Shown one piece after another: positions 1 to 64,000 of a DNA stretch of 64,000 nucleotides. Origin of the DNA: Escherichia coli (GTDB taxonomy: Bacteria > Pseudomonadota > Gammaproteobacteria > Enterobacterales > Enterobacteriaceae). The notes under the pieces were generated by a model. That model worked only from the letters and a program-made list of their open reading frames with translations. It did not search any database and had not been told where the DNA came from. The DNA is taken from NCBI RefSeq assembly GCF_001677475.2, contig NZ_CP015229.1. The stretch is one strand, 5' to 3'. The number at the start of each line of letters is the position of its first letter. The stretch's first letter is position 1. The position numbers and the translations under genes were made by a program.

Positions 1-1150
<1,150 letters not shown>

Positions 1151-1243
1151 ACAACGCCGAAGCTGTTTTGGCGGATTGAGAGAAGATTTTCAGCCTGATA
1201 CAGATTAAATCAGAACGCAGAAGCGGTCTGATAAAACAGAATT

Positions 1244-1363
1244 TGCCTGGCGGCCGTAGCGCGGTGGTCCCACCTGACCCCATGCCGAACTCAGAAGTGA
1301 AACGCCGTAGCGCCGATGGTAGTGTGGGGTCTCCCCATGCGAGAGTAGGGAACTGCCAGGCAT
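1244..1363 (+). rRNA. rrfB: 5S ribosomal RNA
   Basis: 120-nt sequence UGCCUGGCGGC...GGAACUGCCAGGCAU, canonical enterobacterial 5S. Confidence 0.97.
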
Positions 1364-1366
1364 CAA

Positions 1367-1410
1367 ATAAAACGAAAGGCTCAGTCGAAAGACTGGGCCT
1401 TTCGTTTTAT
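1367..1410 (+). terminator. rrn operon T1 intrinsic terminator
   Basis: Hairpin AAACGAAAGGCUCAGUCGAAAGACUGGGCCUUUCGUUUU followed by U-rich tract; matches the classic rrnB T1 sequence used in cloning vectors. Confidence 0.9.
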
Positions 1411-1543
1411 CTGTTGTTTGTCGGTGAACGCTCTCCTGAGTAGGACAAATCCGCCGGGAGCGGATTTGAACGTTGCGAAGCAACGGCCCGGAGGGTGGCG
1501 GGCAGGACGCCCGCCATAAACTGCCAGGCATCAAATTAAGCAG

Positions 1544-1580
1544 AAGGCCCGGTCGGAAGACTGGGCCTTTTTGCGTTTCT
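1544..1580 (+). terminator. rrn operon T2-like intrinsic terminator
   Basis: Hairpin GGCCCGGUCGGAAGACUGGGCC followed by UUUUUGCGUUU; preceded by a short copy of the 5S 3' end (CUGCCAGGCAUCAAAU). Confidence 0.75.
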
Positions 1581-1665
1581 ACAAACTCTCCCTGTCGTCA
1601 TAACTACAAGCCATCCCCCCACAGATACGGTAAACTAGCCTCGTTTTTGCATCAGGAAAGCAGCT

Positions 1666-2694
1666 ATGAACCACTCCTTAAAACCCTGGAACACATTTGG
1701 CATTGATCATAATGCTCAGCACATTGTATGTGCCGAAGACGAACAACAACTACTCAATGCCTGGCAGCATGCAACCGCAGAAGGGCAACCCGTTCTTATT
1801 CTGGGTGAAGGAAGTAATGTACTTTTTCTGGAAGACTATCGCGGCACGGTGATCATCAACCGGATCAAAGGTATCGAAATTCATGATGAACCTGATGCGT
1901 GGTATTTACATGTAGGAGCCGGAGAAAACTGGCATCGCCTGGTAAAATACACTTTGCAGGAAGGTATGCCTGGTCTGGAAAATCTGGCATTAATTCCTGG
2001 TTGTGTCGGCTCATCACCTATCCAGAATATTGGTGCTTATGGCGTAGAATTACAGCGAGTTTGCGCTTATGTTGACTGTGTTGAACTGGCGACAGGCAAG
2101 CAAGTGCGCTTAACTGCCAAAGAGTGCCGTTTTGGCTATCGCGACAGTATTTTTAAACATGAATACCAGGACCGCTTCGCTATTGTAGCCGTAGGTCTGC
2201 GTCTGCCAAAAGAGTGGCAACCTGTACTAACGTATGGTGACTTAACTCGTCTGGATCCTACAACAGTAACGCCACAGCAAGTATTTAATGCGGTGTGTCA
2301 TATGCGCACCACCAAACTCCCTGATCCAAAAGTGAATGGCAATGCCGGTAGTTTCTTCAAAAACCCTGTTGTATCTGCCGAAATGGCTAAAGCATTACTG
2401 GCTCAATTTCCAACAGCACCAAATTACCCCCAGGTGGATGGTTCAGTAAAACTGGCAGCAGGTTGGCTTATCGATCAGTGCCAGCTAAAAGGGATGCAAA
2501 TGGGTGGGGCTGCGGTGCACCGTCAACAGGCGTTAGTTCTCATCAATGAAGGCAATGCAAAAAGCGAAGATGTGGTGCAACTGGCACACCATGTAAGACA
2601 AAAAGTGGGTGAAAAATTTAATGTCTGGCTTGAGCCTGAAGTTCGCTTTATTGGTGCATCAGGTGAAGTTAGCGCAGTGGAGACGATTTCATGA
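1666..2694 (+). CDS. murB: UDP-N-acetylenolpyruvoylglucosamine reductase
   Basis: 342-aa ORF, ATG start, matches recalled MurB; 4-bp overlap with birA. Confidence 0.96.
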
Positions 2695-3656
2695 AGGATA
2701 ATACCGTTCCGCTGAAATTAATCGCGCTGTTAGCGAATGGCGAATTTCACTCTGGTGAGCAGTTGGGTGAAACGTTAGGAATGAGCCGGGCGGCTATTAA
2801 TAAACACATTCAGACACTGCGTGACTGGGGCGTTGATGTCTTTACCGTTCCGGGTAAAGGATACAGCCTGCCTGAGCCTATCCAGTTACTTAATGCTGAA
2901 CAGATATTGGGTCAGCTGGATGGCGGTAGTGTAACTGTGCTGCCAGTGATTGACTCCACGAATCAGTACCTTCTTGATCGTATCGGAGAGCTTAAATCGG
3001 GCGATGCCTGCGTTGCAGAATACCAGCAGGCTGGCCGTGGTCGCCGGGGTCGGAAATGGTTTTCGCCTTTTGGCGCAAACTTATATTTGTCGATGTTCTG
3101 GCGTCTGGAACAAGGCCCGGCGGCGGCGATTGGTTTAAGTCTGGTTATCGGTATCGTGATGGCGGAAGTATTACGCAAGCTGGGTGCAGATAAAGTTCGT
3201 GTTAAATGGCCTAATGACCTCTATCTGCAGGATCGCAAGCTGGCAGGCATTCTTGTGGAGCTGACTGGCAAAACCGGCGATGCGGCGCAAATAGTCATTG
3301 GAGCCGGGATCAACATGGCAATGCGTCGTGTTGAAGAGAGTGTCGTTAATCAGGGGTGGATCACGCTGCAGGAAGCGGGGATCAATCTCGATCGTAATAC
3401 GTTGGCGGCCATGCTAATACGTGAATTACGCGCGGCGCTGGAACTCTTCGAACAAGAAGGATTGGTACCTTATCTTTCGCGCTGGGAAAAGCTGGATAAT
3501 TTTATTAATCGCCCAGTGAAACTTATCATTGGTGATAAAGAAATATTTGGCATTTCACGCGGAATAGACAAACAGGGCGCTTTATTGCTTGAGCAGGATG
3601 GAATAATAAAACCCTGGATGGGCGGTGAAATATCCCTGCGTAGTGCAGAAAAATAA
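2691..3656 (+). CDS. birA: Biotin-[acetyl-CoA-carboxylase] ligase / bio operon repressor
   Basis: 321-aa ORF with N-terminal HTH and biotin ligase GRGRRGR motif; ATGA overlap with murB stop. Confidence 0.96.
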
Positions 3657-3657
3657 G

Positions 3658-3682
3658 AAGGGGAGCATTAGCTCCCCTGTAA
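3658..3682. terminator. Bidirectional intrinsic terminator between convergent birA and coaA
   Basis: Palindrome AAGGGGAGC-AUUA-GCUCCCCU flanked by A/T-rich runs on both sides. Confidence 0.7.
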
Positions 3683-3683
3683 A

Positions 3684-4634
3684 TTATTTGCGTAGTCTGA
3701 CCTCTTCTACCGCATGATTAGCACTTTTCGTCAGGATTAAACTGGCGCGCTCGCGAGTAGGTAGAATATTTTGCTTTAAGTTCAGCCAGTTGATCTCTTT
3801 CCACAATGTCATGGCTGTCTTAATCGCTTCTTCTTTAGTTAATTTCGCGTAGTTATGAAAATAGGAATCCGGGTCTGTAAAAGCCCCTTCGCGGAATTTC
3901 AGAAAACGGTTGATATACCACGTCTGAAGTAAGTCTTCCGGTGCATCAACATATATCGAAAAATCGACAAAATCAGAAACAAATACATGATGTGGATCGT
4001 GTGGATAATCCATCCCGCTCTGTAAGACATTTAACCCTTCAAGAATTAAAATATCAGGCTGAACAACAGTTTTATCTCCATCCGGGATCACATCATAAAT
4101 AAGATGCGAGTAAACAGGGGCTGTAACGTTTGGCACGCCGGATTTGAGATCGGAAACAAACTTCACCAGGCGATGCATATCATACGATTCCGGGAAGCCT
4201 TTCTTCTTCATCAGACCACGTTCTTTCAGAACCTGATTAGGGTGAAGGAAGCCATCTGTAGTGATCAGTTCAACACGACGATGTTCCGGCCAACGGCTTA
4301 ATAGCGCCTGCAATACACGGGCGGTTGTACTTTTCCCCACCGCGACACTACCAGCAATACTGATAATGTAAGGAATGCGTTGCCCGTTGGTACCAAGAAA
4401 CTGTTCCAGAACTGCCTGACGGCGCAGATTCGAGCTTATATAGAAGTTCAGCAAACGTGACAGAGGTAAATAGATCTCGGCAACTTCTTCTAACGAGAGA
4501 TCTTCATTAATACCTTTGAGACGGGCGATCTCATCTTCCGATAACGTCATAGGTACGGAATCACGCAGAGCTGCCCACTGGTTGCGGTCAAACTGTAGGT
4601 AAGGCGTCATTAACGTTTGCTCTTTTATACTCAT
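3684..4634 (-). CDS. coaA: Pantothenate kinase (type I)
   Basis: ORF track gives 323 aa; start set to internal ATG giving 316 aa ([15 protein letters not shown]...), P-loop GSVAVGKST. Confidence 0.93.
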
Positions 4635-4951
4635 AAGCATGTTTCTGGCGGTCATAGCTCTATCGGCAAGCGATATTTGCCATGGCGCGTCACAGTTCTG
4701 TTGAATGGGTCAATGGGCAGGAGGGTAACACCAGATGGGGAGGAATAATAAGAAAAAATCTCTCCCAGGAAGCTATCGTTGAAAAGCAATGTGACAGATA
4801 TTCCATCCGATAAAAAGAATTATGGTTTAGCAGGAGCGCATTGTTGAGCACAATGATGTTGAAAAAGTGTGCTAATCTGCCCTCCATTCGGCTGTTTCTT
4901 CATCGTGTCGCATAAAATGTGACCAATAAAACAAATTATGCAATTTTTTAG

Positions 4952-4980
4952 TTGCATGAACTCGCATGTCTCCATAGAAT
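4952..4980 (+). promoter_or_regulatory. Sigma70 promoter of the thrU-tyrU-glyT-thrT-tufB operon
   Basis: -35 TTGCAT, 17-bp spacer, -10 TAGAAT about 15 nt upstream of thrU; AT-rich UP-like tract immediately upstream. Confidence 0.6.
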
Positions 4981-4994
4981 GCGCGCTACTTGAT

Positions 4995-5070
<76 letters not shown>

Positions 5071-5078
5071 TCAAGTCC

Positions 5079-5163
<85 letters not shown>

Positions 5164-5279
5164 ATTTCGGCCACGCGATGGCGTAGCCCGAGACGATAAG
5201 TTCGCTTACCGGCTCGAATAAAGAGAGCTTCTCTCGATATTCAGTGCAGAATGAAAATCAGGTAGCCGAGTTCCAGGAT

Positions 5280-5354
<75 letters not shown>

Positions 5355-5360
5355 AGATGT

Positions 5361-5436
5361 GCTGATATAGCTCAGTTGGTAGAGCGCACCCTTGGTAAGG
5401 GTGAGGTCGGCAGTTCGAATCTGCCTATCAGCACCA
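5361..5436 (+). tRNA. thrT: tRNA-Thr (anticodon GGU)
   Basis: 76-nt sequence GCUGAUAUAGCUCAGUUGGUAGAGC...CUAUCAGCACCA. Confidence 0.95.
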
Positions 5437-5514
5437 CTTCTTTTCTCCTTCCTGTTTTTTCCTTCTGTTTATTGCATTCAACAAGTCGGGCATGTTGCCT
5501 GGTTGATGTGGTGA

Positions 5515-6735
<1,221 letters not shown>

Positions 6736-6763
6736 TTGCCGATAACATTTGACGCAATGCGCA

Positions 6764-6795
6764 CTAAAAGGGCATCATTTGATGCCCTTTTTGCA
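6764..6795 (+). terminator. tufB intrinsic terminator
   Basis: Hairpin AAAAGGGCAUCAUUUGAUGCCCUUUUUG. Confidence 0.8.
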
Positions 6796-6964
6796 CGCTT
6801 TCGTACCAGAACCTGGCTCATCAGTGATTTTCTTTGTCATAATCATTGCTGAGACAGGCTCTGTTGAGGGCGTATAATCCGAAAAGCTAATACGCGTTTC
6901 GATTTGGTTTGCCTCGCGATCGCGGGGTGAAAATGTTTGTAGAAAACTTCTGACAGGTTGGTTT

Positions 6965-7348
6965 ATGAGTGCGAATACCGAAGCTCAAGGAAGCGGGCGC
7001 GGCCTGGAAGCGATGAAGTGGGTCGTTGTGGTGGCATTGCTCCTGGTGGCGATTGTCGGCAACTATCTTTATCGCGACATTATGCTGCCGCTGCGTGCGC
7101 TGGCCGTAGTAATTCTGATTGCTGCAGCGGGTGGTGTCGCGCTGTTAACGACAAAAGGTAAAGCTACCGTTGCTTTTGCCCGTGAAGCGCGTACCGAAGT
7201 CCGTAAGGTCATTTGGCCGACTCGCCAGGAAACATTGCACACCACGCTGATTGTGGCTGCGGTTACCGCAGTAATGTCACTGATCCTGTGGGGACTGGAT
7301 GGTATTCTGGTTCGCCTGGTATCCTTTATCACTGGCCTGAGGTTCTGA
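6965..7348 (+). CDS. secE: Protein translocase subunit SecE
   Basis: 127-aa ORF with three TM segments; immediately precedes nusG. Confidence 0.96.
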
Positions 7349-7349
7349 G

Positions 7350-7895
7350 ATGTCTGAAGCTCCTAAAAAGCGCTGGTACGTCGTTCAGGCGTTTTCCGGT
7401 TTTGAAGGCCGCGTAGCAACGTCGCTGCGTGAGCATATCAAATTACACAACATGGAAGATTTGTTTGGTGAAGTCATGGTACCAACCGAAGAAGTGGTTG
7501 AAATCCGTGGCGGTCAGCGTCGCAAAAGCGAACGTAAATTCTTCCCTGGCTACGTCCTCGTTCAGATGGTGATGAACGACGCGAGCTGGCACCTGGTGCG
7601 CAGCGTACCGCGTGTGATGGGCTTCATCGGTGGTACTTCCGATCGTCCTGCGCCAATCAGCGATAAAGAAGTCGATGCGATTATGAACCGCCTGCAGCAG
7701 GTTGGTGATAAGCCGCGTCCGAAAACGCTGTTTGAACCGGGTGAAATGGTCCGTGTTAATGATGGTCCGTTCGCTGACTTCAACGGTGTTGTTGAAGAAG
7801 TGGATTACGAGAAATCTCGTCTGAAAGTGTCTGTTTCTATCTTCGGTCGTGCGACCCCGGTAGAGCTGGACTTCAGCCAGGTTGAAAAAGCCTAA
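7350..7895 (+). CDS. nusG: Transcription termination/antitermination factor NusG
   Basis: 181-aa ORF with NGN and KOW regions. Confidence 0.97.
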
Positions 7896-7934
7896 CCCAG
7901 CGATCAAAAAAGCGGCGATTTAATCGTTGCACAA

Positions 7935-7975
7935 GGCGCGAGATTGGAATACAATTTCGCGCCTTTTGTTTTTAT
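7935..7975 (+). terminator. Intrinsic terminator/attenuator downstream of nusG
   Basis: Hairpin GGCGCGAGAUUGGAAUACAAUUUCGCGCC followed by UUUUGUUUUU. Confidence 0.7.
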
Positions 7976-7990
7976 GGGCCTTGCCCGTAA

Positions 7991-9190
<1,200 letters not shown>

Positions 9191-9602
9191 TGCCTTTACG
9201 TGGGCGGTGATTTTGTCTACAATCTTACCCCCACGTATAATGCTTAATGCAGACGTATATCCGAGATATTCGGGTTGTGGCAAGGCGGCAACTGAGTGAG
9301 TCGCCAGGAGCATAGCTAACTATGTGACTGGTGCGAACGAAGGAAGCCAACGCCGCCACAAGCTGAATAGCGACGGATAGAAAAGATTTGTTCGTTGGAG
9401 CCTGGCCTATCCAGGCCTCCGTCGAAGACCGCAGGAGTTTCGCAAGAAACTTAATCCCCTGCGTAGACGGTGACAGAACGCTAAGATTATTCTTTTATAT
9501 TCTGGCTTGTTTCTGCTCACCGTAATTAAGACGCTCTCTCCGTTTGGAGGAGTGAAGTGAGTTCCAGAGATTTTCTCTGGCAAACATCCAGGAGCAAAGC
9601 TA
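9191..9602 (+). promoter_or_regulatory. rplJL-rpoBC promoter and long structured leader (L10-L7/L12 autoregulatory region)
   Basis: 412-nt non-coding gap before rplJ at the position of the known L10 leader; no ORF of 60 aa or more on the sense strand. Confidence 0.6.
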
Positions 9603-10100
9603 ATGGCTTTAAATCTTCAAGACAAACAAGCGATTGTTGCTGAAGTCAGCGAAGTAGCCAAAGGCGCGCTGTCTGCAGTAGTTGCGGATTCCCGTGGCGT
9701 AACTGTAGATAAAATGACTGAACTGCGTAAAGCAGGTCGCGAAGCTGGCGTATACATGCGTGTTGTTCGTAACACCCTGCTGCGCCGTGCTGTTGAAGGT
9801 ACTCCGTTCGAGTGCCTGAAAGACGCGTTTGTTGGTCCGACCCTGATTGCATACTCTATGGAACACCCGGGCGCTGCTGCTCGTCTGTTCAAAGAGTTCG
9901 CGAAAGCGAATGCAAAATTTGAGGTCAAAGCCGCTGCCTTTGAAGGTGAGCTGATCCCGGCGTCTCAGATCGACCGCCTGGCAACTCTGCCGACCTACGA
10001 AGAAGCAATTGCACGCCTGATGGCAACCATGAAAGAAGCTTCGGCTGGCAAACTGGTTCGTACTCTGGCTGCTGTACGCGATGCGAAAGAAGCTGCTTAA
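9603..10100 (+). CDS. rplJ: 50S ribosomal protein L10
   Basis: 165-aa ORF. Confidence 0.98.
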
Positions 10101-10166
10101 TCGCAGTTATCTTTTTAACGCATTCGCTTACGTATAAACTTATTCTGATATTCAGGAACAATTTAA

Positions 10167-10532
<366 letters not shown>

Positions 10533-10570
10533 GCCAACCCTTCCGGTTGCAGCCTGAGAAATCAGGCTGA

Positions 10571-10602
10571 TGGCTGGTGACTTTTTAGTCACCAGCCTTT
10601 TT
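10571..10602 (+). terminator. rplL-rpoB intergenic attenuator (partial terminator)
   Basis: Hairpin GGCUGGUGACUUUUUAGUCACCAGCC followed by UUUUUG, in the 319-nt rplL-rpoB spacer. Confidence 0.75.
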
Positions 10603-10851
10603 GCGCTGTAAGGCGCCAGTAGCGTTTCACACTGTTTGACTACTGCTGTGCCTTTCAATGCTTGTTTCTATCGACGACTTAATATACTGCGACAGGACGT
10701 CCGTTCTGTGTAAATCGCAATGAAATGGTTTAAGCGTGATAGCAACAGGCATTGCGGAAAGTGTTCCATTTTCCGGTCAACAAAATAGTGTTGCACAAAC
10801 TGTCCGCTCAATGGACAGATGGGTCGACTTGTCAGCGAGCTGAGGAACCCT

Positions 10852-13800
10852 ATGGTTTACTCCTATACCGAGAAAAAACGTATTCGTAAGGATTTTGGTA
10901 AACGTCCACAAGTTCTGGATGTACCTTATCTCCTTTCTATCCAGCTTGACTCGTTTCAGAAATTTATCGAGCAAGATCCTGAAGGGCAGTATGGTCTGGA
11001 AGCTGCTTTCCGTTCCGTATTCCCGATTCAGAGCTACAGCGGTAATTCCGAGCTGCAATACGTCAGCTACCGCCTTGGCGAACCGGTGTTTGACGTCCAG
11101 GAATGTCAAATCCGTGGCGTGACCTATTCCGCACCGCTGCGCGTTAAACTGCGTCTGGTGATCTATGAGCGCGAAGCGCCGGAAGGCACCGTAAAAGACA
11201 TTAAAGAACAAGAAGTCTACATGGGCGAAATTCCGCTCATGACAGACAACGGTACCTTTGTTATCAACGGTACTGAGCGTGTTATCGTTTCCCAGCTGCA
11301 CCGTAGTCCGGGCGTCTTCTTTGACTCCGACAAAGGTAAAACCCACTCTTCGGGTAAAGTGCTGTATAACGCGCGCATCATCCCTTACCGTGGTTCCTGG
11401 CTGGACTTCGAATTCGATCCGAAGGACAACCTGTTCGTACGTATCGACCGTCGCCGTAAACTGCCTGCGACCATCATTCTGCGCGCCCTGAACTACACCA
11501 CAGAGCAGATCCTCGACCTGTTCTTTGAAAAAGTTATCTTTGAAATCCGTGATAACAAGCTGCAGATGGAACTGGTGCCGGAACGCCTGCGTGGTGAAAC
11601 CGCATCTTTTGACATCGAAGCTAACGGTAAAGTGTACGTAGAAAAAGGCCGCCGTATCACTGCGCGCCACATTCGCCAGCTGGAAAAAGACGACGTCAAA
11701 CTGATCGAAGTCCCGGTTGAGTACATCGCAGGTAAAGTGGTTGCTAAAGACTATATTGATGAGTCTACCGGCGAGCTGATCTGCGCAGCGAACATGGAGC
11801 TGAGCCTGGATCTGCTGGCTAAGCTGAGCCAGTCTGGTCACAAGCGTATCGAAACGCTGTTCACCAACGACCTGGATCACGGCCCGTATATCTCTGAAAC
11901 CTTACGTGTCGACCCAACTAACGACCGTCTGAGCGCACTGGTAGAAATCTACCGCATGATGCGCCCTGGCGAGCCGCCGACTCGTGAAGCAGCTGAAAGC
12001 CTGTTCGAGAACCTGTTCTTCTCCGAAGACCGTTATGACCTGTCTGCGGTTGGTCGTATGAAGTTCAACCGTTCTCTGCTGCGCGAAGAAATCGAAGGTT
12101 CCGGTATCCTGAGCAAAGACGACATCATTGATGTTATGAAAAAACTCATCGATATCCGTAACGGTAAAGGCGAAGTCGATGATATCGACCACCTCGGCAA
12201 CCGTCGTATCCGTTCCGTTGGCGAAATGGCGGAAAACCAGTTCCGCGTTGGCCTGGTACGTGTAGAGCGTGCGGTGAAAGAGCGTCTGTCTCTGGGCGAT
12301 CTGGATACCCTGATGCCTCAGGATATGATCAACGCCAAGCCGATTTCCGCAGCAGTGAAAGAGTTCTTCGGTTCCAGCCAGTTGTCTCAGTTTATGGACC
12401 AGAACAACCCGCTGTCTGAGATTACGCACAAACGTCGTATCTCCGCACTCGGCCCAGGCGGTCTGACCCGTGAACGTGCAGGCTTCGAAGTTCGAGACGT
12501 ACACCCGACTCACTACGGTCGCGTATGTCCAATCGAAACCCCTGAAGGTCCGAACATCGGTCTGATCAACTCTCTGTCCGTGTACGCACAGACTAACGAA
12601 TACGGCTTCCTTGAGACTCCGTATCGTAAAGTGACTGACGGTGTTGTAACCGACGAAATTCACTACCTGTCTGCTATCGAAGAAGGCAACTACGTTATCG
12701 CTCAGGCGAACTCCAACCTGGATGAAGAAGGCCACTTCGTAGAAGACCTGGTAACTTGCCGTAGCAAAGGCGAATCCAGCTTGTTCAGCCGCGACCAGGT
12801 TGACTACATGGACGTATCCACTCAGCAGGTGGTATCCGTCGGTGCGTCCCTGATCCCGTTCCTGGAACACGATGACGCCAACCGTGCATTGATGGGTGCG
12901 AACATGCAACGTCAGGCCGTTCCGACTCTGCGCGCTGATAAGCCGCTGGTTGGTACGGGTATGGAACGTGCTGTTGCCGTTGACTCCGGTGTAACTGCGG
13001 TTGCTAAACGTGGCGGTGTCGTTCAGTACGTGGATGCTTCCCGTATCGTTATCAAAGTTAACGAAGACGAGATGTATCCGGGTGAAGCAGGTATCGACAT
13101 CTACAACCTGACCAAATACACCCGTTCTAACCAGAACACCTGTATCAACCAGATGCCGTGTGTGTCTCTGGGTGAACCGGTAGAACGTGGCGACGTGCTG
13201 GCAGACGGTCCGTCCACCGACCTCGGTGAACTGGCGCTTGGTCAGAACATGCGCGTAGCGTTCATGCCGTGGAATGGTTACAACTTCGAAGACTCCATCC
13301 TCGTATCCGAGCGTGTTGTTCAGGAAGACCGTTTCACCACCATCCACATTCAGGAACTGGCGTGTGTGTCCCGTGACACCAAGCTGGGGCCGGAAGAGAT
13401 CACCGCTGACATCCCGAACGTGGGTGAAGCTGCGCTCTCCAAACTGGATGAATCCGGTATCGTTTACATTGGTGCGGAAGTGACCGGTGGTGACATTCTG
13501 GTTGGTAAGGTAACGCCGAAAGGTGAAACTCAGCTGACCCCAGAAGAAAAACTGCTGCGTGCGATCTTCGGTGAGAAAGCGTCTGACGTTAAAGACTCTT
13601 CTCTGCGCGTACCAAACGGTGTATCCGGTACGGTTATCGACGTTCAGGTCTTTACTCGCGATGGCGTAGAAAAAGACAAACGTGCGCTGGAAATCGAAGA
13701 AATGCAGCTCAAACAGGCGAAGAAAGACCTGTCTGAAGAACTGCAGATCCTCGAAGCGGGTCTGTTCAGCCGTATCCGTGCTGTGCTGGTAGCCGGTGGC

Positions 13801-14880
13801 GTTGAAGCTGAGAAGCTCGACAAACTGCCGCGCGATCGCTGGCTGGAGCTGGGCCTGACCGACGAAGAGAAACAAAATCAGCTGGAACAGCTGGCTGAGC
13901 AGTATGACGAACTGAAACACGAGTTCGAGAAGAAACTCGAAGCGAAACGCCGCAAAATCACCCAGGGCGACGATCTGGCACCGGGCGTGCTGAAGATTGT
14001 TAAGGTATATCTGGCGGTTAAACGCCGTATCCAGCCTGGTGACAAGATGGCAGGTCGTCACGGTAACAAGGGTGTAATTTCTAAGATCAACCCGATCGAA
14101 GATATGCCTTACGATGAAAACGGTACGCCGGTAGACATCGTACTGAACCCGCTGGGCGTACCGTCTCGTATGAACATCGGTCAGATCCTCGAAACCCACC
14201 TGGGTATGGCTGCGAAAGGTATCGGCGACAAGATCAACGCCATGCTGAAACAGCAGCAAGAAGTCGCGAAACTGCGCGAATTCATCCAGCGTGCTTACGA
14301 TCTGGGCGCTGACGTTCGTCAGAAAGTTGACCTGAGTACCTTCAGCGATGAAGAAGTTATGCGTCTGGCTGAAAACCTGCGCAAAGGTATGCCAATCGCA
14401 ACGCCGGTCTTCGACGGTGCGAAAGAAGCAGAAATTAAAGAGCTGCTGAAACTTGGCGACCTGCCGACTTCTGGTCAGATCCGCCTGTACGACGGTCGCA
14501 CTGGTGAACAGTTCGAACGTCCGGTAACCGTTGGTTACATGTACATGCTGAAACTGAACCACCTGGTCGACGACAAGATGCACGCGCGTTCCACCGGTTC
14601 TTACAGCCTGGTTACTCAGCAGCCGCTGGGTGGTAAGGCACAGTTCGGTGGTCAGCGTTTCGGGGAGATGGAAGTGTGGGCGCTGGAAGCATACGGCGCA
14701 GCATACACCCTGCAGGAAATGCTCACCGTTAAGTCTGATGACGTGAACGGTCGTACCAAGATGTATAAAAACATCGTGGACGGCAACCATCAGATGGAGC
14801 CGGGCATGCCAGAATCCTTCAACGTATTGTTGAAAGAGATTCGTTCGCTGGGTATCAACATCGAACTGGAAGACGAGTAA
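10852..14880 (+). CDS. rpoB: DNA-directed RNA polymerase subunit beta
   Basis: ORF track gives 1353 aa from an upstream GTG/TTG; start set to ATG giving 1342 aa ([20 protein letters not shown]...). Confidence 0.97.
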
Positions 14881-14956
14881 TTCTCGCTCAAACAGGTCAC
14901 TGCTGTCGGGGTAAAACCCGGCAGCGGATTGTGCTAACTCCGACGGGAGCAAATCC

Positions 14957-17900
14957 GTGAAAGATTTATTAAAGTTTCTGAAAGCGCAGACTAAAACCGA
15001 AGAGTTTGATGCGATCAAAATTGCTCTGGCTTCGCCAGACATGATCCGTTCATGGTCTTTCGGTGAAGTTAAAAAGCCGGAAACCATCAACTACCGTACG
15101 TTCAAACCAGAACGTGACGGCCTTTTCTGCGCCCGTATCTTTGGGCCGGTAAAAGATTACGAGTGCCTGTGCGGTAAGTACAAGCGCCTGAAACACCGTG
15201 GCGTCATCTGTGAGAAGTGCGGCGTTGAAGTGACCCAGACTAAAGTACGCCGTGAGCGTATGGGCCACATCGAACTGGCTTCCCCGACTGCGCACATCTG
15301 GTTCCTGAAATCGCTGCCGTCCCGTATCGGCCTGCTGCTCGATATGCCGCTGCGCGATATCGAACGCGTACTGTACTTCGAATCCTATGTGGTTATCGAA
15401 GGCGGTATGACCAACCTGGAACGTCAGCAGATCCTGACTGAAGAGCAGTATCTGGACGCGCTGGAAGAGTTCGGTGACGAATTCGACGCGAAAATGGGTG
15501 CGGAAGCAATCCAGGCCCTGCTGAAGAGCATGGATCTGGAGCAAGAGTGCGAACAGCTGCGTGAAGAGCTGAACGAAACTAACTCCGAAACCAAGCGTAA
15601 AAAGCTGACCAAGCGTATCAAACTGCTGGAAGCGTTCGTTCAGTCTGGTAACAAACCAGAGTGGATGATCCTGACCGTTCTGCCGGTACTGCCGCCAGAT
15701 CTGCGTCCGCTGGTTCCGCTGGATGGTGGTCGTTTCGCGACTTCTGACCTGAACGATCTGTATCGTCGCGTCATTAACCGTAACAACCGTCTGAAACGTC
15801 TGCTGGATCTGGCTGCGCCGGACATCATCGTACGTAACGAAAAACGTATGCTGCAGGAAGCGGTTGACGCCCTGTTGGATAACGGTCGTCGCGGTCGTGC
15901 GATCACCGGTTCTAACAAGCGTCCTCTGAAATCTTTGGCCGACATGATCAAAGGTAAACAGGGTCGTTTCCGTCAGAACTTGCTCGGTAAGCGTGTTGAC
16001 TACTCCGGTCGTTCTGTAATCACCGTAGGTCCATACCTGCGTCTGCATCAGTGCGGTCTGCCGAAGAAAATGGCACTGGAGCTGTTCAAACCGTTCATCT
16101 ATGGCAAGCTGGAACTGCGTGGTCTTGCTACCACCATTAAAGCTGCGAAGAAAATGGTTGAGCGCGAAGAAGCTGTCGTTTGGGATATCCTGGACGAAGT
16201 TATCCGCGAACACCCGGTACTGCTGAACCGTGCACCGACTCTGCACCGTCTGGGTATCCAGGCATTTGAACCGGTACTGATCGAAGGTAAAGCTATCCAG
16301 CTGCACCCGCTGGTTTGTGCGGCATATAACGCCGACTTCGATGGTGACCAGATGGCTGTTCACGTACCGCTGACGCTGGAAGCCCAGCTGGAAGCGCGTG
16401 CGCTGATGATGTCTACCAACAACATCCTGTCCCCGGCGAACGGCGAACCAATCATCGTTCCGTCTCAGGACGTTGTTCTGGGTCTGTACTATATGACCCG
16501 TGACTGTGTTAACGCCAAAGGCGAAGGCATGGTGCTGACTGGCCCGAAAGAAGCAGAACGTCTGTATCGCTCTGGTCTGGCTTCTCTGCATGCGCGCGTT
16601 AAAGTGCGTATCACCGAGTATGAAAAAGATGCTAACGGTGAATTAGTAGCGAAAACCAGCCTGAAAGACACGACTGTTGGCCGTGCCATTCTGTGGATGA
16701 TTGTACCGAAAGGTCTGCCTTACTCCATCGTCAACCAGGCGCTGGGTAAAAAAGCAATCTCCAAAATGCTGAACACCTGCTACCGCATTCTCGGTCTGAA
16801 ACCGACCGTTATTTTTGCGGACCAGATCATGTACACCGGCTTCGCCTATGCAGCGCGTTCTGGTGCATCTGTTGGTATCGATGACATGGTCATCCCGGAG
16901 AAGAAACACGAAATCATCTCCGAGGCAGAAGCAGAAGTTGCTGAAATTCAGGAGCAGTTCCAGTCTGGTCTGGTAACTGCGGGCGAACGCTACAACAAAG
17001 TTATCGATATCTGGGCTGCGGCGAACGATCGTGTATCCAAAGCGATGATGGATAACCTGCAAACTGAAACCGTTATTAACCGTGACGGTCAGGAAGAGAA
17101 GCAGGTTTCCTTCAACAGCATCTACATGATGGCCGACTCCGGTGCGCGTGGTTCTGCGGCACAGATTCGTCAGCTTGCTGGTATGCGTGGTCTGATGGCG
17201 AAGCCGGATGGCTCCATCATCGAAACGCCAATCACCGCGAACTTCCGTGAAGGCCTGAACGTACTCCAGTACTTCATCTCCACCCACGGTGCTCGTAAGG
17301 GTCTGGCGGATACCGCACTGAAAACTGCGAACTCCGGTTACCTGACTCGTCGTCTGGTTGACGTGGCGCAGGACCTGGTGGTTACCGAAGACGATTGTGG
17401 TACCCATGAAGGTATCATGATGACTCCGGTTATCGAGGGTGGTGACGTTAAAGAGCCGCTGCGCGATCGCGTACTGGGTCGTGTAACTGCTGAAGACGTT
17501 CTGAAGCCGGGTACTGCTGATATACTCGTTCCGCGCAACACGCTGCTGCACGAACAGTGGTGTGACCTGCTGGAAGAGAACTCTGTCGACGCGGTTAAAG
17601 TACGTTCTGTTGTATCTTGTGACACCGACTTTGGTGTATGTGCGCACTGCTACGGTCGTGACCTGGCGCGTGGCCACATCATCAACAAAGGTGAGGCAAT
17701 CGGTGTTATCGCGGCACAGTCCATCGGTGAACCGGGTACACAGCTGACCATGCGTACGTTCCACATCGGTGGTGCGGCATCTCGTGCGGCTGCTGAATCC
17801 AGCATCCAGGTGAAAAACAAAGGTAGCATCAAGCTCAGCAACGTGAAGTCGGTTGTGAACTCCAGCGGTAAACTGGTTATCACTTCCCGTAACACCGAAC

Positions 17901-19180
17901 TGAAACTGATCGACGAATTCGGTCGTACCAAAGAAAGCTACAAAGTGCCTTACGGTGCGGTACTGGCGAAAGGCGATGGCGAACAGGTTGCTGGTGGCGA
18001 AACCGTTGCAAACTGGGACCCGCACACCATGCCGGTTATCACCGAAGTAAGCGGTTTTGTACGCTTTACTGACATGATCGACGGCCAGACCATTACGCGT
18101 CAGACCGACGAACTGACCGGTCTGTCTTCGCTGGTGGTTCTGGATTCCGCAGAACGTACCGCAGGTGGTAAAGATCTGCGTCCGGCACTGAAAATCGTTG
18201 ATGCTCAGGGTAACGACGTTCTGATCCCGGGTACCGATATGCCTGCGCAGTACTTCCTGCCGGGTAAAGCGATTGTTCAGCTGGAAGATGGCGTACAGAT
18301 CAGCTCTGGTGACACCCTGGCGCGTATTCCGCAGGAATCCGGCGGTACCAAGGACATCACCGGTGGTCTGCCGCGCGTTGCGGACCTGTTCGAAGCACGT
18401 CGTCCGAAAGAGCCGGCAATCCTGGCTGAAATCAGCGGTATCGTTTCCTTCGGTAAAGAAACCAAAGGTAAACGTCGTCTGGTTATCACCCCGGTAGATG
18501 GTAGCGATCCGTACGAAGAGATGATTCCGAAATGGCGTCAGCTCAACGTGTTTGAAGGTGAACGTGTAGAACGTGGTGACGTAATTTCCGACGGTCCGGA
18601 AGCGCCGCACGACATTCTGCGTCTGCGTGGTGTTCATGCTGTTACTCGTTACATCGTTAACGAAGTACAGGACGTATACCGTCTGCAGGGCGTTAAGATT
18701 AACGATAAACACATCGAAGTTATCGTTCGTCAGATGCTGCGTAAAGCTACCATCGTTAACGCGGGCAGCTCCGACTTCCTGGAAGGCGAACAGGTTGAAT
18801 ACTCTCGCGTCAAGATCGCAAACCGCGAACTGGAAGCGAACGGCAAAGTGGGTGCAACTTACTCCCGCGATCTGCTGGGTATCACCAAAGCGTCTCTGGC
18901 AACCGAGTCCTTCATCTCCGCGGCATCGTTCCAGGAGACCACTCGCGTGCTGACCGAAGCAGCCGTTGCGGGCAAACGCGACGAACTGCGCGGCCTGAAA
19001 GAGAACGTTATCGTGGGTCGTCTGATCCCGGCTGGTACCGGTTACGCGTATCACCAGGATCGTATGCGTCGCCGTGCTGCGGGTGAAGCTCCGGCTGCAC
19101 CGCAGGTGACTGCAGAAGACGCATCTGCCAGCCTGGCAGAACTGCTGAACGCAGGTCTGGGCGGTTCTGATAACGAGTAA
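14957..19180 (+). CDS. rpoC: DNA-directed RNA polymerase subunit beta'
   Basis: 1407-aa ORF starting GTG ([17 protein letters not shown]...), zinc-binding Cys cluster, NADFDGD active site. Confidence 0.98.
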
Positions 19181-19201
19181 TCGTTAATCCGAAAATAACG
19201 T

Positions 19202-19228
19202 AAAAACCCGCTTCGGCGGGTTTTTTTA
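19202..19228 (+). terminator. rpoC intrinsic terminator
   Basis: Hairpin AAAAACCCGCUUCGGCGGGUUUUUUUA 22 nt after the rpoC stop. Confidence 0.85.
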
Positions 19229-19261
19229 TGGGAGTTATTCAGAGGGCAAAGTCTTCACGGG

Positions 19262-19308
19262 AAATATTAAGAAAGGCAGGGCGAAACGAGGAAGAAGCTT
19301 TTCGCCCT
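19262..19308 (-). terminator. Putative terminator of the thi operon
   Basis: Minus-strand hairpin CAGGGCGAAA...UUUCGCCCUG followed by a U-rich tract downstream of the thiH stop. Confidence 0.4.
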
Positions 19309-19421
19309 GGACAACATTCCTGCTGACGGCACTACCATAAAAAAACACAACGCTTTCAACAACCTTGCGTTTTTCATCTTCCGGAGCTGCTCGGAATAAA
19401 TTTACGTTCTTACATTCCGTC

Positions 19422-20555
19422 TCATGGCCTTTGCGAGGCGCGTCCCAGATAGCTGTCCCAGTCTTTCCATACCGGCTGCAAACCCTGAGCGGTTAACGCG
19501 GCAGCAACCGCTTCCGGTCTGCGATCGTCGTGTGGTGAGAACTGTTCCAGCTCGGGGTGATTGTCGGCATAACCCCCTGGCTGCGTTTTCGAGAAGGCGC
19601 TGACGTTATTGATCGCCAGCGGAATAACGCGATCGCGAAACCACGGTGATTCCCGCGTGGAGAGTGACAGTTCAATCTCCGGTGCAAGCAGTCGGAAGGC
19701 GCAGATGGTTTGCACTAACTGGCGTTCATCCATAATCGACGCAGGCTCAATGCCGCCAGTACACGGGCGCAGGCGCGGAAAGGAGACAGAGTAACGGCTT
19801 TGCCAGTAATGCTGTTGCAGCCATAGCAAATGTTCGGCAACCATATAGCAGTCAACGCGCCAGCTGTCGGAAAGGCCAATTAGCGCGCCGAGGCCTATCT
19901 TATCAATCCCCGCACACCCCAGCCGATCCGGCGTTTCCAGCCGCCAGAAGAAGTCCTGTTTTTTGCCTTTCAGATGATGACGGGCATATGTCGCCTCGTG
20001 ATACGTCTCCTGATAAACCATCACCCCATCGAGACCAAGCTGTTTTAGCTCGGCATATTCCGCCTCCGCCAGCGGTTGCACTTCCAGCTGTAGTGAAGAG
20101 AACTGTTCACGCAGGGCAGGAAGATGACGACGAAAGTAATCCATCCCCACTTTCGCCTGATGTTCACCAGTGACTAATAGCAGATGTTCAAAGCCCATCT
20201 CCCGTATAGCGGCGCTTTCCCTGGCAATATCCGCTTCATCCAGCGTTTTGCGCTTGATGCGGTTGCTCATGGAAAATCCGCAGTACGTGCAGTCGTTAGC
20301 GCAAAGATTGGAAAGATAAAGCGGGACGTAAAGACTGACAACGTTGCCAAATCGTTGACGGGTCAGACGCTGCGCCCGTTGGGCCAGTGGTTCCAGATAG
20401 CCACTGGCGGCTGGCGATAACAGCGCCATCATATCGTCGCGGGTGAGTTGCGAGGCATTTAGCGCCCGCTCTACGTCAGCAGCCGTTTTGCTGTTGATAT
20501 GCAGGCGGATGTCGTCCCAGTCCAGTTGTCGCCAGCGATCGCTGAAGGTTTTCAT
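19422..20555 (-). CDS. thiH: 2-iminoacetate synthase (radical SAM, thiazole biosynthesis)
   Basis: 377-aa ORF with CxxxCxxC radical-SAM motif ([10 protein letters not shown]). Confidence 0.95.
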
Positions 20556-21322
20556 GCCGATGCCTCCAGAAATCCGGTCAGCGGGCTGGTGGCATGAGCA
20601 AAATGACTGCGGCTGCCCGGTCCGGCCTGACGTGCCAGCAGGCCTGCTTCTACCGCCAGGCGAAATGCCTTCGCCATGTTGACGGGATCGTCCGCGACGG
20701 CAATCGCCGTATTCACTAACACCGCGTCGGCCCCCATTTCCAGCGCCTGCGCGGCATGGCTGGGAACGCCGATGCCAGCGTCGACAACCACCGGAACCGT
20801 GGCTTGCTGGATAATAATCTCCAGCATGGCACGGGTTTCCAGTCCCTGATTCGAGCCAATCGGCGCGCCGAGCGGCATCACCGCTGCACAGCCGACTTCT
20901 TCCAGACGTTTACACAATACCGGATCGGCCCCGCAGTAAGGCAGCACGACAAATCCCTGTTGTACCAGCGTTTCGGCGGCTTTCAGGGTTTCGATGGGAT
21001 CGGGCAACAGCCAGCGGGCGTCAGGGTGAATCTCTAATTTTAGCCAGTTTGTGCCTAACGCTTCACGTGCCAGATGGGCGGCGAAAATGGCTTCTTCCGC
21101 TGTTTTCGCCCCGGATGTATTCGGTAGCAGGGTCACACCCGCCGCGATAAGCGGTTCGAGGATAGCGTCGTTGTGCTGGCGCAAGTCGACACGTTTCATC
21201 GCCAGCGTCACCAGTTGGCTGCCGGAAGCGCGAATAGACTCCACCATCAGTTGTGATGAGGCGAATTTCCCGGTGCCGGTAAACAGATGTGAATCAAACG
21301 TTTTGTCCGCAATACGTAACAT
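20552..21322 (-). CDS. thiG: Thiazole synthase
   Basis: ORF track 342 aa is an upstream extension; start set to ATG giving 256 aa ([20 protein letters not shown]...). Confidence 0.93.
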
Positions 21323-21323
21323 C

Positions 21324-21524
21324 TCAACCCCCTGCAATAACCTGAAAAAGCAGGATCTGGTCGCCATCCTGCACGATATGTTGCGCCCACTGCTCACGCG
21401 GGACGATTTGCTGATTAATCGCCAGAGCCGCGCCCGCTTGTCGTTGGTCGAGTTGCTCCAGTAGTTCGTGAACCGTTTGCCCGGCGGCGCACTGCATCGG
21501 TTGATCGTTAAACAGGATCTGCAT
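21324..21524 (-). CDS. thiS: Sulfur carrier protein ThiS
   Basis: 66-aa product [15 protein letters not shown]... ending in GG (ubiquitin-like C-terminus). Confidence 0.92.
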
Positions 21525-22263
21525 TGCTTCCTCCGCATACTGGGCAACCACTGGCGCGGCGCAGCGCCAGGCTGCGCCACTGGCTAGACTTACCGTCGAA
21601 CAGTCGGAGTTCTCCCGCAGGCGTCTCTATACCGCTTAATAACTTAATGGCTTCCAGTGCCTGCAAAGTGCCCATAACCCCGACGACCGGGCCAACCACG
21701 CCCGCCGTGCGGCAGTTGCGTTCAGGCTCCTGGTTATCTGGCCACAGGCAGCGGTAACACCCCTGCTCCCAGGGCGGCGTCAGTACCATCAACTGACCGC
21801 CAAATCCGACCGCGCTGGCGGTGATAAGCGGCGTGTTGAGTGCCACGCAGGCGGCATTAATCTCCTGGCGAGTCGCCATATTGTCGGCACAGTCGAGCAC
21901 CACATCGGCTTGTGCAACCGCATCTTTTAACGCCTCACCCGTTAACCGTTGTTGTAGTGCTGTCAGTTGAATATCGGGATTCAACTGTGTCAGTCGCTGT
22001 TGGCTGACCTGCGATTTCGGGCGATCGATATCTTCAGTGGTAAAGAGGATTTGTCGTTGCAGATTGCTTAAATGCACATCGTCGTCATCTACCAGTACCA
22101 GCGTCCCGACGCCAGCGCCCGCCAGGTACAGCGCAGCAGGTGTCCCCAGCCCGCCAAGACCAATAATCAGCACCTGGCTATCGAGAAGTTTTTGCTGCCC
22201 GTCAAGAGCGATATCGTCGAGCAGGATTTGGCGGCTATAACGCATAAAATCACGGTCATTCAT
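21508..22263 (-). CDS. thiF: ThiS adenylyltransferase (E1-like)
   Basis: 251-aa product [15 protein letters not shown]... with GxGxxG nucleotide-binding motif and C-terminal CxxC. Confidence 0.93.
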
Positions 22264-22890
22264 CGCCAACTCCTGCAATTTCCTGCAACTGTGCCGTTGC
22301 CAAACGCCAGTCTGCGGCTTGAGTAATGGCGCTGACAACGGCGATACTGCCGACACCCGTCGCCATTACCGCTGGCGCGCGCGCCAGACTGATACCGCCA
22401 ATCGCCACGGTGGGATAATCCGCCAGTCGCTCAACATGCCGTGCCAGCTGTTCCAGCCCCTGCGGTGCAGAAGGCATCTGTTTGGTTTGCGTCGGGAACA
22501 CATGTCCCAGCGCGATATAAGAAGGGCGTGCTGCCAGCGCGACGTCGATTTCCATATCATCATGGGTCGAAACGCCCAGCCGCAGACCAGCCGCGCGGAT
22601 GGCGCTGAGATCGGTGGCTTGCAAATCTTCCTGCCCCAAATGGACGCCATACGCCTGATGCTTGATCGCCAGCCGCCAGTAATCGTTGATAAACAATCGC
22701 GCGTTATAGCGGCGGCCCAGTGTAATTGCCGTCACGACATCGGCTTCCACCTCTTCATCGCGCCGATCTTTGATGCGTAGCTGGAGAGTACGTACACCTG
22801 CATCCAACAGACGTTCGATCCACTGTACGCTGTCCACCACCGGGTACAGTCCTAAACGAAAGGGTACAGGAGGAAAATCAGGCTGATACA

Positions 22891-22891
<1 letters not shown>
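22256..22891 (-). CDS. thiE: Thiamine-phosphate synthase
   Basis: 211-aa product [19 protein letters not shown]...; an ATG one codon upstream (22894) is an alternative start. Confidence 0.92.
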
Positions 22892-24789
<1,898 letters not shown>

Positions 24790-24794
24790 TCATT

Positions 24795-24960
24795 CCAAAA
24801 AGTTAAGGACGTGGCTTGTCAGACGACGGATGAAGCAAGAGACGATCGCCGCAGGGGCGATGCGATAGCAGATTAACTCTTGTTCCCTTCGCAGGTATTA
24901 GCCTGATCAGGTTCCGCGGATCCCGAATAAACGGTCTCAGCCAGTTAAGGCACTCCGACA
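24795..24960 (-). promoter_or_regulatory. TPP riboswitch (thi-box) in the thiC leader
   Basis: Minus-strand leader contains ...GGAGUGCCUUAACUGGCUGAGACCGUUUAUUCGGGAUCCGCGGAACCUGAUCAGGCUAAUACCUGCGAAGGGAACAAG..., carrying the conserved CUGAGA core and flanking helices of the TPP aptamer. Confidence 0.8.
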
Positions 24961-24984
24961 AGAAATTAGCCCCACACACGGGGC
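24960..24984 (-). terminator. Putative rsd terminator
   Basis: Minus-strand hairpin GCCCCGUGUGUGGGGC followed by UAAUUUCUU. Confidence 0.45.
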
Positions 24985-25018
24985 GTTGAATGTAAATTAC
25001 GCGTTAACAGCGTAGAAC

Positions 25019-25495
25019 TCAAGCGGGATGTTTGACGCGGGCGGCGTCAAGTACCAGCAGAATCAACTTATCTTCCAGCACAAAGCGTGCTTCCAGCGCC
25101 TCGCCGATGTCAGATAAAACCTGTTGAAACTCAAGGTAATTATCATGATCGATGGCGGTTTCCAGGCTGGAATCGTAGTAATCCATAATCTGTTGGGTAT
25201 TGGCTTCGAGTTGCGGCCAAATCTTCGCGGCGCGCGCGAGTTGCCCGTTGCCTTCCAGCTTATGAAGAATGCGCTCATAAATACTGAAATGTCCGGCAGA
25301 CAAGTAATCGACCAGGCTCTGACAAAAATCATCAAGGGCTTTTTCGTTTAGCCTCATGTACGATTCTTTGCCAGGCTTAATGCCAACCAGATTGTAGTAA
25401 GCCACGAGCAGATGCTTACGTACATGTAGCCAGCGATCAACCAGTTTGTTACTTCCTCTGACGCGCTCCGTCAGGTTATCGAGCTGGTTAAGCAT
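25019..25495 (-). CDS. rsd: Regulator of sigma D (anti-sigma70)
   Basis: 158-aa ORF MLNQLDNLTERVRGSNKLVDRWLHVRKHLL... Confidence 0.93.
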   Translation of the reverse strand: MLNQLDNLTERVRGSNKLVDRWLHVRKHLLVAYYNLVGIKPGKESYMRLNEKALDDFCQSLVDYLSAGHFSIYERILHKLEGNGQLARAAKIWPQLEANTQQIMDYYDSSLETAIDHDNYLEFQQVLSDIGEALEARFVLEDKLILLVLDAARVKHPA

Positions 25496-25589
25496 GATTG
25501 ACTCCGCAAGTTTGTATTCAAAAACTGCTCTGTGAGAAATGTAAAAACCATGTTAAACATGCCAGTGATGCAAAGGTAGTGCAAGAGCT

Positions 25590-26363
25590 ATGGATCGTAT
25601 AATTGAAAAATTAGATCACGGCTGGTGGGTCGTCAGCCATGAACAAAAATTATGGTTGCCGAAGGGAGAATTGCCATATGGCGAAGCGGCAAATTTCGAT
25701 CTTGTGGGTCAGCGCGCACTACAAATCGGCGAATGGCAGGGGGAACCTGTTTGGTTAGTACAACAGCAGCGGCGTCACGATATGGGGTCGGTACGTCAGG
25801 TCATTGATCTCGATGTTGGGCTGTTTCAACTGGCCGGACGTGGCGTGCAACTGGCGGAGTTTTACCGATCGCATAAATACTGTGGTTACTGCGGGCATGA
25901 AATGTATCCAAGCAAAACCGAATGGGCGATGCTGTGCAGCCATTGCCGTGAGCGTTACTACCCGCAAATCGCCCCCTGCATTATTGTTGCCATCCGTCGC
26001 GATGATTCGATCCTCCTCGCCCAGCATACCCGCCATCGTAACGGTGTCCATACAGTACTTGCCGGATTCGTCGAAGTGGGTGAAACCCTCGAGCAGGCAG
26101 TCGCGCGGGAAGTGATGGAAGAGAGCGGCATCAAAGTCAAAAATCTGCGTTATGTGACCTCCCAACCGTGGCCGTTTCCCCAGTCTTTAATGACCGCGTT
26201 TATGGCGGAATATGACAGCGGCGAGATCGTGATCGACCCGAAAGAATTGCTCGAGGCGAACTGGTATCGCTATGACGATTTGCCATTACTCCCGCCGCCC
26301 GGCACTGTAGCGCGCCGTCTGATAGAAGATACGGTGGCGATGTGTCGGGCAGAGTATGAGTGA
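25590..26363 (+). CDS. nudC: NADH pyrophosphatase (Nudix)
   Basis: 257-aa ORF with zinc-ribbon Cys (CGYCGH...CSHC) and Nudix box. Confidence 0.94.
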
Positions 26364-26402
26364 TGATACACTGACCGCCTGACGCACTAAGGAACAGCCA
26401 AA

Positions 26403-27467
26403 ATGACCGAACTTAAAAACGATCGTTATCTGCGGGCGCTGCTGCGCCAGCCCGTTGATGTCACTCCAGTATGGATGATGCGCCAGGCGGGTCGCTATCT
26501 ACCAGAATATAAAGCCACGCGTGCTCAGGCGGGCGATTTTATGTCGCTGTGCAAAAACGCCGAACTGGCGTGCGAAGTGACTTTGCAGCCGCTGCGTCGC
26601 TATCCGTTGGACGCGGCGATCCTCTTTTCCGATATCCTCACCGTGCCGGACGCGATGGGGTTAGGGCTCTATTTTGAAGCCGGAGAAGGTCCTCGTTTTA
26701 CCTCGCCAGTCACCTGCAAAGCTGACGTTGATAAACTGCCAATTCCGGATCCGGAAGATGAACTGGGTTACGTGATGAACGCGGTGCGTACCATTCGCCG
26801 CGAACTGAAAGGCGAAGTGCCGCTGATTGGTTTTTCCGGCAGTCCGTGGACGCTGGCGACCTACATGGTGGAAGGCGGCAGCAGCAAAGCGTTCACCGTG
26901 ATCAAAAAAATGATGTATGCCGATCCGCAGGCGCTGCATGCTCTGCTCGATAAACTGGCGAAAAGCGTCACTTTGTATCTGAATGCGCAGATTAAAGCCG
27001 GTGCTCAGGCTGTGATGATTTTCGACACCTGGGGCGGCGTGCTTACCGGGCGCGATTATCAACAGTTCTCGCTTTATTACATGCATAAAATTGTTGATGG
27101 TTTACTGCGTGAAAACGACGGTCGCCGCGTACCGGTCACGCTGTTTACCAAAGGCGGCGGACAGTGGCTGGAAGCCATGGCAGAAACCGGTTGCGATGCG
27201 CTGGGCCTCGACTGGACAACGGATATCGCCGATGCGCGCCGCCGCGTGGGCAATAAAGTCGCGTTGCAGGGTAATATGGATCCGTCGATGCTGTACGCGC
27301 CGCCAGCCCGCATTGAAGAAGAAGTAGCGACTATACTTGCAGGTTTCGGTCACGGCGAAGGTCATGTCTTTAACCTTGGTCACGGCATTCATCAGGATGT
27401 GCCGCCAGAACATGCTGGCGTGTTTGTGGAGGCAGTGCATCGCTTATCTGAACAGTATCACCGCTAA
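26403..27467 (+). CDS. hemE: Uroporphyrinogen decarboxylase
   Basis: 354-aa [39 protein letters not shown]... Confidence 0.96.
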
Positions 27468-27476
27468 GGAGTGATT

Positions 27477-28148
27477 ATGGATCTCGCGTCATTACGCGCT
27501 CAACAAATCGAACTGGCTTCTTCTGTGATCCGCGAGGATCGACTCGATAAAGATCCGCCGGATCTGATCGCCGGAGCCGATGTCGGGTTTGAGCAGGGCG
27601 GAGAAGTGACGCGAGCGGCGATGGTGCTGCTGAAATACCCCTCGCTTGAGCTGGTGGAGTATAAAGTGGCCCGCATCGCCACCACCATGCCTTACATTCC
27701 AGGTTTTCTTTCCTTCCGCGAATATCCTGCGCTGCTGGCAGCGTGGGAGATGCTGTCGCAAAAGCCGGATTTAGTGTTTGTCGATGGTCACGGGATCTCG
27801 CATCCTCGCCGTCTTGGCGTCGCCAGCCACTTTGGTTTGCTGGTGGATGTGCCGACCATTGGCGTGGCGAAAAAACGGCTCTGCGGTAAATTCGAACCGC
27901 TCTCCAGCGAACCGGGCGCGCTGGCCCCACTGATGGATAAAGGCGAGCAGCTGGCCTGGGTCTGGCGCAGCAAAGCGCGCTGTAACCCGTTGTTTATCGC
28001 TACCGGTCATCGGGTCAGCGTGGACAGCGCGCTGGCGTGGGTACAACGCTGCATGAAAGGCTATCGTCTGCCGGAGCCAACGCGCTGGGCGGACGCGGTG
28101 GCCTCGGAACGTCCGGCGTTCGTGCGCTATACAGCAAATCAGCCCTAA
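27477..28148 (+). CDS. nfi: Endonuclease V
   Basis: ORF track 225 aa from GTG; start set to ATG giving 223 aa ([13 protein letters not shown]...). Confidence 0.93.
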
Positions 28149-28190
28149 TTCAGGTAAACTGCGGATAATTTCCGTATTTGAGAACTCAAC

Positions 28191-28781
28191 ATGTTACAAA
28201 ACCCAATTCATCTGCGTCTGGAGCGCCTGGAAAGCTGGCAGCATGTCACTTTCATGGCTTGCTTATGCGAACGCATGTACCCCAATTACGCCATGTTTTG
28301 CCAGCAAACCGGTTTTGGCGATGGGCAAATTTACCGCCGTATTCTCGATCTCATCTGGGAAACGCTGACCGTCAAAGACGCAAAAGTAAATTTCGACAGC
28401 CAACTGGAGAAATTTGAAGAAGCGATTCCTTCAGCCGACGATTTCGATCTGTACGGCGTTTATCCGGCAATCGATGCATGCGTGGCGTTAAGTGAACTGG
28501 TCCATTCGCGTTTGAGTGGTGAAACGCTCGAACACGCGGTAGAAGTGAGTAAGACCTCCATCACAACCGTTGCGATGCTGGAAATGACTCAGGCTGGTCG
28601 CGAAATGAGCGATGAAGAGCTCAAAGAAAACCCAGCTGTAGAGCAAGAATGGGATATTCAGTGGGAAATATTCCGACTTTTAGCTGAGTGCGAAGAACGC
28701 GACATCGAGCTGATAAAAGGCCTTAGGGCAGACCTGCGTGAGGCGGGTGAGAGCAATATTGGTATAATTTTTCAGCAATAA
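28191..28781 (+). CDS. yjaG: DUF416-family protein of unknown function
   Basis: 196-aa ORF, position conserved between nfi and hupA. Confidence 0.88.
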   Translation: MLQNPIHLRLERLESWQHVTFMACLCERMYPNYAMFCQQTGFGDGQIYRRILDLIWETLTVKDAKVNFDSQLEKFEEAIPSADDFDLYGVYPAIDACVALSELVHSRLSGETLEHAVEVSKTSITTVAMLEMTQAGREMSDEELKENPAVEQEWDIQWEIFRLLAECEERDIELIKGLRADLREAGESNIGIIFQQ

Positions 28782-28967
28782 GACCAGAAAACGTGATTTA
28801 ACGCCTGATTTGTCGTACCTGGAGTCTTCCCTTTCGCCCCCCGTCTGGTCTACATTTGGGGGGCGAAAAAAAGTGGCTATCGGTGCGTGTATGCAGGAGA
28901 GTGCTATTCTGGCATTTCCGTCGCACTCGATGCTTAGCAAGCGATAAACACATTGTAAGGATAACTT

Positions 28968-29240
28968 ATGAACAAGACTCAACTGATTGATGTAATTGCA
29001 GAGAAAGCAGAACTGTCCAAAACCCAGGCTAAAGCTGCTCTGGAGTCCACTCTGGCTGCAATTACTGAGTCTCTGAAAGAAGGCGATGCTGTACAACTGG
29101 TTGGTTTCGGTACCTTCAAAGTGAACCACCGCGCTGAGCGTACTGGCCGCAACCCGCAGACCGGTAAAGAAATCAAAATTGCCGCAGCTAACGTACCGGC
29201 ATTTGTTTCTGGCAAGGCACTGAAAGACGCAGTTAAGTAA
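28968..29240 (+). CDS. hupA: DNA-binding protein HU-alpha
   Basis: 90-aa [31 protein letters not shown]... Confidence 0.98.
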
Positions 29241-29267
29241 GATTGCGTGGCAGTGAACAGTTTTAAC

Positions 29268-29298
29268 GAAGGGGTGGTTTCACCCCTTTTGTCTTTCT
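29268..29298 (+). terminator. hupA intrinsic terminator
   Basis: Hairpin AAGGGGUG-GUUU-CACCCCUU followed by UUUGUCUUUCU. Confidence 0.8.
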
Positions 29299-29312
29299 GG
29301 CGTCGATCATTG

Positions 29313-29948
29313 ATGCTGGCTGGTGCTCTGTTTCTCACTGCCTGTAGCCACAACTCTTCACTTCCTCCCTTTACCGCCAGTGGATTTGCTGAAGACCAGG
29401 GCGCGGTACGTATCTGGCGAAAAGACAGCGGCGATAATGTGCATCTGCTTGCCGTGTTTAGCCCGTGGCGCAGTGGCGATACCACGACGCGAGAGTATCG
29501 CTGGCAGGGCGATAACCTCACGCTCATCAATATCAATGTTTACAGCAAACCGCCGGTGAACATTCGTGCGCGTTTTGACGATCGCGGCGATCTGAGCTTT
29601 ATGCAACGTGAATCCGATGGGGAAAAGCAGCAGCTTTCTAACGACCAAATCGATTTATACCGTTATCGTGCTGATCAGATCCGCCAGATTAGCGATGCCT
29701 TACGTCAGGGGAGAGTCGTGCTGCGCCAGGGGCGCTGGCATGCGATGGAACAGACCGTGACCACCTGCGAAGGGCAAACCATTAAACCTGATTTAGATTC
29801 GCAGGCGATAGCGCATATCGAGCGCCGCCAGAGCCGCTCTTCTGTTGATGTCAGCGTGGCATGGCTGGAAGCGCCCGAAGGTTCGCAATTACTGTTAGTG
29901 GCAAACTCTGATTTCTGTCGCTGGCAACCCAACGAGAAAACGTTCTGA
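29313..29948 (+). CDS. yjaH: Predicted lipoprotein, DUF1481 family
   Basis: Start set to ATG after the hupA terminator, giving MLAGALFLTACS lipobox signal; ORF track maximal ORF (GTG 29247, 233 aa) would span the terminator. Confidence 0.7.
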   Translation: MLAGALFLTACSHNSSLPPFTASGFAEDQGAVRIWRKDSGDNVHLLAVFSPWRSGDTTTREYRWQGDNLTLININVYSKPPVNIRARFDDRGDLSFMQRESDGEKQQLSNDQIDLYRYRADQIRQISDALRQGRVVLRQGRWHAMEQTVTTCEGQTIKPDLDSQAIAHIERRQSRSSVDVSVAWLEAPEGSQLLLVANSDFCRWQPNEKTF

Positions 29949-29949
29949 T

Positions 29950-30375
29950 TTACCAGTGGCCCATACCCATATGACCGCCACCACCGCAGCCGCCGTAGCC
30001 CATGCCCATTCCGGCTCCGCGCGGAATACCCGCTTCAGCCATCGCAATATCCCGTTTCACCCGTAACTCATCTAACGACTGACGCAAATTCTCCATCTCT
30101 TTGGCGACCGCGTTAATTTTGCTGCTATCCGGTGGGTTCGCGGCTAACAGGGCATTGTATTCATAACGCTTCGTCACCAGTTGCTGTTGCAGTGCGCTGC
30201 TTTGAGCGTAAAAGTCATTATGGATTTTCTGCCACGCTGTCTGTTGTTCGCTGGTCAAAGGCGCGGCATTTTGCTGCCACATACCGTGTCCGCCGTGAGC
30301 AAATGCAGATGTCGATCCCATCGCCATTGCTGAAAGCGCCATCATTACCAGGGCAATTTTCGTGTTCCGTTTCAT
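29950..30375 (-). CDS. zraP: Zinc-resistance-associated periplasmic protein
   Basis: Start set to ATG giving 141 aa (MKRNTKIALVMMALSAMAMG... signal peptide, Gly/Met/His-rich C-terminus). Confidence 0.9.
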   Translation of the reverse strand: MKRNTKIALVMMALSAMAMGSTSAFAHGGHGMWQQNAAPLTSEQQTAWQKIHNDFYAQSSALQQQLVTKRYEYNALLAANPPDSSKINAVAKEMENLRQSLDELRVKRDIAMAEAGIPRGAGMGMGYGGCGGGGHMGMGHW

Positions 30376-30410
30376 GGTTAATCCTCCAGTGGTTGTCTTA
30401 CTTCGGGTAT

Positions 30411-30426
30411 TGCATCTTCCGTGCCA
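30411..30426 (-). promoter_or_regulatory. Sigma54 promoter of zraP
   Basis: Minus-strand TGGCAC-GGAAGA-TGCA with GG/GC spaced 10 nt, about 35 nt upstream of the zraP start. Confidence 0.65.
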
Positions 30427-30469
30427 ACGATGAAACGCTGATATGACGGGTAATCTGGCATGATAAACG

Positions 30470-30515
30470 AGTAAAAATGACTCGCCTGCTGCGGGTAGCG
30501 AGTCATTTTTACTCA
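30470..30515. promoter_or_regulatory. ZraR enhancer site (inverted repeat) between zraP and zraS
   Basis: Perfect 17-bp inverted repeats GAGTAAAAATGACTCGC ... GCGAGTCATTTTTACTC separated by 12 bp. Confidence 0.7.
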
Positions 30516-30565
30516 TTGAAACTTAAGCCTTTGTGTTACAGCGCAGGGTAAGCGCTGATAAAAGA

Positions 30566-30581
30566 TGGCATGATTTCTGCT
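30566..30581 (+). promoter_or_regulatory. Sigma54 promoter of zraSR
   Basis: TGGCAT-GATTT-CTGC with GG/GC spaced 10 nt, about 30 nt upstream of the zraS ATG. Confidence 0.55.
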
Positions 30582-30612
30582 GTCAGAAAGGGATGAGCAG
30601 GCAAAGAAGAAG

Positions 30613-31989
30613 ATGCGTTTTATGCAACGTTCTAAAGACTCCTTAGCTAAATGGTTAAGCGCGATCCTCCCCGTGGTCATTGTTGGGCTGGTGGGGCTGT
30701 TTGCGGTGACTGTGATTCGCGATTATGGGCGCGAGACTGCCGCCGCCAGACAAACGCTGCTGGAAAAAGGCAGTGTACTTATCCGTGCTCTCGAATCCGG
30801 CTCGCGCGTCGGCATGGGGATGCGCATGCATCATGCGCAGCAGCAGGCATTACTGGAAGAAATGGCCGGGCAGCCTGGTGTACGTTGGTTTGCGGTCACG
30901 GATGAACAAGGAACAATCGTGATGCATAGCAACTCCGGCATGGTGGGAAAACAGCTTTATTCCCCGCAGGAAATGCAGCAGTTACATCCGGGAGATGAAG
31001 AAGCGTGGCGGCGGATCGATAGCGCAGACGGCGAGCCTGTTCTGGAAATTTATCGCCAGTTTCAACCGATGTTTGCTGCTGGAATGCACCGGATGCGCCA
31101 TATGCAGCAGTATGCCGCGACACCACAAGCAATTTTCATCGCTTTCGACGCCAGTAATATTGTGAGTGCCGAAGATCGTGAGCAGAGAAACACCCTGATT
31201 ATCCTTTTCGCCCTGGCGACGGTCTTGCTGGCAAGCGTATTGTCATTCTTCTGGTATCGCCGCTATCTGCGCTCGCGCCAGCTTCTACAAGATGAAATGA
31301 AGCGCAAAGAGAAGCTGGTGGCGCTGGGGCATCTTGCGGCAGGCGTTGCCCACGAAATCCGTAACCCACTTTCCTCGATTAAAGGACTGGCGAAATACTT
31401 TGCCGAGCGCGCGCCTGCAGGGGGAGAAGCGCATCAACTGGCGCAGGTGATGGCGAAAGAGGCCGACCGTTTAAACCGCGTGGTAAGCGAGTTGCTGGAA
31501 CTGGTTAAGCCAACGCATCTGGCTTTGCAGGCGGTGGATCTCAACACGCTGATTAACCACTCATTACAGCTGGTAAGCCAGGATGCAAACAGCCGGGAGA
31601 TCCAGTTACGCTTTACCGCCAACGACACATTACCGGAAATTCAGGCCGATCCGGACAGGCTGACTCAGGTCCTGTTGAATCTCTATCTCAATGCTATTCA
31701 GGCGATTGGTCAGCATGGCGTGATTAGCGTGACGGCCAGCGAAAGCGGCGCGGGCGTGAAAATTAGCGTTACCGACAGCGGTAAGGGAATTGCGGCAGAT
31801 CAGCTTGAAGCCATCTTCACCCCGTACTTCACCACCAAAGCCGAAGGCACCGGACTGGGGCTGGCGGTCGTGCATAATATTGTTGAACAACACGGTGGTA
31901 CAATTCAGGTCGCAAGCCAGGAGGGAAAAGGCGCAACGTTCACCCTCTGGCTTCCGGTCAATATTACGCGTAAGGACCCACAAGGATGA
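30613..31989 (+). CDS. zraS: Sensor histidine kinase of the ZraSR two-component system
   Basis: 458-aa ORF with TM N-terminus, H-box (HEIRNPL) and ATPase G-boxes. Confidence 0.93.
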   Translation: MRFMQRSKDSLAKWLSAILPVVIVGLVGLFAVTVIRDYGRETAAARQTLLEKGSVLIRALESGSRVGMGMRMHHAQQQALLEEMAGQPGVRWFAVTDEQGTIVMHSNSGMVGKQLYSPQEMQQLHPGDEEAWRRIDSADGEPVLEIYRQFQPMFAAGMHRMRHMQQYAATPQAIFIAFDASNIVSAEDREQRNTLIILFALATVLLASVLSFFWYRRYLRSRQLLQDEMKRKEKLVALGHLAAGVAHEIRNPLSSIKGLAKYFAERAPAGGEAHQLAQVMAKEADRLNRVVSELLELVKPTHLALQAVDLNTLINHSLQLVSQDANSREIQLRFTANDTLPEIQADPDRLTQVLLNLYLNAIQAIGQHGVISVTASESGAGVKISVTDSGKGIAADQLEAIFTPYFTTKAEGTGLGLAVVHNIVEQHGGTIQVASQEGKGATFTLWLPVNITRKDPQG

Positions 31990-33311
31990 CGCACGATAAT
32001 ATCGATATTCTGGTGGTGGATGATGACATTAGCCACTGCACTATTTTGCAGGCTTTACTGCGCGGCTGGGGCTATAACGTCGCGCTGGCGAACAGCGGGC
32101 GACAGGCGCTGGAGCAGGTGCGGGAGCGAGTTTTTGATCTTGTGCTTTGCGATGTGCGAATGGCAGAGATGGATGGCATCGCCACGCTGAAAGAGATCAA
32201 AACATTAAACCCCGCGATTCCGGTGCTGATTATGACCGCGTACTCCAGCGTCGAGACGGCGGTAGAGGCGTTGAAAACCGGGGCGCTGGATTATCTCATC
32301 AAGCCGCTGGATTTCGATAACCTGCAGGCGACGCTGGAAAAGGCGCTCGCACATACGCACAGTGTTGACGCTGAAACGCCTGCGGTGTCTGCCAGCCAGT
32401 TCGGTATGGTCGGTAAAAGCCCGGCGATGCAACACCTGCTCAGTGAAATCGCCCTCGTCGCGCCATCGGAAGCCACGGTGCTGATCCACGGCGATTCCGG
32501 CACCGGTAAAGAGTTGGTCGCCAGGGCGATTCACGCCAGTAGCGCACGGAGTGAAAAACCACTGGTAACGCTCAACTGTGCGGCACTCAACGAATCCTTG
32601 CTGGAATCTGAATTGTTCGGTCACGAAAAAGGGGCGTTTACTGGAGCTGATAAACGCCGGGAAGGGCGCTTTGTTGAGGCGGATGGCGGCACGTTGTTTC
32701 TCGATGAAATTGGCGATATCTCGCCGATGATGCAGGTGCGTCTGCTACGTGCGATTCAGGAGCGCGAAGTTCAGCGTGTCGGTAGCAACCAGACTATTTC
32801 GGTTGATGTCCGGCTGATTGCGGCGACTCATCGCGATCTTGCCGCAGAGGTGAATGCCGGGCGTTTTCGCCAGGATCTCTACTATCGCCTGAATGTGGTG
32901 GCGATTGAAGTACCGTCGCTGCGGCAACGGCGGGAAGATATTCCTCTGCTGGCTGGTCATTTTCTTCAGCGCTTTGCCGAACGTAATCGCAAGGCGGTAA
33001 AAGGTTTTACGCCCCAGGCGATGGATCTGCTGATTCATTACGACTGGCCGGGCAATATTCGTGAGCTGGAAAATGCGGTGGAACGGGCAGTGGTGCTGCT
33101 GACCGGGGAATATATTTCCGAACGCGAGCTGCCGCTGGCGATTGCCAGTACGCCGATCCCGCTGGTACAAAGTCAGGATATTCAGCCGCTGGTGGAAGTC
33201 GAAAAAGAAGTGATTCTGGCGGCACTGGAGAAAACGGGCGGCAACAAAACCGAAGCCGCCCGTCAGTTAGGGATCACGCGCAAAACGCTATTGGCAAAAC
33301 TGTCGCGTTAG
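31986..33311 (+). CDS. zraR: Sigma54-dependent response regulator ZraR
   Basis: 441-aa ORF with receiver domain, AAA+ sigma54-activation domain (GAFTGA) and C-terminal HTH. Confidence 0.95.
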
Positions 33312-34597
33312 TTCTGCTCGCGTTCGATAGCGCGCCAGCCGATATCTTTCCGGCAGAAGCAGTCATCCCAGTGGATATCAGTCATTAAGTCATAGGCGCG
33401 TTTCTGCGCTTCTGCCACGGTATGACCCAGCGCGGTGACGCACAGTACGCGCCCGCCGCTGGTCACCACCTGCTCGTCATCTGCCAGTTTTGTGCCCGCG
33501 TGGAACACTTTGCCGCCTTCGACTTCTTCCAGGGGCAGGCCGTGGATCACATCGCCAGTGCGATAATCGCCCGGATATCCACCCGCAGCCATCACCACGC
33601 CGAGAGAAGCGCGTTCATCCCACTCGGACGTTTTCTCGTCCAGCTTGCCTTCACAGGCCGCCAGGCAAAGCTCAACCAGATCGGACTTCATGCGCAGCAT
33701 AATCGGCTGGGTTTCCGGATCGCCAAAGCGGCAGTTAAATTCAATAACCTTCGGATTGCCCTGTTTGTCGATCATCAGGCCCGCGTAGAGAAAACCAGTG
33801 TAGGTGTTGCCTTCTGCCGCCATGCCTTTCACGGTTGGCCAGATAATTCGTTCCATCGTGCGCTGATGAACCTCATCGGTCACTACTGGCGCAGGGGAGT
33901 AAGCGCCCATCCCGCCGGTGTTCGGCCCGGTATCTTTATCGCCTACGCGTTTGTGATCCTGGCTGGTGGCCATCGGCAGCACATGCTCACCGTCCACCAT
34001 CACGATAAAGCTCGCTTCTTCGCCGTCGAGGAACTCTTCGATAACGATGCGATGCCCCGCGTCGCCAAAAGCGTTGCCCGCCAGCATATCGTGAACAGCC
34101 GCTTCCGCTTCTTCCTGCGTCATCGCCACGATAACGCCTTTCCCGGCAGCCAGACCGTCAGCTTTAATGACGATTGGCGCGCCTTTCTCACGCAGATACG
34201 CCAGCGCAGGTTCTACCTCGGTGAAGTTCTGGTATTCCGCCGTAGGGATCTGATGGCGGGCCAGGAAATCCTTGGTAAACGCTTTCGAGCCTTCCAGCTG
34301 CGCGGCACCTGCGGTTGGGCCGAAGATTTTCAGCCCGGCGGCGCGGAAGGTATCCACCACGCCTTTCACCAGTGGCGCTTCCGGGCCGACGATGGTTAGA
34401 TCGATCTTTTCGTTTTGCGCGAAATCCAGCAGCGCCGGGATATCGGTTACGCCGATAGCGACGTTTTGCAGTGCAGGCTCCAGCGCAGTGCCTGCGTTAC
34501 CCGGAGCAACAAAAACAGTTTCAACCAGCGGCGACTGGGCCGCTTTCCAGGCCAGCGCGTGCTCGCGCCCGCCGTTACCAATCACTAATACTTTCAT
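33308..34597 (-). CDS. purD: Phosphoribosylamine--glycine ligase
   Basis: 429-aa ORF MKVLVIGNGGREHALAWKAAQS... Confidence 0.96.
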   Translation of the reverse strand: MKVLVIGNGGREHALAWKAAQSPLVETVFVAPGNAGTALEPALQNVAIGVTDIPALLDFAQNEKIDLTIVGPEAPLVKGVVDTFRAAGLKIFGPTAGAAQLEGSKAFTKDFLARHQIPTAEYQNFTEVEPALAYLREKGAPIVIKADGLAAGKGVIVAMTQEEAEAAVHDMLAGNAFGDAGHRIVIEEFLDGEEASFIVMVDGEHVLPMATSQDHKRVGDKDTGPNTGGMGAYSPAPVVTDEVHQRTMERIIWPTVKGMAAEGNTYTGFLYAGLMIDKQGNPKVIEFNCRFGDPETQPIMLRMKSDLVELCLAACEGKLDEKTSEWDERASLGVVMAAGGYPGDYRTGDVIHGLPLEEVEGGKVFHAGTKLADDEQVVTSGGRVLCVTALGHTVAEAQKRAYDLMTDIHWDDCFCRKDIGWRAIEREQN

Positions 34598-34608
34598 CTA
34601 TTGCTCCA

Positions 34609-36198
34609 TTAATGGCGGAAGTGGCGCATGTCGGTGAAGAGCATTGCAATACCGTGTTCATCGGCGGCGGCAATCACTTCGTCATCACGGATAGAACCGC
34701 CAGGCTGGATTACGCAGGTCACGCCCGCAGCGGCGGCGGCATCAATACCGTCGCGGAACGGGAAGAACGCGTCAGAAGCCATCGAGGAACCTTTCACTTC
34801 CAGACCTTCATCGGCCGCTTTAATACCGGCGATTTTCGCGGAGTACACGCGGCTCATCTGGCCCGCGCCAATGCCGATGGTCATATTGTTTTTGGCATAG
34901 ACGATGGCGTTGGATTTCACGAACTTCGCCACCTTCCAGCAGAACAGCGCATCACGCAGTTCCTGTTCGCTCGGCTGGCGTTTGGTGACGACGCGCAGTT
35001 CTTCCGCACCGACCATGCCCAGATCGCGATCCTGAACCAGCAGACCGCCGTTCACGCGTTTGAAATCAAGACCCGGAACACGCTCGCCCCACTGACTGCA
35101 GGTCAGGACGCGTACGTTCTGTTTGGTGGCGGTGATTTTCAGGGCTTCTTCGCTGGCGGACGGCGCAATAATCACTTCAACAAACTGACGAGAAATGATG
35201 GCCTGCGCGGTTTCCGCATCCAGCTCGCGGTTAAAGGCGATAATGCCGCCGAATGCGGAGGTCGGGTCGGTTTTGTACGCGCGATCGTAAGCATCAAGAA
35301 TGGAATTGCCGATAGCCACGCCGCAAGGGTTGGCGTGCTTCACAATCACACATGCCGGCTCGGCGAACTCTTTCACGCACTCCAGCGCCGCATCGGTATC
35401 GGCGATGTTGTTATAAGAGAGGGCTTTACCCTGAACCTGGATTGCGGTAGCAACGGAGGCTTCTTTCACATTCTCTTCTATATAGAAGGCAGCCTGCTGG
35501 TGGCTGTTCTCGCCGTAACGCATATCCTGCTTCTTAATGAAGTTCAGGTTCAGCGTGCGTGGGAAGCGACCGGCGGCTTCTTTGCTTTCACCGTGATAGG
35601 CTGGGACCATGCTGCCGAAGTAGTTGGCAATCATGCTGTCGTAGGCGGCGGTATGTTCAAAGGCTTTGATAGCGAGATCGAAACGGGTTGCAAGCAGAAG
35701 CGATCCTTCGTTGGCATCCATCTCTTTAATGATGGCGTCGTAGTCGCTGCTCTTCACCACGATGGCGACATCTTTATGGTTCTTGGCGGCGGAGCGCACC
35801 ATCGTTGGGCCGCCGATATCGATGTTCTCAACCGCATCTTCCAGCGAGCAACCTTCACGGGCAACGGTCTGGGCGAACGGATACAGGTTAACAACCACCA
35901 TATCGATAGGCTGGATCTGATGTTCTTCCATAATGGCATCGTCCTGGCCGCGACGGCCCAGAATGCCACCATGTACTTTCGGATGCAGGGTCTTCACGCG
36001 TCCATCCATCATCTCCGGGAAACCGGTGTAATCGGAAACTTCGGTTACCGGCAGACCTTTTTCTGCTAACAGACGGGCAGTGCCCCCTGTAGACAGCAGC
36101 TCCACACCGCGTGCGGAAAGTGCCTGGGCGAATTCGACGATACCGGCTTTGTCAGAAACACTGAGCAGAGCGCGGCGGACTGGACGACGTTGTTGCAT
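34609..36198 (-). CDS. purH: Bifunctional AICAR transformylase / IMP cyclohydrolase
   Basis: 529-aa ORF. Confidence 0.96.
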
Positions 36199-36304
36199 GG
36201 TAAATCCCCTGGATTTGACTATTACAGAGAGCGTTAGCTGAATTTTTCGCGAAAAACTCAGCTAACGCCCCTAACGGGGCATCCTTATTTTTCGCCCGCA
36301 TTGT

Positions 36305-36321
36305 AACGAAAACGTTTGCGC
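36305..36321. promoter_or_regulatory. PurR operator (PUR box) in the purHD promoter
   Basis: Minus-strand GCGCAAACGTTTTCGTT matches the PUR-box core GCAAACGTTT, about 110 nt upstream of the purH start. Confidence 0.6.
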
Positions 36322-36492
36322 AACGCTCGCGAATTTTTCTCTTTCAATGGTGATCACAATTTTGACAGTGTTTACCGTGGGAAAAATACAGAAATTACAT
36401 TGATGATTGTGGATAACTCTGTGCGTAAAAAGGTATAAAGCGGGGTTTTGCTGGGGAATGCAGCAGTCAGTCATTTTTCTGCAATTTTTCTA

Positions 36493-36520
36493 TTGCGGCC
36501 TGCGGAGAACTCCCTATAAT
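36493..36520 (+). promoter_or_regulatory. rRNA operon promoter P1
   Basis: -35 TTGCGG, 16-bp spacer, -10 TATAAT followed by GC-rich discriminator GCGCC, as in rrn P1 promoters. Confidence 0.7.
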
Positions 36521-36602
36521 GCGCCTCCATCGACACGGCGGATGTGAATCACTTCACACAAGCAGTCGGTTCGGTTGAAGAGAAAAATCCTGAAATTCAG
36601 GG

Positions 36603-36630
36603 TTGACTCTGAAAGAGGAAAGCGTAATAT
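36603..36630 (+). promoter_or_regulatory. rRNA operon promoter P2
   Basis: -35 TTGACT, 16-bp spacer, -10 TAATAT about 110 nt after P1. Confidence 0.65.
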
Positions 36631-36814
36631 ACGCCACCTCGCGACAGTGAGCTGAAAGCCGCGTCGCAACTGCTCTTTAACAATTTATCAGACAATCTGT
36701 GTGGGCACTCGAAGATACGGATTCTTAACGTCGCAAGACGAAAAATGAATACCAAGTCTCAAGAGTGAACACGTAATTCATTACGAAGTTTAATTCTTTG
36801 AGCATCAAACTTTT

Positions 36815-38356
<1,542 letters not shown>

Positions 38357-38441
38357 CCTTAAAGAACTGTGCTTTGCAGTGCTCACACAGATTGTCTGAT
38401 AGAAAGTGAAAAGCAAGGCGTCTTGCGAAGCAGACTGATAC

Positions 38442-38517
38442 GTCCCCTTCGTCTAGAGGCCCAGGACACCGCCCTTTCACGGCGGTAACAGGGGTTCGAA
38501 TCCCCTAGGGGACGCCA
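38442..38517 (+). tRNA. gltV: tRNA-Glu (anticodon UUC) in the 16S-23S spacer
   Basis: 76-nt sequence GUCCCCUUCGUCUAGAGGCCCAGGACACCGCCCUUUCACGGCGGUAACAGGGGUUCGAAUCCCCUAGGGGACGCCA. Confidence 0.96.
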
Positions 38518-38710
38518 CTTGCTGGTTTGTGAGTGAAAGTCACCTGCCTTAATATCTCAAAATTCATCTTCGGGTGATGTTTGAGATATTTGCTCTTTAA
38601 AAATCTGGATCAAGCTGAAAATTGAAACACTGAACAACGAAAGTTGTTCGTGAGTCTCTCAAATTTTCGCAACACGATGATGAATCGAAAGAAACATCTT
38701 CGGGTTGTGA

Positions 38711-41612
<2,902 letters not shown>

Positions 41613-41709
41613 ACAACGCCGAAGCTGTTTTGGCGGATGAGAGAAGATTTTCAGCCTGATACAGATTAAATCGACAGGTCAGAACATGACGTGTTGATAA
41701 AACAGAATT

Positions 41710-41829
41710 TGCCTGGCGGCCGTAGCGCGGTGGTCCCACCTGACCCCATGCCGAACTCAGAAGTGAAACGCCGTAGCGCCGATGGTAGTGTGGGGTCTCC
41801 CCATGCGAGAGTAGGGAACTGCCAGGCAT
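41710..41829 (+). rRNA. rrfE: 5S ribosomal RNA
   Basis: 120-nt sequence identical to the 5S copy at 1244-1363. Confidence 0.97.
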
Positions 41830-41832
41830 CAA

Positions 41833-41876
41833 ATAAAACGAAAGGCTCAGTCGAAAGACTGGGCCTTTCGTTTTAT
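41833..41876 (+). terminator. rrn T1 intrinsic terminator (rrnE copy)
   Basis: Same hairpin and U-tract as at 1367-1410. Confidence 0.88.
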
Positions 41877-41983
41877 CTGTTGTTTGTCGGTGAACGCTCT
41901 CCTGAGTAGGACAAATCCGCCGGGAGCGGATTTGAACGTTGCGAAGCAACGGCCCGGAGGGTGCCAGGCATCAAATTAAGCAG

Positions 41984-42014
41984 AAGGCTCAGTCGGAAGA
42001 CTGGGCCTTTTTGC
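41984..42014 (+). terminator. rrn T2-like terminator (rrnE copy)
   Basis: Hairpin AAGGCUCAGUCGGAAGACUGGGCCUUUUUGC. Confidence 0.7.
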
Positions 42015-42032
42015 ATTGGCGCAGAAAATAAT

Positions 42033-42057
42033 GCCGGATGCGACGCTGGCGCGTCTG
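42033..42057. repeat. Truncated REP-like element
   Basis: GCCGGATGCGACGCTGGCGCGTC matches the 5' half of the REP consensus. Confidence 0.5.
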
Positions 42058-42089
42058 CTCCAGCTTACGCAGGCACGATAGGGGGCAGC

Positions 42090-42533
42090 TTATTCCCCCA
42101 CATATGCCAGATTCAGCAATGGATACGGTTTCCCCAAATCGTCCACCTCAGAGCGTCCCGTAACCTTAAAACCCACCTTCTTATAGAACCCAACCGCCTG
42201 CTCATTTTGCTCATTAACATTGGTTGTCAGTTCCGGGGCCATTGAGAGCGCATGCTCCACCAGCATCCGACCCACGCCGCAGCCGCACACATCAGGATCG
42301 ATAAACAGCGCATCCATATGCTGCCCACTTAACAACATAAACCCAACCGGCTGATCCCGTTCATTAACCGCGACCCACAACGGTGCTTCCGGCAGAAAGG
42401 AACGCACCAGCTCTTCCAGCTCGGCCCGATACTCCGCTGATAAAAAATCGTGGGTGGCATCGACAGATCGACACCAAATCGCAACGAGTTCTTCCCCTTC
42501 CTCATGCCGCGAGCGGCGAATACTAATAACCAT
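42090..42533 (-). CDS. yjaB: GNAT-family N-acetyltransferase
   Basis: 147-aa ORF with acetyl-CoA-binding motif (GCGVGRMLV). Confidence 0.9.
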   Translation of the reverse strand: MVISIRRSRHEEGEELVAIWCRSVDATHDFLSAEYRAELEELVRSFLPEAPLWVAVNERDQPVGFMLLSGQHMDALFIDPDVCGCGVGRMLVEHALSMAPELTTNVNEQNEQAVGFYKKVGFKVTGRSEVDDLGKPYPLLNLAYVGE

Positions 42534-42646
42534 TTTCTCTCCTTTTCGTCATTCTTATATTCTAACGTAGCCTTTTCCTTGAAACTTTCTCACCTTCAAC
42601 ATGCAGGCTCGACATTGGCAAATTTTCTGGTTATCTTCAGCTATCT

Positions 42647-42674
42647 GGATGTCTAAACGTATAAGCGTATGTAG
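42647..42674 (+). promoter_or_regulatory. Possible tandem MetJ boxes upstream of metA
   Basis: Three 8-bp units GGATGTCT-AAACGTAT-AAGCGTAT resembling the AGACGTCT met-box consensus (5-6/8 each). Confidence 0.3.
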
Positions 42675-42689
42675 TGAGGTAATCAGGTT

Positions 42690-43619
42690 ATGCCGATTCG
42701 TGTGCCGGACGAGCTACCCGCCGTCAATTTCTTGCGTGAAGAAAACGTCTTTGTGATGACAACTTCTCGTGCGTCTGGTCAGGAAATTCGTCCACTTAAG
42801 GTTCTGATCCTTAACCTGATGCCGAAGAAGATTGAAACTGAAAATCAGTTTCTGCGCCTGCTTTCAAACTCACCTTTGCAGGTCGATATTCAGCTGTTGC
42901 GCATCGATTCCCGTGAATCGCGCAACACGCCCGCAGAGCATCTGAACAACTTCTACTGTAACTTTGAAGATATTCAGGAACAGAACTTTGACGGTCTGAT
43001 TGTAACCGGTGCGCCGCTGGGCCTAGTGGAGTTTAATGATGTCGCTTACTGGCCGCAGATCAAACAGGTGCTGGAGTGGTCGAAAGATCACGTCACCTCG
43101 ACGCTGTTTGTCTGCTGGGCGGTACAGGCCGCGCTCAATATCCTCTACGGCATTCCTAAGCAAACCCGCACCGACAAACTCTCTGGCGTTTACGAGCATC
43201 ATATTCTCCATCCTCATGCGCTTCTGACGCGTGGTTTCGATGATTCATTCCTGGCACCACATTCGCGCTATGCTGACTTTCCGGCAGCGTTGATTCGTGA
43301 TTACACCGATCTGGAAATTCTGGCAGAGACGGAAGAAGGGGATGCATATCTGTTTGCCAGCAAAGATAAGCGCATTGCCTTTGTGACGGGCCATCCCGAA
43401 TATGATGCGCAAACGCTGGCGCAGGAATTTTTCCGCGATGTGGAAGCCGGACTAGACCCGGATGTACCGTATAACTATTTCCCGCACAATGATCCGCAAA
43501 ATACACCGCGAGCGAGCTGGCGTAGTCACGGTAATTTGCTATTTACCAACTGGCTCAACTATTACGTCTACCAGATCACGCCATACGATCTACGGCACAT
43601 GAATCCAACGCTGGATTAA
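42690..43619 (+). CDS. metA: Homoserine O-succinyltransferase
   Basis: 309-aa [26 protein letters not shown]... Confidence 0.96.
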
Positions 43620-43887
43620 TCTTCTGTGATAGTCGATCGTTAAGCGATTCAGCACCTTACCTCAGGCACCTTAGGGTGCCTTTTTTATTTCCGAAACGCA
43701 CCTCAGCAGGTGAATAAATTTTATTCATATTGTTATCAATAAGTTATCAAGTATTTTTAATTAAAATGGAAATTGTTTTTGATTTTGATTTTTAAATGAG
43801 TAGTCTTAGTTGTGCTGAACGAAAAGCGCACAACGATCCTTCGTTCACAATGGGGAAGTTTTCGGATCCATGACGAGGAGCTGCACG

Positions 43888-45489
43888 ATGACTGAACAGG
43901 CAACAACAACCGATGAACTGGCTTTCACAAGGCCGTATGGCGAGCAGGAGAAGCAAATTCTTACTGCCGAAGCGGTAGAATTTCTGACTGAGCTGGTGAC
44001 GCATTTTACGCCACAACGCAATAAACTTCTGGCAGCGCGCATTCAGCAGCAGCAGGATATCGATAACGGAACGTTGCCTGATTTTATTTCGGAAACAGCT
44101 TCCATTCGTGATGCTGACTGGAAAATTCGCGGGATTCCTGCGGACTTAGAAGATCGTCGGGTAGAGATTACCGGCCCGGTTGAGCGCAAGATGGTGATCA
44201 ACGCGCTCAACGCCAATGTGAAAGTCTTTATGGCCGATTTCGAAGATTCACTGGCACCAGACTGGAACAAAGTGATCGACGGGCAAATTAACCTGCGCGA
44301 TGCGGTTAACGGCACCATCAGCTATACCAATGAAGCAGGCAAAATTTATCAGCTCAAGCCCAATCCAGCGGTGTTGATTTGTCGGGTACGCGGTCTGCAC
44401 TTGCCGGAAAAACATGTCACCTGGCGTGGTGAGGCAATCCCCGGTAGCCTGTTTGATTTTGCGCTCTATTTCTTCCACAACTATCAGGCACTGTTGGCAA
44501 AGGGCAGTGGTCCCTATTTCTATCTGCCGAAAACCCAGTCCTGGCAGGAAGCGGCCTGGTGGAGCGAAGTCTTCAGCTATGCAGAAGATCGCTTTAATCT
44601 GGCGCGCGGTACCATCAAGGCGACGTTGCTGATTGAAACGCTGCCCGCCGTGTTCCAGATGGATGAAATCCTTCACGCGCTGCGTGACCATATTGTTGGT
44701 CTGAACTGCGGTCGTTGGGATTATATTTTCAGCTATATCAAAACGTTGAAAAACTATCCCGATCGCGTCCTGCCAGACAGACAAGCAGTGACGATGGATA
44801 AACCCTTCCTGAATGCTTACTCACGCCTGTTGATTAAAACCTGCCATAAACGCGGTGCTTTTGCGATGGGCGGCATGGCGGCGTTTATTCCGAGCAAAGA
44901 TGAAGAGCGCAATAACCAGGTGCTCAACAAAGTAAAAGCGGATAAATCGCTGGAAGCCAATAACGGTCACGATGGCACATGGATCGCTCACCCAGGCCTT
45001 GCGGACACGGCAATGGCGGTATTCAACGACATTCTCGGCTCCCGTAAAAATCAGCTTGAAGTGATGCGCGAACAAGACGCGCCGATTACTGCCGATCAGC
45101 TGCTGGCACCTTGTGATGGTGAACGCACCGAAGAAGGTATGCGCGCCAACATTCGCGTGGCTGTGCAGTACATCGAAGCATGGATCTCCGGCAACGGCTG
45201 CGTGCCGATTTATGGCCTGATGGAAGATGCGGCGACGGCTGAAATTTCCCGTACCTCAATCTGGCAGTGGATCCATCATCAAAAAACGTTGAGCAATGGC
45301 AAACCGGTGACCAAAGCCTTGTTCCGCCAGATGCTGGGTGAAGAGATGAAAGTCATTGCCAGCGAACTGGGCGAAGAACGTTTCTCCCAGGGGCGTTTTG
45401 ACGATGCCGCACGCTTGATGGAACAGATCACCACTTCCGATGAGTTAATTGATTTCCTGACCCTGCCAGGCTACCGCCTGTTAGCGTAA
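43888..45489 (+). CDS. aceB: Malate synthase A
   Basis: ORF track 539 aa; start set to ATG giving 533 aa ([23 protein letters not shown]...). Confidence 0.96.
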
Positions 45490-45518
45490 ACCACCACATA
45501 ACTATGGAGCATCTGCAC

Positions 45519-46823
45519 ATGAAAAACCGTACACAACAAATTGAAGAATTACAGAAAGAGTGGACTCAACCGCGTTGGGAAGGCATTACTCGCCCATACA
45601 GCGCGGAAGATGTGGTGAAATTACGCGGTTCAGTCAATCCTGAATGCACGCTGGCGCAACTGGGCGCGGCGAAAATGTGGCGTCTGCTGCATGGCGAGTC
45701 GAAAAAAGGCTACATCAACAGCCTCGGTGCACTGACTGGCGGTCAGGCGCTGCAACAGGCGAAAGCGGGTATTGAAGCAGTCTATCTGTCGGGATGGCAG
45801 GTAGCGGCGGACGCTAACCTGGCGGCCAGCATGTATCCGGATCAGTCGCTCTATCCGGCAAACTCGGTGCCAGCTGTGGTGGAGCGGATCAACAATACTT
45901 TCCGCCGTGCGGATCAGATCCAATGGTCCGCGGGCATTGAGCCGGGCGATCCGCGCTATGTGGATTACTTCCTGCCGATCGTTGCCGATGCGGAAGCCGG
46001 TTTTGGCGGTGTCCTGAATGCCTTTGAACTGATGAAAGCGATGATTGAAGCCGGTGCAGCGGCAGTTCACTTCGAAGATCAGCTGGCGTCAGTGAAGAAA
46101 TGCGGTCACATGGGCGGCAAAGTTTTGGTGCCAACTCAAGAAGCTATTCAGAAACTGGTCGCGGCGCGTCTGGCAGCTGACGTGACGGGCGTTCCAACCA
46201 TACTGGTTGCTCGTACCGATGCCGATGCAGCGGATCTGATTACCTCCGATTGCGACCCGTATGACAGCGAATTTATTACCGGCGAGCGTACCAGTGAAGG
46301 CTTCTTCCGTACTCATGCGGGCATTGAGCAAGCGATCAGCCGTGGCCTGGCGTATGCGCCATATGCTGACCTGGTCTGGTGTGAAACCTCCACGCCAGAC
46401 CTGGAACTGGCGCGTCGCTTTGCACAAGCTATCCACGCGAAATATCCGGGCAAACTGCTGGCTTATAACTGCTCGCCGTCGTTCAACTGGCAGAAAAACC
46501 TCGACGACAAAACTATTGCCAGCTTCCAGCAGCAGCTGTCGGATATGGGCTACAAGTTCCAGTTCATCACCCTGGCAGGCATCCACAGCATGTGGTTTAA
46601 CATGTTCGACCTGGCAAATGCCTATGCCCAGGGCGAAGGCATGAAGCATTACGTTGAGAAAGTGCAGCAGCCGGAATTTGCCGCTGCGAAAGATGGCTAT
46701 ACCTTCGTATCTCACCAGCAGGAAGTGGGTACAGGTTATTTCGATAAAGTGACGACCATTATTCAGGGCGGCACGTCTTCAGTCACCGCGCTGACCGGCT
46801 CCACCGAAGAATCGCAGTTCTAA
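45519..46823 (+). CDS. aceA: Isocitrate lyase
   Basis: ORF track 439 aa; start set to the ATG with GGAG 9 nt upstream giving 434 aa ([15 protein letters not shown]...); KKCGH active-site motif. Confidence 0.95.
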
Positions 46824-46862
46824 CAACCAACGCCCCTTTCCGTAAGGCGAGGGGCGAATTAA

Positions 46863-50763
<3,901 letters not shown>

Positions 50764-51079
50764 TTAAATATCTCATTGTTTATTGATGTCTTGAATTTTA
50801 ACTATCAGAACAGTGAAAAAATTTAATATGATTACAACTAAAGAAATATCATAAATCGCTCAATCTCATAATGCAGCCGTAAAAGTTTCGGTGGAATGAG
50901 ATCTTGCGATTTTGTTAATGATTAAGTGGTTTGATGTTTAAATATAATGCTGAGTTAATAAAAGTGTGTGAAGTGTATGACATTAAGTTATTTTGGCGTC
51001 AATGCGATTAACAGACACCCTTATTCTATTGCCACTCAGGTATGATGGGCAGAATATTGCCTCTGCCCGCCAGAAAAAG

Positions 51080-51904
51080 TCAGCGCATTCCACCGTACGC
51101 CAGCGTCACTTCCTTCGCCGCTTTAATCACCATCGCGCCAAACTCGGTCACGCGGTCATCGGTAATACGTGAAATCGGTCCGGAAATAGAAATTGCGGCA
51201 AACGGTTCACGGTGCTCATCGAAAATACACGCTGCAAGGCAACGTAGCCCCAGCGCATGTTCCTCATCGTCAAATGAATAACCCCGTTTGCGCGTTTGGG
51301 CGAGATCTTCTTTTAAATGCACAGGAGACACCAGCGTTGCGTGGGTATAGGCATGTAACCCTTTGCGGTGCAGCAGCTTCGTCACCTGTTCTTCGCTCAG
51401 TTGGGCTAAAAAGGCTTTACCCGCACCGGAAGCGTGCATAGGTAATTTACCGCCGATAGGCGCGGACATTCGCATCAGGTGGGTACACTGTACCTGGTCG
51501 ATAATAATCGCTTCATGATCGCTTTGATCAAGCACCGCCATATTGACCGTTTCGCCAGACTCTTCCATTAGATTGCGCAGGATAGGGTGAACAATTGCTA
51601 ACAAATTACGGCTCTGGAGAAAGCTGCTGCCGACCATAAAGGCATGTGCGCCGATTGCCCAGTGTCCCAGTTCGCCAACCTGACGCACGAAACCCTGCTG
51701 TTGCATCGTGGTTAGCAGGCGGTGGGTCGTGGAATTGGGTAACCCGGCTTGTTGCGCCAGTTCCGTGAGTGCCACACTGCCATTGGATTCGGCAATCCAC
51801 TCCAGTAATTTCAGGCCACGCGTTAAAGACTGAACCTGTCCAGTTGCTGGTGCGGTGGCAACGGCGGGTTTTCTGCCGCGTTTCGCGGGAATGGGTGCGA
51901 CCAT
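51080..51904 (-). CDS. iclR: Glyoxylate-bypass operon repressor IclR
   Basis: ORF track 287 aa; start set to ATG with AAGGAG upstream giving 274 aa (MVAPIPAKRGRKPAVATAPATGQVQ...). Confidence 0.94.
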   Translation of the reverse strand: MVAPIPAKRGRKPAVATAPATGQVQSLTRGLKLLEWIAESNGSVALTELAQQAGLPNSTTHRLLTTMQQQGFVRQVGELGHWAIGAHAFMVGSSFLQSRNLLAIVHPILRNLMEESGETVNMAVLDQSDHEAIIIDQVQCTHLMRMSAPIGGKLPMHASGAGKAFLAQLSEEQVTKLLHRKGLHAYTHATLVSPVHLKEDLAQTRKRGYSFDDEEHALGLRCLAACIFDEHREPFAAISISGPISRITDDRVTEFGAMVIKAAKEVTLAYGGMR

Positions 51905-51927
51905 GACAGTCTCCTTTTTCTGTATCG

Positions 51928-51942
51928 TGGAAATCATTTTCA
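51928..51942. promoter_or_regulatory. IclR box (autoregulatory operator) in the iclR promoter
   Basis: TGGAAATCATTTTCA matches the palindromic IclR consensus TGGAAAT-N-ATTTCCA, 24 nt upstream of the iclR start. Confidence 0.55.
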
Positions 51943-52103
51943 TTTTTATTGTTAGCTAATGCAATAGTTGCTGAACTGATCCGATGAGTTAATGTTGAAC
52001 AAATCTCATGTTGCGTGGTGGTCGCTTTTACCACAGATGCGTTTATGCCAGTATGGTTTGTTGAATTTTTATTAAATCTGGGTTGAGCGTGTCGGGAGCA
52101 AGT

Positions 52104-55787
<3,684 letters not shown>

Positions 55788-55817
55788 TTCACAAATCTGT
55801 CACTTTTCCTTACAACA

Positions 55818-55852
55818 AACAGGGCGCTCAATGAGTGCCCTGTCTCTTTATT
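55818..55852 (+). terminator. metH intrinsic terminator
   Basis: Hairpin CAGGGCGCUCAAUGAGUGCCCUG followed by UCUCUUUAUU. Confidence 0.75.
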
Positions 55853-56006
55853 AATATGAAACACTTATACTGGAAACAGGCTGGAATAATCTTAGCCGGA
55901 AAAACGAATGTCAAAAGGCACAGTAAAGATGCCAGTCAGCGTGTTTCCGGTCCTTTGGTCATTCAATTGCTTCAGGAACATATAACGATAAGGAGAACCT
56001 GAACTC

Positions 56007-57638
56007 GTGTTAACGCTGCTTCACCTGCTTTCTGCCGTCGCCCTGCTGGTCTGGGGGACTCATATTGTTCGAACCGGCGTAATGCGCGTCTTCGGCGCGC
56101 GTTTGCGTACTGTCCTTAGCCGGAGCGTCGAAAAAAAGCCGCTCGCCTTTTGCGCGGGGATCGGCGTTACCGCACTGGTGCAGAGCAGTAATGCCACCAC
56201 CATGCTGGTGACCTCGTTCGTCGCTCAGGATCTGGTAGCCCTCGCACCGGCTCTGGTGATTGTGCTGGGTGCAGATGTCGGGACGGCGCTAATGGCGCGT
56301 ATTCTCACCTTCGACTTATCCTGGCTGTCACCATTACTTATTTTTATCGGCGTGATTTTTTTCCTCGGACGCAAACAGTCACGCGCCGGGCAACTGGGCC
56401 GCGTCGGTATTGGTCTTGGGCTGATTTTACTGGCGCTGGAGTTGATTGTGCAGGCCGTAACGCCGATCACTCAGGCAAACGGCGTTCAGGTGATCTTTGC
56501 CTCGCTGACTGGCGACATTTTGCTGGATGCGCTGATTGGTGCGATGTTCGCCATTATCAGCTACTCCAGCCTTGCTGCTGTACTGCTGACCGCGACTTTG
56601 ACCGCCGCAGGCATTATCTCTTTCCCAGTGGCGCTTTGTCTGGTGATTGGGGCAAACCTCGGTTCCGGCCTGCTGGCGATGCTCAACAACAGTGCCGCCA
56701 ATGCCGCAGCCCGCCGTGTCGCGCTGGGTAGTCTGCTGTTTAAGCTGGTGGGTAGCCTGATTATCCTGCCGTTTGTCCATTTGCTGGCAGAGACAATGGG
56801 GAAGTTGTCATTGCCAAAAGCGGAACTGGTGATCTATTTCCACGTCTTCTACAACCTTGTACGTTGCCTGGTCATGCTGCCATTTGTTGACCCGATGGCA
56901 CGGTTTTGCAAAACGATTATTCGCGATGAACCGGAACTGGATACCCAGCTACGGCCTAAACATCTGGATGTCAGCGCGCTGGATACGCCCACGCTTGCTC
57001 TGGCGAACGCCGCGCGCGAAACCCTGCGCATTGGCGACGCCATGGAACAGATGATGGAAGGGTTGAATAAAGTGATGCACGGCGAGCCACGGCAGGAGAA
57101 AGAGCTGCGTAAGCTGGCAGATGATATCAACGTTCTCTATACCGCCATTAAGCTGTATCTGGCGCGGATGCCAAAAGAAGAGCTGGCGGAGGAAGAGTCG
57201 CGCCGCTGGGCGGAGATCATCGAAATGTCGCTCAACCTTGAACAGGCCTCCGATATCGTCGAGCGCATGGGGAGTGAAATTGCCGACAAATCACTGGCAG
57301 CACGGCGGGCATTTTCGCTTGATGGGTTGAAGGAACTGGATGCGCTCTATGAGCAATTGCTCAGTAATTTAAAGCTGGCAATGTCGGTGTTCTTCTCTGG
57401 CGATGTCACCAGCGCTCGTCGTTTGCGCCGCAGCAAGCATCGCTTTCGCATTCTTAATCGCCGCTATTCCCACGCCCACGTCGATCGCCTGCATCAGCAA
57501 AACGTGCAAAGCATTGAAACCAGTTCGCTACATTTAGGCTTACTGGGAGATATGCAGCGTCTGAACTCGCTGTTTTGTTCGGTGGCTTACAGTGTGCTGG
57601 AACAGCCGGATGAAGATGAAGGACGGGACGAGTATTAA
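56007..57638 (+). CDS. yjbB: Na+/phosphate-symporter-family membrane protein (PhoU-like C-terminal domain)
   Basis: 543-aa ORF starting GTG, multiple TM segments. Confidence 0.92.
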   Translation: MLTLLHLLSAVALLVWGTHIVRTGVMRVFGARLRTVLSRSVEKKPLAFCAGIGVTALVQSSNATTMLVTSFVAQDLVALAPALVIVLGADVGTALMARILTFDLSWLSPLLIFIGVIFFLGRKQSRAGQLGRVGIGLGLILLALELIVQAVTPITQANGVQVIFASLTGDILLDALIGAMFAIISYSSLAAVLLTATLTAAGIISFPVALCLVIGANLGSGLLAMLNNSAANAAARRVALGSLLFKLVGSLIILPFVHLLAETMGKLSLPKAELVIYFHVFYNLVRCLVMLPFVDPMARFCKTIIRDEPELDTQLRPKHLDVSALDTPTLALANAARETLRIGDAMEQMMEGLNKVMHGEPRQEKELRKLADDINVLYTAIKLYLARMPKEELAEEESRRWAEIIEMSLNLEQASDIVERMGSEIADKSLAARRAFSLDGLKELDALYEQLLSNLKLAMSVFFSGDVTSARRLRRSKHRFRILNRRYSHAHVDRLHQQNVQSIETSSLHLGLLGDMQRLNSLFCSVAYSVLEQPDEDEGRDEY

Positions 57639-57652
57639 TATTGTGAATCCTG

Positions 57653-57723
57653 TAGGCCTGATAAGACGCGTCAAGCGTCGCATCAGGCACTATGAACAAG
57701 ATGCCGGATCATGCATCCGGCAA
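57653..57723. repeat. REP elements between convergent yjbB and pepE
   Basis: GTAGGCCTGATAAGACGCGTCAAGCGTCGCATCAGGC and GATGCCGGATCATGCATCCGGCA match REP consensus families. Confidence 0.75.
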
Positions 57724-57728
57724 TTCAC

Positions 57729-58418
57729 TTAAAAACGGTGACCTGCTTCCAGCGGCACCGCTTCTTCACCAGCTTTAAACACATAAGTGGTGTTCGGGCC
57801 ACCCAGCGTAGCGTGACCTTTACTCACCGTGATCCAGTTACCTTCCGGTAGACCAATAATTGTGAGTTCTGGCGCGACGACCAGCAGTTCGCGAATACGC
57901 TGCTCACGGGTTTCACCTTTATGGCCTTCCGGCAGCGCGTTGGTGAAGTGCGGGTTGATTTGCAGCGGGAACAGATTCAGCGCATCGAAACCTTGCGGAT
58001 CGACAATCGGCATATCGTTGGTGGTACGAATGGTTGGGCAAGCAAGGTTAGCGCCTGCGCTCCAGCCAACATACAGCGCGCCACGTTTAACCACGTCAGT
58101 AATTGGTGCCAGCAGCCCGCGCTCGCGGCACTGTTTCAGCAACTGGAAAGTATTACCGCCGCCGACAATCACGATCTCAGCATTTTCAATCGCGGCAACG
58201 GGATCGACAACGCTATGAATACCGGTGACAGAAACACCCAGCGGAGCGAGAACCGCAGCCGTTTTCGCTGTGTAATCATCCCAGGTCTGCGTTACGCCCG
58301 CGAAAGGAATAAATACCGCTGAACGGCGACCCTGCAACTGTTCAGCAATTAGCGGCAGTGCATGTTCCAGCCAGGCTTTACCCGGCAGCGTCGAGTTACT
58401 CAATAAAAGCAGTTCCAT
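57729..58418 (-). CDS. pepE: Dipeptidase E (alpha-aspartyl dipeptidase)
   Basis: 229-aa [31 protein letters not shown]... Confidence 0.95.
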
Positions 58419-58543
58419 TACTTCTCCGGTTAGTAAGAAATCACGGAAGGAATGCTACCACTGCGAATTTAACCACTTACTGACATGGCTCACGATGTCA
58501 CGTATTGCACCGGGCGCTGAGACTGATGACAAACACAGCATTG

Positions 58544-58641
58544 CCTGATGCGCTACGCTTACCAGGCCTACCAGATAACTGCAATATATTGAATTTTCGA
58601 GATTATGTATGCCGAATAAGGCTTCATTCCGCATCCGGCAT
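58544..58641. repeat. BIME-like pair of inverted REP elements in the pepE-sorE spacer
   Basis: GCCTGATGCGCTACGCTTACCAGGCCTAC and ATGCCGAATAAGGCTTCATTCCGCATCCGGCAT in opposite orientation. Confidence 0.7.
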
Positions 58642-58799
58642 AAACAATGTGCACTTTGCCACCAATTTGAGCGCCCCTTAAGGCGCTGATGTTTTTTATC
58701 CTTCTCGTGCAAATTGTGCTGCTTCAGCAATCAGCCGCACATCAGGTCGCGAAGTTGCCGCGGCGACCAGCCAGCGACATGCAGAGTTAAGTAGCGCGA

Positions 58800-60029
58800 T
58801 TAATCATGGGAAATTGCCTCTGCATGGGCGAGCAGGTATTGCTCCGCCTCACCGGACCAGATCCCCTGATGACGCGCCAGAATCGCCGCCAGTGCTTGAT
58901 CCTGAATCTGCGTGAGTGACGTCAGCGGCAGGTATTTCCCGGTATACACCAGCTTTTTGCCGCCGCCGACGGCAGGCAATTCAAGCGTGGTTTCGCCCGC
59001 GGCATTCAGCCCAAGAATATGTGTTACCACTTTTGCGGCCTGCACTTTTTTCTCTTCAATCAATTTGACCGCTGCGCGCATGTCGTCGGTATTGCCGCCT
59101 GACGTGCCCACGTAGTGGGTAAATGCATAATGCACATCGTAGAAATTAATTGGCGCGCTGAAATGTTTATCCTGCGGTCCGGCGAAGAAATTCAGGCAAC
59201 CATCCGTCGCCAGCAAGGAAGAGGCGAGAGTCACCAGTCCTTCATTAGGCACAAAGACGAAAATATCATCGAAGCCGTGACCGCCACTCAGCGCCATTAA
59301 CGTATCAAATGCTGCATCGGTGGCATTGAGATAATGAATCAGTGTTTGCGGTTCTGATGGATAGTGCTTCCGCGCATAACTCAATTTATCGTTGTCGGTA
59401 TCGGTAATGACGAGCAGCGACGGGTTAACGGGTCCATGTAGCGCATAATCAATCGCCAACAGTCCCATTGGTCCGGTGCCGCCGAGGATCAGCGTGCGCC
59501 CTTGCGGGCGAATCCCCATCGTGTGGTTATAACTACCTTCCTGAAGATGATAGTTGGCGTTGAACGCGCCAATCACGCAGGAAAGCGGTTCAACCAGCGA
59601 GCCTTCAAAATAGGTTTCGCCGTCGTATGCCAGCAGGCAATCTTGTTCCATGACCTCGTTGGGAATAACTACATGCGTGGCTTCGCCGCCTACCCACGGG
59701 AAGGAGTAGCCGGGGCAGTCCGGGCGGTCGGGGAGTTGCAGGTTGGCCTGAATCACATAACGCTGACCCGGCTGGAATTTGTGCTGCCACTTTTTACCCA
59801 CGGCCAGAATATCGCCGCAAAACTCGTGGCCGATGATGATTGGGTTGGTCGCCACATCGTCGGGTACTTTTTTATGGTTTTCACCCAGATTGGCCTCTTT
59901 CCAGGAAGAGAGGCACAGGCTGTCAGTGACCACCGTCGCGAGGATTTCATCCTCCTGCATTTCAGGAAGATCAAAGGTTTCCAGGCGTAAATCACGTTTA
60001 CCATAAAGACGCAGAGCTGTTGTTTTCAT
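58800..60029 (-). CDS. sorE: L-sorbose-1-phosphate reductase (Zn-dependent dehydrogenase family)
   Basis: ORF track 413 aa; start set to ATG with GAGGTGG 6 nt upstream giving 409 aa (MKTTALRLYGKRDLRLETF...); last gene of a PTS operon. Confidence 0.85.
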   Translation of the reverse strand: MKTTALRLYGKRDLRLETFDLPEMQEDEILATVVTDSLCLSSWKEANLGENHKKVPDDVATNPIIIGHEFCGDILAVGKKWQHKFQPGQRYVIQANLQLPDRPDCPGYSFPWVGGEATHVVIPNEVMEQDCLLAYDGETYFEGSLVEPLSCVIGAFNANYHLQEGSYNHTMGIRPQGRTLILGGTGPMGLLAIDYALHGPVNPSLLVITDTDNDKLSYARKHYPSEPQTLIHYLNATDAAFDTLMALSGGHGFDDIFVFVPNEGLVTLASSLLATDGCLNFFAGPQDKHFSAPINFYDVHYAFTHYVGTSGGNTDDMRAAVKLIEEKKVQAAKVVTHILGLNAAGETTLELPAVGGGKKLVYTGKYLPLTSLTQIQDQALAAILARHQGIWSGEAEQYLLAHAEAISHD

Positions 60030-60080
60030 AAACCACCTCATGTTGAGCTATGGCCCCGGCAGTCGTGCCGGGGCGAAGAA

Positions 60081-60905
60081 TCAGGACAGGAAGCCCAGCG
60101 CATTGCCGATAATCCCTAAGCCAAACAGGGCGAAAATCAGCCATACCGGGTTAATTTTTTTGTTAAGCAGACGAACCATCAGTAGCGTCAGACCGAGCGC
60201 CAGCAAACCAGGGCAAAGTTGGTCGAGAATGTTCTGCACGGTCATGGTGACGGTGGAGCCATCGGCGGCATGCGTTTGTGAAACCACCAACGGTACGTTG
60301 ATTGACGTCCATTTGGTGACCAGCACGCCCATCACAAACAGTCCGAGAATCGACGCGCCTTCGGTGAGTTTTTGCAGCACATTCCCGCCCATATCGCTGA
60401 CGATATTCACCCCTTTGCGAAAGCCGAGCTGTAGGCCATACCACTTCATCGCCAGACGCACCGCATTGAAAATAAAGAAAAACAAAAGCGGGCCGAGGAT
60501 GTTGCCCGAAAGTGCCAGAGATGCGCCGAGCGCAGCGGTAATCGGGCGCAGCGTTCCCCAGACCAGTGGATCGCCAACTCCTGCCAATGGTCCCATCAGA
60601 CCGACTTTGATGCCGTTAATGGTACCGTCATCAATTTCCGCGCCGTTGGCCCGCGCCTCTTCCATGGCGGCAGTGACGCCGATGACCGGGCCACATACGG
60701 CTGGCGTGGTATTGAAGAACACCAGGTGTCGCCTGAGCGCCGCAACCTGATCCTCTTTTAATGGGTAAAGTCGCTTGATGGCGGGGATCATGTCGTAGCA
60801 AAAAACCAGCCCGTGAATACGTTCAAAGTTAAAGGACGCCTGTTGCAGGTTGGAGCGCAGAAACATGCTCACCAGATCGCTGCGTGTAATTTTTCTCTGT
60901 TCCAT
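60081..60905 (-). CDS. sorM: PTS mannose/sorbose-family EIID component
   Basis: ORF track 284 aa from TTG; start set to ATG with GGAG upstream giving 274 aa; IID-type membrane protein. Confidence 0.85.
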   Translation of the reverse strand: MEQRKITRSDLVSMFLRSNLQQASFNFERIHGLVFCYDMIPAIKRLYPLKEDQVAALRRHLVFFNTTPAVCGPVIGVTAAMEEARANGAEIDDGTINGIKVGLMGPLAGVGDPLVWGTLRPITAALGASLALSGNILGPLLFFFIFNAVRLAMKWYGLQLGFRKGVNIVSDMGGNVLQKLTEGASILGLFVMGVLVTKWTSINVPLVVSQTHAADGSTVTMTVQNILDQLCPGLLALGLTLLMVRLLNKKINPVWLIFALFGLGIIGNALGFLS

Positions 60906-60915
60906 GATGGCTCCG

Positions 60916-61713
60916 TTAATCGTCAAGTTGGTCAAGGGCGGTGGAGGCGGTGGCCTGGAGTTGAGGTTCAGCTTTACGCCACTGTGGATTTAGCTGGATG
61001 TAGACCAGGGCCATGATCACGCCGACGCCACCGAACGCCAGCAGACTGAGATCGAGGTAGCCACCTGCGAGGAAACCGAGGAAAAAGAAAGGCATCAAAT
61101 ATTTCACGCCCATCATACGTAGCACCATGGCGTAACCGACCACCACGATAAAACCGCCAGCAATTTGCAGACCTCGGGTCACAAATTCGGGAATGGCGTT
61201 TAACATATTGCTGACCATATCGGCGCTGACGAACAGCGAGACAATCAGTGCCGGAATGGCGACGCGCAGCGCCTGCACGCCAAGCGCGGAGACATGCAGA
61301 ATATCGAGAGTGCGAAACCGCGCCTCTTCTGCTGCTTTATCCGCCGCGTGCTGGAACACTACGGTGATGGTACGGGCAAACACAGTCAGCACCTGGCCTG
61401 CCGCAGCCACAGGCAACGCGATGGCGATTCCGGTGGCGATGCTTTGCTGACCAACGATAACCAGAATGGCGGAGATTATGCTGGCGAGTGCAGAATCTGG
61501 AGATTGCGCCGCGCCGACGTTCATCCAGCCGAGAGCTATCAATTCCAGCGTACCGCCGAGTATTATTCCGGTTTTTAAATCACCGAGAATTAAACCAATC
61601 ACCGTACAGGCAATTAACGGGCGATGAGTCTGAAATTCATCCAGCACGCTGCCCATTCCGGCAATACAGGAAAAAAGAAATATAGCAATAATTTGTAGGG
61701 TACTTATTTCCAT
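60916..61713 (-). CDS. sorA: PTS mannose/sorbose-family EIIC component
   Basis: 265-aa hydrophobic ORF (MEISTLQIIAIFLFSCIAGMGSVLDEF...). Confidence 0.88.
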   Translation of the reverse strand: MEISTLQIIAIFLFSCIAGMGSVLDEFQTHRPLIACTVIGLILGDLKTGIILGGTLELIALGWMNVGAAQSPDSALASIISAILVIVGQQSIATGIAIALPVAAAGQVLTVFARTITVVFQHAADKAAEEARFRTLDILHVSALGVQALRVAIPALIVSLFVSADMVSNMLNAIPEFVTRGLQIAGGFIVVVGYAMVLRMMGVKYLMPFFFLGFLAGGYLDLSLLAFGGVGVIMALVYIQLNPQWRKAEPQLQATASTALDQLDD

Positions 61714-61778
61714 GATTTGTCACCTTTTAAGTGTCGTCATCCCTGCCTGTTAAAGCATATGTACACAGGCGCTATTAT

Positions 61779-62273
61779 TTAATTTGCGATTAACTGTTCG
61801 TTTATTTTGTCGATAATATTGATTGAGGGATCTGACGCTACGACGCGTAAATCCAGTATGACGCCAAGATTATTTAACTCATGAAATGCGTTAATATCAT
61901 CATCATCTAATGAAACCGCTTTGGTTAACTGTTTTTTACCGGGCCGCCAGGCCATGCCGCCAATATTCAGGGTGTCTATTTTTACCCCCTGGCGAACCAT
62001 CGCTAAGGCATCCTGTGGGCGAGTGAAAAGATAAAAAACGGTTTCGTCCTGATATTGCGGGTTGTGATAAACCGCGACGGCTTTTTCAATATTGACCACG
62101 TTAACCTTCATTCCCGGTGGCGCAGCCTGACGCAATAATGTCCGGCGCACTTCATCGTTATAAACTTCGTCATTGCAGATAATAATGCGCTGGGCGTTAG
62201 CCACTTTCGACCAGACGGTAGTGACCTGGCCGTGGATCAGGCGGTCATCAATGCGGGCGAGCGTAATGTTCAT
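61779..62273 (-). CDS. sorB: PTS mannose/sorbose-family EIIB component
   Basis: 164-aa ORF with IIB phospho-His motif RIDDRLIHGQV. Confidence 0.88.
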   Translation of the reverse strand: MNITLARIDDRLIHGQVTTVWSKVANAQRIIICNDEVYNDEVRRTLLRQAAPPGMKVNVVNIEKAVAVYHNPQYQDETVFYLFTRPQDALAMVRQGVKIDTLNIGGMAWRPGKKQLTKAVSLDDDDINAFHELNNLGVILDLRVVASDPSINIIDKINEQLIAN

Positions 62274-62680
62274 CAGAAATCCTCCTCTGCTGTTGCCACC
62301 TGTCTCCAGACGACGCAGGTTTGCTTTGCGATTTGCGTCAGGTGTTCACACAGTTCATCAACATTCATGCTGTCCTGGTTATCAACCAGTTCGAGCGCCA
62401 GCGGCAGAGAAAGGCCGCTGATTACCCGCAGACGAGGATTGCGCATCGCAAGCATCGCTGCCGCATTCCACGGGCTGCCGCACTGTAAATCCACGGCGAT
62501 TAGCCACTCGTCATGATTGTGAATGCTCACTAACTTCTCCAGCTTTGCCACAATGTCTCCGGCGTTCTCGCCGGGCACAAATTCAACGGCTTCAACATTG
62601 GCGTTGCCGTAAACCATCTGAACCGATTCCAGCATGGCGCAAGCTAATTTGCCGTGGGCACAAAAAATGGCGTTGACCAT
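62273..62680 (-). CDS. sorF: PTS mannose/sorbose-family EIIA component
   Basis: 135-aa ORF (MVNAIFCAHGKLA...); stop overlaps the sorB start. Confidence 0.86.
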   Translation of the reverse strand: MVNAIFCAHGKLACAMLESVQMVYGNANVEAVEFVPGENAGDIVAKLEKLVSIHNHDEWLIAVDLQCGSPWNAAAMLAMRNPRLRVISGLSLPLALELVDNQDSMNVDELCEHLTQIAKQTCVVWRQVATAEEDF

Positions 62681-62689
62681 AAAGCCTCC

Positions 62690-63496
62690 TTATCCGCGTG
62701 TTTTGCCGCCCGCAATGTTAGTGGTTACTCCGGTGATGTAGCTGGCGCGTTCAGACAGCAGATAACAAACAAAATCAGCGACTTCTGCTAATCTTCCGGC
62801 GCGCCCAATAGGAATGGCGTTTTTGGTATAGCCTTCACGCAGCTGCTCGACGGTGATATTGCGCGTCCACGCCAGCGCTTCTTCATATTCCGGCGTGCGC
62901 AGTCCTGTTTTTTCCAGAATCCCCGGCGCGATACCGACCACACGGATACCGTGCTTACCCAGCTCTTTCGACCAGGAACGAGTGAAGCTATTGAGCGCAG
63001 CTTTAGTGGCGGCGTAGCAGCTCTGGCCTTCTGAGCCTTCCAGCCCACTTTCTGAGGAAACATTCACAATCACGCCATCGTGTTGTTTGACCATCTGTCG
63101 CGCCACCGCCTGCGACATCAGAAAAACGCCTTTCTGGTTGATATTGACCATTTTTTCGAATGCAGCTTCGTTGAGTTCATACTGCCCGGCAGGCGCTTTC
63201 TCATCGACCAGCAGACGCGGGAAATTGACCCCGGCGTTATTGACCAGACCGTCGATGCGATCAAAACGCTGGATAATTTCCGCTACCGTATGATTTACCT
63301 CTTTGGCGCTGGAAATATCGGTCGGCCAAAACTGATAGCCTTTATGACCTTCATATTGTCCATCGCCACCGTGAATATCGACCATCTGTACATTCGCGCC
63401 TTGTGCTAATAATTCCTCTACAATCGCCAGACCAATACCGGATGCGCCGCCGGTGACGATAATGATTTTATCCTGCAAATTTAACCACGTTTGCAT
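62690..63496 (-). CDS. sorD: Sorbitol(glucitol)-6-phosphate 2-dehydrogenase (short-chain dehydrogenase/reductase)
   Basis: 268-aa ORF with TGGASGIG cofactor motif and YxxxK catalytic pair. Confidence 0.86.
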   Translation of the reverse strand: MQTWLNLQDKIIIVTGGASGIGLAIVEELLAQGANVQMVDIHGGDGQYEGHKGYQFWPTDISSAKEVNHTVAEIIQRFDRIDGLVNNAGVNFPRLLVDEKAPAGQYELNEAAFEKMVNINQKGVFLMSQAVARQMVKQHDGVIVNVSSESGLEGSEGQSCYAATKAALNSFTRSWSKELGKHGIRVVGIAPGILEKTGLRTPEYEEALAWTRNITVEQLREGYTKNAIPIGRAGRLAEVADFVCYLLSERASYITGVTTNIAGGKTRG

Positions 63497-63565
63497 AACA
63501 GACTCCTGATTTTAGATAATAGGGACCCGCCGTAATTTTTATTACGGTAAACATCGGGAAGATTT

Positions 63566-64000
63566 TTATTTCAGTAATAGTTCAGCTGTGCTGCTATTCG
63601 TTACCAGACAATTAATATATTTTCCACGCAGTGCACCAACAATTCCGCTGTATTTTTCTTCACTCATGGCAATGCCAATGGAATATCGTGCCTGCTTTAA
63701 TTTATTCATTTCGATAGAGAGTGTTTTTTCGCTCATATTCGTTTCAACCATTGCGCCGTGAATATCAAAAAAGCGCGAGCAAATATCGCCAGCAACCTGG
63801 CGGGCATTCAGGTCGTCACTCTCTTCACCACCATAAAACGCATGCCAGTTAGCGCCGTCGCGAATGGCCGGTGAGCCAATTCCCACCAGGGCGACATCCA
63901 GATTATCCCAGTAGGCAGAGATGGTTTTAAAGTGCTGAGACTGCATGATCCCATTACGAATTAATGGGTTATCCAGCAGAGCCGGAAAATCCGCGAGATG
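63566..64000 (-). CDS. sorC: SorC-family transcriptional regulator of the sor operon, C-terminal part only (5' end beyond the window)
   Basis: Reading frame stays open from 63566 to the window end (...HLADFPALLDNPLIRNGIMQSQHFKTISAYWDNLDVALVGIGSPA...); sugar-phosphate-binding domain of SorC/DeoR type. Confidence 0.75.
   Translation of the reverse strand, partial: HLADFPALLDNPLIRNGIMQSQHFKTISAYWDNLDVALVGIGSPAIRDGANWHAFYGGEESDDLNARQVAGDICSRFFDIHGAMVETNMSEKTLSIEMNKLKQARYSIGIAMSEEKYSGIVGALRGKYINCLVTNSSTAELLLK

What the first reader, a model, noticed from the sequence alone, without database searches (positions are those of the whole stretch)
5164..5279. Unexplained 116-nt spacer inside the tRNA cluster
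thrU-tyrU and glyT-thrT are separated by only 8 and 6 nt, but tyrU-glyT by 116 nt. This spacer has no ORF; it contains a small hairpin (GAGAG-CUU-CUCUC, about 5228-5240) and ends in CAGGUAGCCGAGUUCCAGGAU. It may be a decayed tRNA gene or a processing element that decouples maturation of the two tRNA pairs.
Basis: seen in the sequence. Interest (0 to 1): 0.1.

Follow-up and report, generated by a model that had tools for sequence, protein, structure and literature searches.

The report
Structured spacer inside tufB tRNA operon
The 116-base gap between two tRNA genes of the E. coli tufB operon is a transcribed spacer that folds into three evolutionarily conserved hairpins followed by a strongly conserved leader of the glycine tRNA; it is most likely a processing spacer, not a dead tRNA gene, and only mildly interesting.

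Summary
thrU, tyrU, glyT and thrT lie at 4995-5436 with gaps of 8, 116 and 6 nt. The noted hairpin is real but sits at 5223-5235.

The spacer is not a tRNA remnant. ARAGORN finds nothing even at 60% thresholds, and Rfam gives no tRNA or RtT match at E<=10.

It has three parts:
- a 5-nt A/U-rich tyrU trailer
- three stem-loops, hp1 5169-5188, hp2 5190-5215 and hp3 5216-5242
- a 37-nt unpaired glyT leader holding the 12-mer GGUAGCCGAGUU (5261-5272)

The same three-hairpin layout folds independently in 12 other Enterobacteriaceae (z -3.9 to -7.3; E. coli -2.3). A covariance model built without E. coli finds the window copy at 44.9 bits. All 32 modelled pairs show compensatory changes (88% paired against 67% in shuffles). 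The 12-mer is exact in 40 of 48 Enterobacterales/Orbales loci.

In Yersinia, Serratia, Erwinia and Acerihabitans the same gap carries RtT repeats. The E. coli sequence shows no detectable RtT homology.

Best reading: an internal transcribed spacer whose hairpins and single-stranded flanks organise RNase E and RNase P processing. This mechanism is inferred and was not tested here.

It is a conserved, unannotated structured spacer of a known kind. Interest is low to moderate.

The parts
4995..5070 (+). thrU, tRNA-Thr(UGU), first gene of the operon
   Evidence: ARAGORN; Rfam tRNA 73.8 bits
5079..5163 (+). tyrU, tRNA-Tyr(GUA); its CCA end borders the spacer
   Evidence: ARAGORN; Rfam tRNA 53.4 bits
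5164..5168 (+). tyrU 3' trailer AUUUC, unpaired. With the terminal A of CCA it forms AA|UUU, which matches the RNase E core motif RN|WUU (cut predicted after 5164).
   Evidence: Motif scan; motif definition from the TIER-seq paper; unpaired in the fold. Cleavage itself is inferred.
5169..5188 (+). hp1: GGC-C-ACGC / GAUG loop / GCGU-A-GCC, 7 pairs with one internal C/A mismatch
   Evidence: RNAfold; helix 1 of model R1 is 90% paired across 39 sequences, and all 7 pairs show changes on both sides
5190..5215 (+). hp2: GAG-A-CG-A-UAAG / UUCG loop / CUUA-C-CG-G-CUC, 9 pairs
   Evidence: RNAfold; found by RNAalifold on an unfitted MAFFT alignment with compensatory changes; helix 2 has 12 of 12 pairs with changes on both sides
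5216..5242 (+). hp3: GAAUA..GAGAG / CUU / CUCUC..UAUUC. The 5' arm is purine-rich and the 3' arm pyrimidine-rich.
   Evidence: RNAfold; helices 3 and 4 of R1 are 74% and 97.5% paired. Not a terminator by the consensus scan on the + strand, in E. coli or Enterobacter.
5243..5279 (+). Unpaired glyT 5' leader. It contains the conserved CAGAAUG (5247-5253; CAGAAAG in most relatives) and ends at the RNase P site before G5280.
   Evidence: Alignments A1 and A3. RNase P cleavage at the tRNA 5' end is established knowledge and was not tested here.
5261..5272 (+). Near-invariant 12-mer GGUAGCCGAGUU, positions -19 to -8 relative to glyT +1
   Evidence: Exact in 40 of 48 Enterobacterales/Orbales loci, and 7 nt from glyT in 32 of them. 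Unique in the 64-kb window; near-matches are at chance level.
5280..5354 (+). glyT, tRNA-Gly(UCC), single-copy and essential
   Evidence: ARAGORN; essentiality from PMC11480407 and PMC6134099
5361..5436 (+). thrT, tRNA-Thr(GGU)
   Evidence: ARAGORN
5552..6736 (+). tufB (EF-Tu), the last gene of the operon
   Evidence: Sequence read; RefSeq annotation of the identical K-12 region

Best explanation
The 116 nt are the internal transcribed spacer of the thrU-tyrU-glyT-thrT-tufB transcript, and they are removed during tRNA maturation. The spacer is a conserved structured module with three parts. First comes a short A/U-rich tyrU trailer. Next are three stem-loops kept in place by selection on pairing. 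Last is a 37-nt single-stranded glyT leader with a near-invariant core. The proposed mechanism is as follows. The hairpins keep the two tRNA domains from mispairing and leave only defined single-stranded segments exposed, namely the trailer and the leader. RNase E enters and cuts there, at AA|UUU just after the tyrU CCA and probably at GAG|UU(C/U) inside the conserved 12-mer. These cuts separate the thrU-tyrU half from the glyT-thrT-tufB half. 3' exonucleases then trim tyrU, and RNase P removes the remaining short glyT leader. Shown here: the architecture, its conservation and covariation, and the absence of promoter, terminator, ORF or tRNA signals. Inferred: which nucleases act, where they cut, and what happens to the excised hairpin block.
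For: - **Gene order and gaps.** The consensus scan finds no promoter or + strand terminator in the spacer (the same holds in Enterobacter).
- **Independent folds.** Folds of 13 Enterobacteriaceae spacers each give the same three hairpins, with z from -2.33 (E. coli) to -7.33.
- **Covariance model.** Model R1 was built from 7 non-Escherichia spacers. It hits window 5163-5279 at 44.9 bits (E = 1e-11). This is the only hit in the 64-kb window. Erwiniaceae score 31-41 bits and Hafnia 27.6.
- **Covariation.** 88.1% of cells are paired against 66.8% in shuffles (0 of 500 shuffles reach it). All 32 pairs show changes on both sides, and slid controls give 34-45%. RNAalifold on an unfitted alignment recovers hp2 with compensatory changes.
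- **Sequence homology.** nhmmer matches the E. coli spacer to Siccibacter (1e-13), Klebsiella sp. (2e-10), Shimwellia (7e-9) and Erwinia/Pantoea (about 1e-6).
- **Leader.** The 12-mer is exact in 40 of 48 loci.
- **RNase E.** An RNase E core motif lies directly after the CCA (motif). RNase E direct entry on tRNA precursors uses unpaired regions adjacent to the cut sites (PMC3985628).
- **Operon.** The operon is described as four tRNA genes plus tufB behind one promoter region (PMC6134099; PMC8743547).
Against: - No experimental datum on processing of this spacer was found in the searchable literature.
- Relatives outside Enterobacterales manage with spacers of 19-56 nt and no hairpin block. 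The hairpins are therefore not needed for processing in general.
- The number of hairpins varies from 1 to 6 among Enterobacterales families. This fits 'tolerated structured filler' as well as a specific function.
- E. coli has the weakest fold of the family (z = -2.33).
- The E. coli leader matches the full RN|WUU motif only at the trailer, not inside the 12-mer.
- The covariation counts come from an alignment fitted to the model.
Confidence: 0.55

Rival explanations
1. The excised spacer, or its three-hairpin block, is itself a stable small RNA with a trans function. An example would be a sponge or decoy for an Hfq-dependent sRNA, as shown for the 3' external spacer of leuZ and proposed for other conserved tRNA spacers.
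For: Structure is conserved by compensatory changes, as expected of a functional RNA. In Enterobacter-type relatives hp3 is an A-tract/U-tract hairpin followed by U's, resembling the 3' module of Hfq-binding sRNAs (sequences). The leader contains ARN-like repeats (AGAAAGAAC in relatives). [quoted passage not shown] RNase E generates the 3'ETS-leuZ sponge (PMC5222698).
Against: E. coli hp3 lacks the U tract, and neither E. coli nor Enterobacter gives a terminator-like call on the + strand. The hairpin sequences, where a seed would lie, vary freely; only pairing is conserved. The one invariant stretch is next to glyT, where a processing role is simpler. No paper or held supplement reports an RNA from this spacer. 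The 12-mer has no significant complement elsewhere in the window or operon.
Confidence: 0.15
2. The extra 80 nt are the eroded remains of an RtT-type repeat. This is the tyrT-locus element that ends in a copy of the tRNA-Tyr 3' end. Under this reading the extra sequence has no function of its own, and hp3 is the collapsed terminal stem of RtT.
For: RtT (RF00391) occupies this very spacer in several relatives: Acerihabitans (2 copies, 125.8 bits each), Yersinia (111.9), Serratia bockelmannii (53.5), Erwinia psidii (52.3), Serratia silvae (43.8) and Erwinia endophytica (32.1). This gives a graded series of decay. Spacer length jumps from a median of 36 nt outside Enterobacterales to 124 nt inside. 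There are local resemblances by eye. CUCGAAUAA resembles RtT GACGAAUAAUCC. The purine/pyrimidine arm polarity of hp3 matches the RtT GGGGAAGG...CCUUCCCC stem. nhmmer aligns E. coli 64-116 to the decayed RtT 3' end of Serratia silvae. The tyrT trailer hairpin resembles hp1.
Against: The Rfam RtT model gives no hit in E. coli at E<=10 in 1.2 kb or in 141 nt. An HMM of 11 full RtT units finds nothing in any Enterobacteriaceae spacer, or in the Erwiniaceae second unit, at E<100. In Erwiniaceae the RtT unit and the three-hairpin module sit side by side, with RtT upstream, so they are separate modules. Compensatory changes show selection on the hairpins rather than neutral decay.
Confidence: 0.1
3. 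It is a decayed tRNA gene or tRNA-like cloverleaf: three hairpins closed by pairing of the spacer ends.
For: Three consecutive hairpins give a cloverleaf-like topology. In Enterobacter-type spacers CUUUCUG at the 5' end is complementary to CAGAAAG after hp3. The leader motif UAGC..GAGUU resembles the canonical tRNA 5' D-arm sequence UAGCUCAGUU (by eye).
Against: There is no tRNA hit in Rfam at E<=10. ARAGORN finds nothing down to 60% of its thresholds. The closing helix has no covariation support (62.3% paired against 63.9% in shuffles; 455 of 500 shuffles are as high). The hairpin sizes (20, 26 and 27 nt) and 116-nt total do not fit a tRNA. The hairpins are under selection rather than decaying.
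Confidence: 0.03
4. hp3 is a leaky internal terminator or attenuator that sets the ratio of thrU/tyrU to glyT/thrT/tufB expression.
Against: There is no terminator-like site on the + strand in E. coli or Enterobacter asburiae. The stem has fewer than 3 G-C pairs in the U-tract species, and E. coli has no U tract. The essential single-copy glyT and tufB lie downstream, with no promoter-like site to restart transcription.
Confidence: 0.05

Closest known systems
Internal transcribed spacers of polycistronic tRNA operons processed by RNase E and RNase P (e.g. argX-hisR-leuT-proM; Kime et al. 2014, PMC3985628)
   Same: It lies between co-oriented tRNA genes of one transcription unit and has no promoter, terminator or ORF. 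A/U-rich single-stranded segments flank structured parts, and an RNase E core motif sits just after the upstream CCA.
   Different: At 116 nt it is far longer than its neighbours (8 and 6 nt). It carries three hairpins conserved by covariation and a 12-nt near-invariant leader core. No cleavage data exist for it in the literature I could search.
RtT RNA / rttR repeats of the tyrT-tyrV locus (Rfam RF00391)
   Same: Both follow a tRNA-Tyr gene. RtT copies occupy the orthologous tyrU-glyT spacer in Yersinia, Serratia, Erwinia and Acerihabitans. Both begin with a trailer hairpin a few nt after the CCA.
   Different: The E. coli spacer gives no RtT match by CM or HMM. It has no copy of the tRNA-Tyr 3' end. 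It folds as three separate hairpins rather than the long RtT stem. In Erwiniaceae the two modules coexist in tandem.
3'ETS-leuZ and the metZ-metW-metV spacers (tRNA-spacer-derived sRNA sponges; Lalaouna et al. 2015, as cited)
   Same: It is a transcribed tRNA-operon spacer, conserved among enterobacteria, and would be released by RNase E.
   Different: It is internal rather than 3'-terminal, with no terminator or U tail in E. coli. No Hfq binding or sRNA partner is known or detectable here. Conservation lies in pairing and in the tRNA-proximal leader, not in a seed-like single-stranded stretch of the hairpin block.
tRNA pseudogene
   Same: It sits inside a tRNA cluster, with three hairpins in a row.
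   Different: It fails every tRNA detector tried, and the closing stem is not supported.

Membership tests
tRNA gene / tRNA pseudogene | Match to the tRNA covariance model (RF00005) or ARAGORN cloverleaf | tested here: not met
   No tRNA hit in the spacer at E<=10 in a 1.2-kb or a 141-nt search. ARAGORN finds 0 genes at 95, 85, 75 and 60% thresholds.
tRNA gene / tRNA pseudogene | Acceptor-like closing helix joining the 5' and 3' ends around three arms | tested here: not met
   Candidate helix (trailer with CAGAAAG): 62.3% paired against 63.9% in shuffles; 455 of 500 shuffles are as high.
RtT RNA (RF00391) | Match to the RtT covariance model at or above 45 bits | tested here: not met
   No RtT hit at E<=10 in the window. 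As a positive control, 4 hits of 133-137 bits were found in the E. coli tyrT locus, and hits were found in other genera's tyrU-glyT spacers.
RtT RNA (RF00391) | Unit ends in a copy of the tRNA-Tyr 3' end (AAUCCUUCCCCCACCACCA) | tested here: not met
   No such sequence occurs in 5164-5279. An HMM of 11 full units finds nothing at E<100.
RtT RNA (RF00391) | Lies immediately downstream of a tRNA-Tyr gene | tested here: met
   The spacer starts at the tyrU CCA end.
tRNA-operon internal transcribed spacer (RNase E/P processed) | Lies between co-oriented tRNA genes with no promoter or terminator between them | tested here: met
   The operon is described as one unit in PMC6134099 and PMC8743547.
tRNA-operon internal transcribed spacer (RNase E/P processed) | Single-stranded A/U-rich RNase E sites (RN|WUU) near the upstream tRNA 3' end | tested here: met
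   AA|UUU with the cut predicted after 5164, in an unpaired segment. Motif.
tRNA-operon internal transcribed spacer (RNase E/P processed) | Demonstrated endonucleolytic cleavage and removal in vivo | not testable with these tools
   No RNA-end data are available. The TIER-seq supplements held as text do not mention glyT, tyrU or thrT.
Spacer-derived Hfq sponge (3'ETS-leuZ type) | 3' stem-loop followed by a U tail (Hfq-binding module) | tested here: not met
   No terminator-like site on the + strand in E. coli or Enterobacter. E. coli hp3 is followed by GAUAUUCAG.
Spacer-derived Hfq sponge (3'ETS-leuZ type) | Stable accumulation and base pairing with a specific sRNA | not testable with these tools
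   No interactome or Northern data could be reached.
Intrinsic terminator | G+C-rich stem directly followed by a U run on the transcribed strand | tested here: not met
   The only call is on the minus strand and is hp3 read backwards (1 found against 0.7 expected).

The most novel reading that the evidence does not exclude
The deeply conserved glyT leader motif may be an intramolecular partner of the tRNA's own D-loop and anticodon-stem 5' strand (glyT nt 14-33). The motif is GGUAGCCGAGUU in Enterobacterales, AAUAGCU in Vibrio, UGAGGUGGCC in Alteromonas and GAGGUAGU in Pseudoalteromonas/Zobellella. Under this reading it pairs transiently in the nascent transcript. It would act as a built-in folding guide or processing timer for this essential tRNA, which has an unusually weak D arm, while the three conserved hairpins upstream insulate it. 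Alternatively, the excised three-hairpin RNA could be a stable regulatory RNA.
Probability: 0.1. Interest if true: 0.55.

Novelty: new member of a known kind. Interest (0 to 1): 0.2.

Why it matters
The operon supplies two essential single-copy tRNAs (thrU, glyT) and half of the cell's EF-Tu, so correct cutting of its transcript matters for growth. If selection really maintains the hairpin block and the invariant leader for processing, they would be a clean natural model of how spacer structure directs RNase E and RNase P on a mixed tRNA-mRNA transcript. They would also deserve an RNA-family entry, because neither Rfam nor RefSeq annotates them. The finding that RtT repeats, known from the tyrT locus, also populate this spacer in other genera bears on how tRNA-Tyr-linked repeats spread. 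None of this overturns current understanding.

Tried and rejected
- **tRNA remnant.** Rejected by Rfam, and by ARAGORN at relaxed thresholds.
- **Cloverleaf closing helix.** Trailer pairing with CAGAAAG has no covariation support.
- **RtT homology of the E. coli spacer.** Looked promising because RtT fills the orthologous spacer elsewhere. CM and HMM searches are negative, and the two modules coexist in Erwiniaceae.
- **Paralogous copies in E. coli.** None found at E<=10.
- **Internal promoter.** None by the scan. A perfect TATAAT at 5290-5295 inside glyT has no -35 partner.
- **Terminator at hp3.** None on the + strand.
- **Small ORF.** None contained in the spacer, and indels among species are not in threes.
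- **Leader pairing with other operon parts.** Targets tested were the tufB UTR, the thrU leader, the tRNAs and the hairpin block. None was significant; the best was p = 0.048 in 6 tests.
- **Leader pairing with the glyT D-loop region.**
  - It is enriched across gamma-proteobacterial lineages.
  - It is weak in E. coli itself (z = -0.23) and negligible in the full-length fold (summed pair probability 0.03).
  - It is absent in 53 metagenomic Tyr-Gly loci with a different D arm.
  - I keep it only as a low-probability novel reading.
- **Literature and supplements.** Searches for this spacer returned nothing specific. Li & Deutscher 2002 and Ow & Kushner 2002 are not held.

Full report
**Observation**

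ARAGORN finds four tRNA genes on the + strand:
- thrU at 4995-5070
- tyrU at 5079-5163
- glyT at 5280-5354
- thrT at 5361-5436

tufB starts at 5552.

The spacer ends in CAGGTAGCCGAGTTCCAGGAT. GAGAG-CTT-CTCTC is present, but at 5223-5235 rather than about 5228-5240. No ORF is contained in the spacer.

The region is the E. coli tufB operon. The 276-nt tyrU-to-glyT stretch is 100% identical in K-12 and O157. The spacer alone is at least 99% identical in 5415 of 5420 E. coli genomes. It is single-copy and unannotated in RefSeq, and it is identical in E. albertii.

**What it is not**

- **No Rfam family.** Rfam (4227 families) gives no match in the spacer at E<=10. This holds for a 1.2-kb search and for a 141-nt search, where only chance-level hits of 9-14 bits appear. 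The Enterobacter orthologue also gives nothing.
- **No tRNA.** ARAGORN finds nothing at thresholds relaxed to 60%.
- **No promoter or terminator.** The consensus scan finds no promoter-like site and no + strand terminator-like site. The one minus-strand call is hp3 read backwards, at chance frequency.
- **No unusual stability.** On its own the E. coli spacer is not unusually stable (z = -0.64).

**Comparative anatomy**

In almost all of them the order is Thr-Tyr-Gly-Thr.

The Tyr-Gly gap has a median of 36 nt (range 19-114, n = 63) outside Enterobacterales. Inside Enterobacterales the median is 124 nt (range 87-483, n = 44).

Within Enterobacteriaceae the gap is 87-120 nt. nhmmer shows sequence homology to the E. 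coli spacer over nearly its full length:
- Siccibacter 1e-13
- Klebsiella sp. 2e-10
- Shimwellia 7e-9

There is also homology to the last ~100 nt of Erwiniaceae spacers, at about 1e-6.

**Three conserved hairpins**

I folded the variable part (everything before the conserved CAGAA) separately for 13 Enterobacteriaceae. Each fold gives the same layout: about 5 unpaired nt followed by three stem-loops. The z-scores run from -3.9 to -7.3 in the relatives, and E. coli is -2.33. Superficieibacter lacks hp3.

In E. coli the hairpins are hp1 at 5169-5188, hp2 at 5190-5215 and hp3 at 5216-5242.

RNAalifold on an ordinary MAFFT alignment recovers hp2 with compensatory changes.

A covariance model built from seven Enterobacter-type spacers excluded Escherichia. 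Its results were as follows:
- It hits window 5163-5279 at 44.9 bits (E = 1e-11).
- This is the only hit in the 64-kb window.
- It does not hit the tyrT locus.
- It hits Erwiniaceae at 31-41 bits and Hafnia at 27.6 bits.

On the resulting alignment 88.1% of cells are paired against 66.8% in shuffles (0 of 500 shuffles reach it). All 32 pairs show changes on both sides, and slid controls give 34-45%. That alignment is fitted to the model, which inflates these numbers somewhat. The single-sequence folds and one search do not depend on it.

A fourth helix that would close the three hairpins into a cloverleaf is not supported.

Other Enterobacterales families also fill the gap with hairpins (z about -1 to -9). 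The number of hairpins differs: one in Morganellaceae, three in Hafniaceae, Rahnella and Brenneria, and five or six in Erwiniaceae.

**The leader**

The last 37 nt (5243-5279) are unpaired and far more conserved than the hairpins. GGUAGCCGAGUU (5261-5272) is exact in 40 of 48 Enterobacterales/Orbales loci, and the rest differ by one or two changes. It lies 7 nt before glyT in 32 of those loci. It is present even in the 33-nt Plesiomonas spacer.

Related motifs occur in Vibrio, Rheinheimera, Alteromonas, Pseudoalteromonas, Zobellella and others. All are complementary (Watson-Crick plus G-U) to glyT nt 16-23 and/or 21-30.

Tests of this complementarity gave mixed results:
- Across 27 lineage representatives the leader's duplex energy with glyT 14-33 has mean z = -1.16, with 9 of 27 at p<=0.05. 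Three control windows of the tRNA give mean z near 0 and 0-1 of 27.
- E. coli itself is unremarkable (z = -0.23).
- In the full-length precursor fold the pairing has negligible probability.
- The pairing appears only in folds of the nascent RNA, and there it is weakly distinguished from shuffles.
- It is absent from 53 metagenomic Tyr-Gly loci whose tRNA-Gly has a different D arm.

I therefore record it as an unexplained deep conservation with one speculative reading. The plainer reading is a processing signal. GAG|UU(U/C) fits the RNase E preference for G at -2 and U at +2. It would leave a 9-nt leader for RNase P. From my own knowledge, not tested here, the RNase P protein contacts roughly -4 to -8.

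**RtT**

RtT elements (RF00391) are known from the E. coli tyrT locus, where I confirmed four copies of 133-137 bits. Unexpectedly, they also sit inside the tyrU-glyT spacer of other genera:
- Acerihabitans, two copies at 125.8 bits each
- Yersinia, 111.9 bits
- Serratia bockelmannii, 53.5 bits
- Erwinia psidii, 52.3 bits
- Serratia silvae, 43.8 bits
- Erwinia endophytica, 32.1 bits

This made an RtT-remnant origin for the E. coli spacer attractive. Some local resemblances can be seen by eye. Against it:
- The Rfam model does not match the E. coli spacer.
- An HMM of 11 full RtT units finds nothing in any Enterobacteriaceae-type spacer at E<100.
- In Erwiniaceae the RtT unit lies upstream of a separate three-hairpin module.

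The origin remains possible but unsupported.

**Mechanism**

I commit to the processing-spacer model with confidence 0.55. The spacer is transcribed as part of the operon. The hairpins sequester most of it. The exposed A/U-rich trailer carries AA|UUU directly after the CCA, and the single-stranded leader offers RNase E its entry and cleavage sites. This is in line with the finding that direct entry on tRNA precursors depends on unpaired regions adjacent to the cut sites. RNase P then makes the glyT 5' end, and exonucleases trim tyrU.

Everything about which enzyme cuts where is inference. What is shown is structure, conservation and the absence of other signals.

Two points caution that the hairpins may be tolerated or only weakly beneficial rather than required. 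The number of hairpins varies between families, and non-Enterobacterales manage without them.

**Literature**

No paper in the searchable library discusses this spacer. The classical sequence papers (An & Friesen 1980; Hudson, Rossi & Landy 1981; Lee et al. 1981) and the rtT papers (Bösl & Kersten 1991) are cited from memory only and could not be read. Li & Deutscher 2002 and Ow & Kushner 2002 are not held.

The idea that conserved tRNA ITS and ETS sequences may be functional is already in the literature (citing Lalaouna et al. 2015).

**Verdict**

The 'decayed tRNA' reading is wrong. The 'processing element' reading is plausible and now backed by conservation, but it remains untested. The feature is a conserved, unannotated structured spacer of a known general kind. 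Interest is 0.2.

Noticed in passing
L017 611-738 and 781-908 (-); L025 1406-1532 (-); L032 4787-4902 (+); L098 2516-2631 (+); L043 486-637 (-); L055 505-618 (-): RtT elements (RF00391), known from the E. coli tyrT locus, lie inside the tyrU-glyT spacer of Acerihabitans, Yersinia, Serratia and Erwinia. Scores run in a graded series from 126 down to 32 bits, which suggests repeated gain and decay at this site.
   Followed up: partly
window 5261-5272, and leaders of L002-L121: The glyT 5' leader carries a motif conserved across gamma-proteobacterial orders. It is complementary to glyT nt 14-33: mean z = -1.16, and 9 of 27 lineages reach p<=0.05 against 0-1 of 27 for control windows. The signal is weak in E. 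coli itself and absent where tRNA-Gly has a different D arm.
   Followed up: partly
window 5290-5295: There is a perfect TATAAT hexamer inside the glyT D arm, with no recognisable -35 or extended -10 upstream. It is probably incidental.
   Followed up: partly
window 5280-5354: In glyT the acceptor 5' strand (GCGGG) repeats the T-stem 5' strand, and CCCGC occurs in both 3' strands. RNAfold does not form the D stem. This tRNA may be prone to register errors in folding.
   Followed up: no
window 1-1361; 10537-10598; 24867-24967 (-); 36815-41827: Other RNA features in the window are the end of an rrn operon (23S, 5S), a P26 (RF00630) match, a TPP riboswitch on the minus strand, and a complete rrn operon with a StyR-44 match at 38595-38703 and a spacer tRNA at 38442-38514.
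   Followed up: no
L025 3448-3753: There is a Ysr206 sRNA match (212.7 bits) about 2 kb from the Yersinia tufB tRNA cluster.
   Followed up: no
L019, L047, L051, L053, L066, L082, L116 (Aeromonas): Aeromonas carries a second tRNA-Gly(UCC) copy preceded by tRNA-Gly(CCC) instead of tRNA-Tyr, with spacers of 10-105 nt.
   Followed up: no
window 5300-5408: A weak YrlA (Y RNA-like) match of 31 bits, against a gathering score of 69, spans glyT-thrT. It is a by-product of the tRNA-like part of that model.
   Followed up: no

Follow-up and report, generated by a model that had tools for sequence, protein, structure and literature searches.

Rifampicin-resistance positions in E. coli rpoB are grouped into three clusters, namely codons 507-533 (I), codons 563-572 (II) and codon 687 (III), and the known resistant alleles cited with them lie in the same gene and region as the sites examined here (PMC11084559). 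In E. coli, resistance to ribosome-targeting drugs is owed mainly to efflux, to covalently modified ribosomes or to altered antibiotics; rRNA resistance mutations are recessive, suppressed by the sevenfold redundancy of the rrn operons, and rarely the route to resistance (PMC4683628). The rifampicin-sensitive reference allele used here is rpoB of E. coli K-12 MG1655 (b3987, NP_418414.1). We compared it, and the K-12 rRNA genes rrsB, rrsE, rrlB and rrlE, with their counterparts in a 64,000-nt stretch of an E. coli chromosome (hereafter the window).

The rpoB gene in the window encodes the same 1342-residue protein as MG1655, including V146, residues 507-533, residues 563-572 and R687, and unlike the known resistant alleles it carries no resistance substitution. 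Judged from the DNA, the RpoB, 23S and 16S hot spots are almost certainly wild-type, drug-sensitive alleles, and the window an ordinary Escherichia chromosomal segment. In E. coli, wild type is the default at the drug sites of these three genes; this is already known biology and a routine finding.

Drug-target sites in the window

The rpoB gene lies between rplL and rpoC in the rplKAJL-rpoBC operon, and its alignment to K-12 rpoB is gap-free and colinear from 10852 to 14880. Full-length colinear homology and operon context both identify the product as an E. coli-type RpoB. All 1342 of 1342 residues match MG1655, and the 25 nucleotide differences are synonymous, one of them being a CTG to TTG change at L511 in cluster I. 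In addition to the three clusters we considered V146, the N-terminal rifampicin-resistance site of RpoB.

[quoted passage not shown]
11287-11289, + strand: RpoB V146 (GTT), N-terminal rifampicin site; wild type
12370-12450, + strand: rifampicin-resistance cluster I, codons 507-533 (bounds from PMC11084559); wild-type protein sequence
12382-12384, + strand: Leu511 codon TTG (CTG in K-12) in cluster I; silent, lineage-specific C to T change at 12382
12538-12567, + strand: rifampicin-resistance cluster II, codons 563-572 (definition from PMC11084559); wild type
12910-12912, + strand: rifampicin-resistance cluster III, R687 (CGT) (definition from PMC11084559); wild type

Within cluster I, the hot-spot codons read CAG at 12388 (Q513), GAC at 12397 (D516), CAC at 12427 (H526), TCC at 12442 (S531) and CTC at 12448 (L533). 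Direct reading, translation and identity to the K-12 protein agree that codons 507-533 are wild type with these five residues unchanged, as the preliminary description had proposed. Since the whole protein equals that of K-12, V146, codons 563-572 and R687 are wild type too; no substitution or in-frame indel was found in clusters I-III or at V146, and RpoB has no amino-acid difference at all. The match at the hot spot is part of full-length identity to the reference gene, not a chance match. Upstream, the rplL-rpoB intergenic region contains an Rfam match to P26 (10537-10598, + strand).

The window also holds two copies of the 23S macrolide site and one 16S gene. At its left edge are the last 1150 nt of a 23S gene and then a 5S gene, and a complete operon of 16S, tRNA-Glu, 23S and 5S lies at 36815-41827 (both from Rfam).

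1-1150, + strand: 3' part of the 23S rRNA gene at the rrnB position, 23S nt 1755-2904; Rfam LSU match cut at its 5' end, and alignment to rrlB
302-310, + strand: 23S 2056-2064 GGAAAGACC, copy 1; A2058 at 304 and A2059 at 305, wild type
36815-38356, + strand: 16S rRNA gene at the rrnE position, 1542 nt; Rfam and alignment to rrsB
38218-38230, + strand: 16S 1404-1416 CGTCACACCATGG, decoding site; G1405 at 38219 and A1408 at 38222, wild type
38711-41612, + strand: complete 23S rRNA gene at the rrnE position, 2902 nt; Rfam and alignment to rrlB
40764-40772, + strand: 23S 2056-2064 GGAAAGACC, copy 2; A2058 at 40766 and A2059 at 40767, wild type

GGAAAGACC, which starts at 2056 in rrlB, occurs exactly twice in the window (302-310 and 40764-40772), and CGTCACACCATGG, which starts at 1404 in rrsB, occurs once (38218-38230); neither was found on the minus strand of the window. 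The partial 23S copy begins at nt 1755 and still includes A2058 and A2059, so the claim that the macrolide site is wild type in both copies holds. G2057, A2058, A2059 and C2611 are present in both, with no allele of the kind that confers macrolide, lincosamide or streptogramin resistance. More broadly, both copies equal rrlB at 2032, 2057-2062, 2251-2252, 2447-2453, 2499-2505, 2534, 2572, 2576 and 2609-2611, while positions 745-754, 1067 and 1095 could be compared, and equal rrlB, in the complete copy only. The partial copy differs from rrlB only at 1865, 2211 and 2794-2802. The complete copy differs at 137/142, 305, 356/357, 541-552, 1171-1178, 1211, 1547, 1723-1735, 1865, 2211 and 2794-2802, none of which coincides with the drug-site positions checked. 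Compared with K-12 rrlB and rrlE, the checked drug-site nucleotides are therefore the same in each window copy that contains them, and the substitutions and indels fall elsewhere.

The 16S gene matches rrsB at 1537 of 1542 nt, with substitutions only at 79, 80, 89, 90 and 93 in helix 6 (window 36893-36907); these five positions differ from rrsE as well. The alignment to rrsB places A1408 at 38222, in line with the earlier reading of the decoding site as wild type. A1408, G1491, U1406 and U1495 are all present, with no aminoglycoside-resistant allele at these positions, and the gene equals the reference at 523-530, 794, 912, 926, 965-967, 1058, 1064, 1192, 1405-1409, 1491, 1495 and 1519. The 530 loop, the 790 loop and the other checked drug sites are thus shared with rrsB and rrsE, from which the window gene differs at the five helix-6 positions.

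Both 5S genes carry C at position 12 (window 1255 and 41721), where K-12 rrfB and rrfE have A (GGCGGCCGTAG vs GGCGGCAGTAG). An Rfam match to StyR-44 (38595-38703, + strand) lies just upstream of the complete 23S gene.

Several other drug targets are encoded in the window.

5551-6735, + strand: tufB (EF-Tu, kirromycin target); protein identical to K-12
8054-8482, + strand: rplK (L11, thiopeptide target); protein identical to K-12
14957-19180, + strand: rpoC, RNA polymerase beta' subunit; protein identical to K-12, with 31 nucleotide differences, all synonymous

The L1, L10, L7/L12, SecE, NusG and CoaA proteins are also identical to K-12, and a search for amino-acid changes relative to K-12 in RpoB, RpoC, TufB, L11, L1, L10, L7/L12, NusG and SecE returned none. 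TufB and RplK accordingly lack kirromycin-resistance and thiopeptide-resistance substitutions, respectively. Resistance to streptolydigin, switch-region inhibitors and microcin J25 comes through substitutions in RpoB or RpoC; as both subunits are identical to K-12, these sites would be covered as well.

The essential genes rpoB, rpoC, tufB and rplK and the rRNA genes are under strong purifying selection and therefore keep, at each known resistance hot spot, the ancestral residues that permit drug binding. Rifampicin would then bind an RpoB pocket formed by residues 146, 507-533, 563-572 and 687, macrolides would contact the exit-tunnel bases A2058/A2059, and aminoglycosides would contact A1408/G1491 in helix 44, in each case as in K-12. 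Normal drug binding at the RpoB, 23S and 16S targets would thus be expected.

Window content and resistance encoded elsewhere

Gene by gene, the window was compared by blastn with E. coli K-12 MG1655 positions 4166000-4214000. The order is colinear with K-12 through murB, birA, coaA, tufB, secE, nusG, rplK, rplA, rplJ, rplL, rpoB and rpoC, and again through thiHGSFEC, rsd, nudC, hemE, nfi, yjaG, hupA, yjaH, zraPSR and purDH. The right-hand 22 kb (yjaB, metA, aceBAK, espL4, iclR, metH, yjbB, pepE and sorbose genes) has the arrangement seen in E. coli strain E300010. Only the 27 nt at 19233-19259 fail to align to either K-12 or E300010, and hence no acquired resistance gene or inserted DNA was found in the window.

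Some local differences from K-12 were seen along the way. Between rpoC and thiH (19181-19421), yjaZ and the sRNA gene sroH are missing; rpoC likewise adjoins thiH in the E. coli strains listed at the top of the search. Between the 5S gene and yjaB (41828-42089), the phylogroup-typing marker yjaA is missing, as it is at that position in E300010. The 5' part of zraS (30613-31189), predicted to code for the kinase's N-terminal sensor portion, has strongly diverged from K-12; over its first 300 nt identity is 82%, with gaps, and blastn left the next 300 nt unaligned. The exact 458-aa ZraS protein is common in public assemblies (941 index blocks), in genomes about 98% identical, and its sensor domain is an allelic replacement relative to K-12. 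An intact 728-aa ORF (48577-50763, - strand) occupies the site of the annotated type III effector gene espL4 in E300010; the exact 728-aa EspL4 protein is not on record in a large gene-position index. A TPP riboswitch Rfam match (24867-24967, - strand) lies upstream of thiC.

The main alternative accepts these alleles and holds that the strain is resistant anyway, through mutant rRNA in other operons, the methyltransferases Erm, Cfr, ArmA/Rmt or NpmA, the enzymes Arr or Mph, aminoglycoside-modifying enzymes, or efflux. Erm, Cfr, ArmA/Rmt and NpmA methylate A2058, A2503, G1405 and A1408, respectively, leaving no trace in the DNA sequence; determinants such as efflux, Arr, Mph and aminoglycoside-modifying enzymes would be encoded outside the window, in other parts of the genome or on plasmids. 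Of a genome of about 5 Mb the window shows about 64 kb, and the prevalence of efflux and of ribosome or antibiotic modification in E. coli, along with the masking of target mutations by the seven rrn operons, also speaks for such a route (PMC4683628). Against this, the window holds no such resistance gene and gives no positive evidence for any determinant, and resistance encoded elsewhere would concern the phenotype rather than what the window contains. We consider this alternative unlikely, although it survives better than any other.

It does bear on how the wild-type alleles are to be described. The preliminary description took these loci to predict susceptibility, which goes too far; target mutation is excluded at the copies seen, but these represent only about two of the usual seven rrn operons, and a susceptible phenotype does not follow. 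The wording needs narrowing because of that fraction, because rRNA resistance mutations are recessive and seldom the way in which resistance arises (PMC4683628), because methylation is unreadable in DNA, and because other determinants would be encoded elsewhere.

The silent Leu511 codon and the source lineage

Although cluster I is wild type as protein, its DNA is not that of the reference; the silent change at L511 had been overlooked in the preliminary description. Of 5420 complete E. coli genomes that gave a match, none has an identical copy of the 81-nt hot spot, and all are at most 98.8% identical to it. In a scan of GTDB species representatives, the 45-mer containing TTG was found exactly only in Trabulsiella odontotermitis and Tatumella saanichensis, from which it follows that the source lineage is not a separate species representative. 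An independent draft assembly, GCA_016118635.1, has the very same sequence as window positions 1188-12694 (100% identity), TTG511 included, and the hot-spot sequence with this codon is therefore no sequencing error.

The best match among 5426 complete E. coli genomes reaches 99.5% identity over rpoB, 98.7% over the rpoC-thiH junction (18800-19800) and 97.7% over 41830-64000, and divergence is even along the window. Closer relatives exist among draft genomes; for six draft assemblies, GCA_016118635.1 and GCA_043014985.2 among them, identity is 99.9-100% over the stretches they cover within window positions 1164-12694. The exact MurB protein is also rare, being found in 31 index blocks and only a few draft assemblies. 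From the best-match identities and the evenness of divergence, the window comes from a divergent, poorly sampled Escherichia lineage that is absent from the collection of complete E. coli genomes searched.

In the murB-birA region (1666-3656), MurB has seven amino-acid differences from K-12 (Y35H, S138C, T240M, S246A, A257V, I279M and D296G) and BirA has four, with no difference in the transcription and translation proteins encoded nearby. The MurB and BirA differences are at the level expected for lineage divergence.

Could the changes outside the resistance positions (TTG at L511, T1865C and A2211G in 23S, and the 16S helix-6 substitutions) themselves alter drug response, through translation of rpoB or ribosome structure? 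TTG511 does lie inside the hot spot and is absent from all 5420 of those complete genomes, and T1865C and A2211G are found in both 23S copies of the window. However, TTG511 leaves the protein unchanged, and this part of helix 6 is variable in the 16S genes of E. coli and Shigella. We also considered T1865C and A2211G as unusual variants and rejected this; 2731 E. coli records have one or more 23S copies with an identical 61-mer containing T1865C, and A2211G is present in E300010 as well. To our knowledge, neither 1865 nor 2211 is a drug-contact site. The two changes are best read as natural polymorphisms common to both 23S copies, and an effect on drug response is scarcely credible.

Equally negligible is the idea that the hot-spot numbering was mis-registered, with the true codons lying elsewhere or altered; the open frame does have an earlier ATG, its first, at 10819, which precedes the K-12 start by 11 codons, and counting from it would shift rpoB positions by 11, but the gap-free alignment places codon 507 at 12370, and a protein identical end to end gives the same conclusion under any registration. 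The numbering used earlier matches the correct start at 10852, and the codon-level alignment to K-12 revealed no mis-registered substitution. The earlier coordinates (12370-12450) are likewise exact for codons 507-533, but the 32-residue peptide quoted with them spans codons 507-538; it is five residues longer than those coordinates, running 15 nt past their end through GPGGL.

Very long antisense ORFs also overlap rpoB and rpoC on the - strand, at 11902-15090 (1062 aa), 15050-16591 (513 aa) and 16643-19054 (803 aa). The first crosses the hot spot in the rpoB codon register and ends at codon 351 (11902-11904), the sole TTA/CTA/TCA codon of rpoB. We rejected it as a gene; it is a shadow ORF arising from codon bias.

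Meaning of the wild-type alleles

As a negative annotation, the result excludes resistance by target mutation in the copies that the window shows, and 'no target mutation at these loci' is a better wording for such calls than 'susceptible'. TTG511 also argues for comparing hot spots as protein, given that nucleotide identity alone would flag a difference; a nucleotide-probe assay would score this hot spot as 'mutant' despite its wild-type protein.

The codon may also matter for how resistance arises in this lineage, and beyond these two effects none can be foreseen. Single second-base changes of CTG give Pro, Gln or Arg, while the same changes of TTG give Ser, a stop or Trp. L511P, L511Q and L511R are reportedly rifampicin-resistance substitutions, said to have been described by Jin and Gross in 1988 and Garibyan et al. 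in 2003. Tentatively, TTG511 would put these three substitutions beyond a single mutational step, and it is possible, if not probable, that the spectrum of spontaneous rifampicin resistance in this lineage might measurably differ.

What the first reader, a model, noticed from the sequence alone, without database searches (positions are those of the whole stretch)
19181..19421. Compact rpoC-thiH spacer apparently lacking the K-12 gene htrC (yjaZ)
Only 241 bp separate the rpoC and thiH stop codons (convergent), containing the rpoC terminator and a probable thi operon terminator but no plus-strand ORF of useful length. From memory, K-12 carries a ~180-codon gene (htrC/yjaZ) in this spacer, making it roughly 0.5 kb longer. 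If correct, this strain naturally lacks htrC, which bears on whether that gene is real or essential at high temperature.
Basis: inference. Interest (0 to 1): 0.3.

Follow-up and report, generated by a model that had tools for sequence, protein, structure and literature searches.

The report
Empty yjaZ–sroH site beside rpoC
This E. coli strain lacks a 0.9-kb insert (the yjaZ/"htrC" gene plus the small RNA gene sroH) that K-12 carries between rpoC and thiH; about 30% of sequenced E. coli lack it too, so this is a common, previously reported and harmless polymorphism.

Summary
rpoC ends at 19180, thiH ends at 19422, and the spacer is 241 bp with no meaningful ORF.

K-12's spacer is 1161 bp, so it is 920 bp longer, not about 0.5 kb. 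The extra DNA holds yjaZ and also the sRNA gene sroH. Neither is found anywhere in the 64-kb window.

This is a major polymorphism. Of 5,426 complete E. coli genomes, 1,629 (30%, including ST131 and strain 83972) have the compact spacer and about 3,720 (69%) have the insert. Absence of sroH from phylogroups B2 and D was published in 2012. The "htrC" function of yjaZ has been retracted. ΔyjaZ is used as a neutral marker, and O157:H7 carries a frameshifted copy.

The K-12 insert is AT-rich (41% vs 54% GC). None of 80 other Enterobacteriaceae species sampled has it at this locus. Homologous yjaZ–sroH pairs occur on plasmids. The compact spacer is therefore most likely the never-occupied site, though loss is not excluded.

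By-products: yjaZ–sroH is a conserved, mobile protein-plus-RNA pair. The thiH side of the spacer holds a covarying two-hairpin RNA-like element that is absent from Rfam.

The parts
14957..19180 (+). rpoC coding sequence (1407 aa); its stop codon ends at 19180
   Evidence: ORF list. The 3' end is identical to K-12 rpoC in the alignment. E. coli genome hits are annotated as rpoC.
19202..19227 (+). rpoC intrinsic terminator: A5, CCCGC-TTCG-GCGGG hairpin, T7. It is symmetric, so it can also terminate minus-strand transcripts.
   Evidence: Read directly from the sequence. The terminator scan calls it on the minus strand. RNA fold -17.2 kcal/mol. Identical in K-12 and in all compact alleles examined.
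19233..19262 (.). Junction segment of about 30 bp found only in compact alleles (AGTTATTCAGAGGGCAAAGTCTTCACGGGA). K-12 has about 940 bp (yjaZ plus sroH) in its place.
   Evidence: Pairwise alignment with K-12. Shared by compact alleles from ST131, TCM3e1, 09-02E, APEC E956 and C3. No significant similarity to the edges of the K-12 insert or to E. whittamii / MOD1-EC7003.
19277..19309 (-). Hairpin B of a conserved RNA-like element: CAGGGCGAAA, a C/U-rich loop (AGCUUCUUCCUCG), then UUUCGCCCUG. All lineage-specific cargo begins about 10 nt beyond it.
   Evidence: Fold -18.5 kcal/mol. Present in 54-57 of 82 Enterobacteriaceae sequences at a fixed distance after thiH. Of its 9 pairs, 6 show compensatory double changes, and 97.9% of cells are paired. 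0 of 500 shuffles reach the covariation score. G.U pairs occur but no A.C, so the thiH-sense strand is the one that folds.
19310..19327 (-). Hairpin A of the same element (GUCAGCAGGAAUGUUGUC in E. coli; GUCAGCA-ACGGAU-GCUGAC in most genera). It abuts hairpin B directly.
   Evidence: Alignment A4. 91% of cells are paired, with one pair showing double changes. This hairpin is weaker in E. coli, which has a U.U mismatch.
19334..19375 (-). Hairpin plus U7, the probable thi-operon intrinsic terminator (19339-19375). It overlaps a promoter-like motif of fixed geometry: TTGTTG at 19357-19362, a 17-nt spacer, then TATGGT at 19334-19339.
   Evidence: Fold -22.3 kcal/mol, z = -2.6. TTG / 17 nt / TAnnnT is conserved at fixed positions in 57 loci, including genera that lack the U-run. 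The hexamers are weak, and the consensus promoter scan does not call them.
19422..20555 (-). thiH coding sequence (377 aa); the outermost base of its stop codon is 19422
   Evidence: ORF list. E. coli genome hits are annotated as thiH. The exact protein is on record as E. coli ThiH, ANO91941.1.

Best explanation
The window carries the 'empty-site' allele of a common presence/absence polymorphism at the convergent rpoC/thiH junction of E. coli.

The 241-bp spacer has four parts: the rpoC intrinsic terminator; a junction of about 30 bp specific to this allele; a conserved two-hairpin RNA-like element; and the hairpin-plus-U7 terminator of the thi operon.

K-12-type strains (roughly phylogroups A, B1, C and E) carry about 940 bp of AT-rich DNA in place of the 30-bp junction. 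That DNA holds two convergent transcription units, yjaZ and the sRNA gene sroH, which share a bidirectional terminator. The same protein-plus-RNA pair occurs on plasmids and phage-plasmids.

The K-12 state is therefore most likely a horizontal gain, and the compact spacer is the ancestral state that was never occupied. The polarity is inferred, not shown.

The functional consequence for this strain is only that it lacks YjaZ and SroH. No heat-sensitivity or other defect is expected, because yjaZ is dispensable.
For: - Exact boundaries and the 920-bp difference.
- No yjaZ or sroH anywhere in the window.
- Frequencies among 5,426 complete genomes: 1,629 compact versus 3,717-3,741 with the insert. 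Compact carriers include ST131 and strain 83972.
- Insert GC is 41%, against 54-55% for rpoC and thiH.
- None of 80 species-representative Enterobacteriaceae loci has yjaZ or sroH next to thiH.
- YjaZ homologues occur on 577 plasmid records and on no phage record.
- The nearest homologue (78% aa) is a reverse-oriented gene among the tail genes of an 88-kb phage-plasmid. On a 2,462-bp ColRNAI plasmid the homologue is the only annotated gene.
- sroH (Rfam RF00372, 99-160 bits) abuts the yjaZ homologue in all six cases of 57% identity or more. It is still adjacent, though rearranged, in V. parahaemolyticus.
- K-12 shares its right-flank polymorphism ACGGAATTTTTAAG with a subset of compact alleles. 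This is consistent with insertion into such a background.
- Dispensability: O157:H7 carries a 71-bp frameshifting deletion in yjaZ; ΔyjaZ::kan is used as a marker; the htrC designation has been retracted.
Against: - Skippington & Ragan (PMC3318445) interpreted the same phyletic pattern (sroH absent from B2 + D, ATCC 8739, S. flexneri, S. sonnei 046) as secondary loss.
- The K-12 insert has no flanking direct repeats, att-like site or recombinase.
- The 30 bp unique to compact alleles is not found in K-12 or in the outgroups. Neither allele can be derived from the other by one clean insertion or deletion.
- The two Escherichia outgroups that were recovered show a third state, a different island.
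- Genomes were not typed for phylogroup here.
Confidence: 0.8

Rival explanations
1. The compact spacer is a secondary deletion. On this view the E. coli ancestor carried yjaZ-sroH, and the lineages of this window, B2, D and others lost it.
For: This is the published interpretation of the sroH pattern. Independent decay does happen: O157:H7 has a frameshifted yjaZ, some genomes have IS1 inside the insert or partial deletions, and the paper lists scattered absences in ATCC 8739 and Shigella.
Against: - Compact alleles from diverse lineages share the same junction and the same 30-bp segment, which K-12 lacks. A deletion of K-12-type DNA cannot create that segment.
- The insert is AT-rich.
- It is absent from all 80 outgroup species sampled.
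- It has plasmid-borne counterparts with identical architecture.
Confidence: 0.18
2. yjaZ (htrC) is not absent from this strain but sits elsewhere, for example on a plasmid or phage-plasmid. On this view the compact spacer says nothing about the strain's gene content.
For: Homologues at 77-78% identity exist on phage-plasmids of about 90 kb in E. coli, E. fergusonii and E. marmotae, and homologues at 59% on small ColRNAI plasmids. The ColE1 survey lists htrC as plasmid cargo.
Against: Only 23 Escherichia plasmid records of 72,556 carry a homologue. Nothing in the 64-kb window resembles it. In the E. coli genome survey almost all copies are single and chromosomal: 3,763 of 3,768 places.
Confidence: 0.04
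3. The short spacer is an assembly collapse or a sequencing artefact.
For: None found.
Against: The same contiguous 241-bp spacer occurs in 1,629 complete genomes. It also occurs in an independent assembly with the identical ThiH. Both flanks align cleanly with K-12.
Confidence: 0.01

Closest known systems
E. coli K-12 MG1655 rpoC-yjaZ-sroH-thiH region (b3988-b3990, b4691)
   Same: The flanks match: the rpoC 3' end and terminator are identical, and the 160-190 bp on the thiH side are 97-100% identical. Synteny holds across the whole window, from rrnB through rrnE.
   Different: K-12 has about 940 bp (yjaZ 540 bp, sroH 161 nt, their promoters and a shared terminator) where the window has about 30 unrelated bp. 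The spacers are 1161 and 241 bp.
Compact rpoC-thiH spacers of B2 and other E. coli (e.g. O25b:H4-ST131 strain 751, ABU strain 83972, TCM3e1)
   Same: Same 239-241-bp spacer, same junction sequence, 95.0-98.3% identity.
   Different: The window belongs to a rarer lineage. Its best identity to any of 5,426 complete genomes is 98.0% over 16.6 kb and 98.7% over the thi operon. A few point differences occur in the junction.
Published phyletic pattern of sroH (Skippington & Ragan 2012, PMC3318445)
   Same: It reports sroH missing from phylogroups B2 and D and from some other strains. This is the same polymorphism seen from the sRNA side.
   Different: That paper inferred loss. It did not connect sroH with yjaZ or with plasmid-borne copies. 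The present data favour gain.
RNA-antitoxin toxin-antitoxin modules: type III ToxIN-like, and type I systems with 3'-overlapping convergent RNAs such as txpA/RatA (own knowledge)
   Same: For the missing K-12 module only:
- a small protein gene tightly linked to a structured, conserved sRNA gene;
- carriage on plasmids, including as sole cargo of a mini-plasmid;
- decay of the protein gene with the RNA retained, as in O157:H7;
   Different: - No PADLOC, Pfam or PHROGs hit.
- No repeats in SroH.
- No SroH-TIR complementarity.
- No evidence of toxicity.
- YjaZ, at 179 aa, is unlike type I toxins.

Membership tests
yjaZ / htrC protein family (NCBIfam NF007263; precomputed Pfam PF27200) | An ORF in the window that encodes a protein matching the family | tested here: not met
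   tblastn of K-12 YjaZ against the whole window gives a best E of 0.4 over 18 aa. No ORF longer than 43 aa lies in the spacer. K-12 YjaZ itself scores 430 bits against NF007263.
sroH sRNA (Rfam RF00372) | A covariance-model match at or above the gathering score (80 bits) | tested here: not met
   No sroH hit in the window, either at gathering threshold or at E up to 10 in the spacer. As positive controls, K-12 scores 201 bits and the plasmid copies score 99-160 bits.
Intrinsic (Rho-independent) terminator, rpoC side | A GC-rich hairpin immediately followed by a U-tract | tested here: met
   CCCGC-UUCG-GCGGG followed by U7 at 19207-19227. Identical in K-12. Termination activity itself cannot be tested here.
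Intrinsic terminator, thi operon side | A hairpin followed by a U-tract downstream of thiH, on the thiH strand | tested here: met
   Hairpin plus U7 at 19339-19375 (-), -22.3 kcal/mol. An analogous hairpin plus U-run is present in Citrobacter, Salmonella, Klebsiella and Enterobacter. It is absent in several other genera.
Horizontally acquired islet (applies to the K-12 insert) | Atypical base composition | tested here: met
   41.1% GC against 53.8% (rpoC) and 55.0% (thiH).
Horizontally acquired islet (applies to the K-12 insert) | Homologues on mobile elements with the same gene architecture | tested here: met
   yjaZ plus convergent sroH on a phage-plasmid, a ColRNAI mini-plasmid, and IncF and IncI conjugative plasmids.
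Horizontally acquired islet (applies to the K-12 insert) | Flanking direct repeats or an att site, or an associated recombinase | tested here: not met
   The only repeat at the right spacing is 12/14 nt. Edge similarity is no better than in shuffles or internal windows, p = 0.15-0.56. The K-12 insert has no recombinase ORF. Some plasmid copies do sit next to a tyrosine recombinase gene.
Toxin-antitoxin module with an RNA antitoxin (applies to yjaZ-sroH) | The protein has a recognised toxin fold or family | tested here: inconclusive
   [not shown]
Toxin-antitoxin module with an RNA antitoxin (applies to yjaZ-sroH) | The RNA is complementary to the toxin mRNA's translation-initiation region (type I), or consists of tandem repeats (type III) | tested here: not met
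   Duplex energies are no better than shuffles in 6 of 7 modules. No repeats are visible in the SroH alignment.
Toxin-antitoxin module with an RNA antitoxin (applies to yjaZ-sroH) | The protein is toxic and the RNA neutralises it | not testable with these tools
   This needs expression experiments.
Any described RNA family (Rfam 15), for the two-hairpin element after thiH | A covariance-model match | tested here: not met
   Only chance-level hits appear, and they fall on the rpoC terminator. Nothing matches at 19277-19327. No paper holds the sequence.

The most novel reading that the evidence does not exclude
The 920 bp missing here is not an ordinary 'gene plus neighbouring sRNA'. It may be a self-contained mobile protein-RNA system, in which YjaZ (a family of unknown function with a faint RelE/ParE-like resemblance) works with the structured RNA SroH. 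Possible roles include an RNA-antitoxin addiction module or an RNA-regulated effector. Such a system would ride on plasmids and would have been captured once behind the rpoC terminator. On this reading the window shows the virgin target site. That site itself retains an undescribed, covarying two-hairpin RNA conserved across Enterobacteriaceae.
Probability: 0.3. Interest if true: 0.6.

Novelty: already known. Interest (0 to 1): 0.2.

Why it matters
As stated, the finding matters little. The absence is a frequent natural allele, it has been noted before for sroH, and the heat-shock role of 'htrC' has already been withdrawn. The strain's genotype therefore adds no new leverage on essentiality.

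It is useful as a correction for annotators. Neither yjaZ nor sroH belongs to the E. coli core genome, and sroH should not be treated as a chromosomal housekeeping sRNA.

Two side results could matter more if confirmed:
1. SroH and YjaZ form a co-inherited mobile pair. That gives both orphan genes a testable functional context.
2. A strongly covarying RNA-like element sits directly after the thi operon in many enterobacterial genera and is absent from Rfam.

Tried and rejected
1. **Flanking direct repeats or an att site around the K-12 insert.** The eye-catching similarity of the compact junction to both insert edges is not significant. Shuffle tests give p = 0.15-0.56, and 30-58% of internal windows score as well.
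2. **Using the 30-bp compact junction to set polarity by homology with outgroups.** Not significant against E. whittamii (p = 0.07), MOD1-EC7003 (p = 0.59) or K-12 (p = 0.40).
3. **The window coming from a non-E. coli Escherichia.** Its thi operon is 97.3% identical to K-12, but 95.2% to MOD1-EC7003 and 93.7% to E. whittamii. Its ThiH is recorded as E. coli. It is a rare E. coli lineage.
4. **YjaZ as a known defence, phage or Pfam-A family.** No hits.
6. **SroH as an antisense regulator of the yjaZ ribosome-binding site.** Duplex energies are no better than shuffles.
7. **The two-hairpin element as the 5' leader of the downstream GGDEF gene.** That gene has its own conserved promoter with a perfect TATAAT about 100 nt further on.
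9. **The original htrC paper.** It is not held in the library.

Full report
**Observation**

The rpoC ORF runs 14957-19180 (+) and the thiH ORF runs 19422-20555 (-). They converge, and 241 bp (19181-19421) separate the stop codons. The longest plus-strand ORF in the spacer is 32 aa. The description is therefore accurate.

**Comparison with K-12**

In MG1655, rpoC ends at 4189573. yjaZ (b3989, 540 bp, +) occupies 4189786-4190325. The sRNA gene sroH (161 nt, -) occupies 4190327-4190487. thiH ends at 4190735. The K-12 spacer is thus 1161 bp, which is 920 bp longer than in the window, not about 0.5 kb.

The pairwise alignment is identical through the rpoC terminator up to ...TTTTTTTATGGG. It is again near-identical from about 160-190 bp before the thiH stop. 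In between, K-12 has about 940 bp where the window has about 30 bp (19233-19262).

Rfam finds sroH in K-12 at 201 bits and nowhere in the window. tblastn with YjaZ finds nothing in the window, with a best E of 0.4. The window lacks both genes.

**How common the allele is**

I surveyed 5,426 complete E. coli genomes.
- The K-12-only segment is present at 80% coverage or more in 3,717 genomes, and in 3,741 with any match.
- The 241-bp spacer is contiguous in 1,629 genomes, or 30%. These include O25b:H4-ST131 and ABU strain 83972.
- About 1% show other states, such as IS1 insertions or partial deletions.

Compact alleles from five unrelated strains share the same junction sequence.

The window itself is E. 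coli. Its ThiH is recorded as ANO91941.1, and the same 241-bp spacer occurs in an independent assembly. It comes from a rare lineage:
- best identity to any complete genome is 98.0% over 16.6 kb and 98.7% over the thi operon;
- identity is 97.3% to K-12, 95.2% to Escherichia sp. MOD1-EC7003 and 93.7% to E. whittamii.

**What is already known**

- Skippington & Ragan (2012) list sroH as absent from phylogroups B2 and D, E. coli ATCC 8739, S. flexneri and S. sonnei 046. They interpreted this as loss (PMC3318445).
- The 2024 y-ome review names yjaZ (synonym htrC) as a gene whose initial functional designation was retracted (PMC11551758).
- ΔyjaZ::kan is used as a neutral marker linked to rpoC alleles (PMC4666387).
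- The original claim of high-temperature essentiality (Raina & Georgopoulos 1990) is cited, but the paper is not held. What I say about it rests on its title and on my own knowledge.
- I found in addition that O157:H7 carries a 71-bp internal deletion (K-12 locus L001:5187-5257). It frameshifts yjaZ and removes the invariant C-terminal residues, while sroH stays intact.

So yjaZ is dispensable in nature. It is nevertheless a real gene:
- dN/dS against its closest plasmid homologue is about 0.06, with dS saturated at 2.1;
- 24 residues are invariant across 40 homologues of 47-78% identity;
- the AlphaFold model is confident, with pLDDT 90.4 and pTM 0.86.

**What the missing DNA is**

The K-12 insert is 41% GC, against 54-55% in rpoC and thiH.

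YjaZ matches no family in the Pfam-A copy used, nor in PHROGs or PADLOC. It matches only its own NCBIfam model. Precomputed annotation places the family in PF27200.

Homologues occur on 577 plasmid records and on no phage record.
- Most of these, including the large Klebsiella set, are distant relatives at about 29% identity.
- The nearest (77-78% aa) lie on phage-plasmids of about 90 kb in E. fergusonii, E. coli and E. marmotae, as a reverse-oriented gene among the tail and baseplate genes.
- At 59% identity, the homologue is the sole annotated gene of a 2,462-bp ColRNAI plasmid found in E. coli, K. pneumoniae and P. mirabilis.
- A ColE1 survey already lists htrC as plasmid cargo (PMC5864857).

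Every homologue of 57% identity or more that I examined has an sroH homologue (99-160 bits) convergent with it and abutting its stop codon, exactly as in K-12. These were the phage-plasmid, the ColRNAI plasmid, and the Enterobacter, Serratia and Edwardsiella plasmids. In V. parahaemolyticus (34% aa) an sroH-like RNA (60 bits, E = 7e-12) is still adjacent, but it lies upstream on the same strand. sroH was not detected next to the most distant relatives at 29-35% identity.

The SroH core of about 130 nt is 74-91% identical between K-12 and the enterobacterial plasmid copies. The helices change in a compensatory way and the single-stranded stretches are invariant. Meanwhile synonymous sites in the adjoining gene are saturated. 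Both partners are therefore under selection and are co-inherited.

How the pair works is not shown.
- SroH does not pair with the yjaZ ribosome-binding region better than shuffled sequences do.
- Foldseek and a sequence-profile search are negative.

A reading as a toxin-antitoxin-like or RNA-regulated effector is a hypothesis only.

**Gain or loss**

None of 80 species-representative Enterobacteriaceae loci has yjaZ or sroH next to thiH. The thiH-rpoC spacer ranges from 328 bp to more than 5 kb, so this junction is generally variable.

E. whittamii and MOD1-EC7003 carry an unrelated island that begins at the same point. It holds a DUF4867 protein, an 895-aa protein with no family match, and a permease.

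Composition, plasmid counterparts, absence from outgroups and the shared compact junction together favour a gain in the K-12-type lineages.

Four points count against certainty:
- the insert has no flanking repeats or recombinase;
- the 30 bp unique to compact alleles has no detectable counterpart in K-12 or in the outgroups;
- the published inference is loss;
- the nearest outgroup species were not retrieved.

I put gain at about 0.7-0.8.

**What remains in the spacer**

The rpoC terminator sits at 19202-19227.

On the thiH strand, a hairpin followed by U7 (19339-19375) is the likely thi terminator. Beyond it lie two abutting hairpins: A at 19310-19327 and B at 19277-19309.
- They are conserved at a fixed distance after thiH in 54-57 of 82 sequences, from Escherichia, Citrobacter, Salmonella, Klebsiella, Raoultella, Enterobacter, Lelliottia, Leclercia, Kluyvera, Cedecea, Buttiauxella, Kosakonia and Siccibacter.
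- In hairpin B, 6 of 9 pairs show compensatory double changes and 97.9% of cells are paired.
- For the two-hairpin structure as a whole, 0 of 500 shuffles reach the covariation score, and slid controls pair at 23-49%.
- G.U pairs occur without A.C, which points to an RNA on the thiH-sense strand.
- The loop is a near-invariant C/U-rich CUUCUUCCUC.
- Nothing in Rfam 15 or in the paper library matches it.

Upstream of hairpin A there is TTG, then 17 nt, then TAnnnT, at fixed positions in 57 loci. This holds even where no terminator exists, and it suggests a promoter. However, the hexamers are weak and the promoter scan does not call them. No U-tract follows hairpin B. The GGDEF gene found downstream in 20 genera has its own promoter with a perfect TATAAT. 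The element's role is unexplained.

**Verdict**

The feature is an ordinary, already reported polymorphism. The side observations on the yjaZ-sroH pair and on the thiH-downstream RNA-like element are the parts worth following up.

Noticed in passing
K-12 locus L001:4787-5488; plasmid loci L082, L083, L091, L092, L093, L095: yjaZ and sroH form a conserved, co-inherited pair on plasmids and phage-plasmids. sroH is convergent and abuts the yjaZ stop codon in 6 of 6 homologues of 57% identity or more. In V. parahaemolyticus it lies upstream on the same strand. The SroH core is 74-91% identical between K-12 and the plasmid copies, while synonymous sites in yjaZ are saturated. I found no paper describing this linkage.
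   Followed up: partly
window 19277-19327 (minus strand): A two-hairpin RNA-like element with strong covariation and a near-invariant C/U-rich loop (CUUCUUCCUC). It is conserved about 70-100 nt after thiH in at least 13 enterobacterial genera. It is absent from Rfam 15 and its function is unknown.
   Followed up: partly
window 19334-19362 (minus strand): A promoter-like motif of fixed geometry (TTG, 17 nt, TAnnnT) overlaps the thi terminator and is conserved across genera. It would start transcription at hairpin A (about 19327). In compact-allele E. coli this could give an orphan RNA of about 130 nt that ends at the reverse side of the rpoC terminator. The hexamers are weak, and this is untested.
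   Followed up: partly
L089 (E. coli O157:H7 F7508), equivalent to L001:5187-5257: O157:H7's 'protein HtrC' is a frameshifted yjaZ. A 71-bp internal deletion leaves a 147-aa product that lacks invariant residues. sroH is intact.
   Followed up: yes
L002:6295-11128 and L003:6295-11131: E. whittamii and Escherichia sp. MOD1-EC7003 carry a different island at exactly the same junction after hairpin B. It holds a DUF4867 protein, an 895-aa protein with no Pfam match, and a cytosine/purine-type permease. No rpoC lies within 5 kb.
   Followed up: partly
L010-L013, L016-L018, L020, L024, L028, L038-L042, L047, L052, L075 (about 90-200 nt after hairpin B): In 20 species the gene after thiH is a membrane sensor with a GGDEF domain (510-550 aa, a diguanylate cyclase). 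It has a conserved TAAGATAAATCATC box and a perfect TATAAT. Escherichia lacks this gene at the locus. Eight other species have a PTS IIB gene there instead.
   Followed up: no
window 19400-36000: The window has no close relative among 5,426 complete RefSeq E. coli genomes (best 98.0% over 16.6 kb). Yet its exact ThiH sequence occurs in at least 17 assemblies labelled E. coli. It is a rare or under-sampled lineage.
   Followed up: partly
L092:589-1299, L093:619-1329, L094:239-805: On Serratia, Edwardsiella and V. harveyi plasmids the yjaZ homologue sits directly downstream of a small tyrosine-type or serine-type recombinase gene. This may be relevant to how the module moves.
   Followed up: no
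L097:1483-2040 and about 370 Klebsiella plasmid records: A distant YjaZ-like family (about 29% identity over residues 3-148) is very common on Klebsiella plasmids. In L097 it sits next to a restriction-endonuclease gene and IS elements. No sroH was detected beside it.
   Followed up: no
window 10537-10598 (+) and 38595-38703 (+): Rfam gathering-level hits to 'Pseudomonas sRNA P26' (74.5 bits) and to StyR-44 (124.9 bits, just upstream of the 23S rRNA gene). I took these to be routine features of the ribosomal-protein/rpoB region and of rrn operons, and did not examine them.
   Followed up: no

Follow-up and report, generated by a model that had tools for sequence, protein, structure and literature searches.

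In the purHD leader of Escherichia coli we identified a pair of neighbouring RNA stem-loops, P1 and the long P2, and we established their structure, the strand on which they form, their compensatory conservation over Enterobacterales and their absence from Rfam. The novelty lies in a leader structure that is conserved and covaries, and whose foot and tail are invariant; a function is proposed for it. We consider it somewhat better than an even bet that the two stem-loops provide a second layer of purHD control, acting in cis by two-state folding. Post-transcriptional control through alternative pairing and/or recognition of double-stranded RNA would be its favoured form, and each single mechanism is rated below this statement as a whole.

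The DNA analysed (the window) is a stretch of 64,000 nucleotides. The palindrome that encodes P2 and the GC hairpin next to it lie in the ~330 bp that separate purH from the divergent rrnE promoters, and the region was matched by 5419 of 5426 complete E. coli genomes. The features of this setting are as follows.

33308-34597, minus strand: purD
34609-36198, minus strand: purH open reading frame, with its start codon at 36196-36198
36291-36295 (~36293), minus strand: predicted purHD transcription start, 7 nt past the -10, from -10 geometry
36300-36305, minus strand: TACAAT, the purHD -10 hexamer, with no gap to the PUR box
36306-36321, minus strand: PurR operator (PUR box), ACGAAAACGTTTGCGC on the plus strand and GCGCAAACGTTTTCGT in purH sense
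near 36825, plus strand: start of the 16S rRNA of rrnE

The PUR box is identical to the purH-purD entry among the published PurR ChIP-chip motifs (ACGAAAACGTTTGCGC). The string AACGTTTTCG[T/C]TACAAT was unchanged in most Enterobacterales purH loci, which were collected via the PurH protein, and the TACAAT hexamer was invariant in the ~45 genomes compared. A generic sigma-70 scan did not call the purHD promoter because its -35 is poor, so the assignment of TACAAT as the -10 comes from conservation and position. On the purH strand the order is PUR box, TACAAT (36305-36300), the GC-rich discriminator GCGGGC that precedes the predicted start, GAAAAAUAAGGAU, P1, P2 and GCUCUCUGUAAUAGUC, followed by a small Shine-Dalgarno hairpin and the AUG at 36198. 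A start ~7 nt after TACAAT places both hairpins inside a 5' UTR of ~95 nt, and they begin 13 nt downstream of that start. Because the palindrome lies downstream of the PUR box and of the invariant TACAAT, it is almost certainly transcribed within the purHD 5' UTR, the start site being placed by -10 geometry.

The 5' end of the E. coli purHD mRNA was reportedly mapped by Flannigan et al. 1990 and by Aiba and Mizobuchi 1989, and the same papers are said to describe two mutually exclusive dyad symmetries at that end. These dyads are probably the same two hairpins as P1 and P2. The reports of 1989-90 concern one sequence, to which conservation, covariation, strand assignment and the invariant tail are added here.

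The discriminator reads TACAAT-GCGGGC in E. coli (36294-36299, minus strand), GCCCCC or GCCGCG in relatives and TAGAAT-ATGCGCC in Vibrio, and is similar to that of rrn P1 (TATAAT-GCGCC), which also lies in the window. A GC-rich discriminator would suggest sensitivity to ppGpp/DksA.

The sequence-only reading had described a 34-bp near-perfect palindrome at 36233-36266. A repeat search bore this out and lengthened it by 2 bp on each side: the arms, 36231-36249 and 36250-36268, are 19 nt each, 95% complementary and spacer-free. Their single mismatch on the plus strand, A36242 opposite C36257, becomes a G.U wobble in minus-strand, purH-sense RNA. A GC hairpin and a T-rich run had been placed after the palindrome, and then a PUR box. 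The sequence is as described, with GCCCC-TAAC-GGGGC at 36267-36280 on the plus strand followed by ATCCTTATTTTT and with the PUR box at 36306-36321; the first two bases of the GC hairpin also belong to the extended palindrome. No other close inverted repeat in the 64-kb window is as long or as perfect as this 38-bp palindrome, and chance would supply ~64000 x 58 / 4^19, or roughly 1e-5, such palindromes per window. In 5381 of 5419 E. coli genomes the 63-nt core of the motif shows 99% identity or more. It is present once, with no further copy of the motif in the 64-kb window or in the E. coli genomes. The purH-sense leader folds at -40.1 kcal/mol, as compared to -25.8 +/- 3.2 for shuffled sequences (z = -4.5). 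The elements of this RNA are listed below.

36288-36295, minus strand: GCGAAAAA at the 5' end, the exact complement of UUUUUCGC at 36249-36256 in the left arm of P2
36267-36280, minus strand: P1 hairpin GCCCC-GUUA-GGGGC (C-run 36276-36280, G-run 36267-36271), a -10 kcal/mol fold
36233-36266, minus strand: P2 core GUUAGCUGAGUUUUUCG / CGAAAAAUUCAGCUAAC, 15-17 bp with a 4-nt loop and a G36257.U36242 wobble
36228-36232, minus strand: GCUCU tail, directly 3' of P2, able to pair with the P1 G-run 36267-36271
36222-36233, minus strand: BoxA-like stretch CGCUCUCUGUAA, with 3 mismatches to GYUCUUUAANA, a resemblance only
36202-36216, minus strand: small hairpin AAAUCC-AGG-GGAUUU of the MFE folds, including the Shine-Dalgarno AGGGGA at 36205-36210

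The sequence of the Shine-Dalgarno hairpin is kept in Enterobacteriaceae, without covariation. Several other candidate elements of the E. coli leader were rejected. Pairing of the 5' GCGAAAAA with the left arm of P2 is Escherichia-specific and is not kept in other genera; closure of the domain by 5' GGAU with AUCC occurs in the E. coli MFE fold, yet it is not conserved. An upstream open reading frame over P1, AUG-CCC-CGU-UAG, lacks a usable Shine-Dalgarno spacing and its frame is not conserved. Recognition by CsrA of the GGA motifs flanking P1-P2 (AAGGAUG at 36279-36285 and the Shine-Dalgarno) was discounted for want of conservation: some E. coli already lack the 5' GGA (G>A at 36284), as do Erwinia and Serratia. 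A literature search returned no link between CsrA and the purHD leader.

Conservation in relatives had been named beforehand as the comparison by which the palindrome should be judged, and when it was run the palindrome proved to be kept by compensatory changes across Enterobacterales. We compared 41 distinct genome-derived leaders, among them those of Escherichia, Citrobacter, Kluyvera, Enterobacter, Cedecea, Pluralibacter, Siccibacter, Pantoea, Erwinia, Dickeya, Brenneria, Serratia, Yersinia and Rahnella. The same plan recurred in them: a C-run/G-run hairpin, GUUA[G/C/U]CUGA, a variable apex, UCA..UAAC and GCUCU. The long hairpin folds in all 41, with a P2 of 14-34 bp whose apex ranges from the 4-nt loop of E. 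coli to ~70 nt with sub-helices of its own, often around UCUAUAUAGA; in Yersinia thracica (L039) P2 is a perfect 27 bp. In an anchored, gap-free alignment with the apex replaced by NNNN (A1), 91.5% of the cells held standard pairs vs. 33-49% when the partners were slid. Double-sided changes were found in 8 of the 18 pairs, and none of 500 shuffles reached the covariation score.

A metagenome scan keyed on the promoter alone added 54 unique leaders, giving 80 distinct rows when pooled. Compensatory changes thus maintain P2 across these ~80 leaders, which span the Enterobacterales from Escherichia to Yersinia, Serratia, Pantoea and Dickeya. Over the 80 rows, pair 31-52 was GC in 39, CG in 32, UA in 4 and UG in 2; pair 32-51 was CG in 28, GC in 6, AU in 3 and otherwise a C.C or C.U mismatch; pair 36-47 was GU in 34, AU in 30 and GC in 16. 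RNAalifold, given no structure, predicted P1 as well as P2. P1 was found in 75 of the 80 leaders with varying arms (e.g. GCCUC/GAGGU, CCCG/CGGG); in Dickeya, Brenneria and Rahnella it is weak or missing. The 4-bp foot of P2 (GUUA/UAAC) is essentially fixed, as is the pentamer GYUCU that follows it, and the rest of the helix covaries. In the tail of the 80 anchored rows, G, U, C and U stand in 80/80 and Y in 79/80, an invariance of GUUA/UAAC and GCUCU that is partly built in because the rows were chosen by a pattern requiring TAA[C/T]G[C/T/A]TCT. At least seven purH leaders without the motif were excluded as unalignable (Photorhabdus, Proteus, Budvicia, Edwardsiella, Rosenbergiella, Tatumella and Mangrovibacter); those of Tatumella and Mangrovibacter have a long hairpin of other sequence in its place.

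Part of the compensatory change in a DNA palindrome may be mutational, through template switching, rather than selected. The long inserts at the P2 apex (L021, L030, L036, L039, L094, L196 and others) repeatedly contain short perfect palindromes around UCUAUAUAGA, e.g. CUUCUAUAUAGAAG. This pattern suggests symmetric lengthening at the tip of the hairpin, which is what template-switch mutation in DNA palindromes would produce. Among 120 metagenome matches to the 17-mer AACGTTTTCGYTACAAT, 50 had no recognisable PurH start, as judged by the conserved N-terminal motif, within the next 420 nt (L083-L201); each is either a chance hit, given the great size of the collection, or a promoter with a PUR box that serves another gene.

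That the palindrome might be a strong RNA hairpin in the purHD 5' UTR was one of the earlier suggestions, and it was supported by the position downstream of the invariant -10, by the compensatory changes, by an asymmetry of wobble pairs toward the purH-sense strand and by a strand-specific match to a covariance model. The one mismatch in E. coli is G.U in the purH-sense strand and A.C in the opposite strand. Among the 41 leaders, the sense hairpin is stabler than the antisense one in 34, and G.U pairs number 68 vs. 33. The covariance model, R1, scored 75.3 bits on the minus strand vs. 23.8 bits on the plus strand, where it matched the bare palindrome only. Pairing of GCUCU with the G-run was possible in 191 of 205 cells (93%) in the sense strand vs. 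115 of 205 (56%) in the antisense strand. Within Escherichia the 105-nt leader has three variable sites, one of them unpaired, and the sole substitutions in helices, C>U at 36267 and 36251, both leave G.U pairs in sense RNA. These comparisons favour purH-sense RNA as the structured molecule.

The two-state proposal is as follows. The leader would act in cis after the start of transcription, as a second layer atop PurR. When the G-run at 36267-36271 pairs with the upstream C-run, P1 would form and the ribosome-binding site would be available. Alternatively, the same G-run would pair with the GCUCU tail, extending P2 to a double-stranded RNA of ~24 bp and excluding P1; the C-run freed in this state would mask the G-rich Shine-Dalgarno. 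The extended helix would also be long enough to be a substrate of RNase III, a double-strand-specific nuclease. The balance between the two folds would set the translation and/or decay of purHD mRNA. Our search of the accessible literature yielded no experiment on the purHD leader and nothing on its structure.

Constrained folds of the two states differ by -1.9 +/- 2.6 kcal/mol (n = 36 full leaders), which makes them near iso-energetic. In the extended state of these 36 constrained leaders the C-run often pairs with the G-run of the Shine-Dalgarno, a complementarity to be expected from any C-rich arm. One lineage, Brenneria, carries a compensatory change in the extension, from G-C to A-U. Against the two-state fold, the two G.U pairs of the extension hardly vary. 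GCUCU is unchanged where the G-run differs, giving U.U in Klebsiella-type leaders and A.C in Yersinia and Rahnella, and this fixity despite changes in its partner points to a sequence-specific constraint beyond pairing. Such a switch cannot be universal, since Dickeya, Brenneria and Rahnella have a weak P1 or none.

The leaders of pnp, rnc and adhE are E. coli mRNA leaders processed by RNase III. Like them, the purHD 5' UTR has a long near-perfect intramolecular helix (19 bp, ~24 with the extension); unlike them, it has a conserved sequence at the helix base and a competing P1, and its cleavage by RNase III is a proposal. With 19 paired positions and a 5-bp extension, the helix attains the length taken as the criterion for RNase III, ~20 bp or more of near-continuous double-stranded RNA. 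The main text of two E. coli RNase III cleavage maps makes no mention of the purH hairpin, and purHD is repressed in rich medium. A single entry for purH-rrsE appears in the accessible parts of these maps, and it is attributed to rRNA.

The purH leaders of Vibrionales, Aeromonas, Shewanella and Ferrimonas contain a different long hairpin, with the conserved base GGUAUUU...AAAUAUC, compensated inner pairs, a variable apex, often one 1x1 mismatch and a U-rich stretch after it. In our collection of purH loci it lies at 2426-2470 of L052, 2423-2475 of L063, 2417-2470 of L064, 2395-2437 of L062 and 2408-2469 of L080, among others. No rRNA was detected within 2.5 kb upstream of these Vibrio-type purH loci. 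Pasteurellaceae purH leaders are short and have no such hairpin. Homology between the Vibrio-type and the enterobacterial hairpins was considered and rejected; it is suggestive by eye, yet model R1 found no match in the Vibrio-type leaders, and we therefore treat the two as separate, analogous motifs. The Vibrio-type hairpin had no Rfam match and looks like a second unannotated purH leader motif.

In a search of Rfam 15 with 35900-36800 of the window (E <= 10), the hairpin matched only mir-725, at chance level (23.8 bits vs. a gathering threshold of 76), and at the gathering threshold 20 purH loci gave no match to any family, ZTP/pfl included. The ZTP (pfl) riboswitch controls purH and folate genes in many other phyla. 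The purHD leader precedes the same regulated gene at the same leader position, but it has no similarity to that riboswitch in sequence or structure, and its hairpin has a variable apex without an obvious ligand pocket. Since no ZTP match was obtained in Enterobacterales or Vibrionales, the hairpins described here are the only conserved RNA structure found before their purH. The enterobacterial pyrC and pyrD leaders offer a further comparison: a hairpin sequesters their Shine-Dalgarno, as set by choice of the start site. They share with purHD an mRNA for nucleotide biosynthesis, a PurR-box promoter and leader pairings able to cover the ribosome-binding site. Their hairpins are short and include the 5' end itself, whereas the main purHD helix is far longer and excludes the Shine-Dalgarno, and start-site switching is not indicated.

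The pur regulon of E. coli is a textbook case of control by one repressor, PurR. The product of purH consumes AICAR (ZMP), which in other phyla is sensed by a riboswitch before the same gene, and a conserved RNA before enteric purH is thus a concrete place to seek equivalent control by AICAR/ZMP. The purHD locus has been sequenced since 1989-90, and a more recent report places RbsR at purHD beside PurR. A leader RNA compensated throughout the order would mean an unstudied second, post-transcriptional control of purHD. If the element is merely a hairpin for stability or processing it is ordinary, and it still fills an annotation gap because Rfam has no family for it.

The most far-reaching alternative, which we think unlikely, is that P1, P2 and GCUCU together represent a regulatory RNA of a new class, responding to a factor or a ligand and confined to the purH of Enterobacterales; Vibrionales would have an analogous class of their own. 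Such a leader would occupy the place that the ZTP riboswitch holds in other phyla. In a concrete version, P2 would be boxB-like and the adjoining CGCUCUCUGUAA a degenerate BoxA for NusB/NusE, together forming a site of the rrn or lambda nut type through which purHD expression would follow how much rRNA transcription is demanded of the neighbouring rrn operon. Its effect on purHD would be repression or some other change of expression, as with BoxA at suhB, and through it purine synthesis could be coupled to the pool of free Nus factors near rrnE.

We regard this Nus-factor reading as rather unlikely. As with boxB before boxA in rrn leaders, the P2 helix directly precedes GYUCU, which equals BoxA positions 2-6. 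Directly 3' of the helix, G-Y-U-C-U is invariant in the 80 anchored leaders, and the critical G2, C5 and U6 (G57, C60 and U61) are present in 80/80 rows, all of these being bases that the selection pattern demanded. Pairing alone leaves the fixation of GCUCU unexplained, and GCUCU beside a helix would be a candidate Nus-factor site outside rRNA. Serratia, Rahnella and Dickeya read CGCUCUUUA, and Pantoea and Erwinia read CGCUCUUA, which we take to be the lambda BoxA core. The purHD leader also adjoins rrnE, whose own boxA lies in the same window, and its hairpin followed by GYUCU in a 5' leader is an arrangement shared with the rrn leader, lambda nut and the suhB BoxA.

The rrn BoxA is UGCUCUUUAACAA. 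Positions G2, C5 and U6 of BoxA have been reported to be intolerant to transversion, BoxA elements regulate non-rRNA genes such as suhB, and NusB-NusE has been described as having a site for double-stranded RNA contiguous with the BoxA site. However, none of the 80 leaders matches GYUCUUUAANA, the gamma-proteobacterial consensus that we used; the best have 1 mismatch (Dickeya, Brenneria) and E. coli GCUCUCUGUAA has 3. Positions 7-9 drift freely between genera, unlike those of true BoxAs, and the base of the purH hairpin is conserved in sequence, unlike that of boxB in rrn and lambda nut. The Vibrio-type leader has the hairpin without G2/C3, and purHD is a translated mRNA without an obvious need for antitermination. 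A gamma-proteobacterial BoxA survey does not name purH in the portions of its text and supplements that were searchable, and our search found neither binding of NusB, NusE or SuhB nor Nus-dependent expression reported for purH.

P2 and its U-containing tail could also be a leader attenuator or a hairpin-dependent pause, so that some transcripts would terminate or be held up ahead of purH, to a degree set by P1 or by other pairings. A long stable hairpin followed by pyrimidine- or U-rich sequence does occur in many lineages, for example CUCUUUAUAUUG in Serratia and UUUAUUUUUAAC in Vibrio mexicanus (L056). Yet the E. coli tail, GCUCUCUGUAAU, has no U-tract, only 4 U in 8, and a terminator scan made no minus-strand call at P2. 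Among the Term-seq 3' ends listed in the accessible part of the source, none is premature in the purH leader. A leader peptide is likewise missing, as is a conserved antiterminator to the P2 arms, so that on the purH strand the combination of hairpin, U-tract and antiterminator was not found. We judge attenuation quite unlikely, and two-state control of a transcribed leader is still the reading that we prefer.

Two readings at the level of DNA had been offered as well, and neither held up. The first was a site for a dimeric regulator, for example an operator at which RbsR would form a roadblock downstream of the start. RbsR, a LacI-family protein, has been reported to repress purHD, and its rbs operator is TCAGCGAAACGTTTCGCTGA. 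The 38-bp palindrome of E. coli looks perfect and has the words TCAGC, GCTGA and CGAAA in common with TCAGCGAAACGTTTCGCTGA. In relatives, however, the distance between the half-sequences runs from 0 to ~60 bp, and the 4-bp centre differs among close genera (CGCG, UGCG, ACGC, AGCC, AGAC). An operator needs fixed spacing and a conserved centre; both vary here, and a dimeric DNA operator was therefore discarded. The double changes preserve complementarity and not a fixed half-site. LacI-family operators are 14-20 bp with a central CG, A-rich on the left and T-rich on the right, at fixed spacing. The palindrome departs from this form, and its polarity (T-run, CG, A-run) is opposite to that of the PUR box and the rbs operator. 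The rbs core had no match with up to 3 mismatches anywhere in the purH-rrn spacer. An operator, RbsR's included, is thus very improbable.

The second was a terminator insulating the rrn promoters, in which GCCCCTAACGGGGC and the T-run on the plus strand would stop antisense transcripts heading to rrnE P1. The plus strand of E. coli does fit a simple consensus for an intrinsic terminator, but the T-run begins 5 nt after the stem and is unconserved outside Enterobacteriaceae, so a Rho-independent terminator was not recognised there. The natural C>U variants of Escherichia produce A.C mismatches that would weaken the plus-strand stem. No promoter-like site on the plus strand was found in 35900-36230, and there is no upstream plus-strand unit. 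A long purH-leader hairpin also occurs in Vibrionales, with no rrn operon detected within 2.5 kb upstream. The chance that the palindrome serves as such an insulator seems to us remote. Least probable of all is a DNA cruciform or supercoil sink, fed by negative supercoiling behind the divergent rrnE promoters: a perfect AT-centred palindrome does lie ~260 bp upstream of rrnE P1 and the purH-rrn adjacency is conserved in Enterobacterales, but the G.U-only pairs, 1x1 mismatches and large asymmetric internal loops of the relatives would block extrusion, and Vibrio-type hairpins occur with no detected rrn neighbour.

Some further observations concern the surroundings of the leader. The divergent purH-rrn arrangement is kept across Enterobacterales (loci L002-L051; 36480-36530 in the window). 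Most draft contigs end 250-740 nt upstream of purH, and at several of these ends the rrn P1 -10 region can be read in reverse complement, as CTCCCTATAATGCG. A perfect match to the DnaA-box consensus sits between the purH promoter and rrnE P1, at 36408-36416 (TGTGGATAA on the plus strand, TTATCCACA in purH sense); of the 114 purH loci compared, 108 have the 9-mer in this orientation, at most 220 nt upstream from the PUR box. At the other end of the operon, the open reading frame at 31986-33311 (plus strand, 441 aa), by its position presumably zraR, converges on purD and overlaps it by 4 nt (33308-33311), which leaves no room for an intervening terminator. On the rrnE side, the Yersinia sRNA family Ysr197 of Rfam gave a sub-threshold match at 36460-36693 on the plus strand (115 bits vs. 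a gathering threshold of 167). The match spans the rrnE P1/P2 promoter-leader region, and the Ysr197 family probably derives from an rrn leader.

What the first reader, a model, noticed from the sequence alone, without database searches (positions are those of the whole stretch)
41613..41709. 23S-5S spacer of the second operon carries a divergent block
The rrlB-rrfB spacer (1151-1243, 93 nt) and the rrlE-rrfE spacer (41613-41709, 97 nt) are identical except for one single-base indel and a replaced block (CAGAACGCAGAAGCGGTCTG versus CGACAGGTCAGAACATGACGTGTTG) just upstream of the 5S 5' end. This is the region recognised by the 9S/5S processing nucleases, so the two precursors may be processed with different efficiency. 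It also provides an operon-specific tag useful for assembly checking.
Basis: seen in the sequence. Interest (0 to 1): 0.12.

Follow-up and report, generated by a model that had tools for sequence, protein, structure and literature searches.

The report
Swapped hairpin in pre-5S rRNA spacer
The two ribosomal RNA operons in this window carry different but structurally equivalent versions of a small hairpin just upstream of the 5S rRNA gene; this is a common, already known polymorphism of Escherichia coli and its relatives, so the finding is ordinary.

Summary
The rrnB-type spacer (1151-1243) and the rrnE-type spacer (41613-41709) differ only by a 1-nt T indel and a replaced block (1211-1230 versus 41672-41696). 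DNA on both sides is otherwise 100% identical. The block is a stem-loop, not random divergence. Both versions fold on the same AUC/GAU base, with a 6-7 bp lower stem, a 1x1 purine-G mismatch and a 3-4 bp upper stem. Both end 8 nt before the RNase E cut that leaves the AUU extension of pre-5S RNA. Three stem pairs change on both sides and still pair. K-12 has the rrnB form in all seven operons. The second form occurs in 985 of 5426 complete E. coli genomes, in one to seven operons, including rrnH, rrnD and all seven in some. Its stem also occurs in E. whittamii, Superficieibacter and Silvania. A third allele with the same architecture exists. The literature already describes this spacer as the most variable part of the E. 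coli rrn operon and documents gene conversion of it between operons. In-silico swapping does not change predicted accessibility of the cut site. Verdict: a known allelic hairpin shuffled by gene conversion or recombination, probably processing-neutral. Only the single loop base (CAU versus CAG) is unique to this window.

The parts
41613..41709 (+). 23S-5S internal transcribed spacer of the second operon (rrnE position), 97 nt. It forms the 5' leader of the 9S pre-5S RNA.
   Evidence: Rfam boundaries of 23S and 5S; sequence; alignment to the K-12 spacers.
41670..41698 (+). Type-2 stem-loop AUCGACAGGUCAGAACAUGACGUGUUGAU. It has a 7-bp lower stem, a G x G mismatch, a 4-bp upper stem and the loop GAACA.
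   Evidence: Folds at -14.6 kcal/mol, z -4.6, with 0 of 200 shuffles as stable. The hairpin is kept in the MFE and centroid structures of the full 9S RNA. The stem is identical to E. coli B2, E. whittamii, Superficieibacter and Silvania alleles.
41699..41709 (+). Invariant single-stranded linker AAAACAGAAUU carrying RNase E site 'a'. The cut is inferred between 41706 and 41707, leaving the AUU 5' extension of p5S.
   Evidence: Identical in both operons and in all seven K-12 operons except rrnC, which reads GAUGAAAC. The AUU extension of p5S is taken from PMC9848016. Predicted unpaired probability around the cut is 0.84-0.99. Cleavage itself was not tested.
41638..41638 (+). Single T where operon 1 has TT (1176-1177). 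It shortens the middle hairpin of the spacer (41635-41656) by one U-G pair.
   Evidence: The same indel is polymorphic among K-12 operons: TT in rrnH, rrnA and rrnE, and T in rrnG, rrnD, rrnC and rrnB.
41710..41829 (+). 5S rRNA gene of operon 2, identical to that of operon 1.
   Evidence: Rfam RF00001, 92.8 bits; 100% identity to operon 1.
1151..1243 (+). 23S-5S spacer of the first operon (rrnB position), 93 nt. It is identical to the K-12 rrnH spacer.
1209..1232 (+). Type-1 stem-loop AUCAGAACGCAGAAGCGGUCUGAU. It has a 6-bp lower stem, an A x G mismatch, a 3-bp upper stem and the loop AGAA. This is the classical K-12 9S hairpin.
   Evidence: Folds at -11.1 kcal/mol, z -4.0. Kept in the full 9S fold. 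Present in all seven K-12 operons and at 27,764 places in 4,376 of 5,426 E. coli genomes.
1244..1363 (+). 5S rRNA gene of operon 1.
   Evidence: Rfam; K-12 annotation convention.

Best explanation
The 'divergent block' is an alternative allele of the stem-loop that sits immediately 5' of RNase E site 'a' in the 9S precursor of 5S rRNA. After RNase III releases 9S RNA, RNase E cuts the single-stranded AAAACAGA|AUU segment 8 nt downstream of this hairpin. The helix helps to present or position the site, so its shape matters and its sequence does not. The hairpin is therefore free to vary. In E. coli and relatives it exists as at least three sequence-unrelated but architecturally equivalent alleles. 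Homologous recombination between strains and gene conversion between the seven rrn operons move these alleles around. In this genome the rrnB copy carries allele 1, the K-12 form. The rrnE copy carries allele 2, the second most common E. coli form, with one private loop substitution that adds an A-U pair. The swap is most likely neutral or nearly neutral for 5S maturation. Shown here: the hairpins, their equal geometry, the compensatory changes, and the population and taxonomic distribution. Inferred: the role in RNase E cleavage (from literature on the K-12 rrnB 9S RNA), the gene-conversion origin, and neutrality.
For: Both blocks fold as stable hairpins on the same AUC/GAU base. They persist in folds of the full 9S RNAs.
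A hand structural alignment shows that pairs 6, 9 and 10 change on both sides (GC/CG, CG/GC, GC/UA). One G-U pair is inserted, and a purine x G 1x1 mismatch is retained at the same place.
A third allele, UAACCGGC-GACAA-GCGGGUUA, has the same architecture.
Within allele 2 the stems are invariant while the loops vary: AGAA, AGAG, AGAACAG, AUAACGG, AUAACGA, GGAGAAA and AGAACAU.
Census in 5,426 complete E. coli genomes, out of 38,011 junctions: allele 1 at 27,764 places in 4,376 genomes; allele 2 at 5,145 places in 985 genomes, with 1-7 copies per genome; allele 3 at 1,342 places in 731 genomes.
Allele 2 sits in rrnH in APEC O1, in rrnD in MDR_56, in all seven operons in ST131 strains, and in rrnE here.
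The allele-2 stem is also found in Escherichia whittamii, Superficieibacter electus and Silvania hatchlandensis.
The flanks are 100% identical between the two window operons, as expected under concerted evolution.
Literature: gene conversions that switch 23S-5S spacer alleles between E. coli operons were observed at 3.5e-5 per genome per generation (PMC8022953). The 23S-5S ITS has been called the most hypervariable region of the E. coli rrn operon (PMC6118388 citing Anton et al. 1999). Two stem-loops precede the RNase E site in 9S RNA, and disrupting them perturbs cleavage (10.1101/341578). RNase E recognises helices adjacent to its sites (PMC6202311). p5S carries a 5' AUU extension (PMC9848016).
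In-silico swapping of the hairpins leaves site accessibility unchanged.
Against: No experiment here or in the papers I could read compares RNase E processing of the different alleles, so neutrality is an inference.
Only three stem types were seen. The covariation evidence therefore rests on few independent events and on a hand alignment, because MAFFT aligns the alleles differently.
The exact window variant, with loop CAU, was found nowhere else: not in complete E. coli genomes (best hit has 1 mismatch), not in GTDB species representatives and not in metagenome contigs. Its placement in rrnE could not be checked in the closest relatives, whose draft contigs break inside the 5S gene.
The primary papers (Anton 1999; Christiansen 1988; Cormack & Mackie 1992) are not held in the library. 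I cite them only second-hand.
Confidence: 0.82

Rival explanations
1. Functional specialisation. The two hairpin alleles would make the rrnB and rrnE 9S precursors mature at different rates or under different conditions, and selection would maintain both.
For: The hairpin lies next to the RNase E site, and stem-loops upstream of that site affect cleavage in vitro. Allele 2 is predicted to be somewhat more stable (-14.6 versus -11.1 kcal/mol) and has a longer stem and loop. Several alleles coexist in the species at appreciable frequency.
Against: The geometry, the distance to the cut and the cut-site sequence are the same. Predicted site accessibility is unchanged by the swap. K-12 works with allele 1 in all seven operons, and ST131 strains carry allele 2 in all seven, so neither allele is needed alongside the other. 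The allele is not tied to any one operon.
Confidence: 0.08
2. Assembly or polishing artefact. The rrnE spacer in this assembly would be a mis-placed or chimeric consensus of reads from other rrn copies, and the CAU loop base would be an error.
For: rrn operons are more than 5 kb of near-identical repeat. The flanks here are 100% identical for more than 1.1 kb. The exact variant is found in no other sequence searched. The same operon also has a 26-nt deletion between T1 and T2 that its 99.5%-identical relatives lack.
Against: The 18 stem bases are identical to a genuine allele present in 985 complete genomes and in three other species. The private U extends the upper stem by a Watson-Crick A-U pair rather than disrupting it. 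A chimera of reads would more likely give a broken hairpin such as the one in JBEHAAB-19-0176.
Confidence: 0.07
3. Insertion of a foreign or mobile sequence, such as a miniature repeat element or a phage or plasmid fragment, into the spacer.
For: The block is a sharply bounded replacement with an inverted repeat.
Against: It is a replacement of equal architecture, not an insertion; the net change is +5 nt. It has no other copy in the window. No Rfam family matches the spacer. It always occurs at this one position of rrn operons, in several genera.
Confidence: 0.02

Closest known systems
Leader stem-loop of E. coli K-12 rrnB 9S RNA, the hairpin preceding RNase E site 'a' (Christiansen 1988; Cormack & Mackie 1992; cited second-hand)
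   Same: Same position in the 23S-5S spacer and the same AUC/GAU base. The downstream AAAACAGA|AUU cut site is identical. Both have a lower stem, a 1x1 purine-G mismatch, an upper stem and an A-rich loop. Operon 1 of the window carries exactly this hairpin.
   Different: In operon 2, 13 of about 25 columns differ. The stem is one to two pairs longer and the loop differs.
Allele-2 spacer of E. coli phylogroup-B2-type strains, e.g. rrnH of APEC O1, UTI89, S88 and ATCC 11775, and all operons of ST131
   Same: Both stem arms are identical (CGACAGGUC / GACGUGUUG) and so are the flanks. APEC O1 rrnH is 153/154 identical to the window across the 23S end, spacer and 5S start.
   Different: One loop base differs: AGAACAU here and AGAACAG there. 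The allele sits in rrnE here rather than in rrnH, in rrnD or in all operons. The window's flanking genes are only ~98% identical to any complete RefSeq E. coli.
Divergent 23S-5S spacer alleles of E. coli B REL606 (186-bp and 92-bp forms) that switch between operons by gene conversion (PMC8022953)
   Same: The same phenomenon: alternative spacer alleles coexist within one genome and are exchanged between rrn operons.
   Different: Those alleles differ over the whole spacer and in length. Here only the 5S-proximal hairpin is exchanged, apart from one separate 1-nt indel.
Allele-3 hairpin (UAACCGGC-GACAA-GCGGGUUA) of other E. coli strains
   Same: Same position, same architecture including the G x G mismatch, and the same distance to the cut.
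   Different: The stem sequence is unrelated and the base of the stem is also replaced, AUU/AAU instead of AUC/GAU. It is rarer: 1,342 places in 731 genomes.

Membership tests
9S pre-5S rRNA leader (23S-5S ITS of enterobacterial rrn operons) | Lies between the 3' end of 23S rRNA and the 5' end of 5S rRNA in an rrn operon | tested here: met
   Rfam: 23S ends at 41612 and 5S starts about 41710-41712.
9S pre-5S rRNA leader (23S-5S ITS of enterobacterial rrn operons) | Stem-loop immediately upstream of a single-stranded A/U-rich RNase E site that leaves AUU on p5S | tested here: met
   Hairpin at 41670-41698. The linker AAAACAGAAUU is identical to K-12 and predicted to be unpaired around the cut. 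The AUU extension is taken from PMC9848016.
9S pre-5S rRNA leader (23S-5S ITS of enterobacterial rrn operons) | Actual cleavage by RNase E at site 'a' | not testable with these tools
   Requires an enzymatic assay or 5'-end mapping.
E. coli spacer hairpin allele 2 | Stem arms CGACAGGUC and GACGUGUUG on the AUC/GAU base | tested here: met
   Identical arms in APEC O1, ATCC 11775, MDR_56, JJ1887, E. whittamii, Superficieibacter and Silvania.
E. coli spacer hairpin allele 2 | Loop sequence equal to a previously seen variant | tested here: not met
   The loop AGAACAU was not found in 5,426 E. coli genomes (best hit has 1 mismatch), in GTDB representatives or in metagenomes. Loops vary freely within this allele, so this does not exclude membership.
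Any curated Rfam RNA family covering the spacer | Covariance-model match within 41613-41709 | tested here: not met
   Only 23S and 5S match at E <= 1. Two weak chance hits lie downstream, on the minus strand.
Mobile or repeated element | Further copies elsewhere, outside the rrn spacer | tested here: not met
   There is a single occurrence in the window at up to 3 mismatches. All hits in the collections lie between 23S and 5S.

The most novel reading that the evidence does not exclude
The hairpin alleles might not be interchangeable. All three alleles conserve a purine x G mismatch and an A-rich loop, which could be a specific recognition feature, for RNase E or for another factor acting on the 9S leader. 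Alternatively, the released ~85-nt leader fragment ending in this hairpin could have an allele-specific activity of its own. Either would mean that operons carrying different alleles contribute differently to 5S supply or regulation.
Probability: 0.06. Interest if true: 0.4.

Novelty: already known. Interest (0 to 1): 0.08.

Why it matters
It matters little for biology. The block is one of several common alleles of a structural hairpin in the most variable part of the E. coli rrn operon, and its presence in one operon but not another is the expected result of incomplete concerted evolution.

It has two minor practical uses. First, it is a natural covariation data set: three alleles with one architecture, supporting the view that the shape of the stem-loop upstream of RNase E site 'a' is what is selected. 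Second, within a single finished genome such allele differences can help to check that rrn copies were not collapsed. They cannot be used as operon-specific markers across strains.

Tried and rejected
- Primary papers: Anton et al. 1999 (PMC93708) and Christiansen 1988 (PMC338420) are not held in the library. I used papers that cite them instead.
- Metagenome scan for the exact loop-U variant gave 0 hits.
- A second metagenome scan, for hairpin alleles whose 3' arm does not end in U before GAUAAAACAG, also gave 0 hits. There was no positive control, so this is uninformative.
- Source organism: the exact ArpA protein is not on record. The exact ZraS protein is common but sits on DNA that is only 98% identical. 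The exact AceK protein led to two draft assemblies at 99.5-99.6% identity, but their contigs break in the 5S gene, so their spacers cannot be read.
- Recoded or synthetic genome: I briefly considered this because proteins are identical while the DNA differs by ~2%. I rejected it because the differences are scattered third-position changes typical of natural polymorphism.
- MAFFT alignment of the hairpin alleles aligns allele 1 to the shared UCAGAAC word rather than by structure. It was therefore unusable for the count of structure pairs, and I made a hand structural alignment instead.
- A relaxed-threshold Rfam search of the spacer found nothing relevant.
- The NusG-anchored look-up, meant to sample other species, returned only E. 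coli/Shigella-like rrnB loci. It did reveal allele 3.

Full report
**1. What is in the sequence**

Rfam finds two rRNA operon tails in the window. One is a 23S 3' fragment (1-1150) followed by 5S. The other is a complete 16S-tRNA-23S-5S operon (36815-41827).

Synteny identifies the operons. The first is followed by murB, birA, coaA, four tRNAs and tufB. The second lies between purH/purD and metA-aceBAK. These are the rrnB and rrnE positions of E. coli.

With 5S starting at UGCC, as in the K-12 annotation, the spacers are 1151-1243 (93 nt) and 41613-41709 (97 nt).
- There is one T indel: TT at 1176-1177 versus T at 41638.
- There is one replaced block: CAGAACGCAGAAGCGGTCTG at 1211-1230 versus CGACAGGTCAGAACATGACGTGTTG at 41672-41696.

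The last 1150 nt of 23S, the 5S genes and the T1 terminator are 100% identical between the operons. The differences are therefore an island in perfectly homogenised DNA, which is far from what chance scatter would give. The block has no other copy in the window.

**2. What the block is**

Each block, together with the shared flanking AU...AU, folds as a stable hairpin on the same AUC/GAU base.

| Operon | Free energy | z-score |
|---|---|---|
| Operon 1 | -11.1 kcal/mol | -4.0 |
| Operon 2 | -14.6 kcal/mol | -4.6 |

 Both hairpins survive in the MFE and centroid folds of the complete 9S precursors, 1159-1410 and 41621-41876.

I aligned the two hairpins by structure. They have the same plan:
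- a 6-7 bp lower stem;
- a 1x1 purine x G mismatch;
- a 3-bp upper stem, 4 bp in the window's allele 2 because its private U adds an A-U pair;
- an A-rich loop.

Three pairs change on both sides and still pair (G-C/C-G, C-G/G-C, G-C/U-A). One G-U pair is inserted.

[quoted passage not shown] The cut is therefore 8 nt downstream of the hairpin in both operons, at 1240|1241 and 41706|41707. This position is inferred, not measured.

The block lies outside the RNase III processing stem. That stem is formed by the first ~13 nt of the spacer with the 23S 5' flank, by my reading.

**3. How common the allele is**

All seven K-12 MG1655 operons carry the operon-1 hairpin, here called allele 1. The T indel is itself polymorphic among K-12 operons. 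The 9S template primer used in the field reads GGCGGATGAG, the single-T form.

The operon-2 hairpin, allele 2, is absent from K-12 but common elsewhere. A 62-nt probe centred on it matches 5,145 places in 985 of 5,426 complete E. coli genomes, with 1 to 7 copies per genome.

The operon that carries allele 2 differs between strains:
- In APEC O1 the single copy is in rrnH (gmhB-rrnH-aspU-dkgB).
- In MDR_56 a copy is followed by tRNA-Thr, which is the rrnD context.
- In ST131 strains all seven places match.

Within allele 2 the two stem arms never vary, while the loop does: AGAACAG, AUAACGG, AUAACGA.

A scan of one genome per GTDB species found the same arms in three other species:
- Escherichia whittamii, loop GGAGAAA;
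- Superficieibacter electus, 4 contigs, loop AGAG, including the rrnB- and rrnE-equivalent contexts;
- Silvania hatchlandensis, 4 contigs, loop AGAA.

While sampling rrnB loci through an exact NusG look-up, I met a third allele, UAACCGGC-GACAA-GCGGGUUA. It has the same architecture, including a G x G mismatch (-11.6 kcal/mol, z -4.5).

| Allele | Places | Genomes |
|---|---|---|
| 1 | 27,764 | 4,376 |
| 2 | 5,145 | 985 |
| 3 | 1,342 | 731 |

The total is 38,011 junctions. The remainder is presumably other forms, such as the 186-bp spacer of E. coli B.

A second cassette, the middle hairpin of the spacer, is also exchanged in some strains. One genome has a chimeric 5S-proximal hairpin.

**4. 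What is already known**

- The 23S-5S ITS has been described as the most hypervariable region of the E. coli rrn operon (Anton et al. 1999, as cited in PMC6118388).
- A mutation-accumulation study directly observed gene conversions that switch the 23S-5S spacer between two divergent alleles in different operons, at 3.5e-5 per genome per generation (PMC8022953).
- For the mechanism, 9S RNA is cut twice by RNase E to give p5S (PMC6202311, PMC9848016).
- Two stem-loops precede the single-stranded 5' site, and disrupting them perturbs cleavage (Cormack & Mackie 1992, as summarised in bioRxiv 10.1101/341578).
- RNase E contacts helices adjacent to its sites through its RNase H-like and small domains. 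A mutant in those contacts is impaired on 9S RNA.

**5. Interpretation**

The block is an allele of the RNase E-proximal stem-loop of the 9S leader. Shape, position and distance to the cut are conserved, and the sequence is free to vary.

Different operons of one genome can carry different alleles because concerted evolution by gene conversion is incomplete. Recombination between lineages also imports alleles. The perfectly identical flanks fit this explanation.

Exchanging the hairpins on either backbone leaves the predicted unpaired probability of the AAAACAGAAUUUG segment unchanged (0.51 to 0.53, and 0.62 to 0.62). The 1-nt T indel shifts it slightly.

K-12 has only allele 1 and ST131 has only allele 2, so a cell does not need both. 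I therefore consider differential processing unlikely, at about 0.08, though it has not been tested experimentally.

**6. Caveats**

- The exact window variant, with loop CAU, was found nowhere else. It adds an A-U pair to the upper stem, so it looks like a real, harmless substitution. A polishing error cannot be excluded.
- The window's non-ribosomal genes are only ~98% identical to every complete RefSeq E. coli. Conserved r-protein and rpoB DNA is ~99.1-99.4% identical.
- The nearest relatives found, at 99.5-99.6% identity, are drafts whose contigs end inside the 5S gene. Placement of allele 2 in rrnE could therefore not be cross-checked.
- The covariation evidence rests on three stem types and a hand alignment.

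**7. Verdict**

This is an ordinary, already described polymorphism, and interest is low.

Noticed in passing
window 1209-1232 and 41670-41698; L035 about 4010-4040: All three sequence-unrelated hairpin alleles keep a 1x1 purine x G mismatch between a 6-7 bp lower stem and a 2-4 bp upper stem, plus an A-rich loop. I have no explanation for why the mismatch is conserved.
   Followed up: partly
L035 (GCA_040529145.1, rrnB spacer); also L039 and L040: A third allele of the 5S-proximal hairpin, UAACCGGC-GACAA-GCGGGUUA, has loop variants GAUAA and GGUAA and sometimes a duplicated GAUUA upstream. It occurs at 1,342 places in 731 of 5,426 complete E. coli genomes.
   Followed up: partly
L005 (E. coli JBEHAAB-19-0176, NZ_AP028869.1 about 4163458-4163513): A chimeric hairpin has the 5' arm of allele 2 joined to the 3' arm of allele 1 at the shared CAGAA word. 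It folds poorly (-5.6 kcal/mol, z -1.0). It looks like a partial gene-conversion tract and would be a natural test of whether the stem is needed.
   Followed up: partly
window 41962 (versus 1496-1521): The rrnE tail lacks 26 nt (TGGCGGGCAGGACGCCCGCCATAAAC, a GC-rich hairpin between terminators T1 and T2). Those 26 nt are present in operon 1 and in the rrnE tails of the two 99.5%-identical relatives. It is either a real deletion or an assembly error.
   Followed up: partly
window 41830-42090: The region downstream of the rrnE 5S gene is a copy of the rrnB T1-T2 terminator region, homologous to 1364-1577. yjaA is absent. K-12 rrnE instead has its own terminator followed by yjaA. The relatives L020 and L021 share the window's arrangement.
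   Followed up: partly
L002, L004 and L005 (spacer positions corresponding to window 41636-41658): A second exchangeable cassette exists in the same spacer. The middle hairpin GGAUGAGAGAAGAUUUUCAGCC is replaced by GGAAGAGACAUCGA(U/C)AAGUAAGCUU in ST131 and some other strains. It combines independently with the 5S-proximal hairpin alleles.
   Followed up: no
window 1173 and 41635 region; position after GAAG at 1163 / 41625: The base after CCGAAG (C, G or A in different operons and strains) faces a U in the 23S 5' flank of the RNase III stem. It gives U x C, U-G or U-A. The site is polymorphic among K-12 operons.
   Followed up: no
whole window, e.g. 26000-36000 and 42000-64000: Non-ribosomal genes are only ~98% identical to the best of 5,426 complete RefSeq E. 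coli genomes. The differences are mostly at synonymous sites. The exact ArpA protein is not on record. The source appears to be a rarely sequenced, divergent E. coli-group lineage.
   Followed up: partly
window 38595-38703 and 10537-10598: Two Rfam matches lie outside the finding. StyR-44 sits just upstream of the 23S gene, in the leader that forms the RNase III stem. 'P26' sits in the rplL-rpoB intergenic region. Both are known families.
   Followed up: no

What the first reader, a model, noticed from the sequence alone, without database searches (positions are those of the whole stretch)
41830..42089. yjaA is absent between rrfE and yjaB (phylotyping marker); with arpA present this constrains the phylogroup
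In the K-12 reference, yjaA (about 127 aa) sits between the 5S gene of rrnE and yjaB. Here the rrn terminators are followed after only about 75 bp by the yjaB stop codon, with a truncated REP-like element (42033-42057) at the position where yjaA would lie and no plus-strand ORF. yjaA and arpA are both markers in the Clermont phylotyping PCR schemes. The combination arpA-present and yjaA-absent argues against phylogroups B2 and F (arpA-negative) and against K-12-like yjaA-positive backgrounds, and is compatible with B1, D, E or yjaA-negative A strains.
Basis: partly seen in the sequence, partly recalled or inferred. Interest (0 to 1): 0.35.

Follow-up and report, generated by a model that had tools for sequence, protein, structure and literature searches.

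The report
yjaA-null allele downstream of rrnE
This E. coli chromosome carries the common version of the rrnE–yjaB junction that lacks the small gene yjaA and holds only ribosomal-RNA terminators and a decayed repeat element, an ordinary strain-typing polymorphism found in about half of all E. coli.

Summary
The 262 bp between the 5S gene of rrnE (ends 41827) and the yjaB stop codon (42090) contain no yjaA. They hold an rrnB-type T1 terminator, a spacer, a T2-like terminator and a degenerate REP element.

K-12 has yjaA at this position, in a 520-bp interval that shares no homology with the window's interval. arpA is present and intact (48577-50763). The Clermont arpA primers match exactly and predict a 400-bp product. 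The yjaA primers have no site.

- The two states are alternative cassettes. Their right boundary is the last codon of yjaB.
- A yjaA homologue occupies the same site in a Salmonella salamae-annotated protein's contigs, in Phytobacter and in Kosakonia. The gene is therefore old here and was probably lost or replaced repeatedly.
- The window is a rare, deep E. coli lineage. It is 2.1-2.4% from the A (strain B), B1, E and G references over 17 kb, and its closest complete genome is 98.4% identical. It lies outside A and B1, so D or E is more likely.

This is a known marker and is ordinary.

The parts
41712..41827 (+). rrfE, the 5S rRNA gene of rrnE. It is the left conserved flank of the polymorphic cassette.
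   Evidence: Rfam RF00001, 92.8 bits. Identical to the window's rrnB 5S. Homology with K-12 continues to about 8 nt past the 5S end.
41833..41876 (+). rrnB-type terminator T1: a 20-bp stem followed by a T-rich tail that runs to about 41885.
   Evidence: Called by the terminator scan. Fold -32.7 kcal/mol, z -10.8. Identical to the copy downstream of the window's own rrnB.
41877..41979 (+). Spacer between the terminators, including a small hairpin at 41913-41933. It carries a private 26-bp deletion, with the junction at 41963|41964, that removes the GGCGGGCAGGACGCCCGCC hairpin.
   Evidence: 156 nt from T1 through the spacer are identical to the rrnB copy up to the deletion. Close relatives L012 and L013 keep the 26 bp. 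The deletion junction occurs in only 1 of 5,426 complete genomes, about 42 kb from that genome's rrfE-yjaB junction.
41980..42014 (+). T2-like intrinsic terminator: core stem 41986-42007 and T-run 42008-42012.
   Evidence: Fold -28.6 kcal/mol, z -4.9, followed by UUUUUGC. It aligns with the rrnB T2 with 2 stem substitutions. The simple consensus scan did not call it.
42032..42069 (+). Degenerate REP element, conserved at this position in yjaA-less Escherichia alleles.
   Evidence: The 5' arm is canonical; the 3' arm reads GCGTCTGCTCCAGC where a canonical REP would read GCGTCTTATCCGGC. The fold is not better than shuffles. The same element, with small variations, is present in 10 of 10 yjaA-less E. 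coli loci and in Escherichia sp. E1V33.
42090..42533 (-). yjaB (GNAT acetyltransferase), convergent with rrnE. Sites 42090, 42093 and 42094 (stop codon and last codon) mark the right boundary of the cassette.
   Evidence: 147-aa ORF. Pfam Acetyltransf_1 is recorded on the identical protein. Of 52 variable sites, only these three co-segregate with yjaA status: the protein ends ...VGE* in yjaA- strains and ...VGA* or ...VGV* in yjaA+ strains.
48577..50763 (-). arpA (annotated espL4 in RefSeq), intact at 728 aa.
   Evidence: ORF listing. The orthologue in close relatives hits Pfam Toxin_15 and, faintly, Ank_2. K-12 arpA sits at the same position.
48198..48597 (+). In-silico quadruplex arpA amplicon (AceK.f to ArpA1.r), 400 bp.
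   Evidence: Both primers match exactly. Primer sequences and product size come from PMC4322292 Table 1.
50078..50378 (+). Target of the group-E allele-specific arpA PCR (301 bp). The window's allele is a hybrid.
   Evidence: The ArpAgpE.f site has the E-type 3' base and one internal mismatch. The ArpAgpE.r site has the non-E 3'-terminal base. O55:H7 matches both primers exactly, while K-12, strain B, O103:H2 and two other references mismatch at the 3' end of both.

Best explanation
The interval 41828-42089 is the yjaA-null allele of a well-known presence/absence polymorphism at the rrnE-yjaB junction of E. coli. In place of the roughly 520-bp K-12-type cassette (its own rrnE terminator, yjaA and a 3' spacer), the window has a non-homologous 262-bp cassette. 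That cassette consists of two tandem intrinsic terminators of the rrnB T1/T2 type, which end rrnE transcription, and a decayed REP element just past the 3' end of the convergent gene yjaB. The two cassettes share flanks: the 5S gene on the left and yjaB up to its last codon on the right. They are exchanged between strains by homologous recombination in those flanks. As a typing marker, the window scores arpA-positive (400 bp) and yjaA-negative. Under the Clermont scheme this excludes B2, F, C and K-12-like A strains and leaves A, B1, D or E. Sequence distance shows a rare, deep E. coli lineage outside A and B1, so D or E is the likelier call. What is shown: the anatomy, the absence of yjaA, the presence of arpA, the in-silico PCR results, the allele boundary and the population frequencies. 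What is inferred: that the hairpins act as terminators, that the T1-spacer block was homogenised with rrnB by gene conversion, that yjaA is ancestral at this site, and the D-or-E call.
For: - yjaA is absent by tblastn, blastn and primer search.
- K-12 has yjaA at this position.
- The K-12 alignment shows no homology from 5S+8 nt to the last codon of yjaB.
- The window's interval is identical to its own rrnB T1-spacer-T2 except for a 26-bp deletion and 2 nt.
- Hairpin stabilities: T1 z -10.8, T2-like z -4.9. T1 was also called by the terminator scan.
- The same terminator-REP-yjaB layout is in 10 of 10 other yjaA-less E. coli loci and in two close relatives.
- yjaA DNA is present in 2,594 of 5,426 complete genomes. 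In 2,779 genomes one contiguous place covers at least 80% of the window's interval query, which is the yjaA-less layout.
- Only sites 42090, 42093 and 42094 track yjaA status. Strain B (yjaA-) and K-12 (yjaA+) differ in yjaB at those 3 sites only.
- The arpA ORF is intact and its primers match exactly.
- Distances over 17.4 kb: 2.15% to B1, 2.17% to E, 2.36% to strain B (A), 2.18% to G and 2.97% to B2, on a separate branch.
- The best complete-genome identity is 98.4% over 24 kb and 97.3% over 9 kb.
- Six of the ten window proteins looked up (AceK, PurD, PurH, ThiC, ZraR, ThiH) are identical to GenBank E. coli entries ANO919xx.
Against: Nothing contradicts the null-allele reading. The weak points are these:
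- T2 was not called by the consensus terminator scan, and terminator function was not tested.
- The REP is too degenerate to fold better than shuffled sequence, so any role for it is doubtful.
- The phylogenetic placement rests on 17 kb of a region with visible recombination. The zraPSR allele, for example, is shared by K-12 and CFSAN061763 at about 92-93% identity to the window.
- The phylogroups of three reference strains (E300010, VCSW7, CFSAN061763) were not verified.
- chuA and TspE4.C2 are outside the window.
Confidence: 0.9

Rival explanations
1. The absence of yjaA is an assembly artefact: a collapse or mis-join at the rRNA repeat that dropped a roughly 500-bp segment.
For: The interval abuts a 5-kb rRNA repeat. 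Its first 207 bp duplicate the sequence downstream of rrnB in the same window. The window also has a private 26-bp deletion not seen in its closest relatives.
Against: Two independent drafts of close relatives read through the same T1-T2-REP-yjaB sequence into unique DNA. Thousands of complete genomes have the yjaA-less layout, and O103:H2 FWSEC0007 has the T1-T2 form in one contiguous match. The allele-specific yjaB last codon (..VGE*) is the one that always accompanies yjaA-less cassettes.
Confidence: 0.02
2. The window is not E. coli sensu stricto but a cryptic Escherichia clade or another species, so Clermont phylogroup logic does not apply.
For: None of the 5,426 complete RefSeq E. coli genomes is closer than 98.4% over 24 kb. 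The yjaA-null cassette also occurs in Escherichia sp. E1V33.
Against: The window is clearly closer to the A (strain B), B1, E and G references (2.1-2.4%) than to B2 (3.0%). That places it inside E. coli diversity and not outside it. Six of its proteins are identical to NCBI entries labelled Escherichia coli. The arpA quadruplex primers match exactly. From my own recollection, not tested here, Clermont clade I profiles are yjaA-positive.
Confidence: 0.04
3. The yjaA-null state is an independent, recent deletion of yjaA in this lineage, not an inherited alternative cassette.
For: yjaA homologues at the same site in distant Enterobacteriaceae show that the gene is old there, so the null states must ultimately derive from loss.
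Against: The window shares no residual K-12-type sequence with K-12: neither the K-12 rrnE terminator nor the yjaA 3' spacer. It shares its REP, its junction and the yjaB last codon with yjaA-less strains of B1, E, A (strain B) and G and with another Escherichia species. This indicates a single old null cassette spread by recombination.
Confidence: 0.05

Closest known systems
Clermont phylotyping markers yjaA and arpA (triplex 2000, quadruplex 2013; ClermonTyping 2018)
   Same: The locus is the yjaA marker locus itself. The window gives the classical yjaA-negative, arpA-positive (400 bp) result, with the published primers matching or failing as expected.
   Different: Nothing differs in kind. 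The arpA allele is unusual at the group-E allele-specific sites: the forward-primer site has the E-type 3' base and the reverse-primer site has the non-E 3' base. ClermonTyping reports that arpA alleles can mislead, citing ECOR44 and IAI42, which are D by Mash but E by arpA.
rrnB T1-T2 tandem terminators of E. coli
   Same: 41828-42014 is a copy of the T1-spacer-T2 block found downstream of the window's own rrnB. It is 100% identical over T1 and the spacer and has strong hairpin-plus-U-tract folds.
   Different: It sits downstream of rrnE, not rrnB. It lacks the 26-bp inter-terminator hairpin, and its T2 stem has two substitutions that make it resemble T1. Many other yjaA-less E. coli have only one terminator here.
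REP (repetitive extragenic palindromic) elements
   Same: It has the length, position (3' end of a convergent gene pair) and 5' arm TGCCGGATGCGACGC of a REP. Canonical REPs occur at the equivalent place in Salmonella, Citrobacter and Klebsiella.
   Different: The 3' arm is mutated, so the palindrome is largely lost and the fold is no more stable than shuffled sequence. A search with a canonical consensus at up to 3 mismatches does not find it.
K-12 yjaA (b4011, 'stress response protein', YjaA family)
   Same: It occupies the same chromosomal slot between rrfE and yjaB.
   Different: The gene is entirely absent from the window, with no remnant.

Membership tests
Clermont yjaA-negative genotype | No product with yjaA.1b/yjaA.2b (211 bp in positive strains) | tested here: met
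   No site for either primer with up to 5 mismatches in the window. Exact sites 211 bp apart in K-12 and ST131. Primer sequences from PMC4322292 Table 1.
Clermont yjaA-negative genotype | No yjaA coding sequence at the rrfE-yjaB locus | tested here: met
   tblastn and blastn found only chance hits. The alignment to K-12 shows non-homologous cassettes.
Clermont arpA-positive genotype | 400-bp product with AceK.f/ArpA1.r | tested here: met
   Exact matches at 48198-48217 and 48578-48597, giving 400 bp.
Phylogroup E (arpA allele-specific PCR) | Both ArpAgpE primers match, including their 3' ends (301 bp) | tested here: not met
   The forward primer has one internal mismatch with its 3' base matching. 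The reverse primer has a 3'-terminal mismatch, the same base as in the non-E references. O55:H7 matches both exactly.
Phylogroups A, B1, D and E (full quadruplex assignment) | chuA and TspE4.C2 status | not testable with these tools
   Both markers lie outside the 64-kb window, and the source genome is not in the searchable collections.
Phylogroups A and B1 | Close sequence relationship to A or B1 reference strains | tested here: not met
   The window is 2.15% from O103:H2 (B1), 2.36% from strain B (A) and 3.11% from K-12 (A). B1 and strain B are only 1.39% apart. The window forms a separate branch in the NJ tree of 17.4 kb.
rrnB-type T1-T2 tandem terminator | Two G+C-rich hairpins, each followed by a U-tract, in the rrnB order | tested here: met
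   T1 z -10.8 and T2-like z -4.9. Alignment to the window's rrnB copy. The simple scan called only T1.
rrnB-type T1-T2 tandem terminator | Termination activity | not testable with these tools
   This needs transcript 3'-end mapping.
REP element | Imperfect palindrome that forms a stable stem-loop | tested here: not met
   MFE z-scores of 0.19 (+) and -1.28 (-) against shuffles. The 3' arm carries about 3 substitutions relative to a canonical REP.

The most novel reading that the evidence does not exclude
The rrnE-yjaB junction may hold two non-homologous 'idiomorph' cassettes: yjaA, or terminators plus a REP. Both may be ancient and may persist across species boundaries in Enterobacteriaceae as a long-lived polymorphism, moved by recombination between the invariant 5S gene and the last codon of yjaB. 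On this reading the null state would not be the product of many independent losses. The yjaA+ layout occurs in E. coli, E. whittamii, contigs carrying a YjaA protein annotated as Salmonella salamae, Phytobacter and Kosakonia. The null layout occurs in E. coli, Escherichia sp. E1V33, S. diarizonae, S. arizonae, Citrobacter and Klebsiella. If true, this would imply selection that maintains both states of a small stress-response gene.
Probability: 0.12. Interest if true: 0.3.

Novelty: already known. Interest (0 to 1): 0.1.

Why it matters
It matters little beyond bookkeeping. The yjaA and arpA calls are a quick and correct sanity check on strain background. They show that this sequence is not K-12-like and not B2 or F. 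Two points are of modest use. First, the window belongs to a rare, deep E. coli lineage with no complete RefSeq genome within 1.6%, and its arpA allele would give an ambiguous result in the group-E allele-specific PCR. That is a practical warning for marker-based typing. Second, the yjaA polymorphism is a clean cassette replacement with a boundary at the last codon of yjaB, and yjaA is old at this site. This explains why the marker tracks phylogeny only imperfectly: strain B and K-12, both group A, differ in it.

Tried and rejected
- **Source genome.** The window's ArpA protein is not on record exactly. Six other proteins match GenBank ANO919xx entries from a 5,498,453-bp E. coli genome, but I could not name the strain. 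Literature searches for 'TA464' and for guessed strain names returned only irrelevant papers. A search for 'phylogroup H' with arpA gave nothing usable.
- **Canonical REP search.** A 36-nt REP consensus at up to 3 mismatches found no match in the window. The element is identifiable only by its 5' arm and by comparison with other strains.
- **Terminator scan.** It called only T1. T2 had to be supported by folding.
- **E. albertii.** The contig ends 21 bp after yjaB, so its state is unknown.
- **Shigella.** I considered it because no complete E. coli genome is close. I rejected it on the absence of any IS element in 64 kb (my reading of the ORF list) and on the E. coli labels of identical proteins.
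- **Cryptic clade I.** Rejected because B2 is more distant than the other phylogroups.

Full report
**Setting.** The window is an Escherichia coli chromosome segment. It runs from the 3' end of rrnB through murB-birA-coaA, four tRNAs, tufB, secE-nusG, rplKAJL, rpoBC, the thi operon, rsd-nudC-hemE-nfi, hupA, zraPSR and purDH. It continues through rrnE (16S 36815-38356, tRNA-Glu, 23S 38711-41612, 5S 41712-41827). After rrnE come yjaB (42090-42533, minus strand), metA, aceBAK, arpA (48577-50763, minus strand), iclR, metH, yjbB, pepE and a sorbose operon. Gene names come from the annotated reference loci.

**Observation.** The 262 bp between the 5S gene and the yjaB stop codon contain no yjaA.
- K-12 YjaA (tblastn) and the K-12 yjaA region (blastn) give only chance hits anywhere in the window.
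- Neither Clermont yjaA primer has a site.
- K-12 MG1655 has yjaA (b4011) annotated between rrfE and yjaB, in a 520-bp interval.
The T-run of the second terminator ends at 42012 and the yjaB stop codon starts at 42090.

**Anatomy of the interval.** Positions 41828 to about 42014 are a copy of the T1-spacer-T2 block that also lies downstream of rrnB at the start of the window. The two copies are identical through T1 and the spacer. The rrnE copy has a 26-bp deletion that removes the small GGCGGGCAGGACGCCCGCC hairpin, and two substitutions in the T2 stem.
- T1 (41833-41876) folds at -32.7 kcal/mol (z -10.8) and was called by the terminator scan.
- The T2-like hairpin (core 41986-42007, T-run 42008-42012) folds at -28.6 kcal/mol (z -4.9). 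The simple scan did not call it.
- A REP-like element follows at 42032-42069. Its 5' arm is canonical, its 3' arm carries about three substitutions, and its fold is no more stable than shuffled sequence. 'Degenerate' describes it better than 'truncated'.
- The 26-bp deletion is private. Two close relatives keep the 26 bp. The deletion junction occurs in only 1 of 5,426 complete genomes, about 42 kb from that genome's rrfE-yjaB junction.

**Comparison with K-12 and other strains.** The window and K-12 align perfectly up to about 8 nt past the 5S gene and again from the last codon of yjaB. Between those points there is no homology. The two states are therefore alternative cassettes, not an insertion or deletion within shared sequence.

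Ten other E. coli loci that encode the identical YjaB protein are all yjaA-less. They share the REP and the junction with the window, but they have a single terminator in place of T1-spacer-T2. The T1-T2 form also exists in complete genomes, for example O103:H2 FWSEC0007, which matches the window's interval in one piece.

Across 12 yjaB sequences there are 52 variable sites. Only 42090, 42093 and 42094 (the stop codon and the last codon) co-segregate with yjaA status. YjaB ends ...VGE in yjaA-less strains and ...VGA or ...VGV in yjaA-positive strains. Strain B (yjaA-less) and K-12 (yjaA-positive), both group A, differ in yjaB at exactly those three sites. The cassette boundary is therefore sharp, and the cassettes move between backgrounds by recombination in the flanks.

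**Frequency.** yjaA DNA is found in 2,594 of 5,426 complete RefSeq E. coli genomes (47.8%), almost always as a single copy. The remaining 52% lack it. In 2,779 genomes, one place covers at least 80% of the window's interval query, which is the yjaA-less layout. The yjaA-less state is slightly the majority.

**Age of yjaA at this site.** The YjaA family occurs patchily in Enterobacterales and beyond.
- In Phytobacter diazotrophicus and Kosakonia sp. S29, a homologue 65-66% identical sits between the 5S gene and a convergent yjaB.
- Contigs carrying homologues of 72%, 67% and 63% identity begin with yjaA and continue through convergent yjaB, metA and aceB. The 63% protein is annotated as Salmonella enterica subsp. 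salamae in NCBI.
- E. whittamii has yjaA there, with a protein 100% identical to K-12 YjaA.
- S. enterica subsp. diarizonae and subsp. arizonae, several Citrobacter and Klebsiella species, Pseudocitrobacter and Escherichia sp. E1V33 have terminator(s) plus REP and then yjaB. S. diarizonae has the full T1-spacer-hairpin-T2-REP layout.

My inference is that yjaA is ancestral at this slot and has been lost or replaced repeatedly. Whether the null cassettes of different genera are homologous cannot be decided, because they consist of repeated elements (rrn terminators and REPs).

**arpA and in-silico typing.** arpA is an intact 728-aa ORF.
- AceK.f and ArpA1.r match exactly, 400 bp apart.
- The primer sequences and product sizes were first recalled from memory. 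They were then verified in Table 1 of PMC4322292 and validated on references. The yjaA primers give 211 bp in K-12 and ST131, the arpA primers give 400 bp in K-12, and the ArpAgpE primers match exactly, 301 bp apart, only in O55:H7.
- ST131 (B2) lacks arpA, with aceK followed directly by iclR.
- By the published profiles, arpA+ with yjaA- leaves A (+---), B1 (+--+), D or E (++-- or ++-+). It excludes B2, F, C and K-12-type A strains.
- At the group-E allele-specific sites the window is a hybrid. The forward-primer site has the E-type 3' base and one internal mismatch. The reverse-primer site has the non-E 3' base. I predict a negative or weak E-specific PCR. ClermonTyping notes that arpA alleles can mislead through horizontal transfer.

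**What lineage is it?** No complete RefSeq E. coli genome is closer than 98.4% over 24 kb, 97.3% over the 9-kb stretch from the rrnE terminators through aceBAK-arpA to iclR, or 97.8% over arpA. Six of the ten window proteins looked up are identical to GenBank E. coli entries ANO919xx from a 5,498,453-bp genome. Two draft genomes are 99.5-99.6% identical to the window.

| Reference (phylogroup) | Distance from the window over 17.4 kb |
|---|---|
| O103:H2 (B1) | 2.15% |
| O55:H7 (E) | 2.17% |
| Strain B (A) | 2.36% |
| ST117 (G) | 2.18% |
| VCSW7, E300010 (phylogroup not verified) | 2.13%, 2.22% |
| ST131 (B2) | 2.97% |
| K-12 (A) | 3.11% |
| CFSAN061763 (phylogroup not verified) | 3.10% |

The K-12 and CFSAN061763 values are inflated by a divergent zraPSR allele that those two strains share. 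For comparison, B1 and strain B are 1.39% apart. The window forms its own branch in the NJ tree.

The window therefore lies inside E. coli sensu stricto, because it is closer to the non-B2 groups than to B2. It is not a typical A or B1 strain. With arpA present, D or E is the likelier assignment. This cannot be settled without chuA and TspE4.C2, and the 17-kb region shows recombination.

**Verdict.** The feature is a known typing polymorphism in its common null state and is of low interest. The added details are the cassette boundary, the age of yjaA at this site, the hybrid arpA allele and the rarity of the lineage. They are minor refinements.

Noticed in passing
window 19181-19421 (rpoC-thiH intergenic; junction about 19233-19259): yjaZ (htrC) and most of sroH, present in K-12 between rpoC and thiH, are absent. 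About 947 bp of K-12 sequence are replaced by about 27 bp. ST117 and VCSW7 also annotate no gene between rpoC and thiH. This is a second presence/absence polymorphism in the window.
   Followed up: partly
window 41963|41964: A private 26-bp deletion removes the hairpin between T1 and T2. It is flanked by a TG microhomology. It is absent from the window's own rrnB copy and from the two closest relatives, and the junction occurs in only 1 of 5,426 complete genomes, at another position in that genome. It is either a real rare mutation or a sequencing error.
   Followed up: partly
window 50078-50101 and 50355-50378 (arpA): The arpA allele is a hybrid at the two 3'-terminal SNPs used by the group-E allele-specific PCR: E-type at the forward primer and non-E at the reverse primer. 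This could give ambiguous D/E typing for this lineage.
   Followed up: yes
whole window; 10800-34600 and 41828-51000 tested: None of the 5,426 complete RefSeq E. coli genomes is within 1.6% of the window. Two drafts (GCA_037967675.1 and GCA_018428245.1) and a GenBank genome with ANO919xx proteins are near-identical. The window represents a rare, deep E. coli lineage.
   Followed up: partly
window 46824-46871 (aceA-aceK spacer): The spacer is 48 bp and lacks the cluster of REP elements that fills the 182-bp K-12 spacer. Other references have spacers of 48 to 280 bp.
   Followed up: no
window 41613-41711 (23S-5S spacer of rrnE): The rrnE spacer differs from the window's rrnB spacer and from K-12 rrnE by a replaced segment: ...atcgacaggtcagaacatgacgtgttgataaaacag against ...atcagaacgcagaagcggtctgataaaacag. 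A similar 'cgtgttgataaaacag' version is seen in Klebsiella pneumoniae.
   Followed up: no
window 29950-33311 (zraP-zraS-zraR): K-12 and CFSAN061763 share a zraPSR allele only about 92-93% identical to the window, while the other references are 97-98% identical. This looks like a recombined or imported allele block.
   Followed up: no
window 58800-63946: A sorbose operon (sorE plus PTS IID/IIC/IIB/IIA and an SDR oxidoreductase gene) lies after pepE, as in O55:H7, ST131, E300010 and CFSAN061763. It is absent from K-12, strain B and O103:H2, where rluF follows pepE directly.
   Followed up: partly
window 42090-42533 (yjaB): yjaB is unusually polymorphic: 52 variable sites in 444 bp among 12 sequences and up to 6% pairwise divergence, against about 2% for neighbouring genes. 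The pattern is mosaic and unrelated to yjaA status.
   Followed up: partly
L014 (Escherichia whittamii Sa2BVA5): The species representative labelled E. whittamii has a YjaA protein 100% identical to K-12 YjaA and a yjaB only 6 nt from K-12's. At this locus it is indistinguishable from group A E. coli.
   Followed up: no

What the first reader, a model, noticed from the sequence alone, without database searches (positions are those of the whole stretch)
41830..42020. The two rrn 3' regions in the window differ: 25-bp indel and T2 hairpin variants
Both operons carry the identical T1 terminator, but the segment before T2 reads GGCCCGGAGGGTGGCGGGCAGGACGCCCGCCATAAACTGCCAGGCATCAAATT after rrfB and GGCCCGGAGGGTG-CCAGGCATCAAATT after rrfE (25 bp missing). 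The T2 stems also differ (GGCCCGGTCGG versus GGCTCAGTCGG), and both differ from the T2 sequence I recall from K-12-derived vectors. Both copies retain a short duplicate of the 5S 3' end before T2, a footprint of past recombination between rrn operons.
Basis: seen in the sequence. Interest (0 to 1): 0.15.

Follow-up and report, generated by a model that had tools for sequence, protein, structure and literature searches.

The report
Ordinary variation in rRNA operon terminators
The two ribosomal RNA operons in this window end in the known double-terminator cassette that carries a small RNA gene, and their differences are ordinary strain-level variation plus one private 26-base deletion that may even be an assembly error.

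Summary

Both operons end in the known enterobacterial layout: 5S, terminator T1, a tRNA-linked repeat (TLR), a copy of the 5S 3' end, then terminator T2. In K-12 this TLR is the rrA/rrB/rrF small-RNA gene family (PMC8144298).

- **rrnB copy:** identical to K-12 rrB between T1 and T2. Its T2 hairpin is an allele found in 440 of 5426 complete E. coli genomes, mostly O157:H7.
- **rrnE copy:** the same cassette, where K-12 has a different terminator plus yjaA. Its T2 allele differs by two pairing-preserving transitions.
- **The 26-bp deletion:** it lies between imperfect 9-nt repeats. It removes stem-loop 4 and one of two loop-presented GGA (CsrA) motifs.
- **How rare it is:** the exact junction is absent from all 5426 genomes, from JGI metagenome contigs, and from the two nearest draft relatives. 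Those relatives keep the same T2 allele with the 26 bp intact. It is therefore recent slippage or an assembly or sequencing error.
- **The cassette:** T1 plus TLR is a 168-bp unit bounded by an 18-bp repeat. Removing it from window rrnB gives O157:H7 rrnB exactly (420/420).

Low interest.

The parts
1244..1363 (+). 5S rRNA gene of rrnB (rrfB), 120 nt
   Evidence: Rfam 5S match at 1246-1361. Ends set by alignment to K-12 rrfB.
1367..1410 (+). Terminator T1 of rrnB: 20-bp stem, GAAA loop, followed by a T-rich tail
   Evidence: Terminator scan. Fold energy -31.6 kcal/mol, z-score -11.5. Identical to K-12 rrnB T1.
1411..1518 (+). TLR body, the rrB-type sRNA gene. Predicted stem-loops: SL1 1430-1441, SL2 1446-1468, SL3 1471-1485, SL4 1497-1515. 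Carries five GGA motifs.
   Evidence: 100% identical to K-12 rrB. Folds. Described in PMC8144298. Present in 3945 of 5426 E. coli genomes.
1498..1523 (+). The 26 nt present in rrnB and missing in rrnE. It spans all but the first base of SL4 (GGCGGGC-AGGAC-GCCCGCC, 1497-1515) with GGA motif 5, and is flanked by the imperfect repeats TGGCGGGCA and TGCCAGGCA.
1519..1536 (+). 18-nt exact copy of the 5S 3' end plus trailer (AACTGCCAGGCATCAAAT). This is the TLR hallmark and the proposed RNase E signal.
   Evidence: PMC8144298.
1546..1572 (+). Terminator T2 of rrnB: hairpin GGCCCGGTC-GGAA-GACTGGGCC followed by TTTTT
   Evidence: Fold energy -26.1 kcal/mol. This allele occurs in 440 of 5426 genomes.
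41710..41829 (+). 5S rRNA gene of rrnE (rrfE), identical to the rrnB copy
41833..41876 (+). Terminator T1 of rrnE, identical to the rrnB T1
41877..41961 (+). TLR body at rrnE. SL1-SL3 are retained and SL4 is missing, leaving four GGA motifs.
41963..41964 (+). Junction of the 26-bp deletion (GGAGGGTG|CCAGGCA)
   Evidence: Absent from 5426 genomes, from metagenome contigs and from the two nearest relatives.
41962..41976 (+). Copy of the 5S 3' end, shortened to 15 nt (TGCCAGGCATCAAAT)
41986..42012 (+). Terminator T2 of rrnE: hairpin GGCTCAGTC-GGAA-GACTGGGCC followed by TTTTT
   Evidence: Fold energy -23.9 kcal/mol. The same allele is the single terminator of rrnB in KE55 and 118UI, and sits at rrnE in draft relative L050; the other relative, L049, has it with one substitution in the 3' arm.
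42013..42089 (.). REP-like flank between T2 and yjaB. There is no yjaA here.
   Evidence: Shared with the K-12 rrnA and rrnG flanks. K-12 has yjaA at this position. 'REP-like' is my reading of the sequence and was not tested.
42090..42533 (-). yjaB (GNAT acetyltransferase), the unique flank that identifies the locus as rrnE

Best explanation
**What it is.** Both regions are the known dual-terminator 3' end of enterobacterial rrn operons. The order is 5S gene, terminator T1, a tRNA-linked repeat encoding an RrB-type small RNA, an 18-nt copy of the 5S 3' end, then terminator T2.

**How it works (shown in K-12 by others; inferred here from sequence identity).**
- T1 stops about 87% of rRNA transcripts.
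- Read-through transcribes the repeat.
- T2 stops the rest.
- RNase E cuts 3 nt after the 5S end and after its downstream copy. This releases a 173-nt RNA and a shorter form of about 115 nt.
- These RNAs bind Hfq and, through GGA motifs, CsrA.

**The T2 differences.** They are ordinary alleles of a highly polymorphic hairpin at the edge of the rrn repeat. The two window alleles differ by two transitions. Each replaces a Watson-Crick pair with a G-U wobble, so both keep a 9-bp stem.

**The indel.** It is a derived 26-bp deletion in the rrnE copy, lying between imperfect 9-nt direct repeats (TGGCGGGCA and TGCCAGGCA) that bracket a GC-rich hairpin. That is the signature of slipped-strand deletion. 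It removes stem-loop 4 and one of the two loop-presented GGA motifs. The predicted product is 147 nt instead of 173 nt.

**Whether the slippage is real.** It may have happened in the cell or during sequencing or assembly. I put this at about 60:40 in favour of a real deletion.

**The cassette.** T1 plus the repeat is a 168-bp unit. Strains gain or lose it through the 18-bp repeat or by conversion from another operon.
For: - **Sequence identity.** Window rrnB is identical to K-12 rrB from 5S to the 5' side of T2.
- **Literature.** TLR hallmark, RrA/B/F expression, Hfq and CsrA binding, five GGA motifs with two in loops, and T1 87% and T2 100% termination all come from PMC8144298.
- **Folds.** The T2 hairpins are stable and comparable: -26.1 (rrnB), -23.9 (rrnE) and -22.7 (K-12) kcal/mol. 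Fifteen hairpin alleles from the collected loci all fold into 7-9 bp stems.
- **rrnB T2 allele.** It is in 440 of 5426 genomes, where it is the sole terminator after rrfB in O157:H7. It also occurs in a dual context in strain 2020CK-00188.
- **rrnE T2 allele.** It is seen at rrnB of KE55 and 118UI and at rrnE of draft relative L050. The other draft relative, L049, carries it with one 3'-arm substitution.
- **The deletion is derived.** The 26 bp are present in all 13 other dual-terminator (T1-TLR-T2) copies aligned or printed here: K-12 rrnA, B and D, window rrnB, and nine other dual-terminator copies. The one further dual copy examined, ECZP248 rrnB, is not among these 13.
- **Recurrence.** ECZP248 rrnB carries a different 26-bp deletion between the same repeats, with the crossover at another position. 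This points to recurrent slippage.
- **Lost motif.** There are five GGA motifs in the rrnB copy and four in the rrnE copy.
- **Cassette.** Window rrnB minus 1351-1518 matches O157:H7 and CUWW06 rrnB-murB at 420 of 420 positions.
- **Other species.** The T2 module follows a genuine 5S gene directly in E. whittamii, Escherichia sp. E1V33 and Kosakonia.
Against: - The exact rrnE junction is found nowhere else: 0 of 5426 complete E. coli genomes and 0 JGI metagenome contigs.
- The two nearest draft relatives are 99.5% and 99.7% identical to the window over 12.8 kb with the 26-nt gap counted (about 99.7% and 99.9% by mismatches alone). They share the rrnE flank and the T2 allele (L049 with one 3'-arm substitution) and have the 26 bp intact. 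The deletion could therefore be an error in the source assembly.
- Expression, processing and CsrA binding were not tested for this genome.
- Even in K-12 the phenotypes of rrA/B/F deletion or overexpression are modest.
- The other five rrn operons of the source genome could not be examined.
Confidence: 0.8

Rival explanations
1. The 26-bp deletion is an assembly, polishing or PCR/Sanger artefact. Polymerase or assembler slippage across the GC-rich hairpin inside a multi-copy repeat would produce it. The true rrnE copy would then be full length.
For: The junction is unique: 0 of 5426 genomes and 0 metagenome contigs. The two nearest relatives have the same flank and the same T2 allele (one of them with a single 3'-arm substitution), with the 26 bp intact. 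The deleted segment is a 7-bp GC hairpin flanked by short repeats, which is a classic substrate for in vitro slippage.
Against: Collapse of repeats makes copies identical, not different. An independent natural 26-bp deletion between the same repeats exists in ECZP248, so the event does happen in deposited genomes. The relatives differ from the window by 0.1-0.3%, which leaves time for a real private mutation.
Confidence: 0.35
2. The deletion arose in another rrn operon of this genome and was copied into rrnE by gene conversion, or the reverse. It would then be shared by several of the seven operons.
For: rrn 3' modules clearly move between operons. T2 alleles occur at different operons in different strains. 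The last 1150 nt of the 23S gene and the 5S gene are identical between the two window operons.
Against: The rrnB copy in the same window is intact. The other five operons lie outside the window and the source genome could not be identified.
Confidence: 0.1
3. The T1-T2 spacer is the decayed remnant of a second 5S gene, as in rrnD (5S-tRNA-5S), and the deletion is further decay of a pseudogene.
For: The spacer ends with the 5S 3' end. The fold predicts a closing helix reminiscent of 5S helix I. The K-12 rrnD cassette follows a second 5S gene.
Against: The Rfam 5S model gives no match in the spacer even at E<=10. The spacer is highly conserved: 100% identical to K-12 here, and reported as conserved across 12 genera. 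The RNA is expressed and binds proteins.
Confidence: 0.05
4. The deletion is an adaptive change that produces a functionally distinct small RNA with lower CsrA valency from rrnE.
For: It removes precisely stem-loop 4 and loop GGA motif 5. In K-12, changing GGA motifs 1, 2 and 5 abolished CsrA binding in vitro.
Against: It is private to one assembly. About 27% of E. coli genomes lack the element altogether. K-12 phenotypes are modest. Nothing indicates selection.
Confidence: 0.05

Closest known systems
rrB / rrA / rrF, the sRNA genes between T1 and T2 of E. coli K-12 rrnB, rrnA and rrnD (Stenum et al. 2021, PMC8144298)
   Same: Same position, same T1, same 108-nt body (100% identity for the window rrnB copy), same 18-nt copy of the 5S end, and five GGA motifs.
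   Different: The T2 hairpin alleles differ from K-12. A copy sits at rrnE, where K-12 has none. The rrnE copy lacks 26 nt (SL4 and GGA motif 5) and keeps only 15 nt of the hallmark repeat.
tRNA-linked repeats (TLRs; Egan and Landy 1978, Rudd 1999, as cited in PMC8144298), including RtT of the tyrT operon (Rfam RF00391)
   Same: The element lies directly downstream of a stable-RNA gene and ends in a copy of that gene's 3' end.
   Different: The match to the Rfam RtT model is weak (17 bits against a gathering score of 45). The rrn-linked members are the only TLRs predicted to bind CsrA.
Single-terminator rrn 3' ends (K-12 rrnG; O157:H7 rrnB; KE55 rrnB and rrnE; E. whittamii, Escherichia sp. E1V33, Kosakonia)
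   Same: The same 'CATCAAAT-trailer-AAGGC-hairpin-GCCTTTTTGC' module as T2, with the same two hairpin families (GGCCATCC...GGATGGCC and GGCYCRGTC...GACTGGGCC).
   Different: In those operons the module follows the real 5S gene directly. In the window it follows the 18- or 15-nt copy of the 5S end, 168 or 142 nt further downstream.
CsrA-sequestering sRNAs (CsrB/CsrC, RsmX/Y/Z)
   Same: GGA motifs presented in hairpin loops. There is a weak rsmX-model match over SL2 to T2 (18.3 bits, E=0.17).
   Different: Far fewer sites, roughly ten-fold weaker competition than CsrB in vitro, no promoter of its own, and below every Rfam threshold.

Membership tests
Intrinsic (Rho-independent) terminator | GC-rich stem-loop | tested here: met
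   T1 -31.6, T2(rrnB) -26.1 and T2(rrnE) -23.9 kcal/mol, with z-scores of -5.2 to -11.5. All 15 collected hairpin alleles fold.
Intrinsic (Rho-independent) terminator | U-tract immediately 3' of the stem | tested here: met
   TTTTT at 1568-1572 and 42008-42012. The simple scanner listed only T1. I attribute this to the T2 stem extending by A-U pairs into the T run.
Intrinsic (Rho-independent) terminator | Measured termination | not testable with these tools
   K-12 values (T1 87%, T2 100%) are quoted from Orosz 1991 through PMC8144298. The window T2 alleles have not been measured.
tRNA-linked repeat (TLR) | Lies immediately downstream of a tRNA or rRNA gene in the same operon | tested here: met
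   Both copies start 4 nt after the 5S gene.
tRNA-linked repeat (TLR) | Last 18-19 bp identical to the 3' end of the upstream gene (rrnB copy) | tested here: met
   AACTGCCAGGCATCAAAT at 1351-1368 and 1519-1536.
tRNA-linked repeat (TLR) | Last 18-19 bp identical to the 3' end of the upstream gene (rrnE copy) | tested here: not met
   Only 15 nt are identical (TGCCAGGCATCAAAT, 41820-41834 and 41962-41976). The deletion removed the first 3 nt. The copy is a truncated derivative of a member.
RrA/B/F sRNA genes | Located between T1 and T2 of an rrn operon, with more than 98% identity to the K-12 copies | tested here: met
   The rrnB copy is 100% identical. The rrnE copy is identical apart from the 26-nt gap.
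RrA/B/F sRNA genes | Five GGA motifs and conserved stem-loops 2-4 | tested here: not met
   This status is for the rrnE copy, which has four GGA motifs and no SL4. The rrnB copy meets the feature, with five GGA motifs and SL2-SL4 predicted.
RrA/B/F sRNA genes | Expressed by T1 read-through, cut by RNase E, binds Hfq and CsrA | not testable with these tools
   Shown only for K-12.
Rfam RtT (RF00391) | Covariance-model score at or above the gathering score | tested here: not met
   17 bits against 45, E=0.52.
5S rRNA pseudogene | Detectable similarity of the spacer to the 5S covariance model | tested here: not met
   No 5S match in 1375-1600 at E<=10.

The most novel reading that the evidence does not exclude
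The rrnE-linked copy is a genuine natural variant of the RrB-type small RNA that lacks stem-loop 4 and so has reduced CsrA valency. Two further points bear on this. The T1+TLR cassette varies from absent (about 27% of complete E. coli genomes) to several copies per genome. Independent deletions hit the same hairpin. Together this would mean the rrn-linked CsrA/Hfq-binding sRNAs are dispensable, fast-evolving accessories rather than a conserved growth-rate signal, which bears on the open question of what RrA/B/F do.
Probability: 0.25. Interest if true: 0.3.

Novelty: already known. Interest (0 to 1): 0.12.

Why it matters
It matters little for this window. The region is the textbook rrnB T1-T2 cassette used in cloning vectors. 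Its spacer is a described sRNA gene, and the T2 differences are common alleles.

Two modest points go beyond the finding.

1. **Strain variability.** The 168-bp T1+sRNA cassette is far more variable between E. coli strains than the K-12-based literature implies. It is absent from about 27% of complete genomes. It is present at rrnB in about 46% and at rrnE in about 15%.
2. **Natural deletions.** Deletions that remove the CsrA-binding stem-loop 4 occur. These could serve as natural mutants for testing whether these sRNAs matter.

The rrnE 3' end is also where the yjaA phylotyping marker sits or is missing.

Tried and rejected
- **Spacer as a decayed 5S gene.** The Rfam 5S model gives no match. 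Rejected.
- **Spacer as a member of an Rfam family.** There are only sub-threshold matches: BTnc231, rsmX and RtT.
- **Genome-collection scan with a gapped pattern spanning the indel.** 0 matches. The plain 25-mer found 9 loci. In eight of them, from other species and mostly at draft contig ends, T2 follows a genuine 5S gene; in the ninth (Erwinia sp. JUb26, L014) it follows a 5S-end-like fragment. None was the source genome.
- **Metagenome scan for the exact junction.** 0 matches.
- **Counting the rrnE T2 allele with a 36-mer.** The count is contaminated by the near-identical T1 of rrnD, so only a lower bound is available. Ninety genomes carry the 30-mer TGCCAGGCATCAAATTAAGCAGAAGGCTCA.
- **Identifying the source genome so as to align all seven operons.**
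  - The best complete E. coli genome is only 99.0% identical over 24 kb.
  - The YjaB and MetA proteins are common alleles.
  - The rare ZraR and AceK alleles led only to draft relatives.
  - The other five operons could therefore not be examined.
- **Simple terminator scanner.** It did not list T2. I take this as a limit of the scanner's rule, not evidence against T2.

Full report
**Setting.** The window runs from the 3' part of one rrn operon to a complete second operon.
- The first operon contributes 23S 1-1150 and 5S 1244-1363. It is followed by murB, which identifies it as rrnB.
- Between the operons lie the tufB, rpoBC, thi and purHD genes.
- The second operon has 16S at 36815-38356, tRNA-Glu, 23S at 38711-41612 and 5S at 41710-41829. 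It is followed by yjaB on the minus strand, which identifies it as rrnE.
- The genome belongs to the E. coli group, but no complete RefSeq E. coli genome is closer than 99.0% over 24 kb. I could not identify the source or see its other five operons.

**The observation.** The two 3' regions are identical from the 5S gene through T1 and the spacer up to GGAGGGTG.
- rrnB then has 26 extra bases (1498-1523).
- The T2 hairpins are GGCCCGGTC-GGAA-GACTGGGCC in rrnB and GGCTCAGTC-GGAA-GACTGGGCC in rrnE. Both are followed by TTTTT.
- K-12 T2 is GGCCATCCTGACGGATGGCC, so both window alleles differ from the vector sequence.
- A copy of the 5S 3' end precedes T2. It is 18 nt exact in rrnB and 15 nt in rrnE.
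- The similarity runs on through the terminator hairpin for 52 and 49 nt at 87% and 90% identity. In this genome T2 therefore looks like a paralogue of the 5S end plus T1.

**What the region is.** A literature search found that it is already described (PMC8144298).
- The T1-T2 interval of K-12 rrnA, rrnB and rrnD is a tRNA-linked repeat. This family's hallmark is an 18-19 bp copy of the 3' end of the upstream stable-RNA gene.
- It encodes the small RNAs RrA, RrB and RrF. They are made by read-through of T1, which is quoted as 87% efficient, against 100% for T2.
- The RNAs are detected as 173-nt and roughly 115-nt species. The ends map 3 nt after the 5S end and 3 nt after its copy, and the authors propose both as RNase E sites.
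- They bind Hfq and CsrA in vitro. Five GGA motifs are present, two of them in hairpin loops, and changing motifs 1, 2 and 5 abolished CsrA binding.
- The window rrnB copy is 100% identical to K-12 rrB between T1 and T2. I therefore transfer this mechanism by inference.
- Weak sub-threshold Rfam matches to RtT (a TLR) and to rsmX (a CsrA sponge) fit this picture but prove nothing.
- The 5S model finds nothing in the spacer, so I reject the idea of a decayed second 5S gene.

**K-12's seven operons.**
- rrnA, rrnB and rrnD have T1-TLR-T2.
- rrnG has a T2-type terminator directly after 5S.
- rrnC and rrnH continue into tRNA genes.
- rrnE has an unrelated terminator followed by yjaA and then yjaB.
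- The window's rrnE is therefore built differently from K-12's: it has the cassette, no yjaA, and a REP-like flank shared with K-12 rrnA and rrnG.

**T2 is a polymorphic module.**
- In Escherichia whittamii, Escherichia sp. E1V33 and Kosakonia, the module 'CATCAAAT-trailer-AAGGC-hairpin-GCCTTTTTGC' follows a genuine 5S gene directly.
- Among E. coli genomes that share the window's exact YjaB or MetA protein, rrnE ends in one of three ways: a single terminator with at least eight hairpin alleles, the dual cassette with 168-nt spacing, or the yjaA type.
- Fifteen hairpin alleles collected here fall into two stem families. All fold into 7-9 bp stems.
- The window's two alleles differ from the perfect stem GGCCCAGTC/GACTGGGCC (seen in L038) by one transition each. 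Each transition creates a G-U wobble.
- The rrnB allele occurs in 440 of 5426 genomes, mostly O157:H7, where it is the only terminator after rrfB. It occurs in a dual context in strain 2020CK-00188.
- The rrnE allele is the single rrnB terminator of KE55 and 118UI. At least 90 genomes carry its 5' arm in the T2 context.
- These are real, common alleles and should be functionally equivalent: -26.1, -23.9 and -22.7 kcal/mol for rrnB, rrnE and K-12.

**The cassette comes and goes.**
- Removing 1351-1518 (168 bp, from one 18-bp repeat to the next) from window rrnB gives a sequence identical at 420 of 420 positions to O157:H7 PV15-279 and CUWW06. The comparison runs from the 5S 3' part through T2 into murB.
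- By coverage of my queries, about 2516 of 5424 genomes have the dual arrangement at rrnB and 828 of 5426 have it at rrnE. These are inferences from the 80% coverage cut-off and were not checked genome by genome.
- The 108-nt TLR core is found in 3945 of 5426 genomes. Copy number ranges from 1 to 9, with a median of 2.

**The 26-bp indel.**
- All 13 other dual-terminator copies I aligned or printed contain the 26 bp: K-12 rrnA, B and D, window rrnB, and nine other dual-terminator copies. The one further dual copy examined, ECZP248 rrnB, is described next. The rrnE state is therefore a deletion.
- It lies between TGGCGGGCA and TGCCAGGCA, two 9-nt repeats that match at 7 of 9 positions and sit 26 nt apart. 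They bracket the hairpin GGCGGGC-AGGAC-GCCCGCC.
- One genome, ECZP248, has a different 26-bp deletion between the same repeats, at rrnB, with the crossover at the other end of the repeat. This supports recurrent slipped-strand deletion.
- The window's deletion removes stem-loop 4 and loop GGA motif 5, leaving four GGA motifs and a predicted 147-nt RNA. It also shortens the hallmark repeat to 15 nt.
- The exact junction is absent from all 5426 complete genomes and from JGI metagenome contigs.
- Using rare ZraR and AceK protein alleles, I found draft assemblies of the nearest relatives. They are 99.5% and 99.7% identical to the window over 12.8 kb with the 26-nt gap counted, or about 99.7% and 99.9% by mismatches alone.
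- Two of these contigs run from yjaB into rrnE. They show the same flank and the dual cassette with the 26 bp intact. L050 has the identical T2 allele; L049 differs by one 3'-arm substitution.
- The deletion is therefore private to this assembly. It is either a recent mutation or an assembly or sequencing slip, and I cannot decide without reads. I put it at roughly 60:40 in favour of a real deletion.

**Verdict.** Nothing here is new in kind. Interest is low.

Noticed in passing
window 42013-42089 (compare K-12 locus L002 361-880): yjaA, the Clermont phylotyping marker, is absent between rrnE and yjaB. K-12 has a different single terminator plus yjaA at this spot. The presence or absence of yjaA therefore coincides with a switch in the type of rrnE 3' end.
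   Followed up: partly
window 1210-1232 versus 41670-41700: The 23S-5S spacer differs between the two operons: CAGAACGCAGAAGCGGTCTG in rrnB and CGACAGGTCAGAACATGACGTGTTG in rrnE. The last 1150 nt of the 23S gene and the whole 5S gene are identical between the operons.
   Followed up: no
window 1351-1518; loci L029 and L031: T1 plus the TLR is a clean 168-bp presence/absence unit bounded by the 18-bp repeat AACTGCCAGGCATCAAAT. With it removed, window rrnB matches O157:H7 rrnB-murB at 420 of 420 positions.
   Followed up: yes
E. coli complete-genome collection: The rrB-type TLR core is missing from about 27% of complete E. coli genomes. It ranges from 1 to 9 copies in the others, with a median of 2. 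Some plasmid hits and high copy numbers may be cloning-vector T1T2 cassettes; I did not check this.
   Followed up: partly
locus L028 (E. coli ECZP248 rrnB), around 3001-3053: An independent 26-bp deletion in the TLR (GGTGGCGGGCA|TCAAAT). It lies between the same imperfect repeats as the window's deletion, with a different crossover point.
   Followed up: yes
K-12 locus L005 (rrnD): The 3' end of rrfF and the TLR copy of it both read CCAGACATC (G to A), whereas rrnA and rrnB have CCAGGCATC in both places. The hallmark repeat therefore co-varies with its own upstream gene.
   Followed up: no
K-12 locus L004 (rrnG flank) compared with window 42013-42130: The K-12 rrnG downstream flank carries the same REP-like sequence as the window's rrnE flank. 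It also carries a fragment resembling the 3' end of yjaB (CCCACATATGCCAGATTCAGCAACGGATACGG). This suggests a past exchange between the rrnE and rrnG flanks.
   Followed up: no
alignment A2, columns 31 and 60 (T1 lower stem): There is a compensatory G-C to A-T change in T1 between strains: ACGAAAGG...CCTTTCGT versus ACAAAAGG...CCTTTTGT.
   Followed up: no
locus L012 (Escherichia whittamii): A much shorter T1-downstream element. It lacks the equivalents of SL2 and SL3, and the sequence jumps from CTCCTGAG to CAGGACGCCCCGCC.
   Followed up: no
locus L049, T2 3' arm: One close relative has GACGGGGCC instead of GACTGGGCC in the T2 3' arm. This breaks one stem pair. It is either a further allele or an error in the draft assembly.
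   Followed up: no
window 24867-24967 (-), 10537-10598 (+), 38595-38703 (+): Other Rfam matches above the gathering score are a TPP riboswitch, P26 and StyR-44. From gene order I take these to lie upstream of thiC, in the rplKAJL region, and in the spacer between tRNA-Glu and 23S, respectively. All are expected for this region.
   Followed up: no
window 1255 and 41721: Both 5S genes have C at position 12 (GGCCGTAG), where K-12 rrfB and rrfE have A (GGCAGTAG).
   Followed up: no
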